Source of the DNA: a virus
Taxonomy: Duplodnaviria; Caudoviricetes
DNA length: 57,023 nt
Direction: 5' to 3' (one strand)
Virus record (IMG/VR): IMGVR_UViG_3300022917_000002
Location: 1 to 57,023 of that record
Positions 1-57,023 of the stretch are shown piece by piece; position 1 is the first letter of the stretch; each line of letters starts with the position of its first letter. The position numbers were made by a program, and so were the translations under genes. The notes beneath the pieces were generated by a model. That model was not told the origin of the DNA and made no database searches. It was given only the letters and a program-made list of their open reading frames with translations.

Positions 1-104
1 GATCATCTGGCGCGGCCAGCAGGACAAGCGCGCGGCCAACCAGAACGCCACCAGCCTCGGCGAGCAGGTCGACGCCGCGTGCCAGGCCGGTGGGCAGGCG
101 GCCG
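1..104 (+). repeat. Terminal direct repeat (circular assembly overlap) with 56920..57023
   Basis: Exact 104-nt identity with the window end; an ORF reads in frame across the junction. Confidence 0.95.
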
Positions 105-706
105 CCGAGTTGCGAGCCCGGGGCGCGTGCGGCGCCGCACGCAGCATCCTCAACGATCCCGCGCAGGCCGCCCCGGTCGCCAACGTGATCACCGACGAGC
201 AGGTCCGCCGGGTCGTCACCGAGTACCTGGAGGAGAACCCGCCCGCGCCCGGCCACACGCCCTCCACGGCTGAGGTCACTGCGGTCGTTCAGCGCGTCTG
301 TGAGCGCGTCGGATGCGAGGGGCCGCCCGGGAAGGACGGCGAGGCCGGAGAGGCCGGCACGGACGGCGTCAACGGGGTCGACGGGGCGAACGGCGCCGAC
401 GGCGTCAACGGGGCTGACGGCCAGCCCGGCCCGCCGCCCACCGACGAGCAGGTCCGCGCCGTGGTCGAGGGCTACTGCGCCTCACACAACGGGTGCCGGC
501 CCACCGCCGAGGAAGTGGCGGCCGCCGTGCAGGCCTACTGCGCGGGCGCCGACCAGCCCTGCCGTGGCCAGCCCGCCACCCTCCCGGACCAGTACACGCG
601 CATAGACGAAGACCCCCTGCTCGGGTCGGTAACCTGGAGCTGCGCGCGCACCACCCCACCCGAGACCCTGCCGCCTAGCTACACCTGCACCCGGGAGAGC
701 CCATGA
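2..706 (+). CDS. C-terminal part of membrane-anchored collagen-like, Cys-rich protein (gene starts at 56828 and wraps around)
   Basis: GXY repeats GPPGKDGEAGEAGTDGVNGVDGANGADG; repeated PTxEQV..VV..YC motifs; in frame with ATG 56828. Confidence 0.8.
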   Translation: MIWRGQQDKRAANQNATSLGEQVDAACQAGGQAAAELRARGACGAARSILNDPAQAAPVANVITDEQVRRVVTEYLEENPPAPGHTPSTAEVTAVVQRVCERVGCEGPPGKDGEAGEAGTDGVNGVDGANGADGVNGADGQPGPPPTDEQVRAVVEGYCASHNGCRPTAEEVAAAVQAYCAGADQPCRGQPATLPDQYTRIDEDPLLGSVTWSCARTTPPETLPPSYTCTRESP

Positions 707-963
707 CCGTGCCGAACACCAAGCGCTACGACGGCGGCATCCGCAACGCCACGATGTGGGTGCAGGCCCACTGCCCGCAGGCCGCCCCCATCGCCCCCGA
801 GCTCGTGCGCGGTGTGGCCACCATCCTGTGGCCGCACCTGGTCATGGCCGCCACGGCGGACCTGTCCGATTCCCTGGCCGCGCAGTTCCCGGACATGGCG
901 GCCGCCCTCGACCGGGCCGTGGCGGAACGCCTCGTCGAGCTGACCGCGAAGGGCCCCCAGTGA
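703..963 (+). CDS. Hypothetical protein
   Basis: ATGA overlap with upstream stop, RBS, high GC3. Confidence 0.65.
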   Translation: MTVPNTKRYDGGIRNATMWVQAHCPQAAPIAPELVRGVATILWPHLVMAATADLSDSLAAQFPDMAAALDRAVAERLVELTAKGPQ

Positions 964-1352
964 ACATCTTCGACCACCCCGACATCACCTTCGACCCGTC
1001 GGGCCACCGCGTGTACCGCGACCACGGCCGGTGGCGCGAACACTCCGTGCCGGCGCCACCCCGGGTCCCCACGCCGGAGGAGCTGGAGGACCCGGTGGAC
1101 GCCCGGGAGGCCAGCAACGTCGTCGACGGCGTAGCGCACTCGTGTCGCATCCTGCCCGACCCGGACGCCCCGGACCTGTGCAGCGGGTGCGGCAAGGAGT
1201 GGCCGTGCCCGGACGCGCAGCGGCTGCGCGTCGACAACCTGCCTACCTTCGATGCGGACCCCGAGGAGCAGAAGCGCATGCTCATCGCGGTACGCGCAGC
1301 CCGCCAGGCCATGGACCTGCCGCCCGAGCAGGCCGAACGCACCTACCTGTAG
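960..1352 (+). CDS. Hypothetical protein with Zn-binding motif (CSGCGKEWPC)
   Basis: GTGA coupling; His/Cys motif. Confidence 0.65.
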   Translation: MNIFDHPDITFDPSGHRVYRDHGRWREHSVPAPPRVPTPEELEDPVDAREASNVVDGVAHSCRILPDPDAPDLCSGCGKEWPCPDAQRLRVDNLPTFDADPEEQKRMLIAVRAARQAMDLPPEQAERTYL

Positions 1353-1361
1353 GAGACCCCC

Positions 1362-1709
1362 GTGACCACTGTGCCGCCCGTACTGCCGCCTGCCGAGGAG
1401 CCGCCCACGACGGTGCGCGACCTCGGCTTGTCCTACCTGCGCACCGCCGTGCCGCTGTTCTGGGGCTACGTGCTGACCTGGCTGGCGATGCGCGCGCCCG
1501 CCGTGCACGATCTGCTGGACCAGCCGTACGTGACCGCGCTCGTTACCGCCCTGGTCACCCTGGCCTGGTACGCGGTGGCGCGACGGCTGGAGGCGATGCT
1601 GCCGGCGTGGCTCACCCGCGTGATCCTGGGCGCGAACACGGCGCCGGTGTATCCGCGCTCGCTGAGCTACGAGCTGGCCGCGCAGGAGGATCTTCGGGCC
1701 GAGGGCTGA
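1362..1709 (+). CDS. Holin-like membrane protein
   Basis: Two TM helices; SYLRTAVP...YAVARRLE...LG pattern typical of actinophage holins; AGGAG RBS. Confidence 0.65.
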   Translation: MTTVPPVLPPAEEPPTTVRDLGLSYLRTAVPLFWGYVLTWLAMRAPAVHDLLDQPYVTALVTALVTLAWYAVARRLEAMLPAWLTRVILGANTAPVYPRSLSYELAAQEDLRAEG

Positions 1710-1757
1710 TAGCCTGATCGAGAAGCCTCGTCGTTGGGCGCTTCGCCTCGGGAACAC

Positions 1758-1791
1758 GAACGGCCCCCACACATGGGCGTGGGGGCCGTTC
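1758..1791. terminator. Bidirectional hairpin between convergent operons
   Basis: GAACGGCCCCCAC / GTGGGGGCCGTTC 13-bp stem. Confidence 0.75.
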
Positions 1792-1811
1792 ACTCGTTGG
1801 TCTCCCGACTC

Positions 1812-2459
1812 CTAGTCCTCGTCGTCGTCGTCGTCGTCGGTCGGCGGACCCACCGGCACGTTGATCGTGCGGTTGGTGCCCGTCTTCGGGTCGTAGATCG
1901 TCCGCTCAGGCATCTGTTCACCTCCCCTCGGGTCGAAAAGATCCATCTGGCCGGACTCCAGCTTGCGCAGCGCGATGCGGCCCAGGCCGGTCACCCGCCA
2001 GGTGTCGCACAGCTGACGCGTCGCCGGGTTGCGGACACGCCGGGGCTCGCCCTCGGCCACCTCGGCGGTCGCGATGTAGCCCGCCTTGGCCAGCTCGTAG
2101 CGGCGTGGCCGCTGCGTGTTGCCGGACATGCCCGAGATGTCCTGCATCTCGAAGTCGGCCAGCGGCCCGCGCTCGGCGAGCAGCGCCAGGACCTGGTGCC
2201 GTTGGCTGCCGCTGCGCGTGCGGATGGTCTGCGCTGCCGTCCTGCTCGTCTCTGACGCGCGCGGACCGGCCTGCCCGTCGCGCTGGGCCGAGATGTCGGC
2301 GCCGACGCGCGAGAGGAGATCGTGGGCGGTCTCCAGCTCGTGCCGTATCGCGCGCAACGCGGCGTGCGCCTCGCCGTCCGTGTGCTCCCGGTCCAGCACG
2401 CGGCACAGGATCAGGCCCCGGTGGATCGAGCCGGCCGACATCGTCACAAGGTCAGCCAC
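1812..2459 (-). CDS. Winged-helix DNA-binding protein
   Basis: QRHQVLALLAERGPLADFE...NTQRPRRYELAKAGYI...WRVT wHTH pattern; acidic tail. Confidence 0.6.
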   Translation of the reverse strand: MADLVTMSAGSIHRGLILCRVLDREHTDGEAHAALRAIRHELETAHDLLSRVGADISAQRDGQAGPRASETSRTAAQTIRTRSGSQRHQVLALLAERGPLADFEMQDISGMSGNTQRPRRYELAKAGYIATAEVAEGEPRRVRNPATRQLCDTWRVTGLGRIALRKLESGQMDLFDPRGGEQMPERTIYDPKTGTNRTINVPVGPPTDDDDDDED

Positions 2460-2476
2460 GGTGGCCCCCCCTTCAC

Positions 2477-2932
2477 CTAGATGGTCCCGTGGCGGCCGAA
2501 GTCCGGCAGGACCCGGGCGCCGTCCGCCCGGCCCCACAGGTGCAGGGCGTGGACGTGGATATTGACGTGCTGCTCGGCGGGCGCGAACACCTGGTAGGCC
2601 CAACGGTCCGGGCCGAACACCGCGTAGTGCAGCGCCTTCAGGTCTTCGTAGCTCGGTGTCTGGGTCGGGCGGCTGATCGAGGCGTGGACCCAGTGCGCGC
2701 CCTCGGCGTGGCCGGAGGCGTGGTCGGCGGTCACGATGATGTTGGCCGGCCGGTCGAGGGCGCGAATCTGCCAGCCGCAGCAGCCGTGCGGGTCCGGCAC
2801 GCCCCACTCCTTGCGCCCGAGGCGCTTGCGCAGGATGAGACCGTCGATGCTGGGGCTGCCGTCGCAGGGCAGGTGCGGTTCCGCCTCGACGCGGGCCAGC
2901 CACCGCTCCAGGTCCCCGGTCACGATGCGCAC
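2477..2932 (-). CDS. Conserved phage hypothetical protein (HASIS...PSYEDL...HVNIH..ALHLW family)
   Basis: His-rich motif common in phage proteins. Confidence 0.7.
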   Translation of the reverse strand: MRIVTGDLERWLARVEAEPHLPCDGSPSIDGLILRKRLGRKEWGVPDPHGCCGWQIRALDRPANIIVTADHASGHAEGAHWVHASISRPTQTPSYEDLKALHYAVFGPDRWAYQVFAPAEQHVNIHVHALHLWGRADGARVLPDFGRHGTI

Positions 2933-3141
2933 CCCCTGCGGTGGATGGGGCAGTAGTCCTTTCCGCCCCGGGACGCCGGCTGGCCGTCCTGCTTGACGTT
3001 CACCTGCCAGTTCTCCTGTTCTGCCGTGGCGTAGATTCCTCGCGCCCCGAACAGGCTGTCTGCCTCGAAGCCGGCCGGACAGCGGCTCCCGTCGCCGGTC
3101 TCTTGGTCGCAGCGCACGCGGTATCCGCTGGGCTCGATCAC
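2920..3141 (-). CDS. Small Zn-finger-like protein
   Basis: CD...C...W...DYCPIH motif; coupled to upstream stop. Confidence 0.6.
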   Translation of the reverse strand: MIEPSGYRVRCDQETGDGSRCPAGFEADSLFGARGIYATAEQENWQVNVKQDGQPASRGGKDYCPIHRRGCAS

Positions 3142-3827
3142 TTCGGGGTCTTCCGTTCGGCTACGACGCGGTCCTTGTACACCCGCGTCCTGGTGATGGT
3201 GTCGCGCAGCACGGCGGCCATCGGGTCGTCGCCCGCCCGCGCGAACGCGTCCGCCGTGGCCTTCACCTTGGTGATCTGGGGCTCCCACTTGCCTGAGTCG
3301 ATGAGCGCGCCGAAGGCCTCGTCGATGAGCTCGGCCAGCCCGGTCTCGTCCATGCCGCCCTCGCCCGTGTCCGGGTTGCCGTGCTCCTCGATCACCAGGG
3401 CGTTGATGTTGCGGGCGGCCTGCGCGGCGAGCACGGCGCGCACCTGCTGCGGGTCGATGACGTTCTTGTTCTCGATGTCCGGCTTGACCACGATGTCGCC
3501 GCCCGCCGTGGGGATGGTGAGCCCGGACGCGGGGATGCCGTCCTGCTCGCCCACCGCGTCGATCAGCTGCTCCTCCTGCATCTGGCGGATGACCTGGCGC
3601 GCGGACTTGAACCCGCGCTCGTAGGCCTCCAGCTGCTCGTAGGTGACCTGGAGGCGCCGGTGCAGCGCGTAGGTGTCCTCGGGCTGGTGTACCTGTCCGC
3701 GCTCGTCCAGGGCGCCCGCGTAGGCCTGCTCGATGCGTTCCTTGACGGCGACGCGCAGGCGCTGCGGGTCGGGGAACTCGTCGATAAGGCTGGCCGTGAT
3801 GAACGGCTCGATGTCGGTGCTGCTCAT
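3138..3827 (-). CDS. Hypothetical protein
   Basis: AAGGA RBS, ATG 3827, strong codon bias. Confidence 0.7.
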   Translation of the reverse strand: MSSTDIEPFITASLIDEFPDPQRLRVAVKERIEQAYAGALDERGQVHQPEDTYALHRRLQVTYEQLEAYERGFKSARQVIRQMQEEQLIDAVGEQDGIPASGLTIPTAGGDIVVKPDIENKNVIDPQQVRAVLAAQAARNINALVIEEHGNPDTGEGGMDETGLAELIDEAFGALIDSGKWEPQITKVKATADAFARAGDDPMAAVLRDTITRTRVYKDRVVAERKTPK

Positions 3828-3928
3828 GGGCGTTTCCTTCGGGAACGGGCCCAGTGTCCGGCCCAGCCGAGGGCGAACCCCACGGCCAGGCCGGTCAGCA
3901 GGTCCAGGTGAATGGTGGCGTGGAACAT
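3824..3928 (-). CDS. Small membrane peptide
   Basis: MFHATIHLDLLTGLAVGFALGWAG, single TM; coupled overlaps at both ends. Confidence 0.5.
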   Translation of the reverse strand: MFHATIHLDLLTGLAVGFALGWAGHWARSRRKRP

Positions 3929-4515
3929 CAGTGGTCGCCACGCTCGGCCAGGTAGTCCCGGTACATGTCGATGGCGCCGCGCGCCTTCAGGTACCGGGAG
4001 TTGTCGCCGGACTGGAGCGCCTCGGAGGCCGACAGCTCGGCGAGCCCGAGCAGCTCGGCGACCCGGGCGCCGGTGTGGATGTCGATGATGGTGTTGGCCG
4101 CGCGCTGCCCCCGCCGGTAATCGGGGTGGCCCGGGTCGATGGTGGGCTCGGGCCGGAACCGGCCGCGCATCACGGTGACCTCGCGGGTGGCCACGGCTGC
4201 GGCCGGCGTGCTCGCGCGCGCCGCCCACGATGTCTGGCGCTGGCCCACGGGGGCGCAGACGGCCGGCTCGCTCAGCCCGATCACCTTCCGACCCAGGTCG
4301 GTCAGCTCGTAGCCGGTGGTCTGGGCGTCCAGCTCGCGCAGGGCGATCAGGTCCAGGTCCACCAGGAACTCTCGGTCGAAACCGTCCAGCACCACGCGGT
4401 TGGACCGCACGATGCCGCGCCACTCGGGATGCCGTCGGCCCAGGTTGGCCAGCTCGCGCAGCTGGGCCAGCCTGCGGGGGGATACCAGGGTCGCCGTCTG
4501 CCGGGGGGTTCTCAT
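3928..4515 (-). CDS. Hypothetical protein, possible N-terminal wHTH
   Basis: GYELTDLGRKVI wing motif; ATGA overlap. Confidence 0.55.
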   Translation of the reverse strand: MRTPRQTATLVSPRRLAQLRELANLGRRHPEWRGIVRSNRVVLDGFDREFLVDLDLIALRELDAQTTGYELTDLGRKVIGLSEPAVCAPVGQRQTSWAARASTPAAAVATREVTVMRGRFRPEPTIDPGHPDYRRGQRAANTIIDIHTGARVAELLGLAELSASEALQSGDNSRYLKARGAIDMYRDYLAERGDH

Positions 4516-4688
4516 TCGTCGTCGCTCCAGTTGTCGCACGTGCACTCGGGTTCGCAGCGGTAGTCGCTCCAGTTGTCGCACCAGCCCTCGCAGGAGCACT
4601 CGCCGCAGTTCGAGCAGTGCTCCTCCAGCAGCTCCAGGCAGACGTGGCAGGCCTCAGCGTTGGGCAGGACTGGTCCGGTGTCGCTCAT
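4512..4688 (-). CDS. Cys-rich acidic microprotein (metallothionein-like)
   Basis: 10 Cys in 58 aa, duplicated CDNWSD. Confidence 0.65.
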   Translation of the reverse strand: MSDTGPVLPNAEACHVCLELLEEHCSNCGECSCEGWCDNWSDYRCEPECTCDNWSDDE

Positions 4689-4870
4689 CGCTGCACCTTC
4701 GGGCCGCTCACGGTCACGGTGCCCTCGCATTCGCTGATCATCGTGTCAACCAGGGCGCCCTGGAGGTAGCCGCGCAGGTCCTGGCCAACGCGCTCGTCCG
4801 TCACGCCGTTCTGGGCGGCCCACTCGTTCTCATCCAGGCGGATGCGAACGGTGTAGGTGAACGCCTTCAC
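4685..4870 (-). CDS. Hypothetical protein
   Basis: GAGG RBS, GTGA coupling. Confidence 0.6.
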   Translation of the reverse strand: MKAFTYTVRIRLDENEWAAQNGVTDERVGQDLRGYLQGALVDTMISECEGTVTVSGPKVQR

Positions 4871-5142
4871 CGCTGCACCTCGATCGTGGTGGGGCTCTCG
4901 TAGTCGGCCTCGGCCCGGTACACCTTCGCGAGGCAGTGGTTGCTGCCCGAGATGACTTCGCGCTCGCCGGTGAACAGGGACACGTAGGACATCTGGGCCT
5001 CGACGCGGCAGTCCATCGAGTCGCACTGGTCGCAGGGGTCGCCGAGTCCGGTCACGCGGAGGATGGGCACGATGGAGACGGCCCGGGGGTCGATGTCGAA
5101 CTGCTCGGTGGTGGGGGTGGTGAGGGTGATTGTGCTGGTCAT
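4867..5142 (-). CDS. Hypothetical protein with CxxC motif
   Basis: First gene after the repeated promoter/leader; CDQCDSMDC...HC. Confidence 0.65.
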   Translation of the reverse strand: MTSTITLTTPTTEQFDIDPRAVSIVPILRVTGLGDPCDQCDSMDCRVEAQMSYVSLFTGEREVISGSNHCLAKVYRAEADYESPTTIEVQR

Positions 5143-5211
5143 GATCGGTCCTTCCCGGCTGGGTTGTTCCTGACATCAGAGAATCTACCCCACGGGAGCC
5201 GTGGGCGTCAA
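5143..5211 (-). promoter_or_regulatory. Repeated promoter/operator plus conserved leader
   Basis: TTGACG-CCCACGGCTCCCGTGGGG-TAGATT then GTCAGGAACAACCCAGCCGGGAAGGACC. Confidence 0.85.
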
Positions 5212-5402
5212 GTGGGTATCGCCCACGGCTCCCGTGGCTGTCAGAGACCCTTCGCCGCTGCGCGCCGTTTCCGCTGGAGCGCCATCCGGCATGCGTGACA
5301 GAACCCCTTCTGGCGAGTAGGGCCCTTCGGGCGCCAGAACTCGGGCCCATGGCCGTGCCGACAGGTTCCCAAGGGCCAATCGCGCCTGATCAGCACGAAT
5401 GC

Positions 5403-5879
5403 CTAAAACGGCGGTTCGTCCGAGAAGCCCGAGCCGTACCGCTGCGGCGTGGGTGGAGGCGGGGCGGAACCCCACGGGTCGTCGGCCGGCGCCGAGCCGC
5501 TCGACGACTGGCCGCGCTCGGGCCGGTTCACCTTCGCGCTGGCCCACTTCAGCGACGGGCCCACCTCGTCGACCTCCAGCTCCATGACGGTGCGCTTCTC
5601 GCCCTCACGGGTCTCGAAGGACCGCTGCTTGAGTCGGCCCTGCACGATCACGCGGGCGCCCCGGGTCAGCGACTCGGCCGCGTTCTCGGCGGCCTGCCGC
5701 CAGATGTTGCAGCGCAGGAACAGCGCGTCGCCGTCCTTCCACTCCCCGGACGCCTTGTCGAACGAGCGGGGCGTACTGGCCACGGTGAAGTTGGCGACCG
5801 CCGCACCGGACTGCGTGAACCGCAGCTCGGGGTCAGCGGTCAGGTTGCCTACCACCGTGATGATCGTGTCGCCGGCCAT
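5403..5879 (-). CDS. ssb: Single-stranded DNA-binding protein
   Basis: [22 protein letters not shown]...DEPPF, actinobacterial SSB. Confidence 0.97.
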
Positions 5880-6220
5880 CAGAAGTTGATCCTCTCCAGC
5901 AGGGTGGCGAGCGCCTCGCTGTACTCGCGCAGGCGCTTCGGGTCCTCGATCTCCGCGAGCTGCTCGCGGTACCAGTCGGCCATGCGCTCGTCGTCGTACC
6001 CGAGCATCTCTTGGCGGAAGCGATCGAAGGCGTCGGCCTCTTCGATGCAGTCCCAGTCGCCGTCCCGCAGCGCGGCCGCGATGGCGGCCACGAACGGGCG
6101 CAGCACCTCGTCCACGGCCTGGCGGTTGAACACCTCCGGCTCTGGGCGCATGCTCGCCAGGAGGGCGTCAGCGGCCCCTACGGCGGCATCCATGATCTCG
6201 GTTGCGCTGCACCAGCCCAC
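5879..6220 (-). CDS. Hypothetical protein
   Basis: GGAGG RBS, coupled to ssb. Confidence 0.7.
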
Positions 6221-6221
6221 G

Positions 6222-6533
6222 TCAGGCCTCCTTCTTGTCGGGCGCGCTCTGGGCGGTCCGCATCAGGTCTGGCAGGCCCGAACTCCGTATCCTGTCCCAA
6301 ATCCTTCGGGCCTCGGCGGCGAACGCCTCGACATCCTCCGGACGGTTCGAGGCGCGGACCCGGCGCAGGGCCTCGGCGGCGAGCCGCTCGGTGGTCAGGC
6401 CGGGCGCCTGGCGCGCCTCTTCCGCGACCAGCTCCCGCACCTCGCGCGCCAGCTTGATGCCGGAGCGGGTGGCCTGCGTGGCGAGCAGCAGCAGCTGCAC
6501 CGCGCGCACGGCGGTCAGCAGTTTCGCGTTCAA
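6222..6533 (-). CDS. Hypothetical protein
   Basis: AAGGAG RBS before TTG 6533. Confidence 0.55.
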   Translation of the reverse strand: MNAKLLTAVRAVQLLLLATQATRSGIKLAREVRELVAEEARQAPGLTTERLAAEALRRVRASNRPEDVEAFAAEARRIWDRIRSSGLPDLMRTAQSAPDKKEA

Positions 6534-6991
6534 CGGGACTCCTTCGTTGCGGTGACGGACTGGGCGCGCAGGTGGCTGACCACCTGGCGCAGCATCTCGG
6601 CGTTGACGCCCAGGTCGCGCAGGGCGGCCACGGTGACCGTGTCGTCGGCCAGGACGGCGAGCACGGCGCGCAGCGACGACAGGGCGGCCGGCTCCTGCCA
6701 GTGCTCGCCGTCCAAGCGGGGCGCCTCGTAGACGGCGATACGGCCACCGACGGGGGCCCGGTACTGCCGGTCCTGCGGCAGATCCTGGGCGAGGATCGGC
6801 CAGCTCTTGCGGACCTTCTTGCGGATCTCCAGGGCTGCGGCGTCCCACTGGTCGGCATACGCCTGCACCCAGTCGGCGGCCTTCTCCTCGGCCTCGGCGC
6901 GCTGCCTGAGCAGGCGCTGCTGGTGCTGCTCGCGCAGGCGCTCGCTGGCCTGCTCGGCGGCTGCGGTCAGCTGCTTGACGTTCAGTCTCAT
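6530..6991 (-). CDS. Hypothetical protein (coiled-coil N-terminus)
   Basis: GAGGAG RBS, codon bias. Confidence 0.65.
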   Translation of the reverse strand: MRLNVKQLTAAAEQASERLREQHQQRLLRQRAEAEEKAADWVQAYADQWDAAALEIRKKVRKSWPILAQDLPQDRQYRAPVGGRIAVYEAPRLDGEHWQEPAALSSLRAVLAVLADDTVTVAALRDLGVNAEMLRQVVSHLRAQSVTATKESR

Positions 6992-7356
6992 GGGCGTGCG
7001 GTCTCCTCGGGGGGTTTGATTTGGATCTTGTAAAACCGGCCGTCCCTGGCGGTCGGCACGATCAGGCCGTGCATGCGCAGCTCGAACGCCTGCGGGACCT
7101 CATGCCCGACACGACCCAGGTGCGAATACCAGACGGCCTCGGTCTCGTCCGCGCGTCTCCACTCGCGTACGGCGAGCCGGATCGGTCGCACCGCGTCAGC
7201 CGAGAACGCGTGCACCTGATAGCTGTCCGGGAGCTTCACGGACAGCTGGACCGGGGCCTGGTTCGCGACCGCCGCCAGGCCCCGGTAGTCGTCGAGGTCC
7301 GCCAGGCCGTACGGGTCGTTGTTGGGGGTCAGGTCCGCCCACGGCGAGGCCCTCAC
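6988..7356 (-). CDS. Hypothetical protein
   Basis: GTGA coupling. Confidence 0.55.
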   Translation of the reverse strand: MRASPWADLTPNNDPYGLADLDDYRGLAAVANQAPVQLSVKLPDSYQVHAFSADAVRPIRLAVREWRRADETEAVWYSHLGRVGHEVPQAFELRMHGLIVPTARDGRFYKIQIKPPEETARP

Positions 7357-7835
7357 GGCAGCGCCAGGTCTACCCGGTCCAGCAGGTCCAGCTGGCGCAG
7401 GCGCTCGTACAGGCGGACCTCGTAGCCAGCCAGGACCACGATGTCCGCATCCGCGATCGGGTGGCACCTCGTCTCGATCGCCACGAGGTCCGCCGAGCCC
7501 CAGATGGTGGGCCCGTCCGGGCGCGGGTACACGGCGACGTGCGGGACCTCGGGCGGCAGGTGCAGGGTGGTGTTCGCGGGCGTCCAGATCTCGTGCTCCA
7601 GGTTGAACCCGGCCAGGGTGAGGGCGCCCTGGCCCTCGGCCTGAAGGACATCGACGTACACGTGGGCGCGCTCGTGGGCGTGGACGGTGGACACCTTGCC
7701 GGGCCGCATGCGGATGCGGACCTTCGACAGGGGCCCGCTGTCCTCCATCAGCACCTGGAAGTTCTGGCCCTGCATGCCGGCTCGGGTGTTGCTCGGGTCC
7801 TCGGACGGCCACGGGAAGTTGATCGGGACGCTCAT
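7353..7835 (-). CDS. Cupin-domain protein
   Basis: PGKVSTVHAHERAH and HLPPEVPH cupin motifs. Confidence 0.7.
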   Translation of the reverse strand: MSVPINFPWPSEDPSNTRAGMQGQNFQVLMEDSGPLSKVRIRMRPGKVSTVHAHERAHVYVDVLQAEGQGALTLAGFNLEHEIWTPANTTLHLPPEVPHVAVYPRPDGPTIWGSADLVAIETRCHPIADADIVVLAGYEVRLYERLRQLDLLDRVDLALP

Positions 7836-8518
7836 GGGCGGTAGCTCCCTTGTCGCGGCGGTGCGCCCTGCGAGCCGCCGGCCTGGTAGGTGGACTGGAT
7901 GGAGCGCCCCACCGACTGGTAGCCGGTCAGGATGGAGCGCAGGTTGTGCATCGTCTGCTTGATGGCTTCCTTGGTCATCTTCGCTTCGCTCGCGGCCCGC
8001 GCCAGGTCGGCCGTCTTGACGGTGGCCTCGGCCTTGCGCTTGTCCTGGCTGGACGCCTGCGACTGGTGGATGACCGTCTCGTAGGCCAGGTTCAGCTCCT
8101 GCGCGGTCCGGTAGGCGGCCTCGATCGCCTCGCGCTCGAACAGGGCGCCGGTCTCCAGCCGGTACAGCACGTCGAGGATGTGGTGTTCCACGTCGTCGGG
8201 CGTGTACATCTGGGTGGGGTCGATGAGCGCCAGGGTCGAGGCGATCGGGTCGGCCGCCGCGTAGACGGCCGTGCCGCCCCGGCGGGCGCCGTCGGCCAGC
8301 TCGACGGTGCTGCCGGGGGCGGCGAAGGTGGCCAGCACTCCGCAGCCGCACAGGGCGACGGGCTCGCCGTCCGGGCCGTCTGGCACGTAGACCACCTCGG
8401 GCGCGTACTCGCACGCGTCGTGCCCGGCCCGCGCCAGGGCGGCCGCCAGCTGCTGGGCGAGCCGGGCGCTGATCTCGCCGGCCTCCAGCTGCGGCTCGCC
8501 GTCCGCGAAGTCGCTCAT
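7832..8518 (-). CDS. Hypothetical protein, C-terminal coiled coil
   Basis: Follows ERF; helical C-terminus. Confidence 0.65.
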   Translation of the reverse strand: MSDFADGEPQLEAGEISARLAQQLAAALARAGHDACEYAPEVVYVPDGPDGEPVALCGCGVLATFAAPGSTVELADGARRGGTAVYAAADPIASTLALIDPTQMYTPDDVEHHILDVLYRLETGALFEREAIEAAYRTAQELNLAYETVIHQSQASSQDKRKAEATVKTADLARAASEAKMTKEAIKQTMHNLRSILTGYQSVGRSIQSTYQAGGSQGAPPRQGSYRP

Positions 8519-9915
8519 CAGTGGTACTCCCCGGCGCCCTCATCGTTCATCGGCGGTTCGCCGGCCTCCAGGGTGCGCCCGACGGCCAGGCAGTGCGCCC
8601 GCAGCGTGGCGCCCTCGATCACGTAGTCCGACAGCTGCTCGGTCTTCAGCTGTCCGGCGATGGCGTTCAGGCGCTCCAACCGCTGCGCTGGCGGCACCGA
8701 CGGCCCGTTCAGCGCCCGCAGCGCGTGGAGCGCGGCCACCGCCCGGGACTGCCGGCCCGCCTCCGACGCCGGGGCCGGGACCGAGACCGGTGGCATGTCG
8801 TGCCGGTTCTCCTCGTAGTCGGTCCGCGCCGGATGGTCGGCCGGGGGCCGCTCGTGGCTGCGCTCCTGCGTCAGGTGGTTGTTGTTGTCGGCATCGCCGT
8901 CCGGCATGCCCTCGACCGGGATCATCAGCCCGTGCAGGAGCCCGTACTTCAGGGCCATGGCGGCCGCCTTGCTGGTGGCCTTGTCGCCCGCGTCGCGGCC
9001 CTCCCCCACCATCTGGAAGGTGTGCGTCGACCCGTCCTCCGGGTCGGTGAACGTGTACTCGACGGTCAGAAACACGGTCGTCCACACGGTGTCGCGGACG
9101 GTGGTCTTGCCCTGGTAGGTGGACTCCGACTTGACGGTGCTCTGCTGCTGCTCGCGGGTCAGGACGCGCGGCGAGTAGATGAGCCCGATCGTGCGCATCG
9201 CGGCGCCGACGGCGTCCATCGCCTGATCCACGCCCCGGAACTGGAAGCGACCACCCTTGCCCAGGTCGGCCTTCTGGGACTTCGGGATCTCGCCCACCTG
9301 GCGCATCAGGGCCAGCACCTTGCGGGCCGCACCCAGGCCGGTGGGCGCGGGCTGCGCGAGAGCGGGGGCCGCGTCGCCGACCGCCTCCAGGGCGCGGCGC
9401 ACGTCGACGAGCTGAAGGGCCAGCTCCGATATGCTGGCCCCGATCGGCTCCAGGGCCTCGGCGATCCGGCTGTCAATGATGGCCGGACCGGCCACGCGGG
9501 CCAGGCTGACCACCTTCTGCTTGACGGCGGTCAAGTCGGCGGCGAAGCTGCCCGCCACGGCCGCCTCCCCGCTCTCCACACCGGCCAGCTGGCGCTCCAC
9601 CTCTTCCAGCCGGGCCAGCACGTTGGCCAGCTTGGGCCCGATCATGGCGTCGAGCTGGTCGGACAGGGCGTCCTCGGCCAGCGCGTGCGTGACCGGGTTG
9701 TCGTCGGCCAGGCGCCGGGACATATCGTCGCGCAACTCCGCGTGCGCAACCTCGCGGTCGGCCATGCGGCTCTGAAGGTCGGTCAGCTTCTCGCTGATCT
9801 CGTCCAGCCGCTCATCGGCGGCCGTCGCCAACGCCATGGCGTCCTGTGCCGCGCGGGCGGCCTCGGCGGTCGTGAGCCGCTTGGTCGGCTGCTCGGTGGT
9901 CTCGTCGTCGGGCAT
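8518..9915 (-). CDS. erf: ERF-family ssDNA-annealing recombinase with long N-terminal coiled coil
   Basis: FQFRGVDQAMDAV...GEGRDAGDKATSKAAAMALKYGL ERF motif. Confidence 0.85.
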   Translation of the reverse strand: MPDDETTEQPTKRLTTAEAARAAQDAMALATAADERLDEISEKLTDLQSRMADREVAHAELRDDMSRRLADDNPVTHALAEDALSDQLDAMIGPKLANVLARLEEVERQLAGVESGEAAVAGSFAADLTAVKQKVVSLARVAGPAIIDSRIAEALEPIGASISELALQLVDVRRALEAVGDAAPALAQPAPTGLGAARKVLALMRQVGEIPKSQKADLGKGGRFQFRGVDQAMDAVGAAMRTIGLIYSPRVLTREQQQSTVKSESTYQGKTTVRDTVWTTVFLTVEYTFTDPEDGSTHTFQMVGEGRDAGDKATSKAAAMALKYGLLHGLMIPVEGMPDGDADNNNHLTQERSHERPPADHPARTDYEENRHDMPPVSVPAPASEAGRQSRAVAALHALRALNGPSVPPAQRLERLNAIAGQLKTEQLSDYVIEGATLRAHCLAVGRTLEAGEPPMNDEGAGEYH

Positions 9916-9921
9916 GCGGTG

Positions 9922-10551
9922 TCAGTCCTCCAACTTTCCGGTACGGGCGAACAGTTCCAGGCCCACTTCCAGGGCCCGCGTGATGGTGGTGCCGTGCAGG
10001 TGCAGCTGCCCGTACACGGCCTGGTAGCTGTCCTCGGCCATCGAGAACCGCAGCGGCGGGAGCATCACGCGACGCGCCCGCTGGTAGTGCTTTTGGAGCT
10101 CCAGGTCATCGCCGGTGGGCACGATGCCCCCGAGGTGCTCGCGACGGATCACGCGGGCCGCCTCGTTCAGCGCGGACAGCCCGAGGTCCCCAAGGGCGAC
10201 GGCCTGATCGATGACGCCCAGGACGATGCGGGCCCGGTCCTCGTCGCTCTGCCCGTCGGGCCGAGTGGGGATCGAGTCCTGCGCGGGCCGGGGGAACTTG
10301 CGGTGGCCCCGCCGTGTGATGCGGTTGCCGCCCGGGTCGCGCGGCACGCCCTCGTTGTCGGGTTGGGGCGCGGTGCTGTCGGGGGTCCAGTGACCGAGGA
10401 CGTGACGGGCCACGTCGGCCATGGTGGTGTGCGCGACGCCGTCTCGCGCCCGCTCCTCGGTGCGCACCAGTTCGAGGCGTGCCTGTGCGGCCCGCAGGAT
10501 GCGGGAGCGGATGCTCACGTCGACCTGGTGGGCGGTTGCTGTGTCGGTCAC
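9922..10551 (-). CDS. Putative DNA-binding protein with two ribbon-helix-helix-like segments
   Basis: VDVSIRSRILRAAQ...TMADVARHVL and LRFSMAEDSYQAV...TITRALEVGL; GGAGG RBS before GTG 10551. Confidence 0.5.
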   Translation of the reverse strand: MTDTATAHQVDVSIRSRILRAAQARLELVRTEERARDGVAHTTMADVARHVLGHWTPDSTAPQPDNEGVPRDPGGNRITRRGHRKFPRPAQDSIPTRPDGQSDEDRARIVLGVIDQAVALGDLGLSALNEAARVIRREHLGGIVPTGDDLELQKHYQRARRVMLPPLRFSMAEDSYQAVYGQLHLHGTTITRALEVGLELFARTGKLED

Positions 10552-10577
10552 GGTGGGACCTCCCTTCACTCCCCACT

Positions 10578-10606
10578 AACCTACCCCAAACGGGTGTGGG
10601 TGACAA
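10578..10606 (-). promoter_or_regulatory. Promoter/operator of leftward operon
   Basis: TTGTCA-CCCACACCCGTTTGGGG-TAGGTT. Confidence 0.75.
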
Positions 10607-10632
10607 GCGGGTGTGACTGGTAGCCTAAGGGG

Positions 10633-11016
10633 GTGTCAGAACTGAGCAGGCAGCGTGCCGCCCTCTGGGAGCGCTGCGACGGATTGTGCGAGGTCAGCGG
10701 CAGGCCTCTCGACTACGAGACCTTCGACATGCACCACCGGCGCAACAAAGGCATGGGCGGCACCAGCCGACCCAACACGGACGCCCTCTACAACCTGCTG
10801 GCCCTCGACCCTGAGATCCACAACGGCGGGCCCACGTCCGTGCACGGGCGCCGGGACTGGTCGGAGGCGAACGGGTTCCTGATCCCCAAGAACGCCGACT
10901 ACCCGCAGCAGTGGCCGGTCAAGCTCCGGGCCCGCTGGTGGGTGCTGCTCCCGGCCACCCCGGGGTACGTGCCGATCCCGCGCTCCCTGGTCGAGTCCCG
11001 CAACTTCGTTCACTGA
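10633..11016 (+). CDS. HNH endonuclease
   Basis: RCDGLCE...DMHHRR..GMGG....NLLAL...H. Confidence 0.85.
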   Translation: MSELSRQRAALWERCDGLCEVSGRPLDYETFDMHHRRNKGMGGTSRPNTDALYNLLALDPEIHNGGPTSVHGRRDWSEANGFLIPKNADYPQQWPVKLRARWWVLLPATPGYVPIPRSLVESRNFVH

Positions 11017-11112
11017 TCAACGATGTAGGGTCGTAGACAGCAAAGAGCCCCGGACTCAGGTTGGCAGCCTGCCGGGGCGCGTAACCACCTTCTACCGAAA
11101 GGCGGTTCGCTC

Positions 11113-11448
11113 ATGAGCGTACCCCACGTCATCTTGTCGGGCCCCTGGCCCGCCGCCGCCCCCGGCGAGTCCTGCTTCCCACGGGTCGTGGCTCGCGCCC
11201 CCGTCACCAAACTCAGCCTTGAGGCCTTCGCCTATTACGGCTACCTGGTCTCCCTGGGGTACAGCCAGGACGGCCTCTCCCCCCTCCCCGAGGCCGTAGC
11301 CGCCACTCGACGAGGCCTCACTGCGCAGGCCGCGCGGCGTGCCTTCTGCGAGCTGGCCTCCGTGGGCCTGATCACGATCGCCAGCGCTGAGCAGGACGGC
11401 CCTATCACGGAGGTCACTCTCCCCCTGCCTTCGGAGGACTGGGCGTGA
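11113..11448 (+). CDS. Putative HTH protein upstream of initiator
   Basis: KLSLEAFAYYGYLVS...ARRAFCELASVGLI. Confidence 0.55.
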   Translation: MSVPHVILSGPWPAAAPGESCFPRVVARAPVTKLSLEAFAYYGYLVSLGYSQDGLSPLPEAVAATRRGLTAQAARRAFCELASVGLITIASAEQDGPITEVTLPLPSEDWA

Positions 11449-12407
11449 GCGTCAAGGCCACCACCTGGGTATGGGACCACTCCGAGGCCAGCGGTAGCGC
11501 CCGGCTCGTGCTCCTCGCTATCGCGGATGCCGCCGACCAGGCGGGAGAGAACGCCTGGCCCTCCCAGCAGACCATCGCCGACATGTGCCGCATCTCCGTG
11601 CGCACCGTCCGGCGCCTGGTCGCCGCCCTCGTCGAGCTGGGCGAGCTGGAGGTGTTCGAACACGGCGGCGCGGCCTACCGTGAGGACAGGCGGCCCCACC
11701 GCTACCGCCTCGTCAAAATGCCCAGGCCAGCGGGCGGACAACCTGTCCCCCCGCGCCCATCAGCGGGCGGACAGGAGGACGCCAACGGGCGGACAAAGCG
11801 AGCGCCACGGGCGGACACTGCTGTCCCTATAACGTCCTTTCTTGACCCGTCCTTTCAAGAACAAAAGAACCCCTCCGGGGGGTCAGCTGACGCTGATGCC
11901 CGAGACGACCAGGAGAGCGCCATGACCCGACGACGGACACCTGAGCCCACGCTGCCCCTCTTCGATGCCCCTGCCCGCACGGAGCCCGAGACCCAGCGGC
12001 CGAGCGGCAAGAGCGCGGGGACGGTGGTGGCGCTGTACGTGGACTCGCACCGGCGGCATCGCGGCGGGGACCCGATGCGCTCCGCGACCGGCCGCGTGGC
12101 CCGGGACGTGGGCATCATGCTGCGGGAGGGTCGCGCGTCGATGGAGGAGCTGGAGGCGGCCGCGCGCCTGCTGGGCGCGTCGCCGTACGCGAACATCACG
12201 GTCGAGGTGAACAAGCTTCGCGATCGGCGCAAACCGCAGGACCCGACGCGAGGGCTGAGGGACGCGGTCCCGGCGGACGATCCGCGCTGGGCCCAGCAGG
12301 CCGAGGCCGAGGCTGCGGCGCGGCGACGGCGCCTCGCCGAGGACCCGGAGTACGCGGCCCTGTACGCCGAGTTTATGGGCCAGGACCCGGCGGTGGCGTC
12401 AGCATGA
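11445..12407 (+). CDS. Replication initiator (N-terminal HTH)
   Basis: ARLVLLAIADAAD...AWPSQQTIADMCRISVRTVRR; internal iterons; precedes DnaC-like gene. Confidence 0.85.
   Translation: MSVKATTWVWDHSEASGSARLVLLAIADAADQAGENAWPSQQTIADMCRISVRTVRRLVAALVELGELEVFEHGGAAYREDRRPHRYRLVKMPRPAGGQPVPPRPSAGGQEDANGRTKRAPRADTAVPITSFLDPSFQEQKNPSGGSADADARDDQESAMTRRRTPEPTLPLFDAPARTEPETQRPSGKSAGTVVALYVDSHRRHRGGDPMRSATGRVARDVGIMLREGRASMEELEAAARLLGASPYANITVEVNKLRDRRKPQDPTRGLRDAVPADDPRWAQQAEAEAAARRRRLAEDPEYAALYAEFMGQDPAVASA
11731..11870 (+). promoter_or_regulatory. Origin of replication (iterons plus AT-rich tract)
   Basis: CGGGCGGACA at 11731, 11764, 11786, 11808, then TATAACGTCCTTTCTTGA...CTTTCAAGAACAAAAGAA. Confidence 0.75.
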
Positions 12408-12410
12408 CAG

Positions 12411-12439
12411 TTGTGTCCCACGGCCATGATGGGTACGGT
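12411..12439 (+). promoter_or_regulatory. Promoter/operator, probably leaderless start at ATG 12446
   Basis: TTGTGT-CCCACGGCCATGATGGG-TACGGT, 6 nt before ATG. Confidence 0.6.
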
Positions 12440-12445
12440 TGGACC

Positions 12446-13246
12446 ATGACGGATAGCGAGCGCCTCGCCACGCACGTGGAACGTGCGGCAACGGCACGCG
12501 CGGCCGCCGACCGAAAGGCCGCGCTCTACGACACCGTGGCCCGCATGGCGGCCCGACAGGGCGTCAACATGGCCAAGTTCAACGACCCCGAGCGCGCGGA
12601 CGCGCTCCTGGCTCAGGCCGAGCGCGACGCGCACACCCAGCGTCTCGCCCGCCAGGCCGACATCCTCCTGTCCCGGCTGCCCTCCGACTACCGGGACGCG
12701 ACGCTGCCGCGCGAGGAGTGGGCCCTGGACGCGTTGGCGTGGCTGCGCGAGTTCCGGGCCTGCCGTGCGGCCGGCCGCCGTCCGCCGTCGCTGCTCATCA
12801 TGGGCCCGGTCGGCACCGGCAAGACGTGGACCGCCGCCGCCCTGGCCCGCATGATCCTGACCGAGGACACCGTGCCGGTCACGTTCATCACCACTCAGGA
12901 GATGATCAACGCGGTGAAGCCAGCGCAGGGCGGCCTGGACGTGGACATGGCCCAGTTCGAGGTGACGCCCCTGCTGGTGCTGGATGATTTCGGCAACGAG
13001 CGCCTCACCGAATGGGCCGCCGACCAGCTGCACCGGCTCGCCCACGCCCGCAACCACAACGGCCGCCCCCTGATCATCACCACCAACTTCTCCGGCGAGG
13101 AGATCCGCGACCGCTACAGCGAGCGCGTGGTCGAGCGCCTCTTCGGTGGCGCCCGCCTGGTCACCATCCAGGGCGAGTCCCGCCGCGAGCTGCCGCTGGC
13201 GTCCCTGCGCAAGCAGAAGAGGTCCAGCACCGAGGGAGACGACTAG
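12446..13246 (+). CDS. DnaC/IstB-like AAA+ helicase loader
   Basis: Walker A GPVGTGKT, Walker B LLVLDD, IITTN; alternative start 12404. Confidence 0.9.
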   Translation: MTDSERLATHVERAATARAAADRKAALYDTVARMAARQGVNMAKFNDPERADALLAQAERDAHTQRLARQADILLSRLPSDYRDATLPREEWALDALAWLREFRACRAAGRRPPSLLIMGPVGTGKTWTAAALARMILTEDTVPVTFITTQEMINAVKPAQGGLDVDMAQFEVTPLLVLDDFGNERLTEWAADQLHRLAHARNHNGRPLIITTNFSGEEIRDRYSERVVERLFGGARLVTIQGESRRELPLASLRKQKRSSTEGDD

Positions 13247-13626
13247 TGGTCACGGTCGGCGCGCCCGCCCGCGTGCGGCAGCTCTGGACGCGAGCACGAC
13301 CGTTGCTGCCGCTCATCGACGGCCCGGAGTGGTGCCTGGTCGTGGGGGGCCCGCTCGCGATCCTGCTGACGCCGGGCATCTGGTGGGGGGCTCTGGTCTC
13401 GGCCGTCATCTACGGCACGCTCGCGCTGCTCGTCGTCCTGGCCGCCGTGGAGGTGCGCGTCAAGCTCGCCTCCATGACGGCCGGCGCCGAGTACCTGCTG
13501 GGCGTCACGCCGTCGGGGGCGCCCCGGCTCATGGAGGTACCGTGCAGGCACGGGGACCTCCACCGCTTTCAGTGGACCGGCAACCACTGGGAGGCGATCG
13601 GCCCCGGCACCTCGGAGGCACCATGA
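13246..13626 (+). CDS. Membrane protein
   Basis: Two hydrophobic segments; directly upstream of endolysin. Confidence 0.6.
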   Translation: MVTVGAPARVRQLWTRARPLLPLIDGPEWCLVVGGPLAILLTPGIWWGALVSAVIYGTLALLVVLAAVEVRVKLASMTAGAEYLLGVTPSGAPRLMEVPCRHGDLHRFQWTGNHWEAIGPGTSEAP

Positions 13627-14597
13627 CCAACGGCATTGGCATTGACATCCACCCCTACTACCAGCGCGGCGTGGACTGGCCGCGCGTCGCCCGCGAGACC
13701 GAAGTCAACTGGGTCTACGTCAAGGCGTCCGACGGCGCGGCCCCCTACGCCAAGCAGGTCGGTAACCAGACCTATCGCCCGGACACGCACGTGGTGGGCG
13801 CCAGGTCGGTTGGCCTGCCCGTGGGCGTCTACCACTACGCCCAGTTCGGCGACCCGGTCGCGCAGGCCGATGTGCTGGCCCGCGAGCACCAGCGCCTCGG
13901 CGCGAACCTGCCACCCATGCTCGACCTCGAAGCCCCGTTCGTCGGCGACGCGAAGGCCGCCGCCTTCGCCAAGGCGTTCCTGGCCCGCATCGCCCAGCAC
14001 GGGCATCGACCGGTGCTCTACCTCAGCTCCTCGCACGCCCGCGCGATGCGCCCGGACCTGTGGGGCATCCGCGACCTGGTCATCTGGGTAGCGAGCTACG
14101 GCGTCAACGACGGCCTCCAGCACCCGCTCACCGGCGGCTACCCGGGTCGGGTGGATATCCACCAGTACACGAGCGCGGGACGTGTGAACGGGATCGCGTT
14201 CGCCACCGACCTGAACCGGGCATACCTCGACATCGGCTCGACGAAAGGACCATCAGACGTGGCACTCAAGGACGAGACCTTCGAATTCCGCACGCCGGAC
14301 GGCCGCGTGCTGCGGGTGGACGCGCTGACCGCGCTCGCCAACCTGTACGCCGAGCGCTTCTACGGCAGCTCCACCGTGCCGTGGACCGGCCCTTCGGGTC
14401 GCGCGATCGACCTCGGCGAGCTGGCCGAGGTCCCGGGCAGCACCACGGTCGAGCTGCCGGAGGACTTCGCGCAGCAGCTCGCCGAGGAGCTGGAGGCGCG
14501 CGGCGTGGGCGGCGCCAGCCCCCAGGATCTCGCCGAGGCGTACCGGGCGGCCGCCGACAAGCTCGCCCCCGGCGAGGTGGTACAGGACCCGCAGTAG
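13623..14597 (+). CDS. Endolysin, GH25 muramidase
   Basis: GIDIHPYYQ, VYVKASDG, GVYHYA, PMLDLE, HQYTS..RVNGI...DLN. Confidence 0.92.
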   Translation: MTNGIGIDIHPYYQRGVDWPRVARETEVNWVYVKASDGAAPYAKQVGNQTYRPDTHVVGARSVGLPVGVYHYAQFGDPVAQADVLAREHQRLGANLPPMLDLEAPFVGDAKAAAFAKAFLARIAQHGHRPVLYLSSSHARAMRPDLWGIRDLVIWVASYGVNDGLQHPLTGGYPGRVDIHQYTSAGRVNGIAFATDLNRAYLDIGSTKGPSDVALKDETFEFRTPDGRVLRVDALTALANLYAERFYGSSTVPWTGPSGRAIDLGELAEVPGSTTVELPEDFAQQLAEELEARGVGGASPQDLAEAYRAAADKLAPGEVVQDPQ

Positions 14598-14974
14598 TGC
14601 CACCCTCTATCCGGAAGGCCCGTCGACCCCCAGCGGCGGGCCTTCCGCCTGAGCTGGAAGAGGACTTCCAGCGCTGGTGCATCGAGACCGCGCACCTGTT
14701 CAAGTGGCACGTGGTCGCCTACCGGGCGGCCCGCGTGGGCAGACACGGCCGGTGGGTGACCCCGTTGCAGGGGGATTCGGGTGCCCCGGATTTGATCCTC
14801 GCGCGCGGGGGTGTGTGCATGCTGCGTGAGCTGAAGCGCGACGGCGAGTACCCGCGTGCGAATCAGCGCGATTGGTTGCGCGAGCTGGGCGAACATGGCG
14901 GAGTGTGGCGGCCCAGCGACCGAGTGTTGATCGTCGAGGAGCTGCGGACCGGCACCAAGATCATCGGTAGGTAA
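14597..14974 (+). CDS. VRR-NUC nuclease / Holliday junction resolvase
   Basis: EEDFQ...GAPDLIL...RELK...Q..W...VWRPSD. Confidence 0.85.
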   Translation: MPPSIRKARRPPAAGLPPELEEDFQRWCIETAHLFKWHVVAYRAARVGRHGRWVTPLQGDSGAPDLILARGGVCMLRELKRDGEYPRANQRDWLRELGEHGGVWRPSDRVLIVEELRTGTKIIGR

Positions 14975-15034
14975 CCCACACCTCATGGGGTATGGTTGAC
15001 AACATCGGTTGACAACGACCCGCCAGGAGGTCTA

Positions 15035-15688
15035 GTGAGCGACACCGATCCGTACCCCGACCTCGACGCCATCCAAGGCGACGAGCGCGGACACGCCCAC
15101 CTCGTGCCGGATGACGACCTCAGCTACACGCCCTGCGGCGCCCTCACCCGCCGTGGCGACGGCCCCCCCTGCCGCCGAGCACCAGCCAAGGGACAGAAGC
15201 GCTGCCGCCTCCACGGCGGCGCCAGCCCCCAGGCCATCGCCAAGGCCGAACGCGTCGCCCACCAACAGAAGCTCGAACGCGACATCGAACGCGCGCTCGC
15301 CAAGTTCGACATCCAGCCGGTCACCGACCCGCTGACCGCGCTTCAGCTCCTCGCCGGAGAGGTGCTGGAGTGGAAGCGCATCCTCCTGGAGAAGGTCAGC
15401 AACCTCGAGACCTGGCGCTACTCCACCGACTTCTCCGAGCAGATTCGCGGAGAGATCCTGCTCTACGAGCGCGCCATCGACCGCGCCGTCAACGTGCTGG
15501 GCACCATCGCCCGCCTCAACATCGAGGAGCGCCTGACCGCCGTCACCGAGGCCCAGGCGGCCCGGCTCGAAGGCGCCATGTTCGACGCGTTCGAGATCGT
15601 CGGCATCCCGATCACCGATCCCGAGCTTCGCGAACGCGTCCTCGTGGCGTTCGCGGACAACGTGATCCGCCTGCCGCAGGCCGGGTAG
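15035..15688 (+). CDS. terS: Terminase small subunit
   Basis: CGA.TR.G..C...CRLHGG motif; immediately upstream of TerL. Confidence 0.75.
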   Translation: MSDTDPYPDLDAIQGDERGHAHLVPDDDLSYTPCGALTRRGDGPPCRRAPAKGQKRCRLHGGASPQAIAKAERVAHQQKLERDIERALAKFDIQPVTDPLTALQLLAGEVLEWKRILLEKVSNLETWRYSTDFSEQIRGEILLYERAIDRAVNVLGTIARLNIEERLTAVTEAQAARLEGAMFDAFEIVGIPITDPELRERVLVAFADNVIRLPQAG

Positions 15689-15691
15689 CCC

Positions 15692-17293
15692 GTGCTGGCC
15701 ACCGCCGTCCTCGGCGCCAAGCTCAAGCGCAGTGGCCTGGCCCGCATCCGGCCGCCGTTCCTGAAGTCCATCGGCGACTGGCGCGACAGCGACTGCCAGC
15801 ACCCCGACCCCGATCGGCAACCCACCCGGCAGCTCGCCCCGGCCTGGCACGCCCACGACCGCGCCTGCCCGCAGCACGAGGACTGCCGCTTCTGCCACTC
15901 GTGCGCGGCGTGCCGACCCGAGCAGCGCAAGCCGGGCGGCGACGCCTGGGACGAGTGGCTATATCTCGCGGGCCGTGGCGCCGGGAAGACCCGGTCGGCC
16001 GCCGAGGAGATCGCGGCCGCGCTCGCGCTCAACACGCGCTGGCGCATCGCGATCGTCGCGCCCACCTTCGCCGACGCCCGAGACACCTGCGTGGAAGGCG
16101 AGTCCGGCCTGCTCGCCGTGTTCGAGCGGTGGGGGTGGCTGGAGAGCCGCGACTACACGTGGAACCGCTCCATGGGTGAGCTCTACGTCAAGTCCACCCG
16201 CTCACGCGCCAAGCTGTTCTCCGCCGAAACGCCGGCCCGACTGCGCGGCCCCCAGCACCACATGGCGTGGGTGGAGGAGCTGGCGCAGGTGGTGAAGCGC
16301 GTACCGGACGCCCTCGACATGCTGCGCTTCGGCATGCGCCTGGGCCGGCATCCGCGCCTGGTCGCCACCACCACGCCCCTGCCGCTCAAGGTCATCCGGG
16401 ACATGATCGCCGACGACCAGTGCGTGGTGTCCCGGGGTCGCACCGTCGACAACGCGGCCAACCTGCCGCGCACCGCGCTGAAGGCCCTGCACGACAAGTA
16501 CGCCGGCACCCGGGTCGGCCGTCAGGAGCTGGACGGCGAGATCCTCGACGACGTGCCCGGCGCCCTGTGGAAACGCGCGTGGCTCGACGAGCGCCGCATC
16601 CCCCACGACATCGAGGTGCGCTGGGCCGAGGCCGACCCAACCCGCACCCGCGAGGCGGCCGCCGCGATCCTGGCGCTCCTCGCCGAGCGCGGCATCACCC
16701 TGGTGAACATCGTGGTGGCGATCGACCCGGCGGTGACCTCGGGTGAGAAGGCGGACCGCACGGGCATCGTGGTGGCCGGACGCGACAGCGAGGGCCTGTT
16801 CTACGTGCTCGCGGACTACACGCTGCGCGAGACGCCCGATGTGGTGATGGAGCGCTTGGTGCAGGCCTACGACGACTGGCAGGCTAACTCGATCATCGTC
16901 GAGGTCAACAACGGCGGCGAGTACATCCCCGGCATGCTGCACCTCACCTGCCAGGTGACCGGCCACCCCACGATCTCCACCCACGCGATCAACGCGAAGA
17001 AGGGCAAGCGGGTCCGCGCCGAGCCCGTCTCGGCCATCTACGGCCAGCGCAGGGCCCGCCACGTCGGCACGCACGCCACCCTCGAAGACCTGCTGTGCGT
17101 GTGGACCCCCGAGGAAGTGCAGTCGCCGGACGAGATGGACGCCCTGGTGTACGCGATTCTGTGGCTAGACGGCCAGGCCGGCAACAGCCACCTCATGTCC
17201 ACCTCGGCCGTCATCCCCCGCCACCTCGGCGCCGGTGGCCGAGGCGCACAGATCCCCCTGACGGCCGCCGGGCGCGGCACCCGGAGGCCCTGA
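15692..17293 (+). CDS. terL: Terminase large subunit
   Basis: AGRGAGKT, RLRGPQH, VAIDPA, IIVEVNNGG, SPDEMDAL. Confidence 0.95.
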   Translation: MLATAVLGAKLKRSGLARIRPPFLKSIGDWRDSDCQHPDPDRQPTRQLAPAWHAHDRACPQHEDCRFCHSCAACRPEQRKPGGDAWDEWLYLAGRGAGKTRSAAEEIAAALALNTRWRIAIVAPTFADARDTCVEGESGLLAVFERWGWLESRDYTWNRSMGELYVKSTRSRAKLFSAETPARLRGPQHHMAWVEELAQVVKRVPDALDMLRFGMRLGRHPRLVATTTPLPLKVIRDMIADDQCVVSRGRTVDNAANLPRTALKALHDKYAGTRVGRQELDGEILDDVPGALWKRAWLDERRIPHDIEVRWAEADPTRTREAAAAILALLAERGITLVNIVVAIDPAVTSGEKADRTGIVVAGRDSEGLFYVLADYTLRETPDVVMERLVQAYDDWQANSIIVEVNNGGEYIPGMLHLTCQVTGHPTISTHAINAKKGKRVRAEPVSAIYGQRRARHVGTHATLEDLLCVWTPEEVQSPDEMDALVYAILWLDGQAGNSHLMSTSAVIPRHLGAGGRGAQIPLTAAGRGTRRP

Positions 17294-17294
17294 C

Positions 17295-17765
17295 ATGCCC
17301 AACAACATGCCCCTGCCGCCCCCGCCGGAGCGGGCCCGCGTGCGCCAGCTCAACCTTCAGGCCGAGCTGCTGCCCGGCGGCGGGGTCCGGTTCTCCACGC
17401 CGATGGCGCGCGGTTTCGCGGCGGTGGGCCGGACACCGGTGGAGATCACCCGCGCCCTGCTCGCGACGTTCACGGAGGCCACGGTGGCCGGGTACGCGGC
17501 CGCGCACGGGCGGGTCTATGACCTGGACGCGATGACGACCCGGGTGCCGGGGGACACCCTGGCGGACGGCCCGCAGCGCAGTCAGCGGGGCGCGGTGGCT
17601 CGCCGGGCCGCGCACCCGCCGGAGGCGTGGGCGATGCAGGACGACGGGACGTGGCGGTCACCGGCGGGGCGCACGTATCAGGCGAACTCGGCGACGGTGG
17701 CCCGGGTGCGGGAGGCGCGCATCCGCAAAGGGCTGCCTGTTGACACCCAGGATGGTAGTGGGTAA
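17295..17765 (+). CDS. Hypothetical protein
   Basis: GGAGG RBS; WRSPAGRTY. Confidence 0.65.
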   Translation: MPNNMPLPPPPERARVRQLNLQAELLPGGGVRFSTPMARGFAAVGRTPVEITRALLATFTEATVAGYAAAHGRVYDLDAMTTRVPGDTLADGPQRSQRGAVARRAAHPPEAWAMQDDGTWRSPAGRTYQANSATVARVREARIRKGLPVDTQDGSG

Positions 17766-17807
17766 GGTCGGCTGCGGAACGACCCCCACCAGGAAGGACC
17801 CTCCACC
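17740..17807 (+). promoter_or_regulatory. Repeated promoter/operator plus leader
   Basis: TTGACA-CCCAGGATGGTAGTGGG-TAAGGT; GGAACGACCCCCACCAGGAAGGACC. Confidence 0.8.
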
Positions 17808-25582: not shown

Positions 25583-25612
25583 TTGACACCCACGGTCGAC
25601 GTGGGTTACAGT
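25583..25612 (+). promoter_or_regulatory. Repeated promoter/operator
   Basis: TTGACA-CCCACGGTCGACGTGGGT-TACAGT. Confidence 0.88.
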
Positions 25613-25650
25613 TCTCTCAACACCAACCCCACCACCAAAGGAGGCCCCAA

Positions 25651-25896
25651 ATGGCCACCATCACCACCGCCCCCAGCACCCGCCAGGCCATGGAGGCCCT
25701 CGGCCTCAACACCCTGCGCGGCCAGACCGTGCGCGTCGTCGGCTACGTCGACGCCGGCTACGTCGACGTGCCGGAGTTCGACGCCGTGGTGGAGGCCACC
25801 GACTTCTTCTTCGACCGCATCGTGTTCGTCGAGGTCCGCCACCCGGACCGGGGTCGACTCACGGTGTCCATCGAGCGGTGCAGCCTCGTCGGCTGA
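25651..25896 (+). CDS. Hypothetical protein
   Basis: AAAGGAGG RBS. Confidence 0.75.
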   Translation: MATITTAPSTRQAMEALGLNTLRGQTVRVVGYVDAGYVDVPEFDAVVEATDFFFDRIVFVEVRHPDRGRLTVSIERCSLVG

Positions 25897-25950
25897 CCCG
25901 TCGGGGGCCCGCCACCCAGGCGGGTCCCCTCCGCCCGAGGAGTCAAGATC

Positions 25951-26289
25951 ATGACCACATCCCCCGATCAGAAGCACGAGCGGCCGCGCAGCCACACCGA
26001 CTACGCCCTCAGCGTTGCCGGCACCCACACCCACACCGTGCGGTACACCGAGACCGGCCAGGGCGGACTCCTGGGCATCGAGCTCGTGGCCGCACCGTCC
26101 GACATCCGCCTCCCCCCACAGGCGGCCCTGTGGACCCCTCAGGAGATGTTCGACCACGTCCGCGCCCAGAGCATCGTGATAGCGACCGACACCGGCAGCA
26201 ACGACGCTCAGGCCCTCGTGGAGCGTGTGCTGGGCAGCGCGTACGTCGCGGCGTGGAAGGGGCGCGGCTGGGTGGTGCACCTGCGGTGA
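25951..26289 (+). CDS. Hypothetical protein
   Basis: GAGGAG RBS. Confidence 0.7.
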   Translation: MTTSPDQKHERPRSHTDYALSVAGTHTHTVRYTETGQGGLLGIELVAAPSDIRLPPQAALWTPQEMFDHVRAQSIVIATDTGSNDAQALVERVLGSAYVAAWKGRGWVVHLR

Positions 26290-26492
26290 TCCGCGCTGGA
26301 ACCTGCTCGCTGTGCTCGTGCGCCCTGGAGTCGCCCGACGGCGGCCCCGAGCGCGTGCGGGCCCGCTCGGCCGCGATACGGCGCCAGCCTGGCGGACACC
26401 ACCACGGACGGCCGTGGATCGTGGTGCCGGACGGCCCGCCGGAGGAGCTGCGGGCGTGGCACGACTTCGCCCCGAACTTCCTCCGGCCGTAG
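26286..26492 (+). CDS. Small C2H2-like protein
   Basis: CSLC...HHH; coupled. Confidence 0.5.
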   Translation: MIRAGTCSLCSCALESPDGGPERVRARSAAIRRQPGGHHHGRPWIVVPDGPPEELRAWHDFAPNFLRP

Positions 26493-26494
26493 GG

Positions 26495-26563
26495 TTGACA
26501 CCCACGGTCGACGTGGGTAATGTTCGCAGTGTCAGGAACAACCCCCCGAGGGAAGGCCCCCCG
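26495..26563 (+). promoter_or_regulatory. Repeated promoter/operator plus leader
   Basis: TTGACA-CCCACGGTCGACGTGGG-TAATGT; GTCAGGAACAACCCCCCGAGGGAAGGCC. Confidence 0.9.
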
Positions 26564-26881
26564 ATGACCCTCCTCTTCCGCCTCGCCCCGCAGCGCATCG
26601 AGCGCGACAGCTACCGGGGCCGCTGGACCCGCAGGCTCGACCCGAGCGCGGAGCGCGTCGACAGCCTCACCGCCGCCGAGCTGACCGCCCTGGACCTGCC
26701 TACCCAGCCGGGCGGGGAGCTGGTGGTCTGGGAGAGCGTGGGCGAGCTGGACGGGGCGGAGCTGTTCTGCCGCAACCGGTACGTGGCGCAGACGAACGGG
26801 TTCCTGATCGGCTACGACAGCGACGGCCGCCGGATCACCAGCTCCTCGCCGGACCGTCAGCTGCGGATTCTCGTGAGCTGA
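26564..26881 (+). CDS. Hypothetical protein
   Basis: Follows leader. Confidence 0.75.
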   Translation: MTLLFRLAPQRIERDSYRGRWTRRLDPSAERVDSLTAAELTALDLPTQPGGELVVWESVGELDGAELFCRNRYVAQTNGFLIGYDSDGRRITSSSPDRQLRILVS

Positions 26882-26898
26882 CTGCTCCATCCGAGTGA

Positions 26899-26998
26899 AC
26901 GTGGGTGTCAGCCTCCCCAGGGGGTTGACACCCACGTCTCTCGTGGGTAAAGTAGTCCATGTCAGCAGGGAACAACCCCAGACGGAAGGACCCAGACA
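26899..26998 (+). promoter_or_regulatory. Stem-loop promoter/operator plus leader
   Basis: TTGACA-CCCACGTCTCTCGTGGG-TAAAGT; -35 box lies within hairpin 26899-26937. Confidence 0.88.
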
Positions 26999-27232
26999 AT
27001 GCGAAACCTCACCCAGATCCCCGGCGGAACGTTCCTCACCCGCGAAGAGTCGGCCGCCATGGTCGCCGCCTCCACCCTCACCGGCACCGACCGCTACACC
27101 TACGGCCCCACCGACAAGGGCACCTGGCAGGTCTGGGACCACGAAGAGGCCGAGGCCGTGGCCAACCGCGACGGCCAGACCGACCTGACCGAGCGGGACG
27201 CCCGCGACCTGTGGCGCGAGTACAGCGCCTGA
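26999..27232 (+). CDS. Hypothetical protein
   Basis: Follows leader; hairpin 27239-27267 downstream. Confidence 0.75.
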   Translation: MRNLTQIPGGTFLTREESAAMVAASTLTGTDRYTYGPTDKGTWQVWDHEEAEAVANRDGQTDLTERDARDLWREYSA

Positions 27233-27288
27233 CCGACCGGCCCGCCCCCGGACCCCGGGGGCGGGCCCTCCATCCCGAGGAGCAAGCC

Positions 27289-27390
27289 CTGACCGACCGA
27301 CGCAATGAGATCATCTGCCCCGCCTGCGGGCAGTCGCGCGACAAGCACACCGACCAGCAGTGGGAGGACTGCCTGGCCAGCATGAACTAG
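27289..27390 (+). CDS. Zn-finger microprotein (apparent CTG start)
   Basis: CPACG...HT..Q..DCL..MN; CCGAGGAGCAAGCC precedes CTG. Confidence 0.55.
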   Translation: MTDRRNEIICPACGQSRDKHTDQQWEDCLASMN

Positions 27391-27399
27391 GAGGCACCG

Positions 27400-27504
27400 G
27401 TGGGGGACAAGACCCCGGCGGGCGGCTACTGCCCGGTCTGCGGGGCGCCGATCATGGACCACACCCCCGCGCAGCTCCAGGACTGCCTGCGCCGGATGAA
27501 CTGA
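27400..27504 (+). CDS. Zn-finger microprotein, paralogue of previous gene
   Basis: CPVCG...HT..Q..DCL..MN; AGGAGG RBS. Confidence 0.7.
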   Translation: MGDKTPAGGYCPVCGAPIMDHTPAQLQDCLRRMN

Positions 27505-27514
27505 GGAGGTGATC

Positions 27515-27565
27515 ATGGCGCGCTGCACCATCTGCGGGCACCTGCGCTGCGAGCACCAACGCTAG
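27515..27565 (+). CDS. 16-aa Cys/His peptide
   Basis: MARCTICGHLRCEHQR after GGAGGTGATC RBS. Confidence 0.5.
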   Translation: MARCTICGHLRCEHQR

Positions 27566-27604
27566 ATCCACTTGACACGTTTCAACCCACCGAGGAGAAC
27601 CAGC

Positions 27605-27784
27605 ATGGCCACACCCGAGGACAAGGCCGCAGCCCGTGCCGCAGCGGCACGCGAGATGCAGGCCGCCCGCGCCGCCCAGGAGGCGCGCGTCAACGAGGCG
27701 CTCGAACGCCGTCGCCAGGCCGAGCGCGAGGAGCAGGCCCGCCAGCGGCAGCGCGAGGAGCAGGCCCGGGAGCGCGACCAGTGA
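27605..27784 (+). CDS. Charged single-alpha-helix microprotein
   Basis: A/E/R/Q-rich; GAGGAG RBS. Confidence 0.65.
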   Translation: MATPEDKAAARAAAAREMQAARAAQEARVNEALERRRQAEREEQARQRQREEQARERDQ

Positions 27785-28326
27785 CCGACACGCGCGGGCG
27801 GCGCCCCGCCTCCCTGGACGACCCGATGCACGCCCAGCCACCCGACCCCGGCCCACCGACCCCACCCGGCCCCTACGGGCCGTTGGGTGGGCGACTGGGC
27901 TTCCGGCAGGCCCGCACGTACGACCAGGCCGGCAAGGCCCTGGACACGTGCAGCTGGACGGCCCACGAGGTGGGCGACCCGGATGCGGAGGCCATGGCCT
28001 GGGTCATCGACGCCGTACACGGCGCGGGCCCGGCCGTCACGGGCGTGATCTTCGACGGCGACGGCGTCGAGCTGCGCCGCTACTCCGACCTCGCCAAGGC
28101 CCACTACCACCACCGGGCGCCCGCCCCCGGCTCACTGGTGGTCAGCCCCAGCAAGGCGCCCGAGGCGCCCGACGAGCCGCATCACTACGCGCTGCTGACC
28201 GCCACGTCCGGCGGCCACTGGTGGGTGGGCCTGTGCCGCGACTGCGGGGGCATGAGGGGGCGCCCGTGGCAAACACGGGAGCTGACCCGGCTGGGTCCCT
28301 TCGCGATCGTGGCGAGCACGGGATGA
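27781..28326 (+). CDS. Hypothetical protein
   Basis: Coupled ORF. Confidence 0.55.
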   Translation: MTDTRGRRPASLDDPMHAQPPDPGPPTPPGPYGPLGGRLGFRQARTYDQAGKALDTCSWTAHEVGDPDAEAMAWVIDAVHGAGPAVTGVIFDGDGVELRRYSDLAKAHYHHRAPAPGSLVVSPSKAPEAPDEPHHYALLTATSGGHWWVGLCRDCGGMRGRPWQTRELTRLGPFAIVASTG

Positions 28327-28430
28327 GCGCCGAGGAGGAGGCCCAGCAGCAGGCGGAGCGCGAGGCGGCCGCCGCGCGCCTGGCCGAGGAAGTGCGCGAG
28401 GCGCAGCGTCGCCTGGTGGACGACGAGTAG
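28323..28430 (+). CDS. Charged helical microprotein
   Basis: MSAEEEAQQQAEREAAAARLAEE. Confidence 0.5.
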   Translation: MSAEEEAQQQAEREAAAARLAEEVREAQRRLVDDE

Positions 28431-28441
28431 GTCGGCCACGC

Positions 28442-28526
28442 CGAACCCTATCCACGCTTGACACCCACGTCGAGCATGGGTAGGGTTCGTGGTGTCAGGA
28501 ACAACCCAGCCAGGGAAGGACCCGAA
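28442..28526 (+). promoter_or_regulatory. Repeated promoter/operator plus leader
   Basis: TTGACA-CCCACGTCGAGCATGGG-TAGGGT; GTCAGGAACAACCCAGCCAGGGAAGGACC. Confidence 0.9.
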
Positions 28527-28775
28527 ATGACCGCCACCTTCACCACCACCCGCGACGCCATCGACCACGTCAAGGCCCTCATGCGCACCCACCAGGTCGA
28601 CGCTCGTTGGGTCAGCGCGGGCCAGGATTGCCAGGGCATCTACATCACCGTGGCCACCCGGTTCGACCCGACCCGCGCCGGTCAGCTCATGCGAGACGCG
28701 GGCTTCGACAGCGTCACCACCAGCGAGGCGTGCGACGAGGTGTACGCCGTCGCCGCCCTGACCGTCGGGGCCTGA
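28527..28775 (+). CDS. Hypothetical protein
   Basis: Follows leader. Confidence 0.75.
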   Translation: MTATFTTTRDAIDHVKALMRTHQVDARWVSAGQDCQGIYITVATRFDPTRAGQLMRDAGFDSVTTSEACDEVYAVAALTVGA

Positions 28776-28780
28776 GACTC

Positions 28781-28870
28781 GTACCCCACGGGGAGTTGAC
28801 ACCCATCCTCCCCGTGGGGTACAGTTCTCTCATCGGCAGGAACAACCCCCACCGGGAAGGACCAGAGATC
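28781..28870 (+). promoter_or_regulatory. Stem-loop promoter/operator plus leader
   Basis: TTGACA-CCCATCCTCCCCGTGGGG-TACAGT; 15-bp inverted repeat encloses the -35 box. Confidence 0.88.
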
Positions 28871-29116
28871 ATGGCGAAGCTCGCGAAGTCCCAGGACCCC
28901 ACCAACTGGCGCAAGGGCGCCCAGCTCGCCACCGGCGACCTGGTGGCCATCGAGTGGGACGCCGCTGGCAACGCGACCGCCTTCTCTGCGGTGGTCTCCC
29001 GCGAGACCGTCGCCTACATGGGCACCACCAACTACAAGTTCGCCCTGGCCAACGGCCGCTCCAAGACCGCCGCCGGTCGCGAGTTCGTCCAGGGCCGCTA
29101 CACCACCGCCAGCTAG
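28871..29116 (+). CDS. Hypothetical protein
   Basis: Follows leader. Confidence 0.75.
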   Translation: MAKLAKSQDPTNWRKGAQLATGDLVAIEWDAAGNATAFSAVVSRETVAYMGTTNYKFALANGRSKTAAGREFVQGRYTTAS

Positions 29117-29185
29117 AATCCGACCCGCCCCGGGGCCACGTGCCCCGACACCCGCCCCGGGGCAACCACCCGAGAGGTACAGCCC

Positions 29186-29542
29186 ATGAGCCCCACCGAC
29201 CACCTCACCGAACGCGAGCGCGAGCGCCTCACGCGCGCCCCCCAGTGGATGCGCGACCTGGCGCTACGCCTGTCCGATCGACTGGATGCCGAGCTGCGCC
29301 GCGCCGACGCCCTCGCCGACGCCCTCGCCGACCCGCACGGGTCCACCACCACGCTGGACCCGTACGGCGCCCGCCCGACGCCCATCGGCGTGAACCCGGA
29401 GCTGATGCACACGTTCGGCAACGGCCGCCAGGTCAGGGTGGAGCTCTGCTTCGACCGTGTCCGGGTGGCCGCGCAGTCCGGGCGCGTGCTGGTCCAGCCC
29501 GAGGTCGCCAACAGCGTGGCGGTGATCCAGCATGACTTCTAA
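29186..29542 (+). CDS. Hypothetical protein
   Basis: GAGG RBS; VLVQPEVANSV. Confidence 0.7.
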   Translation: MSPTDHLTERERERLTRAPQWMRDLALRLSDRLDAELRRADALADALADPHGSTTTLDPYGARPTPIGVNPELMHTFGNGRQVRVELCFDRVRVAAQSGRVLVQPEVANSVAVIQHDF

Positions 29543-29786
29543 GCCCGCCACCCCCGGCATCCGCCACCCGGCCACCTACGGCTCCGACCAGGCGTGGCTG
29601 CTCGCCAACGTCGCCACCGACGACGGCGCCCCGCTGTACGTGTGGCGCACCGACGACGGCGCAGTGGTCATGCAGAACGACGAGTGCGACATCGTTGTGC
29701 CTGCCGGCGCCCTGCGGCGCCTCGCCGAGGCGGCCCTGGCCGTCCACGTGCACAACGGCCGCCCCGACGCGGCAGGTGCCCGATGA
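29532..29786 (+). CDS. Hypothetical protein
   Basis: Coupled ORF. Confidence 0.6.
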   Translation: MTSKPATPGIRHPATYGSDQAWLLANVATDDGAPLYVWRTDDGAVVMQNDECDIVVPAGALRRLAEAALAVHVHNGRPDAAGAR

Positions 29787-30037
29787 GCGACATCGAAGCA
29801 CGCATCGTGGAGGCCGCGCAGCGCGCCGTTCAGGACGAGTGGGACCGCCGGCACCCGGACGGCAGCTACTGGACGCACGGCGTGCCCGCCCGGATCGAGG
29901 CCTCGTGGAGCCTGGGTAAGTGGCACGTGTGCATCCCGGTCCGCCCATCCCGGCTGCCTAACCGGTTCCGCTACGGCTCCGGCGCCACCCTGGACGCCGC
30001 GCTCGGCCAGCTGGCCAAGGAAGTCGGTGTCCGGTGA
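29783..30037 (+). CDS. Hypothetical protein
   Basis: ATGA coupling. Confidence 0.6.
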   Translation: MSDIEARIVEAAQRAVQDEWDRRHPDGSYWTHGVPARIEASWSLGKWHVCIPVRPSRLPNRFRYGSGATLDAALGQLAKEVGVR

Positions 30038-30147
30038 GCCGGCTACGCGGGGTCCTCATGTGGCCCGTGTGGGCCGCGCTGGTTCTCCTCGGCCTGTCGG
30101 GGGGCATGGCTGCCGGAGCGCTCCTGGTGGGGCTGGCGGTCCGGTGA
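30034..30147 (+). CDS. Small membrane peptide
   Basis: Hydrophobic 37 aa, GTGA overlaps. Confidence 0.45.
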   Translation: MSRLRGVLMWPVWAALVLLGLSGGMAAGALLVGLAVR

Positions 30148-30305
30148 GCCGCATCGGCATCGACAGCGGCAACGGCTACTCCGACGCCGTGCGCCAGGCG
30201 TGGGACGCCGCTGGCCGTCCGAGCTGGGAGGACTGCGTCGAGGAGATGTCGCCCGAGGAGCGCGCCCTGTTCGACCAGCAGTTCGGCACCCTGGAGCAGT
30301 GGTGA
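30144..30305 (+). CDS. Hypothetical microprotein
   Basis: Coupled ORF. Confidence 0.5.
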   Translation: MSRIGIDSGNGYSDAVRQAWDAAGRPSWEDCVEEMSPEERALFDQQFGTLEQW

Positions 30306-30631
30306 GCCGCGCCAGCGACCGGCGGTCGACGAGCAACAGCAACACGCGGGGGTCTGCCGAGTCCCGGCGCCGTCGCCGCCGGTGGCTGGTCGAGCACTTC
30401 GGCGACGGCGTGCACGTGGCCTGTCACCTCCAGATCTCGCGGTACTGCGAGTACGTGTGCGACGAGGACAGCGTGTCGCCGGATCGGCTGGTGCTGGGTG
30501 CGGACGGCGGCAGCTACCGGAGGTCCAACATTCAGCCGGCGTGCCAGCCGTGCCAGCGCGAGCAGGGCGGGCTGGTGGGGCAGGCTCGCCGCAGAACCCC
30601 CATGTTGACACCCACGTCACTCGTGGGTTAG
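30302..30631 (+). CDS. HNH-like protein (DR variant)
   Basis: PDRLVLGADGGSYRRSNIQPACQPC. Confidence 0.75.
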   Translation: MSRASDRRSTSNSNTRGSAESRRRRRRWLVEHFGDGVHVACHLQISRYCEYVCDEDSVSPDRLVLGADGGSYRRSNIQPACQPCQREQGGLVGQARRRTPMLTPTSLVG

Positions 30632-30674
30632 GCTCTCTCTCGTAGGAAACAACTCCACAGAGAGAAGGACCCCC
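30605..30674 (+). promoter_or_regulatory. Repeated promoter/operator plus leader
   Basis: TTGACA-CCCACGTCACTCGTGGGT-TAGGCT; GAAACAACTCCACAGAGAGAAGGACC. Confidence 0.88.
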
Positions 30675-30947
30675 ATGAGCCTCACCGCCACCACGAACTA
30701 CGCCCACACCGTCGCTCGCCTGGCCGGCGTGGACGCTGAGCACCTGGCGGGCCTCGACCGTCGGGAACTCGATGTCCTGTACTTCGGCATCCTGTCCGAC
30801 GACGCGGCGCCCACCTTCCGCAGCATGGTGGACTACCTGGAGACTCCGGCCCTGGAGCTGTACGCCCTCCGTTCCGGCCTGTCCCGGGCGGAGCACGCCT
30901 ACTGCCGGCTGGCCCTGGCCCGCCGCGAGATCCGCGCCCGCGCGTAG
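30675..30947 (+). CDS. Hypothetical protein
   Basis: Follows leader. Confidence 0.75.
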   Translation: MSLTATTNYAHTVARLAGVDAEHLAGLDRRELDVLYFGILSDDAAPTFRSMVDYLETPALELYALRSGLSRAEHAYCRLALARREIRARA

Positions 30948-30970
30948 CCGTCCCGAGAAAGCCCCCGCGC

Positions 30971-31000
30971 AATGCCCCCGCCACTCCCGGCGGGGGCATT
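30971..31000 (+). terminator. Hairpin terminator between cassettes
   Basis: AATGCCCCCGCC/GGCGGGGGCATT. Confidence 0.7.
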
Positions 31001-31012
31001 CGCATGTCCGTG

Positions 31013-31087
31013 TTGACACCCATCCCCACAGGGGGTAGGGTTCTCCTCATACCGGAACAACCCCGCCAGGGAAGGACCAGCGACACC
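31013..31087 (+). promoter_or_regulatory. Repeated promoter/operator plus leader
   Basis: TTGACA-CCCATCCCCACAGGGGG-TAGGGT; GGAACAACCCCGCCAGGGAAGGACC. Confidence 0.85.
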
Positions 31088-31672
31088 ATGAGCCTCAACT
31101 GCTTTGACAAGGCCCCCCAGTTCATCGACTGCGCGCCCACCGTCGAGGGCCACCAGGCCGTGTGCGCCTGCGACTGGGCCTCCAAGATCGGCCCCCAGTC
31201 CGAGGTGATGCACGCCTGGGTCGAGCACACCCAGACCCCCCACCGCACCCGCATCGCCCCCGCGAGCGAAGGCCCGTTCTCCACGACCACGTGGAGCGGT
31301 GTCGATAACCAGGTCGGGCGCGACGGCCAGCGCCCCACCCTGTACTGGCAGGACCAGCACGACCTGGCCGTCGAACTGTGGCACGCCACCGTCGACAGCG
31401 GGTGGGACTTCGAGACCGCGTCGGCCGCCGTCGCCGCCGCCGTCAGCGGCCTGCCCGTGCTGATCACCTGGGCCACCCCGTTCCACGACAAGGTGGAGGT
31501 CAACAGCGGCCACGCCATCATCGACGGCATCACCTACGCCGGCCGAAGCACCCGGCTGCGGCTGCGCTACTCCGGGTTCAGCCACTACGTGGCCGCCAGC
31601 TCGGTCCGCTACATCCGTCAGGTGGGCGTCACCAACCGGATCATCGCGGACGGCGAGATGATCGCCCCGTGA
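31088..31672 (+). CDS. Hypothetical protein
   Basis: Follows leader; CACDW...H motif. Confidence 0.75.
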   Translation: MSLNCFDKAPQFIDCAPTVEGHQAVCACDWASKIGPQSEVMHAWVEHTQTPHRTRIAPASEGPFSTTTWSGVDNQVGRDGQRPTLYWQDQHDLAVELWHATVDSGWDFETASAAVAAAVSGLPVLITWATPFHDKVEVNSGHAIIDGITYAGRSTRLRLRYSGFSHYVAASSVRYIRQVGVTNRIIADGEMIAP

Positions 31673-32169
31673 ATCCGGCCTACTGGTTGGGGGTGGCGCT
31701 CGGATGGTCGGGCGTCACCCTCGGGTGTCTGTGGCTGCTCAACTTCTGTGTGCGCGGCCGGCTGGTACGCGCCGCGCACAAGCTCCTCGACCGGCCGCAG
31801 CGTCGAGCCGACGAGCGCGCTATCGCCCGCGCCCACCAGCGCATGCACGACATCCGCTTCTGGCAGGCGCGCCGTCGCCGACCCGGCCCGGAGGGCGAGG
31901 TGGCCCGGCAGATGTTGGCCATGCTGCCCCCGCTGGACTGTCCCTGCCCGCAGCACGCTCCCCGGCCGGATCGCGCCCTGGAGGCGCAGAGCCGCCAGGC
32001 AGAGATCCGCGAGGCCGGGGAACTTCAGGCTCGTGCGCTCGCCGCCTACCACGCCCGCGCGAGGGCTGGAGGCGACACGGTGCCCGTCGTCGCCTACGAC
32101 CAAAACCCCCACCTTCCCGCACCGAACCGACCGTGGCCCGACCCACGGCTCACCGACCACGAGTTCTGA
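31669..32169 (+). CDS. Membrane-anchored hypothetical protein
   Basis: N-terminal TM. Confidence 0.55.
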   Translation: MNPAYWLGVALGWSGVTLGCLWLLNFCVRGRLVRAAHKLLDRPQRRADERAIARAHQRMHDIRFWQARRRRPGPEGEVARQMLAMLPPLDCPCPQHAPRPDRALEAQSRQAEIREAGELQARALAAYHARARAGGDTVPVVAYDQNPHLPAPNRPWPDPRLTDHEF

Positions 32170-32179
32170 GGAGCACACC

Positions 32180-32671
32180 ATGACCGACACCCTGACTGCC
32201 CAGGTCAACCCGAAGCAGGAAGCGGCCGACTTCTATATCGGCCGAGGCCCCGACGCTGAGTTCATCGGCTGCATCACCGACGACGGTGCGCCCGAGGGAT
32301 ACGACCCGTGGGGCGAAGGCGCCCTCGACGCCTTCTTCCGATTCCAGTCCACCACCGACCACGAGTTCACCGACGAGGACTTCCGCGCCAAGGTCGCGGA
32401 TCTGCCGGCCGTACACGCCGACTGGGTGCACGAGTGGAACAGCTCGCGCGACACGCCGTGGTGCTACATGTACGACAAGGGCACCGTCTTCGTCTACCGC
32501 TTCGGCGTGGAGATGGGGCAGCTGCGCTGCAACTTCACCCGCTGGGCGCCGCGCCGTGTCCGCAACGACGACGGCACCGTCACCACCTACCCCGGCGAGA
32601 TGGTGCGCGTGCCCCGCGACACCGCTCACGACAAGTTCCCGACGATGCGCAAGGAGAGCAAGCATGCATGA
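32180..32671 (+). CDS. Hypothetical protein
   Basis: ADFYIGRGPDAEFIG motif; GAGGAG RBS. Confidence 0.75.
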   Translation: MTDTLTAQVNPKQEAADFYIGRGPDAEFIGCITDDGAPEGYDPWGEGALDAFFRFQSTTDHEFTDEDFRAKVADLPAVHADWVHEWNSSRDTPWCYMYDKGTVFVYRFGVEMGQLRCNFTRWAPRRVRNDDGTVTTYPGEMVRVPRDTAHDKFPTMRKESKHA

Positions 32672-32930
32672 CCCCGCCGTGGCCCGCCGCTACCAGGAGC
32701 GGGCCGCCGCTCAGGCCGACCAGCTGAAGGCCGACCGAGACCGCTTGTCCACCTTCCTCATCTCGTGCATGATCGCCGTATTCGTGCTGGTGGCCGGCGT
32801 CGGGTTCATCGCCACCCGCGACTACGTGTGGCTCCTGTACGCGGCCGTCACGTTCCTCGCCGGCTCGTTCGTGTGCTCGGGCATCGTGTTCTACCGCTAC
32901 CCCAAGCCCCGGGCTCCCCGACGGCCGTGA
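32664..32930 (+). CDS. Membrane protein
   Basis: Two TM helices; AAGGAG RBS. Confidence 0.65.
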   Translation: MHDPAVARRYQERAAAQADQLKADRDRLSTFLISCMIAVFVLVAGVGFIATRDYVWLLYAAVTFLAGSFVCSGIVFYRYPKPRAPRRP

Positions 32931-33018
32931 CCGCCGCGCCCTCGACCCCCAAGCCCACCACCGGCTTGGGGGTCGAGCCGTAGCATGGGGGCGGTACCCC
33001 ACGAACCTGGAGGAGCCC

Positions 33019-33489
33019 ATGGCCCCCATCCTGCGCACCACCCGACGCCCGGCCACCGAGGCCGTGGAGTCCCTCGTCAAGCGCGTCGCGCCCCGACCCA
33101 CCTGCGTGGCGCTCGCGCTCTTCCCGGCCATGCTGCGGCTCCCGGACGGCACCCGCGTCGCCGTCGGCAAGGTGTTCTACACGCCGCAGGGCCTGTACGT
33201 GTACGACCGGGCGCCCAAGAACCGGGACGACGCGTCGAGCGTGGCCGACTTCGATCCGGACGGCCTGTTCCTGAGCAACATCCGGTTCTGGTCGAAGATC
33301 CACTACGACGACACGCCCAGGCCGGTCACCGGCCATGCTGCGGTCAACACCGGCCACCGGGTGGTCACCGACGCGGGTGTTGTTCAGGTGCAAAAGCTGG
33401 TCGGCTGCGGGTGCTCGCACGGCACACTCAAGCGGTGGTCGCCGAGGTGGGCGGCCCGTCGTATCGCGTGGGAGGACCTCCGATCATGA
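33019..33489 (+). CDS. Hypothetical protein with GCGCS motif
   Basis: GGAGGAG RBS; such genes often precede portal genes in this phage group. Confidence 0.7.
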   Translation: MAPILRTTRRPATEAVESLVKRVAPRPTCVALALFPAMLRLPDGTRVAVGKVFYTPQGLYVYDRAPKNRDDASSVADFDPDGLFLSNIRFWSKIHYDDTPRPVTGHAAVNTGHRVVTDAGVVQVQKLVGCGCSHGTLKRWSPRWAARRIAWEDLRS

Positions 33490-33683
33490 TCAACAACTAC
33501 CTGATCAGCCTGCTGATGTGCCTGGGTCTCATCGCCGCCGGGCTCGCCACCGCAGGCGTGGGCGTCCGCACCGGTGACGGGCGGGCCGTCGTCCGCACCA
33601 TCTCCACCGCCGGATGGGCCGCCGTGCTCCTCGGGCTCGTGAGCGCCATTCTCGTCGTGATCAACTGGACATACACCGCGTGA
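33486..33683 (+). CDS. Small membrane protein
   Basis: Two TM helices. Confidence 0.6.
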   Translation: MINNYLISLLMCLGLIAAGLATAGVGVRTGDGRAVVRTISTAGWAAVLLGLVSAILVVINWTYTA

Positions 33684-34114
33684 ACATCGACTGGATCAGC
33701 CACCCCGTGTGGCTGATCGTCAACGGCCTGGTGGCGTTCCGGCTCGCCCGGCTCGTCGTCGATGACGCCCTACCGCCGCTGCCCCGTGTCCGCGCGGCCC
33801 TCGTCGCCTGGGCCGAACGCCGTGCCGCCCGCGAGATCGCCGAGGCGCGCAGAGCCGACCAGGCCGCGCACGGCAAGCCGGCACTGGTCGACGGAGAGCC
33901 GAGGATCGGGCCGCACGAGCAGGCCGTCTACGATCGGCGCCAGCCCTACGACGGCGAGCCGTCGCTGGTCACGCTCATCTCCTGCTACTGGTGCGCCGGG
34001 TTCTGGACCTCGGTCGCCACCGTCGCGGGCGCCAGCCTCCTGCCCACCACAGTGTGGTCGCTCATCGCGGCCCCGCTCGCCCTCTCCGCCATCGTGGGCC
34101 TCGCCGCACGCTGA
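33680..34114 (+). CDS. DUF1360-like membrane protein
   Basis: FRLARLVVDD...LISCYWCAGFW. Confidence 0.75.
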   Translation: MNIDWISHPVWLIVNGLVAFRLARLVVDDALPPLPRVRAALVAWAERRAAREIAEARRADQAAHGKPALVDGEPRIGPHEQAVYDRRQPYDGEPSLVTLISCYWCAGFWTSVATVAGASLLPTTVWSLIAAPLALSAIVGLAAR

Positions 34115-34130
34115 CCGTAGGAGTCACCCC

Positions 34131-36836
34131 ATGCCGCTGTTTGGCCGCGCTCAGCCGAACGAGTACCAGGAGCGCGTGCTGCGCGTCGCCGAGAGTCTGG
34201 AGCGCGTCCACCACGCCCGCAGCAACCCCCGCGTGCTACGGGCCTCCGGCATGCGCATCGAGCCCATGAGCGCGGAGCGGCTGCGCGCGGTCGCCGGCAA
34301 CCGGCAGTCCTGGCAGTCCCTGGCCTGGGCATACCGAGACATGATCATCGAACTCCGGTACGCCTTCCAGTTCCGGGCCCGCGCCATCTCCCGCGTCAAG
34401 TTCTACGTCGCCGAAATCCTGGAGGACGACGACGAGCCCATCGCCGTGTCGATGCGCCACGACGAGGACGCAGACAGGCGCAAGCGCGTCACCGTGCCCG
34501 AGCAGCTCGCCGCCGCCGCCGAGGCCGAGCTGGCCCGCCTGCCCCTCGACAGCTACGAGTTCACCGGCGTCTGGTCGGAGAACTTCGACGTGGCCGGGGA
34601 CTGCTGGATGCACGGATCGATCGACCCCTACACCGAGGAAGAGGTGTGGAAGATCCGGTCGGTGATGGATGTCGACGTGGCCGGCACCCGCATGACCGTC
34701 AAGGACGAGCTCGGCCAGCCTCGCGCGATCAACCTCGACTCCGAGGAGCTGTACCGGCTGTGGATGCCGCACGCCGCGCACGGCCACCTCGCGGACTCGG
34801 CCCTCAACGCGGGCGCCGACGTGCTCGAAGAGATCACCCTGTTGGGTCGCGAGCTGCGGGCCGCGAGCCGCTCCCGCGTCGCCGCGAACGGCATCCTGTT
34901 CGTCCCCGAGTCGATGACCCAGATGCGCGCCACCGGCGAGGACGACGACACGGCCGGCAGTCGCCGCGACCGGTTCATGGCCGACCTGGCCGCCACCCTG
35001 CTGGCCCCGATCGCCAACGAAGGGGACGCGGGCGCCGTGGTGCCCGCCATCATCACCGGCACCATCGAGGACATTCAAGCCATCCGGCACCTGCGTCTGG
35101 AGCGGGAGGACTCGCCCACCCTGCTCGCCAAGCTCGACAAGGCCATGTCGCGCATGGCCAACGGCCTAGACATCCCCCCGGAGATCCTCACCGGCATGGC
35201 GGACGTGAACCACTGGACGGCGTGGCAGATCGACAACGCCACGTTCCGGCACCACCTGGAGCCCTCCATCCGGATCATGGCCGACAGCCTCACCGCCGCC
35301 TACCTGCGGCCCGCCCTGGCCAAGGGCGCGTTCCCGGCCAGCGAGGCCAAGCGCCTGCGGATCTGGTACGACGCGGGCAGCATCACCGAGAACCCGAACC
35401 GGCGACAGGACGCCCTCGACGCCCTCGACCGCATCCTGATCGGCCCGGCCGCCGGCCGCGAGGCCCTCGGGTTCAACGACGGCGACGCCCCCACCCCCGA
35501 GGAAGCGCTACAGCTGATCGCCGCCAAGAACGGCATCGACACCGGTGCGGCGACCGCCATCCTCGCTGGATTCGCGAAGGCCGAGGGCGCCGAGGTGCCG
35601 CAGCTCCCGGCCGCACAGGAGTCGCGGCAGCTGCCGGCCGCCCGTCCGGACGAGCCGGCCGCCGAGCCGGACGCCCCCGGCGGCACCGGCGCCCCGTCGA
35701 CCGCCCCGCCGGGCATCGCCGCCTCGGCGACCCCCGCCGCGCTGGTCGCCTCCAGCAAGCCGGCGTTCCGCTCCCTGCTGGACGACAGTCGCGAGCTGGC
35801 CGACATCGACGCCACCGTCCGCGACCTCATCCTCAGCGACGTGGACCAGGCGCTGCGCCGAGCACTGGAGCGCGCCGGCTCGCGCCTGCGATCCAAGGCC
35901 ACCCGTGACATGGAGCTGCACGCCCAGCTACGCGCCTACCCGGTGCAGACCTGGCCGCAGCGCCTCGGCCCCGAACAGTGCCTCAAGCTGGACGCCAGCG
36001 CCCGGCACCTGATCGCGGGCGCCTGGGAGTCCGTCTCCCGCAAGTTCGCCGAGCGGGTCAACGACGGCATCCGCAAGGTGGTGGCACGCGTGCTGCGCAT
36101 GCTGGGCCTGAAGGCGGACACCACGGCCGGGGCGGCCGCCGCCGCGCGCGTGCGGTCCGCGATGGAGTCCCGCGTGGACGAGGCGTGGTCCACGCTGGAG
36201 ACCTCCCTGGACGCGCACCTGGAGAAGGTGATGTTCGGGGGGCTGGACGAGACCGCCGACGGCGAGGCCCCCGAGGTCGATGTGCCGCCCGGCCTGGTGC
36301 GGGACGCGCTCGCGTTCGTGGGCGGCATGCCGGAGACCTCGGCCGGCATGCACAACGGCCGCTCCCTCACCGGTGAGCCGGTGGGCGGCCTGGGCAACGG
36401 CACCGCCGTCGTCGGCGAACTCACCAACGCAGGCGCCGTGCACCTCGGGTTCGAGTGGCGCTACGGCTACATGCCGCGCTCCACGTTCGAGCCGCACCTG
36501 GCCCTGGACGGCGAGCGGTTCGACTCGTGGACCGATCCGGTGCTGGGTGTGCGGGAGAGTGATCGGTGGCTGCGCGCCAGCCACTACCACCCGGGCGACC
36601 ACGCGGGCTGCCTGTGCACCTACTTCAGCGTGTACGCGCTGCCCACCGGCGGCCCGGTTGACGACATCGTGGCGGCCCGGCTCGCCATGCCGCCCTCGGC
36701 CGCGATGGCGGACTTGATCCGGCTGGCGGACATGGACGACCAGGCGGGCCGCAGCGGCACGACGGCGCAGCAGCAACGCGACCAGTACCTTGCCGTGCGC
36801 GGCCTGAAGAGGGATTTCCTGGAGGGTGGATCGTGA
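34131..36836 (+). CDS. Portal protein fused to MuF-like head morphogenesis domain
   Basis: WQSLAW.Y, RMANGLDIPPEILTG..NHWTAWQI; C-terminal HPGDHAGCLC. Confidence 0.85.
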   Translation: MPLFGRAQPNEYQERVLRVAESLERVHHARSNPRVLRASGMRIEPMSAERLRAVAGNRQSWQSLAWAYRDMIIELRYAFQFRARAISRVKFYVAEILEDDDEPIAVSMRHDEDADRRKRVTVPEQLAAAAEAELARLPLDSYEFTGVWSENFDVAGDCWMHGSIDPYTEEEVWKIRSVMDVDVAGTRMTVKDELGQPRAINLDSEELYRLWMPHAAHGHLADSALNAGADVLEEITLLGRELRAASRSRVAANGILFVPESMTQMRATGEDDDTAGSRRDRFMADLAATLLAPIANEGDAGAVVPAIITGTIEDIQAIRHLRLEREDSPTLLAKLDKAMSRMANGLDIPPEILTGMADVNHWTAWQIDNATFRHHLEPSIRIMADSLTAAYLRPALAKGAFPASEAKRLRIWYDAGSITENPNRRQDALDALDRILIGPAAGREALGFNDGDAPTPEEALQLIAAKNGIDTGAATAILAGFAKAEGAEVPQLPAAQESRQLPAARPDEPAAEPDAPGGTGAPSTAPPGIAASATPAALVASSKPAFRSLLDDSRELADIDATVRDLILSDVDQALRRALERAGSRLRSKATRDMELHAQLRAYPVQTWPQRLGPEQCLKLDASARHLIAGAWESVSRKFAERVNDGIRKVVARVLRMLGLKADTTAGAAAAARVRSAMESRVDEAWSTLETSLDAHLEKVMFGGLDETADGEAPEVDVPPGLVRDALAFVGGMPETSAGMHNGRSLTGEPVGGLGNGTAVVGELTNAGAVHLGFEWRYGYMPRSTFEPHLALDGERFDSWTDPVLGVRESDRWLRASHYHPGDHAGCLCTYFSVYALPTGGPVDDIVAARLAMPPSAAMADLIRLADMDDQAGRSGTTAQQQRDQYLAVRGLKRDFLEGGS

Positions 36837-37186
36837 GCGAGGAGTTCGTTGCGCGGCCTGAGCCGCTGCGCGGGTATCGGGAGCTGACCGACGAGGAGCG
36901 CGAGCTGGTCGACGCCATCAAGGTGGCGGAGCAGGCGGTGGGGCAGGTGTGGGCGCGAGCCAAGCGCACCCTGGGCACCGATGCGCGGATGCACGCGCAC
37001 AGCCGCACCGTGTTGCAGGACGGTTTCATGTGGCTGGAGCGTTCGGTGACCCGGCCACGCGATGTGTTCACCGCCGCACTGTCCACTCTAGACGGCCCCG
37101 AGGGCCCGCCCGGAACGTCCTCTGTAGAACCAAACTCCGCTCAACCAAGCCAAGATCACCGTCCGGATAAGGAGGGCCCCCGATGA
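36833..37186 (+). CDS. acb2: Acb2-like cyclic-oligonucleotide sponge
   Basis: GYRELTDEERELVDAIK...R......TVLQDGFMWLERSVTRP matches the Acb2 pattern GYRDLSQEE..MN.VK...T.IQTG.M..IRAIAQP. Confidence 0.75.
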   Translation: MSEEFVARPEPLRGYRELTDEERELVDAIKVAEQAVGQVWARAKRTLGTDARMHAHSRTVLQDGFMWLERSVTRPRDVFTAALSTLDGPEGPPGTSSVEPNSAQPSQDHRPDKEGPR

Positions 37187-39774
37187 GCGCGCCCGTCATC
37201 GACCCCACCGCCAGCACCGAGGGCATCCCCGAGAACGCCGTGCCCATCCGCCTGCCGGTCATGGTGATCGAGGGCATGGAGACCTCCGACCACCGCTACA
37301 TCGAGCCCGGCACCCTCACCACCCGCACCCTGCCCATCCCGCTCTACGCCGCGACCCGCTCCACCCACGGCGCCGACGGCGACGCGGCCACCTGGCACGT
37401 CGGGGCCATCACCCACGCCGAGCGCGTGCCCGGCCCGCAGGTGGTCGACATGGACGGCAACGCCCTGCCGGAGGGCACCTTCGCCTGGCAGGGAACCGGC
37501 TGGATGTACACCGACGTGCCCGCCGCCCCCGCGAAGTCGGCCTACCAGCTGGTCAAGGACAAGGCGCTGCGCGGCAACAGCGTCGACATGACCGAGGTGG
37601 TGGCCGAATACCAGGACGCGGCCGGGCAGCTCGCCGACGAGGGCACCTACGTCCGCATCTCCATGCAGTCCGGCGTCATCGCCGCCACCACCCTCGTGGG
37701 CATCCCGGCCTTCGCCGGCGCCTACATCGAGCTGGACGGCCAGGCCATGGCGGCCGCCGAGCACGCCGACACCCTGACCGCCGCCGCGTGGCCGTCCTGG
37801 CGCTCCCTCGACCTCGGCGACGAGTGCTCGCCGTGTGCCGCCGGGGACGACGACATCGTGGGCGAGCTGCGTGCCCTGGCGGCCGCGATCGGCGACGACT
37901 TCGACCCGCCCGAGAACGACTACTCCACCAGCGGCATGGTGGCGCTCATCCCGGCGAACCCGAACATGCTGCTCGTGCCCGGCGGCGACCCGGCCGAGGA
38001 GCTGCACCTGACGCTGGCCTACCTCGGCGATGAGGTGGACACGTGGGGCCCCGAGCAGGTGTCGGCCGTGCACCGCATCGCCCTGGAGACCACCGACCAG
38101 GCCGCCATGATCGAGCGCTACCGCCGCGAGGCGACGGAGCGCGGCGACAAGACCCCCGATCCGGCCAGCGACTACGGGCGCTCCCCCGCGCAGGAGGGGC
38201 CCCTGGACGCCAGCATCTTTGCGCACGCCGTGTTCAACCCGGCCGACAACCCGGCAACCGTGTACCTGCTCGACGGGGGCGGCCAGCGCGAGGCGATCGA
38301 GTGGCTGCACAACGACATCGTGGGCGCACTGCGCAACGCCCTCGGCAACACCATCCTGCCCGAGCAGCACAGCCCGTTCGTGCCGCACGTGACGGCCGGC
38401 TACGGCGTGCCGGTCGACCAGCTCACCTACACCGGCCCCATCACCTTCGACCGCCTGCGTGTCGCGATCGGTGACGACGTGGTGGACTACCCGCTGGGTG
38501 GCGGGGATGTCGCGCTGGTGGCCTCGGTCGAGTCCCTGCCGCCCGCCAGCATCTTCACCAACCCCAACCTGCCGGGCCCCACCCCGCACACCGTGGAGGA
38601 GACCGGGGCGCCGTGGGGCGACATCGTGTACGGCCACCTGGCCGCGTGGGAGACCTGCCACACCGGCATGGCGGGGCGCTGCGTCACCCCGCCCCGGTCG
38701 GCCACCGGCTACGCCTATTTCATGGTCCACGCCACCCGGGCACAGGACGCTGACGGCAACCCGGTCACCGTGCCTGTCGGGTACGGCACCATCTCGCGCG
38801 GCCCCGGGCAGGGTGGGCACGCCGGCCTGAGCCTGTCCGCGCAGGAGACCGCCGCCCACTACGACAACACGTGCACGGCCGCGTTCGAGATCGCCGTCGG
38901 GGAAGACGACTACGGCATCTGGTACGCGGGCCGGCTGCTCCCCGGGCTCGACGAGCAGACCCGCCACAAGGCGTTCGGGGCCGTGTTCTCCGGCGACTGG
39001 CGGCCGGTGCGCGGCAACCGCGAGCTGATGGCCGCACTGGCCGTGAACACCCCCGGGTTCCCGGTGGTGCGCGCCCTGGTCGCCTCCGGCCAGCCGGGTG
39101 CCCTGGTCGCGGCCGGCGCCGTGCCGCAGCGCGAGACGGCGCCCGAGGAGCCGGTCAGCGAGACGGCGGAGCTGCTCGCCTGGGTGCGAGAGCAGAAGCT
39201 GGCGGCCACCAGGGCAGCGCGCGTCGAGGAGCTGGAGCACCTTCTGGCGGGCGTCGAGCTGGTCGGCGCGGCGGACCGGCTGGCGGAGGCCGAGGTGGAG
39301 TTGCTGCTCCAGCTCGACGGCGACCACCCGTGGTTCGCCGACGGCGCACAGGTGGCCGGCTGGGAGGGCTCCGTGGGGCCGCTCACCGAGGGCGGCTACG
39401 TCGAGCCGCACGTGTACGCGCGTGACGTGCACTCCGGTGCCGGCAACTGCGTGTGCGGGTCGGCCCTCGGTGACCAGCTGCACGTACAGGCCGCGCCTGG
39501 GGTGCCGGTTCCGGACTCGATGCGGGCCGCGCTCACGGCGGCCGGACGCAAGGTGCTGCACCTGCCGCCCTACATCAAGCGCATCTCGAAGCACCTGCGA
39601 GAGAAGGGGATGGCGCAGGGCCGTGCCATCGCCACGGCGGTGAACGCGGCCAAGAAGATGTGCGCCACCGGCGACCTCAACTTTCCCGGGTCCCAGCAGG
39701 TCAACCCGGGCAGTCGCGCCGAGGCGTGCGCGGCTGTCGCCCAGTGGAAGAAGGACCGGCCCGGGGCGCGGTAG
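37183..39774 (+). CDS. Capsid maturation protease, multidomain, with internal 2H phosphoesterase
   Basis: EGMETSDHR...LPIPL...H...GAI; HLT and HVT 2H motifs; GHLAAWETCH domain. Confidence 0.8.
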   Translation: MSAPVIDPTASTEGIPENAVPIRLPVMVIEGMETSDHRYIEPGTLTTRTLPIPLYAATRSTHGADGDAATWHVGAITHAERVPGPQVVDMDGNALPEGTFAWQGTGWMYTDVPAAPAKSAYQLVKDKALRGNSVDMTEVVAEYQDAAGQLADEGTYVRISMQSGVIAATTLVGIPAFAGAYIELDGQAMAAAEHADTLTAAAWPSWRSLDLGDECSPCAAGDDDIVGELRALAAAIGDDFDPPENDYSTSGMVALIPANPNMLLVPGGDPAEELHLTLAYLGDEVDTWGPEQVSAVHRIALETTDQAAMIERYRREATERGDKTPDPASDYGRSPAQEGPLDASIFAHAVFNPADNPATVYLLDGGGQREAIEWLHNDIVGALRNALGNTILPEQHSPFVPHVTAGYGVPVDQLTYTGPITFDRLRVAIGDDVVDYPLGGGDVALVASVESLPPASIFTNPNLPGPTPHTVEETGAPWGDIVYGHLAAWETCHTGMAGRCVTPPRSATGYAYFMVHATRAQDADGNPVTVPVGYGTISRGPGQGGHAGLSLSAQETAAHYDNTCTAAFEIAVGEDDYGIWYAGRLLPGLDEQTRHKAFGAVFSGDWRPVRGNRELMAALAVNTPGFPVVRALVASGQPGALVAAGAVPQRETAPEEPVSETAELLAWVREQKLAATRAARVEELEHLLAGVELVGAADRLAEAEVELLLQLDGDHPWFADGAQVAGWEGSVGPLTEGGYVEPHVYARDVHSGAGNCVCGSALGDQLHVQAAPGVPVPDSMRAALTAAGRKVLHLPPYIKRISKHLREKGMAQGRAIATAVNAAKKMCATGDLNFPGSQQVNPGSRAEACAAVAQWKKDRPGAR

Positions 39775-39810
39775 AGTGTCCTCGGGTTCGTTCTGCATGA
39801 GGTAGGGGAA

Positions 39811-39864
39811 GGCCCCCGACCGGAGCACCCCAACGACTGTGATTCGTTGGTCCGGTCGGGGGCC
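39811..39864. terminator. Long hairpin between convergent genes
   Basis: GGCCCCCGACCGGA/TCCGGTCGGGGGCC. Confidence 0.7.
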
Positions 39865-39880
39865 GACTGCTGTCACCTCC

Positions 39881-40099
39881 CTACGGGGTCCCGCCGCACA
39901 GCGGACCCACCGCGCCGTTGCATGGCGGCCCGTTCACATGGGTGTGCTCTTGGTAGCGGCACTTCTGTCCGCCCTCCCTGTTGAAGCAGGCCCCCGGTAT
40001 CGAGTAGTCGTGCGTGTGCTCCGTCTGCGTGCACACGCGCGTGATGCTGTAGCAGCTGCTCGCGTGGTGGCTCTTGCCGGTCGTTGGGCAGTAGCTCAT
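39881..40099 (-). CDS. Cys/His-rich microprotein
   Basis: Repeated C...EHTH....C. Confidence 0.6.
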   Translation of the reverse strand: MSYCPTTGKSHHASSCYSITRVCTQTEHTHDYSIPGACFNREGGQKCRYQEHTHVNGPPCNGAVGPLCGGTP

Positions 40100-40254
40100 G
40101 ACGACCTGTCCAGCGCGGCGCAGAGGTCGCAGGATGAGCCCACCTGCACCGAGTGCCCCCGCCCGCAGGGGACGCGCTGCGGCGGGGCGGGGGCCGGCGT
40201 CTGTGGCCGGTCGTCCTCGTCCCGGGTGCCGTCCGCCCTGTGCTTACCGCCCAC
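40096..40254 (-). CDS. Zn-finger microprotein
   Basis: MGGKHR...CGRGH......CDLC; GGAGG RBS. Confidence 0.6.
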   Translation of the reverse strand: MGGKHRADGTRDEDDRPQTPAPAPPQRVPCGRGHSVQVGSSCDLCAALDRSS

Positions 40255-40378
40255 TGCTGTCCTCCTGCTCGTCTTGCTTCCTGCGCAGGGCCTCCTGCGC
40301 CCGCGCTGTCGCGGCCTGAACGTGCTGGGCGTGCTGCTCCTGGAGCAGCCGCTTTAGGGTCTCCTCGTCGCTCTCGAT
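40244..40378 (-). CDS. Charged helical microprotein (apparent ATC start)
   Basis: ESDEETLKRLLQEQ...; in-frame stop just upstream, no NTG start. Confidence 0.4.
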   Translation of the reverse strand: MESDEETLKRLLQEQHAQHVQAATARAQEALRRKQDEQEDSSGR

Positions 40379-40388
40379 CGCCTCTCAC

Positions 40389-40517
40389 CTACCCTTTCCT
40401 GTCGCGTTCCTTGTCACGCCGCAGTAGCTCCGCGACGCGCTCGCGCTCGACGCGCAAGGCCTCTTCCTCGGCGGCCCGCACCTCCTCGGGTGTCGGGCCG
40501 CCCGGCTCGCCAGCCAT
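40389..40517 (-). CDS. Charged helical microprotein
   Basis: MAGEPGGPTPEEVRAAEEEALRVERER; GAGG RBS. Confidence 0.6.
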   Translation of the reverse strand: MAGEPGGPTPEEVRAAEEEALRVERERVAELLRRDKERDRKG

Positions 40518-40519
40518 CC

Positions 40520-40927
40520 CTACCTCGTGATCGCCGTGTACCCCTCACCGTCGAGCGCGGCGCCGACAGCGGTCCGCACCACGCGCTCCACGTCCCGCAG
40601 CGCCTGGTTGTAGCCGTCGTCGTAGGCGCGGCCCGTCGTGCCGGGCGCGTTCAGCATCGGTGCGGGCCGGAGCGCGCGGACGGAACGGGCCAGGTTCACC
40701 ACGGCCCGGTGCTGAACCACCACGAAGTCGAGGGCCTCTGCGGCGGTCTCGAAGACCGCGATGGTACGGGTGGCCAGGTAGCTGCCGGCCCACGCGGTGG
40801 CGTGCATCTGGCTGTAGTAGCCGACCTTCACACCGTTGGCGTGGACCTCTTTGAGCTCGGGGTCGTGGGGGGCGGGGGAGGTGGTGAAGTCAAGGGGCTC
40901 GTGCGGGGTGATGGTCGCGATGCTCAC
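40520..40927 (-). CDS. Hypothetical protein
   Basis: Follows conserved leader; AYDDGYNQAL. Confidence 0.7.
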   Translation of the reverse strand: MSIATITPHEPLDFTTSPAPHDPELKEVHANGVKVGYYSQMHATAWAGSYLATRTIAVFETAAEALDFVVVQHRAVVNLARSVRALRPAPMLNAPGTTGRAYDDGYNQALRDVERVVRTAVGAALDGEGYTAITR

Positions 40928-41007
40928 GGGGGTCCTTCCCTCGGTGGGGTTGTTCCTGACACCACGAACCCTACCGGTTGACACCCACGTGCGCAAGGGG
41001 TTACTTT
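40928..41007. promoter_or_regulatory. Overlapping divergent promoters sharing an operator
   Basis: Plus strand TTGACA-N18-TACTTT; minus strand TTGCGC-N17-TAGGGT with GTCAGGAACAACCCC..GGGAAGGACC leader. Confidence 0.85.
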
Positions 41008-41038
41008 GGTGTCAGTCCGAACGACCGAGGAGAGGAAA

Positions 41039-41302
41039 ATGCGCCGCATCCGTCGCGCCGCCCGCTGGTGCTGGCCCCAGCGAGGCGCCCGCTACCAGGG
41101 CGAAACCGCGTTCAAGTACAACGCCATCGGGTTCCTGCTGCGTGCCGGCGTGTACCTGGCGATCGGGTTCGTCGCCTTCGGTGTCTGGTACAGCGCCACC
41201 ATGGCCGACCGGCAGCGCGACGAGCACGGCAACCTGAAGGCCACCTACTCGCAGTGGTGCGACTGGCTGACCACGGCGAGCGACGACACCTGTTACCGGT
41301 AG
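41039..41302 (+). CDS. Membrane protein
   Basis: Single TM; GAGG RBS. Confidence 0.6.
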   Translation: MRRIRRAARWCWPQRGARYQGETAFKYNAIGFLLRAGVYLAIGFVAFGVWYSATMADRQRDEHGNLKATYSQWCDWLTTASDDTCYR

Positions 41303-41308
41303 GAGCCC

Positions 41309-41608
41309 ATGCAGATACCCACCAAAGACACCACGGCGTGCGTGGCCTGCGGCGAGCCGATCGTGTTCGCCCGCGAGACCGGCAGAATCCGCAAGGGCAA
41401 GCCCGCCATCGTCGCCCTCGACCCGGTCCCCGCCAGCGCGGGCAAATGGGTCATGGGCGACCAGGGCGACGAGTACTTCGCCGGCAAGGTCCGGTCCAAC
41501 CAGGCCGCCGGAATGCGGGCGGCCGGCGTCCAGCTGCACACCGCCCACAACGACACGTGCGCCAAGAAGGACGAGTACATCCGCAAGAAGCGCTCGTGGA
41601 ACCAGTAG
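41309..41608 (+). CDS. Zn-binding hypothetical protein
   Basis: CVACGEPIVFA...LDP.P...H.AH..TC. Confidence 0.75.
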   Translation: MQIPTKDTTACVACGEPIVFARETGRIRKGKPAIVALDPVPASAGKWVMGDQGDEYFAGKVRSNQAAGMRAAGVQLHTAHNDTCAKKDEYIRKKRSWNQ

Positions 41609-41622
41609 CCGAGGAGAAACCC

Positions 41623-41802
41623 GTGCCCCGCAACCCCGTAGGCGAGTTCAACACCCGAGGCCAGGGCAAGTGTCCGCACTGCTCCGACTGGAAACCGGAG
41701 GCGTGGATCGATTCGCACACTCAGTCCTGTCCCCAGAACCCCGAGAACAAGCCAGCTACAGGTAACGATTCGGCAACGACACCGGACAACGCGAAGGGGT
41801 AG
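41623..41802 (+). CDS. C2HC Zn-finger microprotein
   Basis: CPHC.........H...CP.NP. Confidence 0.6.
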   Translation: MPRNPVGEFNTRGQGKCPHCSDWKPEAWIDSHTQSCPQNPENKPATGNDSATTPDNAKG

Positions 41803-41824
41803 CACCCCGCCAGCACTACAACCA

Positions 41825-41861
41825 CGAGGCGCCCCCGGCATCTCCCGCCGGGGGCGCCTCG
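41825..41861 (+). terminator. GC hairpin
   Basis: CGAGGCGCCCCCGGC/GCCGGGGGCGCCTCG. Confidence 0.65.
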
Positions 41862-42016
41862 CCATGCAATACCGTGCAAGACCCACATAGACCCCCGGTC
41901 ACCTCGATAGTCTCGCGGCAACGGAGACAAACACCCGAGCAGCGCAGGCCCAGCCTCCCGCCGCTCGCCGGCCCAGCCGGTCAACGCTCCGCCCCACAGA
42001 CGAGAGGACCGAGAGC

Positions 42017-43912
42017 ATGACCGCGCAGTTCAACGCGGACATCCTTACTCGGCTGGGCGACCTGACCCGCGACGAGCTGCGCTCCGCGCTCTCCGCGATC
42101 CGGGCCGACGCAGCCGCGTTCAAGGATGAGCCCGTCACCGAAGACTCGGTGGCCAAGTACAACACCCTGGTGGAGGCCGCGCGCAGCATCAACGCGCAGC
42201 TCGCCAACCTCGACCAGCTCGCCGCCACCAGCACCGCGCAGTTCGCCGAACTGGACGACCTCACCGCGCCGGCCGCCAGCGACAGCGGCGACACCGCCAC
42301 CACCGCCACCACCGACGGCGACAACGTCAACGACGGCCGCGTGGGCGACGGCAGCACGCCCGGCAATGCGGACGCTCAGGCGGCCCTGAACAAGGCCGAG
42401 GACGACGACGCGAAGGCCGACGACAAGACCAGCGGCGACACCACCCCCGACGGCGACGACAACACCGGCGCCGACGACGACACCAAGGAGGGCGGCCCCG
42501 TGACCGCATCCGGCCGCCGGCCGCTCGGCAACGGCGCCACCACCCCCGCCATCGCCCGCCTGCCGCAGATCAAGTCGGTCACGACCGTCGCCGGTGGCAT
42601 CGACGGCCACAGTCCGGGCGCGCGGCTCGACCGCCGGTCCCTCGCCGAGGCGTTCCGCGCCAAGGCGATGGCCGTCAGCGGTCGCGGTGTCTCCGGGTTC
42701 GAGCGGTACACGGTCGCCACGGTGCGCTCCGAGTTCCCCGAGGAGCGGATGCTGCACCGCAGTGCCGACCCGTTCGCCAACATCGAGCGCATCGAGGACG
42801 TGGCGGAGCGCGCGAGCCGGCTCCACGCCCGCGACAACGCGAGCAACCGCGTGCAGGTCCGCTCCGGGCTCGACGGCGAGGGCGCCCTGACGGCGGCCGG
42901 CCTGTGCGCCCCGCTGGAGAACCTGTACGACATCCGCACCATCGGCGACACCGACCGCCCGGTCCGTGACGCGCTCGTGCGGTTCGGCGCCGACCGTGGC
43001 GGCATCCAGTGGCGGCCCGCGCTCGACGGTGTCACCCAGACCGGTGGCATCGGTGTGTGGAGCGAGGCGAACGATGAGGCGTCGCCGCTGGTCCCCAAGA
43101 CCTGCGTGGAGATCGCCTGCCCCGGCCTGCTGACCGCCGTCGTCGACGCGATCTACCAGTGCCTGACGTTCTCGAACATGTCCACCCGCTTCGACCCGGA
43201 GTGGATGGACTCGACCATCAAGGCGCAGGCCATCGCGCACGCCCGCTTCGCCGAGAACCGGCTGCTCGGCCAGCTGACCACGGCGTCGAAGGACATCTAC
43301 GGCACGCGCCTGCTGGGCGCCACCCGCGACATCCTGTTCACGCTGGACGCGATCATCGCCTACTACCGCAACGTGCACCGTCTGGCCGACGAGGTGTCGC
43401 TGCGGTGGATCGCCCCGCTCTGGGCGAAGTACCTGATGCGCGCCGACATCACCCGCCAGATGGTGGGCGACGGCCTCCAGTCGCTGGCGATCACCGACGC
43501 CATGCTGAACGGCTGGTTGGCGGAGCGCAACATCAACGTCACGTGGCACCTGGACGGGATCGACCCGGCCGACTTCACGGTCCCGGCCCCGGACATCGTG
43601 GTCCCGGCGCAGTACTACACGCTGGCCATCAACGAGTCCGCGCTGCCGGCGTTCCCGACCTCGGTCAGCTCGCTGCTGTTCGCCGAGGGCGACTGGCTTC
43701 ACCTCGACGGGGGGACCCTGGACCTGGGCGTGGTGCGCGACTCCACCCTCAACGGCCAGAACCGGTTCCAGACGTTCTCCGAGTCGTTCGAGGTGCCGGC
43801 GTTCCGGGGCATCGAGTCCATCCACCTGGTCATCCCGGCACTGCCCACCGGCGAGTCGGCGGCGACCGCGAACACGGCGGTCGACACGGTCCCCGAGCCC
43901 GCCCCCGCGTAA
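42017..43912 (+). CDS. Major capsid (hexamer) protein with N-terminal scaffold region
   Basis: ALTAAGLCAP...YD, RGGI, KTCVEIAC, LDLGVVRDSTLNGQN..TFSE, cluster-B-like. Confidence 0.9.
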   Translation: MTAQFNADILTRLGDLTRDELRSALSAIRADAAAFKDEPVTEDSVAKYNTLVEAARSINAQLANLDQLAATSTAQFAELDDLTAPAASDSGDTATTATTDGDNVNDGRVGDGSTPGNADAQAALNKAEDDDAKADDKTSGDTTPDGDDNTGADDDTKEGGPVTASGRRPLGNGATTPAIARLPQIKSVTTVAGGIDGHSPGARLDRRSLAEAFRAKAMAVSGRGVSGFERYTVATVRSEFPEERMLHRSADPFANIERIEDVAERASRLHARDNASNRVQVRSGLDGEGALTAAGLCAPLENLYDIRTIGDTDRPVRDALVRFGADRGGIQWRPALDGVTQTGGIGVWSEANDEASPLVPKTCVEIACPGLLTAVVDAIYQCLTFSNMSTRFDPEWMDSTIKAQAIAHARFAENRLLGQLTTASKDIYGTRLLGATRDILFTLDAIIAYYRNVHRLADEVSLRWIAPLWAKYLMRADITRQMVGDGLQSLAITDAMLNGWLAERNINVTWHLDGIDPADFTVPAPDIVVPAQYYTLAINESALPAFPTSVSSLLFAEGDWLHLDGGTLDLGVVRDSTLNGQNRFQTFSESFEVPAFRGIESIHLVIPALPTGESAATANTAVDTVPEPAPA

Positions 43913-43990
43913 CCACATCCGGCTCCTCGCCGGGCCGCGCGCCTCGGTACGCGGCCCGGCGAGGATCTCCACATCAGAGGAGGTGGGAGC

Positions 43991-45133
43991 GTGTTCGCTC
44001 CTATTCAGCCGGTCCAGGCCAAGCCGCCCACTACCGGCCTGGTGGTTTCGGCCATCACCCCCAGCGAGGCGGACGATCGCTGGCAGGGCGGCATCTCGTG
44101 GCGCTCCGAGCGCTGCCCGGAGGCTCGCGGGTTCGACCCGTGTGCCGTGGGCGAGGACATCTTCGGCGACCCGCTCGGGGTCGGTGGGGACGGTCTCGTC
44201 TTCTACCGGCCGCAGGCGTTCCGGGTCGAGGACCGCTGCTCGACGCGGTCGGGTAGCTCGGCCCGCGACGAGACCCGCGTTCGCCGCCAGGCGGTGGCCG
44301 CGACCTCGTTTTTCGTGGCGCGCGAGCTGGAGAGCGGGGCGTTGTCGGCCGCCAACCCGTACGACAACTTGGACGGCGACCAGCAGTCCAACGCCTACCT
44401 CGGCATGCCCTCGGGTGAGATCGTCGACGGCGAGTGGGACCCGGCGGACGGTCTCGGGCAGCTGGAAGAGGCCGCGCGCCAGGCCCAGCTCGGCCAGGAT
44501 GTGTTCCTGCACGTGCCGGTGCGGCTGATCACCCGCTTGGGTGACCACCTGGTGCAGCAGGGTCCCCTGCTGTTCACCCGCACCGGTGCCCGCGTGGTCG
44601 CGGACGCCGGCTACACCGGCACCGGCCCCACCGTGGTGGCCACCGCCGAGGTGCAGACGGTGACGGTCACGGGCGGCCCGACGGGCGGCACGTTCACCCT
44701 CACCTACAGCGGGCAGACCACGGCCGCCATCGCCTACAACGCTGCCGCGAGCGCGGTGCAGACGGCGTTGAACAACCTGTCCAACCTGGACGGTGCGACG
44801 GTGAGCGGGTCCGCTGGCGGCCCGTACACGGTCACGTTCCCCGCCGGGAACGTCCCGCAGATGACGGCGTCCGGCGCCGGCCTCACGGGCGGCACCACTC
44901 CGGGCGTCAACGTGGTCACGGGCACGCCGGGCGCCGACCAGACGGTGGCGGCCGGCACCTGGATCTACGCGACCGGCCCGGTGGAGGTGCGGCTGGGCCA
45001 GGTGCACACGAGCAGCCTGCTTGACCACACCCGCAACGAGGTGGTCAACACGGCGGAACGCATGTTCGCCGCCACGTTCGACCCGTGCACCCTGTTCCAG
45101 CTGCAAGTCACCGAACCGGCCCCAGCCGAGTAA
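43991..45133 (+). CDS. Capsid pentamer/second capsid protein with inserted beta-sandwich domain
   Basis: RWQGGI, IYATGPV, N......AER; synteny after MCP. Confidence 0.7.
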   Translation: MFAPIQPVQAKPPTTGLVVSAITPSEADDRWQGGISWRSERCPEARGFDPCAVGEDIFGDPLGVGGDGLVFYRPQAFRVEDRCSTRSGSSARDETRVRRQAVAATSFFVARELESGALSAANPYDNLDGDQQSNAYLGMPSGEIVDGEWDPADGLGQLEEAARQAQLGQDVFLHVPVRLITRLGDHLVQQGPLLFTRTGARVVADAGYTGTGPTVVATAEVQTVTVTGGPTGGTFTLTYSGQTTAAIAYNAAASAVQTALNNLSNLDGATVSGSAGGPYTVTFPAGNVPQMTASGAGLTGGTTPGVNVVTGTPGADQTVAAGTWIYATGPVEVRLGQVHTSSLLDHTRNEVVNTAERMFAATFDPCTLFQLQVTEPAPAE

Positions 45134-45145
45134 CGAGGAGGATGG

Positions 45146-46114
45146 ATGTACGACAACTCAGGGAGCCTCTTCGCGCTCGGCCTGCGGCTTACGCAGCTGA
45201 ACACGACGGGCGCCCCGCTGGTGGGCACGCGCACGTGCTACACCACGGACTCGCTTGTGTCCGTGGGCGTGGGCCTCGAATATGAGGACGGCACGGAGAT
45301 CGTGCAGAAGACCGGCAGCGGCCGGGTGTGCCTGACCTACAAGGCGCCGGACACCCTGAAGCGCGGGACGATCTCCGACCTCCAGGTGTGCACGCCCGAC
45401 CCGAACGTGATGCAATTCGCCATGGGTGGCGACGTGATCACCATCGGGGGCGGGGACGGTATCGCCGAGGTGCAGACGGTCACGATCACCGGCACGCCCA
45501 CCGGCGGCAACTTCACGCTGACGTTCGACGGCGACACCACCGCCAACATCGTCTACAACGCGGCCGCCTCGGCCGTGGAGGCGGCACTGGAGGCGCTGGA
45601 CAGCGTCGGCGCCGACAACGTGACGGTCACCGGCAGCACCGGCGGCCCGTACACGGTGACGTTCAACGTCGACATGGGCGACGTGCCCGTGATGACCGCG
45701 TCCGGCGCCGGCCTGACCGGCGGCACCAGCCCGAACGTCAACGTTGTCACCGCCACCCCCGGCAACAACCTGACCGACATCGGGTACCGGGCGCCGGAGG
45801 TGGGCGTGGAGTCCAACCCCAACGGCATCTCCATCGAGATGTGGACGCGCGCGATTGACGCGGGCGCGTACGCAACCAACCTGCCCTACTTCCACTGGGT
45901 GCTTCCTCGCGCGCAGCTGCGGCCCTCCGACGCATGGACCCTGTCCGGCGAGGACCCGCTGCTGCCCGGCTTCGAGGGCACCTGCACCCAGAACGACAAC
46001 TGGGGTTCCGGTCCCGCCGAGGACTGGCCCTACGAGTCGGACCGGGTGTGGCAGTTCGCCCGAGTCGCCACGGTCCCGGACCTCACCCCGGGGTTCGTGG
46101 AGATCTCGGCCTAG
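45146..46114 (+). CDS. Major tail (tube) protein with inserted beta-sandwich domain
   Basis: LRLTQL...G, EYEDG.EI......G..C...KAPDTLKR, YFHWVLP, WGSGP. Confidence 0.85.
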   Translation: MYDNSGSLFALGLRLTQLNTTGAPLVGTRTCYTTDSLVSVGVGLEYEDGTEIVQKTGSGRVCLTYKAPDTLKRGTISDLQVCTPDPNVMQFAMGGDVITIGGGDGIAEVQTVTITGTPTGGNFTLTFDGDTTANIVYNAAASAVEAALEALDSVGADNVTVTGSTGGPYTVTFNVDMGDVPVMTASGAGLTGGTSPNVNVVTATPGNNLTDIGYRAPEVGVESNPNGISIEMWTRAIDAGAYATNLPYFHWVLPRAQLRPSDAWTLSGEDPLLPGFEGTCTQNDNWGSGPAEDWPYESDRVWQFARVATVPDLTPGFVEISA

Positions 46115-46194
46115 TCTCGGGTTCCTGGCCCGGGAAACGGGGGCGGTCCGGACCGCCGTGCCGGATCGCCCCCACCTTTACGTGGAGGTGAAAC

Positions 46195-46995
46195 GTGGCG
46201 CCGTCCCCCAGCTCACCGGTCCTGTGCTCGTCGTGGGCCACGGTCGACGACATCCCCGAGGAGCGCCTGGCCGAACTCCAGGGCGAGGGGGTCGACACCG
46301 ACCCGGACGCCCTGAACCGCCAGCTCCTGCGCGCCTCCGAGATCCTGTGGGCCCTGTCCGGGCGCACCTGGTACGGCGCCGGCTGCGAAGAGGACGCGGT
46401 GCTGCGCGCCTTCCCGCCCTCGATCGGCACCGGCACCTGGCCCTACCACGAGTCGTGGGGGTCGTGCGGCTGCTGGGTGGGCGGCAACTGGCTGGACGGC
46501 CGCTTCTACCCCGGCCTGGCCTACCGTGGTGTGCACGCCGCGCCGTTCGCGGTCGCCCTGCCGCGCTCACCGGTGGTGTCGGTGGAAGAGGTACTGGTGG
46601 ACGGCGAGCCGTTCACCGAGTGGAACCTGATCCGCTCCGGGTGGATCGAGCGCACCGACGGCCGGCCGTGGCAGGTGTGCGGGGACGCCACCGTCGTCAC
46701 CTACCGGTACGGCGAGCCGCCGCCACAGGCCGGCATCGACGCGGCGATCGAACTGGGCACTGAGCTGGCCCGCGAGGGACTGGAGTCCTGCCGGCTGCCG
46801 CCCAACGTGGTATCGGTGACGCGGCAGAACGTCACCATGGAGATCGAGGCCAACGACACCGAGCGGTTCCGCACCGGCCTCTACGGCGTGGATCTATGGT
46901 TGGACACCGTGAACCCGTACCGGCGGCCGCAGCCCGCGCAGGTGTGGAGCCCGGATGTCCCGAGACTGGCGAGGAGTGCCCACCGTGAAGTCTGA
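46195..46995 (+). CDS. Head-to-tail adaptor
   Basis: ASEILWALSGR, CRLP..V.SVTRQ.V, TGL..VDLWL..VNP. Confidence 0.8.
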   Translation: MAPSPSSPVLCSSWATVDDIPEERLAELQGEGVDTDPDALNRQLLRASEILWALSGRTWYGAGCEEDAVLRAFPPSIGTGTWPYHESWGSCGCWVGGNWLDGRFYPGLAYRGVHAAPFAVALPRSPVVSVEEVLVDGEPFTEWNLIRSGWIERTDGRPWQVCGDATVVTYRYGEPPPQAGIDAAIELGTELAREGLESCRLPPNVVSVTRQNVTMEIEANDTERFRTGLYGVDLWLDTVNPYRRPQPAQVWSPDVPRLARSAHREV

Positions 46996-47476
46996 CCCGT
47001 TCGCCCCGCCCACCAGCCCCACCCACCCCAAGAACCTGGCGGCCGAGACCGTCGCGCGCCGCGCCGACCTGGCGGAGCGCGAGCAGGAAGCACGCCGCGC
47101 CCTGCACACGACCGACCACGAGCGCCGCTTCGACAAGCTGCCCGACGGCGACGAGCTGTCCCGGCGTGCCACCCTCGTCGAGGAGTTCGACGAGGAGCTG
47201 AGCGCTGCGGGCGAGGCCAGCAACCCCACCCTCGTCGACATGGTGGGCGAGGAGTACGTGTGGCAGGCCGCCGAGACGGCGGGGGGTGCGGGCCGCTGGG
47301 CGCACGCCGGTAACGCCGACGACGAGCCCGCCGACGACGAGCCGGCCGAGGGCGAGGCCCCCGCTGCGACCAAGGCCGAGACCGGCAAGCGCCGTGGCGG
47401 CAAGGCCAAGCGCGCCACCAAGCCAGCCGAGAAACTGGCCGACGCGCTCGCCGCGCTCGACGAGCCGCAGAAGTGA
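46985..47476 (+). CDS. Hypothetical charged protein
   Basis: GAGGAG RBS; codon bias. Confidence 0.6.
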   Translation: MKSDPFAPPTSPTHPKNLAAETVARRADLAEREQEARRALHTTDHERRFDKLPDGDELSRRATLVEEFDEELSAAGEASNPTLVDMVGEEYVWQAAETAGGAGRWAHAGNADDEPADDEPAEGEAPAATKAETGKRRGGKAKRATKPAEKLADALAALDEPQK

Positions 47477-48012
47477 CCACCGGGACCGCGCTACACGTCC
47501 GCAGCCTGGCGCACGAGCTGCTGGACGCCGTCGTCCGCCACTGGTCGACCGCCGAGGGGGCGCCGCTGCCCGATCGCCGCTACCTGTCGGCCGGCGCCAA
47601 CCGGGGCGCCGCGTGGGACTGCGAGCAACTCACCGTCACCCTGGGCGGCATCGGGTGGGGGCCAGCGCTCGACGCCGCACCCGCCTCGCCGCGCCGAGGC
47701 TCTCCCGCGAACGTGGGCAGCGTCCGGCACGCCGTGTTCTACGTGCAGCTGGTTCGCTGCATCCCCAGTCCGGGCCGCGACGGAAAGCCCCCCACCGCCG
47801 AGGCGCTCTCCGTCGCGGGCGAGCAGTTTATGCGCGACTGCGGCCTGTTGTCTCAGGCGATGGTCACGTGGGCCTCGAACGTGGACCGCAGCCTGCCTGA
47901 CGACCTGGCCTCGTCGGTTCAGGCCGGCGTGGTCGAGGGCGTCGGCCCGCAGGGCGGGTACGTCGCCGCCGAGGTGTCGACGATCGTGTCCGCGCCCGGT
48001 CTGGAGGCGTGA
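47473..48012 (+). CDS. Tail terminator/completion protein
   Basis: AWDC.QL...RC.P...GPQGG motif; synteny. Confidence 0.65.
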   Translation: MTTGTALHVRSLAHELLDAVVRHWSTAEGAPLPDRRYLSAGANRGAAWDCEQLTVTLGGIGWGPALDAAPASPRRGSPANVGSVRHAVFYVQLVRCIPSPGRDGKPPTAEALSVAGEQFMRDCGLLSQAMVTWASNVDRSLPDDLASSVQAGVVEGVGPQGGYVAAEVSTIVSAPGLEA

Positions 48013-48013
48013 C

Positions 48014-48436
48014 GTGGCCGGCATCGACTGGCGGCCCACCGATGTCCGGCTCCTCCCCGGCGAGCCGCACCTGTTCGTCAACGACCGCCGCCAGGGCGTC
48101 ATCCCGGACCTGGAGCGCCGTATGGCGCTGGTGGCCGGCGTGGCTCGCGTCAAGGTGCGGGTGCGCACCGGCCTGACCCTGGCCAGCATCCGCCAGCGCA
48201 CCAACGTCAACCCGGCGGGCTGGCCGTCGGTGGACGTGATCGCCGGACACGAGGGCACCAACACGGTGCCGGTGATCGAGGATCAGGGTTCGCGCCCGCA
48301 CGTCATCCGGGCGCGCCGTCGCAAGACGCTCCGCTTCGTGGTCAACGGCCGCGTGGTGTTCCGGCGCAAGGTCGACCACCCCGGTACCCAGGGGTCAGGT
48401 TTCCTTACCGACGCCCTGCCATACGCTGCGCACTAG
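48014..48436 (+). CDS. Neck protein (HK97 gp10-like)
   Basis: VRTG.T..SI...G.RPH.I...V.HPGT...FL.DAL. Confidence 0.75.
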   Translation: MAGIDWRPTDVRLLPGEPHLFVNDRRQGVIPDLERRMALVAGVARVKVRVRTGLTLASIRQRTNVNPAGWPSVDVIAGHEGTNTVPVIEDQGSRPHVIRARRRKTLRFVVNGRVVFRRKVDHPGTQGSGFLTDALPYAAH

Positions 48437-48462
48437 ATCCCCTTGCCACCAGGAGGCACCCC

Positions 48463-49047
48463 ATGGCCAACAAGATCATCAGAGCGAAGAAGCGGCCCGA
48501 CCAGCGTCGCCACGACCCGATCGACGTGGAGTTCCTCCGTAACGGTGAGCCGTTCGTCGTCACCTTCCAGCCGGCCGGCACGGCGGACGCGGCAGCGCTG
48601 AACATGGCCCTCCAGGGCGCCAAGCACCCCGATCGCGCGCTGGAGGGCATGACCCGCTTCATCGGCAAGATGCTGGCCAACGACGACGGTGTGCCGGCAG
48701 CGTGGGAGCCCAGGCCCTACGAGCCGCCCGCCGAGGAGCCCCAAGACCTCGACGAGCTCGACCGCGCGCAGGCCGAGGCGTTGCGCGAGCAGGCCCGCGA
48801 GATCCTCGCCGACGAGCGCGACGACGACTCGAACACCGAACGCATGTTCGTCGGCCCCGACGGCGAGCCCTACCCCTACGAACTGCTGGACAAGTTCACG
48901 GCGTTCGAGGCCGGCTCGTCCCGACGCCGGTGGCGGCAGCTCCTCGACAATGACGACGACCTCGTGATCGAGGCGGAGGTGCTGTCGGCCCTGTTCGAGC
49001 ACCTGGCCGCGCTGGCGGCAAACCGCCCTACGCGACGGCCATCCTGA
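48463..49047 (+). CDS. Tail assembly chaperone (G)
   Basis: Upstream of TMP; ends NRPTRRPS. Confidence 0.75.
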   Translation: MANKIIRAKKRPDQRRHDPIDVEFLRNGEPFVVTFQPAGTADAAALNMALQGAKHPDRALEGMTRFIGKMLANDDGVPAAWEPRPYEPPAEEPQDLDELDRAQAEALREQAREILADERDDDSNTERMFVGPDGEPYPYELLDKFTAFEAGSSRRRWRQLLDNDDDLVIEAEVLSALFEHLAALAANRPTRRPS

Positions 49048-49400
49048 TACACGGGCTGGCCGAAGACCCAATCGTTGGACCCTACGTGCGGGGGCGCCTC
49101 GCACTTGCGGACATCGACTTGTCCGCGCCCCTGCCTCTGTGGCTGGATGCCGTGTACACGGTGTGGGCCGAAGCGCCTATCGAGACCCTCACCAAGATGA
49201 ACAAACAGCTCGTGCAAAAGTCGGCCATGCTGCGGCCCGACGAGGCACGGGAGACGTGGGGCATGCTCCCCGAGCACCAGGCCATGTCTGGCGGACTCGG
49301 GCGCGGCCCGGGACTGGAGGCCGGACGTGCAGCAGGAAAAGCGCCCCAGGCGCAACGCCCCCACCCGCGTCGCACGCCCATGCCCCGGAGGCCGGCGTGA
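49026..49400 (+). CDS. Tail assembly chaperone frameshift extension (T)
   Basis: -1 frame open across the G stop: PYATAILIHG...LDAVY...TWG. Confidence 0.65.
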   Translation, partial: PYATAILIHGLAEDPIVGPYVRGRLALADIDLSAPLPLWLDAVYTVWAEAPIETLTKMNKQLVQKSAMLRPDEARETWGMLPEHQAMSGGLGRGPGLEAGRAAGKAPQAQRPHPRRTPMPRRPA

Positions 49401-49636
49401 CCTGTAACTGCGCGGGCGCCCGCTGGGTCGCCGACCCCGCCTACGCGCCCCCCGGCGCCTACCGGCCGCCGCCCGCCCCGCACCAGGGCCTCATGCCGTG
49501 CCCCGACTGCAACCCTGAGGGCGCCAGCCAGGTATGGCCGCCCGAACCCCCGCCCGCCGCCCGCCAGCCCGTACAGGAGCAGGTGGAGGCCCAACAGGCC
49601 GCGTGGGCGGACGCCGCGCAGCAGGAGGGGAGCTAG
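49397..49636 (+). CDS. Small Zn-ribbon Pro-rich protein
   Basis: CNC.G.RW...PCPDCN; GGAGG RBS. Confidence 0.55.
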   Translation: MTCNCAGARWVADPAYAPPGAYRPPPAPHQGLMPCPDCNPEGASQVWPPEPPPAARQPVQEQVEAQQAAWADAAQQEGS

Positions 49637-49638
49637 CC

Positions 49639-52179
49639 GTGGCGCTCCGGGTCATCGCCGAGGCCGGCATCCGGCTGCGCGCCGACGGCAAGGGCCTGGC
49701 CCTGGAGATCCGCACCGTCATCTCCAGGGCGCTGCGCGAGGCGCAGGCCGCCAGCCGCGACAGCGACATCCCCTCGCCCACCACCCGCATGGCCGACGAT
49801 GCGGACCGCGACAGCAACCGCATGCGCAAGTCCCTGTCCGGCCTGCTCAAGCACGTGGGCAGCGTCGCGTCCGGGCTCGCCTCCGCGCTGCTCGCCGGCA
49901 CCCGGCTCGCCCTCATCGGCACGGCCGCCGTGGGCGCGCTCGCCGGTGTCACCCAGCTGGCGCTCGGCGTGGGCGCGCTCGCGGGCGCCGCAGCGCAGGC
50001 GGCCGGCGTGCTGGGCCTGCTGCCGGCCGCGCTCGCCGCGCTCGCCGTCGTCCAGGTGTCGGTGAAGCTCGCGACCCAGGGTATGGGGGACGCGTTCAAG
50101 GCCATCGCCTCGGGCGATGCCGCAGCGTTCAACGAGGCGCTGAAGGAGCTGTCGCCCTCGGCGCGCCAGTTCGCCCAGGAGATGAAGGCTCTGAAGCCCA
50201 TCTTCGACGAGATCCAGCAGGCCACACAGGAGGCCCTGTTCTCGGAGATCGCCGATGTGGTCAAGCCTCTGGGGCAGACCTACCTGCCGATCTTCGGCGC
50301 CGCATTCCAGGGCGTGGCCAAGAACATCGGGTTGGCCGCTCGCGAGACCGCCGACTTCCTACTACAGGCGCCCGAGGTGCAGAAGGTCACCGTCTTCACG
50401 ACCAACGTGCAGGAGGCGTTCGCCAACCTGGCCGGCGCGATGCGGCCCGCCACCTCGGCCCTGGTGGACCTCGTCAGCACCGGCTCGACGTTCCTGCCCC
50501 GGCTCACCGCCGCCGTGTCCACCTTCGCTACCGGCTTCGCCGAGAAGATCTCGGCGATGGCCGCTGACGGTCGGCTGGAAGCGTTCTTCGAGCGCGCCAT
50601 CGTCGCCCTCCAGACCCTCGGCCGGATCTTCGGCAACGTGTTCGAGTCCCTGGGCAACGTGATGAACGCGGCCCGCACAGCCGGCGCCGGCCTGCTGGAG
50701 AGCATCGAGGCCATCACGCAGCGCCTCGCCGACTTCACCGGCTCCAACGCCGGACAGGAGGCGCTGGTCAGCTTCTTCGCCTCCATGCACAAGGTGGTGC
50801 AGGCGTTGCTGCCGGTGCTGGAGGCCGTGTTCAGCGTGTTCGCCAACACCGTGCTGCCGATCCTGGCGCAGGTCGCCTCGGTCATCGGCCCCGTGCTGGT
50901 GCCGATCATCGCGGCATTCGGCCGGCTCCTGTCCGCGCTGAGCCCGCTGTTTCAGGCGCTGGCCGGCGCGCTCGGCCAGGTGCTGGCCGCGTTCGAGCCG
51001 GTGATCGACGCCTTCAGCGAAGCGATCAACGACGCGATGCCCACCCTGGGTCCGATCATCAAGGAAATCGGGGCGGCATTCGCCAACCTGGTGAAGTCCA
51101 TGGCGCCGCTGGCCGGGGTATTCGTGCAGCTGCTACAGGCGCTGCTACCCATTGTGCCGCCGCTTATTCAAATGGTGGCCGACCTCATGCCACGACTGAT
51201 TGACTTCATTATCGCGATCGTGCCCTACATTCAGGCGTGGGCCGACATGATGGTCACCCTGATTCCGATCTTCACCGACATTGTGGGATTCCTGCTCGAC
51301 GTATTCATCCCGGTATTCAGCATCATAGCCACCGTGCTCGGGTTCGTGCTCACCGTGGCCACCGCCGTAATCCAGGGCATATGGAACGTGGTTACGTCCG
51401 TGTTCGGGGCCATAGCCGACTTCATCTCCTACATCTGGAATGGCATCGGCGACTTCTTCAGCGGCATATTCTCGTGGATCGGCGACCTGTTCTCCGACGG
51501 ATTCGGTGGCCTCGTCGGGAAAGTCGGACAGTGGTTCACCCAGATCTGGCAGAACATTGTCAGCCTGATGGGTAACATTGTCAGCGGTGTCGGTGACGCC
51601 ATCGGCAACGTGGTCGACTGGTTCCTGTCGCTGCCCGGCAAGGTGTGGGATGCGGTGAAGGGCGCCGCCCGGTGGCTATACGACACGGGCCGCCAGATCA
51701 TCCAAGGCCTGATCGACGGTATCAAGTCCATGGTCGACGACCTCCTGTCGGTTATCGGGGTCACCACGCAGGGCGCCATCAACAAGGCGAAGTCCGGCTT
51801 CGCGGTCAAGTCGCCCTCGCGCGTGTTCCACCAGATCGGCGTGAACGTCGGCCAGGGCCTCGTGGACGGCCTGCACTCGATGGTGGGCGACGTGGCGGCC
51901 GCAGCGGATGCCATGGTGGCCGGCGCACTGCCCGACGACGGCGGCATCACCCTGGACGCCAACCACGCCGGGGAGCTGGTCGGTGCCGGCGCCGGTGTGG
52001 GCCGAGGCGCCGTGGTCGTCAACCAGACGAACGTCATGCGCCCCGGCACCGACGTGAACCAGTTCGCCAACATCGTGCTCCGGCGCGGCTACGGCGACTT
52101 CCTCTCCGGCGCCAACACCCTCACCGTGGGGCGGAACGGCGTGCAGGCCGGCGTCAACGATCAGCAGGTGAACGCATGA
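49639..52179 (+). CDS. Tape measure protein
   Basis: Long helical Ala/Leu-rich protein with W/F periodicity; KSPSRVF. Confidence 0.92.
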   Translation: MALRVIAEAGIRLRADGKGLALEIRTVISRALREAQAASRDSDIPSPTTRMADDADRDSNRMRKSLSGLLKHVGSVASGLASALLAGTRLALIGTAAVGALAGVTQLALGVGALAGAAAQAAGVLGLLPAALAALAVVQVSVKLATQGMGDAFKAIASGDAAAFNEALKELSPSARQFAQEMKALKPIFDEIQQATQEALFSEIADVVKPLGQTYLPIFGAAFQGVAKNIGLAARETADFLLQAPEVQKVTVFTTNVQEAFANLAGAMRPATSALVDLVSTGSTFLPRLTAAVSTFATGFAEKISAMAADGRLEAFFERAIVALQTLGRIFGNVFESLGNVMNAARTAGAGLLESIEAITQRLADFTGSNAGQEALVSFFASMHKVVQALLPVLEAVFSVFANTVLPILAQVASVIGPVLVPIIAAFGRLLSALSPLFQALAGALGQVLAAFEPVIDAFSEAINDAMPTLGPIIKEIGAAFANLVKSMAPLAGVFVQLLQALLPIVPPLIQMVADLMPRLIDFIIAIVPYIQAWADMMVTLIPIFTDIVGFLLDVFIPVFSIIATVLGFVLTVATAVIQGIWNVVTSVFGAIADFISYIWNGIGDFFSGIFSWIGDLFSDGFGGLVGKVGQWFTQIWQNIVSLMGNIVSGVGDAIGNVVDWFLSLPGKVWDAVKGAARWLYDTGRQIIQGLIDGIKSMVDDLLSVIGVTTQGAINKAKSGFAVKSPSRVFHQIGVNVGQGLVDGLHSMVGDVAAAADAMVAGALPDDGGITLDANHAGELVGAGAGVGRGAVVVNQTNVMRPGTDVNQFANIVLRRGYGDFLSGANTLTVGRNGVQAGVNDQQVNA

Positions 52180-57023: not shown

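Follow-up and report, generated by a model that had tools for sequence, protein, structure and literature searches.

The phage genome analysed here (the window; a complete IMG/VR genome of 57,023 bp, high in GC content) carries, between its portal and head-maturation protease genes, an open reading frame of 117 aa that is well supported from its sequence as a real Acb2-family gene keeping the known ligand-contact residues. The gene appears to be a clade-specific addition in a variable portal-protease slot, and the protease polyprotein encoded next to it contains a 2H phosphoesterase domain which, judged by sequence and fold, is a common LigT-like module and not a recognisable Acb1. The preliminary description of this region had proposed an anti-CBASS shield wired into the head-assembly module. 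In part that interpretation stands: the sponge, its place in the head operon and the 2H catalytic dyad are retained, whereas the Acb1 identity, the joint assembly of the two activities and a designed 'wiring' are not. With the window, the Acb2 family gains a well-supported member and an informative synteny pattern comes to light, but no new mechanism is added.

The portal gene (34131..36836, on the plus strand like all features below) was matched by phrog_776 in the PHROG scan, over residues 147-776 and with an E-value of 2.7e-97. Its longest ORF runs from 33762; the probable start is the ATG at 34131, which has AGGAG preceding it. The portal has a C-terminal extension of ∼250 aa, a candidate MuF-like region, and had been described as a portal-MuF protein. 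The portal assignment is clear, but the Pfam MuF model (PF04233) matched neither the whole portal ORF at E ≤ 0.1 nor its last 278 aa at E ≤ 10, and BLASTP detected no similarity between the C-terminal part and the MuF region of the homologue P0094. Next to the portal gene lie the gene of the 117-aa protein (36833..37186) and that of an 863-aa head-maturation polyprotein (37183..39774); the major head protein gene (42017..43912; phrog_777, E 4e-69) defines the head module. Position, anatomy and overlaps of the Acb2-like gene are as originally described. Its GTG start at 36833 overlaps the portal TGA (36834-36836) in a GTGA, its own TGA (37184-37186) overlaps the ATG of the 863-aa ORF (37183) in an ATGA, and both starts have GGAGG-like sites upstream; the gene order, with the Acb2-like gene directly before the prohead protease in the head operon, was also borne out. 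Special coupling signalled by the overlaps was considered and rejected. Eight other four-base start/stop overlaps occur among the 66 ORFs called by codon-position GC, and because such overlaps are common in this genome, those joining portal, Acb2 and protease are ordinary operon structure.

The 117-aa protein matches the Pfam model of the Acb2/Tad1 hairpin (PF24729) with 41.6 bits (cut-off 27, E 1.4e-10); a six-frame search of the window with this model gave 42.7 bits and places the hairpin core at 36872..37054. Its 62-sequence profile retrieved the PaMx33 Acb2 structure 8h2j at E 1e-23, 8ixz at 7.7e-23 and T4 Vs.4 (7uq2) at 1.9e-12. Profiles are needed for these matches, as the single-sequence PDB search gave E-values of only 0.36-0.79; NCBIfam gave nothing useful. 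A chance ORF was rejected on the strong homology, a core GC3 of 0.86 and 102 database relatives at E ≤ 0.001. In the AF2 model the protein folds into a two-helix hairpin, with pLDDT of 88-96 for the residue blocks 11-70. The nine best PDB matches of the model in Foldseek are all Acb2/Vs.4 proteins, but at E-values of about 1, which are not significant. The comparison with Acb2 by HMM and structure, with the Pfam match above cut-off, the profile match and the hairpin model, upheld the claim of an Acb2-like gene.

In PaMx33 Acb2, Y11 and K26 belong to the cyclic-dinucleotide pocket, R67 and T74 to the cyclic-trinucleotide pocket (PMC10312549). According to the HMM alignments, these residues correspond to Y15 (36875-36877), K30 (36920-36922), R52 (36986-36988) and T59 (37007-37009) of the window protein, and PaMx33 L14 and P90 correspond to L18 and P75. 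G14, Y15, R16, K30, D50, R70 and P75 are at least 90% conserved in the 62 homologues; R52 and T59 are invariant in the six closest ones. The residues of the cyclic-trinucleotide pocket vary within the Acb2 family, and the equivalent of T59 is Asp in the slot genes of the related loci L005 and L024.

Like the Acb2 proteins of PaMx33 and JBD67 and T4 Vs.4, the window protein is of the PF24729 family, aligns to them over its full length in profile searches, is modelled as a two-helix hairpin and shares the Tyr/Lys and Arg/Thr pocket residues; self-association is predicted for it as well. The four-copy model with cGAMP scored 0.63 (runs 0.63, 0.53 and 0.67) against 0.01 for the best of three controls, and so passed a mark that, in the calibration of the tool, 20 of the 30 solved pairs but only 1 of the 23 single chains attain; this calibration applies only roughly here. 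The runs agree in at least 71% of contacts, with a partner pLDDT of at least 66. Since Acb2 hexamers have already been solved, this pass may reflect mere likeness to them. Different from the solved Acb2 proteins, to which it is only about 20-25% identical, the window protein has an inter-helix loop ∼19 residues shorter (compared to PaMx33 Acb2) and a disordered 30-residue tail through the protease leader, and its phage has a high-GC, actinobacterial-type host; its role as a sponge is a prediction. Most likely, the protein would form the usual homo-oligomer and sequester CBASS-type cyclic di- and trinucleotides. The low identity and the much shorter loop would also suit a sponge for some other signal, either Thoeris 3'cADPR or an undescribed actinobacterial one, in which case the label 'anti-CBASS' would be wrong and the family right. 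We regard this as improbable: Acb2_43, which binds the Thoeris signal, relies on additional β-strands at its N- and C-termini and on residues outside the Tyr/Lys pair, whereas the CBASS-type Tyr/Lys pair, the base-packing Leu and Pro and the Arg/Thr pair for cyclic trinucleotides are all kept in the window protein.

The 863-aa polyprotein is composed of an N-terminal β domain, the 2H phosphoesterase, the head-maturation protease, a coiled coil and a C-terminal helical domain. Its AF2 model, built with 50 sequences, has a mean pLDDT of 77.9 and contains disordered linkers at residues 194-234 and 625-656; its BFVD matches are actinophage 'capsid maturation protease', 'RNA ligase' and 'capsid morphogenesis' proteins. 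The β-rich domain (residues 10-193, 37210..37761) has pLDDT values mostly above 90 and no Pfam match at E ≤ 10. It is kept in relatives and follows the 2H domain in seven of them (L022, L023, L026, L027, L028, L034 and L035). The protease domain (residues about 450-625, 38530..39057) was identified by phrog_18402 (E 7.7e-71, residues 457-649), by phrog_29860 (E 8.6e-40) and by Foldseek matches to BFVD entries named 'prohead protease' or 'capsid maturation protease'; the single-sequence PDB search matched no solved structure to the polyprotein. H485, C492, H493, C500, H546 and the S603-G-D-W-R motif are invariant in 50 homologues, and H485, H546 and S603 are the His/Ser catalytic candidates. 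PHROG homology and gene order together confirm a prohead protease between the portal and the major head protein. The long helices (residues 660-712) and the C-terminal helical domain (778-858), delineated in the model by secondary structure and pLDDT, span 39161..39756. By analogy with the way protease-scaffold fusions are generally built, the helical part may be scaffold-like or capsid-binding.

The 2H domain (residues about 245-440, 37915..38502) is ∼195 aa in size, including a helical insert of ∼50 aa, and carries the motifs H275-L-T277 (38005-38013) and H402-V-T404 (38386-38394). None of the 22 sequences of the 2H alignment departs from the two His residues or the first Thr, the second Thr is at least 90% conserved, and both HxT motifs are at least 90% conserved in the 50 full-length homologues. 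In Foldseek, the domain has 28 PDB matches at E ≤ 0.001, and those listed are 2H proteins. The preliminary description had placed a 2H domain in the protease; fold, intact dyad and location in the same polyprotein agree with this, but by sequence the match to PF13563 is marginal: with a cut-off of 27 bits, the isolated domain scores 27.7 and the full-length protein falls short at 22.9. The 2H fold with two His-x-Thr/Ser motifs is common to the whole superfamily.

By the one family test available, the 2H domain is not an Acb1. The Pfam Acb1 model (PF23474) matched neither the whole protein at E ≤ 0.1 nor the isolated domain at E ≤ 10, although the model is present in the set and matches gp25 of Gordonia phage Chidiebere at 19.1 bits, and the domain was rejected as an Acb1. 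By sequence and fold its nearest relatives are LigT-type 2',3'-cyclic phosphodiesterases. The best fold matches are of LigT/CPDase type (1vdx, E 4.4e-5; 5h7e; 1iuh; E. coli LigT 5ld*), whereas Acb1 (7t27) ranks 17th with an E-value of 4.8e-4 and a TM to target of 0.45; TM values are 0.53-0.61 for LigT and 0.45-0.51 for Acb1. Other fold matches are the rotavirus and coronavirus 2',5'-phosphodiesterases and 9q2g, a phosphodiesterase of Burkholderia phage BCSR5. The 22-sequence 2H profile retrieved only LigT-type chains from the PDB, weakly (1iuh, E 0.01), and no Acb1 chain at E ≤ 10. T4, like the window phage, combines a 2H-fold enzyme with an Acb2 sponge in one phage. Compared to T4 Acb1, however, the window domain lacks the PF23474 match, is LigT-like, has the helical insert and is part of a head polyprotein, whereas the T4 Acb1 and Acb2 genes are presumably separate and outside the head operon.

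As to function, the 2H domain could be a phosphodiesterase directed against the nucleotide signals of host immunity, which it would remove, an assignment that we make tentatively and at somewhat below even chances. Viral 2H enzymes of known role often degrade immune nucleotides, as do Acb1 and the rotavirus and coronavirus 2',5'-phosphodiesterases. Rather unlikely, but the chief competitor, is the reading that the domain is instead a LigT-like RNA 2',3'-cyclic phosphodiesterase or a Usb1-like RNase, which would act on RNA ends and be unconnected with immune nucleotides. Its task could then be to help mend tRNAs that anticodon nucleases of the host have cleaved, or it could be delivered from the capsid and attack the RNA of the host. 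The LigT/CPDase-type best fold matches, the LigT-type chains as the sole sequence-level PDB matches of the profile, and the Pfam matches of the isolated domain to PF13563 and, weakly, to PF02834 (LigT_PEase) all speak for action on RNA ends. Iyer et al. 2017 (PMC5512222) propose that 2H domains, when joined to MuF or portal proteins, are packaged and act as an RNase, the first suggestion given there, or in degradation of host nucleotide signals. However, no RtcB or Rnl2 ligase was found in the phage, and PHROG scans of 30 other ORFs also named no ligase. In addition, 2H genes recur beside genes of the PF24729 sponge family, both in the window clade and in Chidiebere, and some of the viral enzymes that destroy immune nucleotides are among the fold matches of the domain.

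The 2H-protease fusion was found in 27 of 36 related loci, in 1007 isolate phage records and in 206 database proteins. Different from the fusion, the slot Acb2 is restricted. In 24 related loci both gene ends could be resolved; several loci are near-duplicates, so that the counts are not independent. Of the 24, seven carry an Acb2 of the GYR type in the portal-protease gap and one further locus (L026) has a different PF24729 gene there; 12 have no gene between portal and protease, and two have an unrelated small ORF, that of L015 being phrog_2293-like. In L024, a phosphoheptose-isomerase-like ORF (phrog_1238-like) shares the gap with Acb2, and the unrelated ORFs imply that the slot accepts unrelated cargo. 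Of five complete relatives lacking the slot Acb2, four have no PF24729 gene anywhere in the genome. The GYR-type slot carriers all fall in one clade of the protease tree, a provisional statement because this tree (MAFFT and FastTree) is without support values. The related-locus search returned no relative when queried with the Acb2 protein alone, and only two loci with a six-sequence Acb2 alignment; tblastn with the window Acb2 matched 11 phage records, with no actinophage among them. The fusion is older and far more widespread than the Acb2 gene, so that the two did not come together as a single 'shield'.

The fusion itself is familiar from actinophages. Proteins annotated as 'capsid maturation protease' or 'RNA ligase', such as gp19 of Gordonia phage MelBins, share homology with the window polyprotein in both the 2H and the protease domain, with ∼37% identity in residues 222-683, and occupy the same head-module position; the matching records number 1007. 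In isolates of this group, MuF, HIT and RMF-like genes lie upstream instead of Acb2. In Chidiebere, gp23-gp26 are a portal, a PF24729 hairpin protein (73 bits), a 2H 'RNA ligase' and a VIP2-like ADP-ribosyltransferase. The portal/hairpin/2H order and the overlapping gene ends are the same as in the window, and BLASTP shows the two 2H domains to be homologous (5e-6). However, the Chidiebere hairpin belongs to a different subfamily and has no BLASTP match to the Acb2-like protein of the window, and the Chidiebere 2H protein is a stand-alone protein of 331 aa, unfused to a protease. The idea of a 2H enzyme on a capsid-interior protein is that of Iyer et al. 2017 (PMC5512222), where fusions to MuF and portal are named and the term 'prohead protease' appears once. 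Our literature search found no paper with an Acb2 gene directly 5' of a 2H-protease fusion, and the supplementary homologue lists of Acb2 papers could include such phages.

Placement of Acb2 in a head operon is likewise not new, because JBD67 and L002 already show it: the JBD67 gene also lies in the head module, but two genes downstream of the one for the major head protein and not between portal and protease, and that of L002 lies between terminase and portal. The adjacency in the window might have no functional meaning, the gap being a permissive mosaic junction in which Acb2 landed once in one lineage. This we hold to be unlikely, though not negligible. The single clade of GYR-type carriers would fit such a junction, as would a slot that is empty in half of the loci or holds unrelated ORFs (L015, L024). 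Acb2-family genes also lie far from head genes in other phages (Statler gp57, with the protease at gp24; the L008 genome; Cheetobro gene 5), and four-base overlaps are ordinary in the window genome. On the other hand, head or packaging operons contain sponge-family genes in no fewer than four unconnected cases (the window clade, L026, JBD67 and L002/Chidiebere), and a stoichiometric sponge would gain from late, high expression when the trigger is also made late.

That prohead proteases can be such triggers, as the preliminary description stated, is reported in PMC12991175 (2026 preprint): their activity directly switches on CBASS cyclases (CD-NTases), many of them, and T4 without Acb1 and Acb2 is highly CBASS-sensitive, the trigger being the T4 prohead protease gp21. 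As part of the late head operon, the window sponge would appear simultaneously with the prohead protease and in comparable amounts, and late co-expression of the two is plausible. The explanation we prefer, and consider somewhat probable as a whole, is that of a sponge cassette in a late head operon beside an ancient 2H polyprotein. In this explanation, the sponge would be a cassette in the variable slot between portal and polyprotein, expressed together with the other late head genes, and the likely benefit of its position would be timing with the CBASS-triggering protease, not a physical link. The polyprotein would be an ancient actinophage protein present throughout the lineage, with a LigT-like 2H domain of intact dyad, which the protease/scaffold part probably brings into the procapsid. 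It is also conceivable, but quite unlikely in our estimate, that the 2H domains form a non-Acb1 family of immune-signal phosphodiesterases, loaded into the capsid and acting at the site of the protease or in the next host; in that case, the slot would be dedicated to receiving exchangeable PF24729 sponge cassettes as a backup to the enzyme, and a two-layer anti-signalling module would be typical of actinophage head operons.

With the sponge gene immediately 5' of the protease gene, the window would be a tidy natural case of a counter-measure expressed with its trigger. Its clade provides a natural comparison, since close relatives have the slot gene, lack it or have a different hairpin gene. 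The role of the 2H domain is the larger question, as roughly a thousand actinophage isolates, many easily grown, have it fused to their head protease.

The 3' end of the sponge gene differs from the rest of it. The segment 37091..37183, which encodes the disordered C-terminal tail (pLDDT below 50 in the AF2 model), has a GC3 of 0.58, compared to 0.86 for the Acb2 core and 0.94-0.96 for the flanking genes. It includes the ribosome-binding site of the protease, AAGGAGG, and represents the low-GC3 leader of the protease gene; its nucleotide sequence is conserved 5' of the protease ATG in L005, L012 and L024.

The window spans an entire IMG/VR virus record (57,023 bases), which carries direct terminal repeats and is estimated to be complete; its G+C content is ∼0.70–0.72 along the whole length. 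Megablast of positions 30000–50000 against 50,697 phage records identified no close nucleotide relative. At the protein level, the 863-residue polyprotein encoded at 37183–39774 (+ strand) matches 1007 phage records, every identity being below 60%. Since these matches are dominated by phages of Mycobacterium (612), Gordonia (207), Microbacterium (131), Arthrobacter and Streptomyces, the host is likely an actinobacterium.

The portal gene (probable ATG start at 34131, end at 36836, + strand) is clear from its match to phrog_776 (E 2.7e-97). Its TGA (36834–36836) overlaps the GTG (36833) of a small, 117-residue ORF (36833–37186, + strand), and the TGA of the small ORF (37184–37186) overlaps the ATG (37183) of the polyprotein; GGAGG-type sites precede both starts. 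These GTGA/ATGA overlaps are as stated in the preliminary description, which took them as translational coupling; however, four-base start/stop overlaps occur at 8 further junctions among the 66 ORFs called by codon-position GC, so those found here represent normal operon structure and nothing special. The portal had also been described as a portal–MuF protein, but neither Pfam scans nor BLASTP against the MuF region of P0094, a MuF-bearing homologue, confirmed such a domain towards the C-terminus. The large terminase gene (15692–17293) is located ∼17 kb upstream of the portal gene (34131–36836), an unusual distance for packaging genes; the interval is packed with small ORFs, and none of the 11 scanned there has a PHROG match. 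Between the polyprotein and major head protein genes, 39881–40996 (minus strand) contains two to three ORFs with coding-like GC3 of 0.83–0.90 and no family match.

The small protein matches the Acb2/Tad1 hairpin model of Pfam (PF24729) with 41.6 bits, the cut-off being 27. HMMER run over all 1.84 billion representatives returned 102 relatives at E ≤ 0.001. For the alignment, the window protein was joined by 61 relatives, the shorter proteins of the best 72, long and fused ones being dropped. G14, Y15, R16, K30, D50, R70 and P75 are conserved in at least 90% of the 62 sequences, and the resulting profile aligns end to end with PaMx33 Acb2 (8h2j, E 1e-23) and T4 Vs.4 (7uq2, E 1.9e-12). In the HMM alignments, Y15 and K30 correspond to Y11 and K26 of PaMx33 Acb2, which, according to PMC10312549, stack on and salt-bridge cyclic dinucleotides, binding being abolished by alanine changes. 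R52 and T59 correspond to R67 and T74, described in the same source as holding cA3 (PMC10312549), and L18 and P75 to L14 and P90, which pack against the adenine in the account of PMC12393519.

The AlphaFold2 model of the small protein is a two-helix hairpin (pLDDT 88–96 over residue blocks 11–70) with a disordered tail. Its best nine PDB fold matches are all Acb2/Vs.4 chains, with E-values of ∼1, as expected for a small and helical protein. The inter-helix loop is ∼19 residues shorter than that of PaMx33 Acb2, which fits the variable middle region noted in the original description of Acb2 (bioRxiv 10.1101/2022.03.30.486325). Modeled as four copies with two cGAMP riding along, the protein scored 0.63 (runs 0.63, 0.53 and 0.67), the best of three controls being 0.01, with run agreement of at least 71% of contacts and partner pLDDT of at least 66. 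When the tool was calibrated, 20 of 30 solved pairs came up to the pass mark, as did 1 of 23 single chains, a calibration that applies only roughly here; as Acb2 hexamers have already been solved, the score shows likeness, not proof. Residues 7–35 (window 36833–36940) also weakly match chain A of PDB 9s14 (E 0.36), a 99-residue protein named 'DBS1' that has a Tyr-Arg-Glu-Leu-Thr-Asp stretch in common with the small protein.

These HMM and structure comparisons bear out the Acb2-like assignment of the preliminary description. The assignment is strong, and the small gene very probably encodes a functional Acb2-type sponge. Because both nucleotide pockets are conserved, CBASS-type ligands are favoured, although PF24729-family members with other ligands exist.

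In the polyprotein, PHROG head-maturation protease families match residues 457–649 (E 7.7e-71) and a PHROG 'RNA ligase' family matches residues 334–440. The model (mean pLDDT 77.9) contains, all on the + strand, one N-terminal β-rich domain (residues 10–193), a disordered linker (194–234), the 2H domain (∼245–440), the protease domain (∼450–625), long helices (660–712) and a helical C-terminal domain (778–858). Of 206 homologues, 120 were listed and 49 of those were aligned with the window protein; H275, T277, H402 and T404 are conserved in at least 90% of the 50 sequences. Among 22 copies of the 2H domain (the window and 21 of 25 locus copies, four near-duplicates being left out), both histidines and the first threonine are invariant, and the second threonine is kept in at least 90%. 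The claim that the protease contains a 2H domain is thus sustained by the conserved HxT dyad residues and by the 2H fold of the model; the domain is real and conserved, and it is probably active.

Two further cysteine-containing elements are invariant in the 50 homologues: the C215/C218 CxxC pair (window 37825–37836) in the otherwise disordered linker, and H485, C492, H493 and C500 (window 38635–38682) in the protease domain. Together they could form a candidate zinc site joining the linker to the protease. One Trp-Glu-Gly-Ser ... Cys-x-Cys-Gly block, modeled at low confidence, covers residues ∼727–778 (window ∼39360–39520); the same block is present in P0094 (residues 383–430) and in an ORF in the gap of L027, a related locus (4854–5180).

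The 2H domain is not recognisable as an Acb1. The Pfam Acb1 model PF23474 matches gp25 of Gordonia phage Chidiebere (19.1 bits); in a Pfam scan of the isolated window domain at E ≤ 10 it has no match, the sole models to score being PF13563 (27.7 bits) and LigT_PEase (14.3 bits). Searched against the PDB, the 22-sequence 2H profile retrieved LigT-type chains only, weakly (1iuh, E 0.01; 1vdx, E 0.31; Escherichia coli LigT, E 0.4), and no Acb1 chain. Foldseek with the whole polyprotein model gave 28 PDB matches at E ≤ 0.001, LigT/CPDase-type proteins being on top (best 1vdx, E 4.4e-5; TM to target 0.53–0.61). Acb1 (7t27) ranks 17th (E 4.8e-4, TM 0.45), together with further 2H phosphodiesterases of viruses. 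As PF23474 does not match it, we rejected the domain as an Acb1. Owing to its fold and catalytic dyad it belongs to the 2H superfamily, nearest to the LigT branch by sequence and model, a placement from which the substrate cannot be read.

What the 2H domain does is a matter of competing readings. Fusions of 2H domains to MuF or portal proteins were reported by Iyer et al. (2017), who suggested that such domains serve as RNases or break down nucleotides produced by host counter-invader systems (PMC5512222). Degradation of immune nucleotides by the window domain is the favoured reading, though somewhat short of an even chance. Processing of RNA ends is somewhat less likely. The phage encodes no RtcB or Rnl2-type ligase, and no partner for RNA repair turned up when another 30 ORFs were scanned against PHROG, which makes a heal-and-seal role less likely. 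The remaining probability falls to other roles. We infer that the domain would be loaded into the capsid; its target is likewise putative.

Scanning IMG/VR with the polyprotein yielded 36 loci, 27 of which contain the 2H domain by BLASTP; L029–L032 have the protease domain without it, and the other loci lacking it are truncated. In one branch of relatives, comprising L022, L023, L026, L027, L028, L034 and L035, the order is swapped to 2H, β domain, protease, and some database homologues have a MuF domain added in front. Given these rearrangements, the 2H domain acts like a movable module within an old polyprotein.

The portal–protease gap can be delimited on both sides in 24 loci. GYR-type Acb2, named after its GYR motif, lies directly before the protease in seven (L004, L005, L006, L009, L010, L012 and L024). 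L026 has a different PF24729 hairpin gene (49.7 bits) there, L015 and L027 have another small ORF family (phrog_2293 for L015), and L007 and L008 just an N-terminal extension of the protease ORF; in the other 12 the portal abuts the protease (gap ≤90 bases). As several loci are near-duplicates, these counts are not independent events. In a midpoint-rooted FastTree of the protease region, built without support values, the window and all seven GYR-type loci fall into one clade, which also includes L007 and L008. The genome from which L008 comes carries a non-GYR hairpin gene away from this slot; four other complete relatives contain no PF24729 gene anywhere. The phrog_2293 ORFs (L015:4389–4658, L027:5099–5476) are small and contain cysteine, and a phosphoheptose-isomerase-like ORF (phrog_1238, L024:4178–4543) adjoins the Acb2 gene of L024 within the slot.

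Identity between the window Acb2 and the slot genes of the related loci is just 37–43%, compared to 50–69% for the flanking portal and polyprotein domains. GC3 is 0.86 in the Acb2 core, 0.94–0.96 in the neighbours and 0.58 in the 30-residue Acb2 tail. The tail (window 37091–37183) corresponds to a stretch of DNA that L005, L012 and L024 have kept ahead of the protease ATG, and their Acb2 cores are just ∼37–39% identical to that of the window; the stretch could be a leader/ribosome-binding region, or a recombination boundary. The small gene appears to be a cassette in a variable slot, its ORF running through the protease leader, and the window allele may have been swapped in by recombination.

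T4 carries Acb1 plus Acb2; according to a preprint (PMC12991175), its prohead protease gp21 is sufficient to switch on a CBASS cyclase by means of the protease active site, and an activation loop of this kind is present in a cyclase of ∼24% of CBASS operons. An earlier preprint reportedly linked prohead-protease mutations to CBASS evasion. From the operon structure, it is reasonable to infer that Acb2 is co-expressed with the protease, which fits the protease-trigger model. The position of Acb2 beside the protease is neither unique nor required, and there are precedents for Acb2 within late structural operons. In JBD67, acb2 (23005–23232, as deleted in the experiments described in PMC10312549) maps to gp34; the major head protein is encoded two genes upstream of it and the head-maturation protease ∼1.6 kb upstream. 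The IMG/VR locus L002 has, between its large terminase and portal genes, an Acb2 49% identical to that of the window. Acb2 was annotated earlier in an actinophage, as gp57 of Microbacterium phage Statler, distant from the protease gp24. The sponge plus 2H-protease arrangement offers a useful comparative pattern, not a new mechanism.

In Chidiebere, the portal gene is followed in turn by genes for a PF24729 hairpin (73 bits), for a 2H protein that stands alone and for a VIP2-like ADP-ribosyltransferase. The 2H protein is homologous to the window 2H domain (BLASTP 5e-6), whereas the hairpin has no BLASTP similarity to the window Acb2. In the isolate Gordonia phage MelBins (L043, 2835–3397), HIT-family (40.4 bits) and ribosome-modulation-factor-like (40.3 bits) genes separate MuF from the 2H-protease, so that this portion of the head operon holds additional accessory genes. 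Actinophages commonly carry another PF24729 subfamily, in which GYR is replaced by HHPP (272 phage records); it is found at L026:4754–4999, L040:1102–1725 and L045:4998–5216, and in Chidiebere-like Gordonia phages the HHPP-type hairpin gene lies directly after the portal and before a 2H gene.
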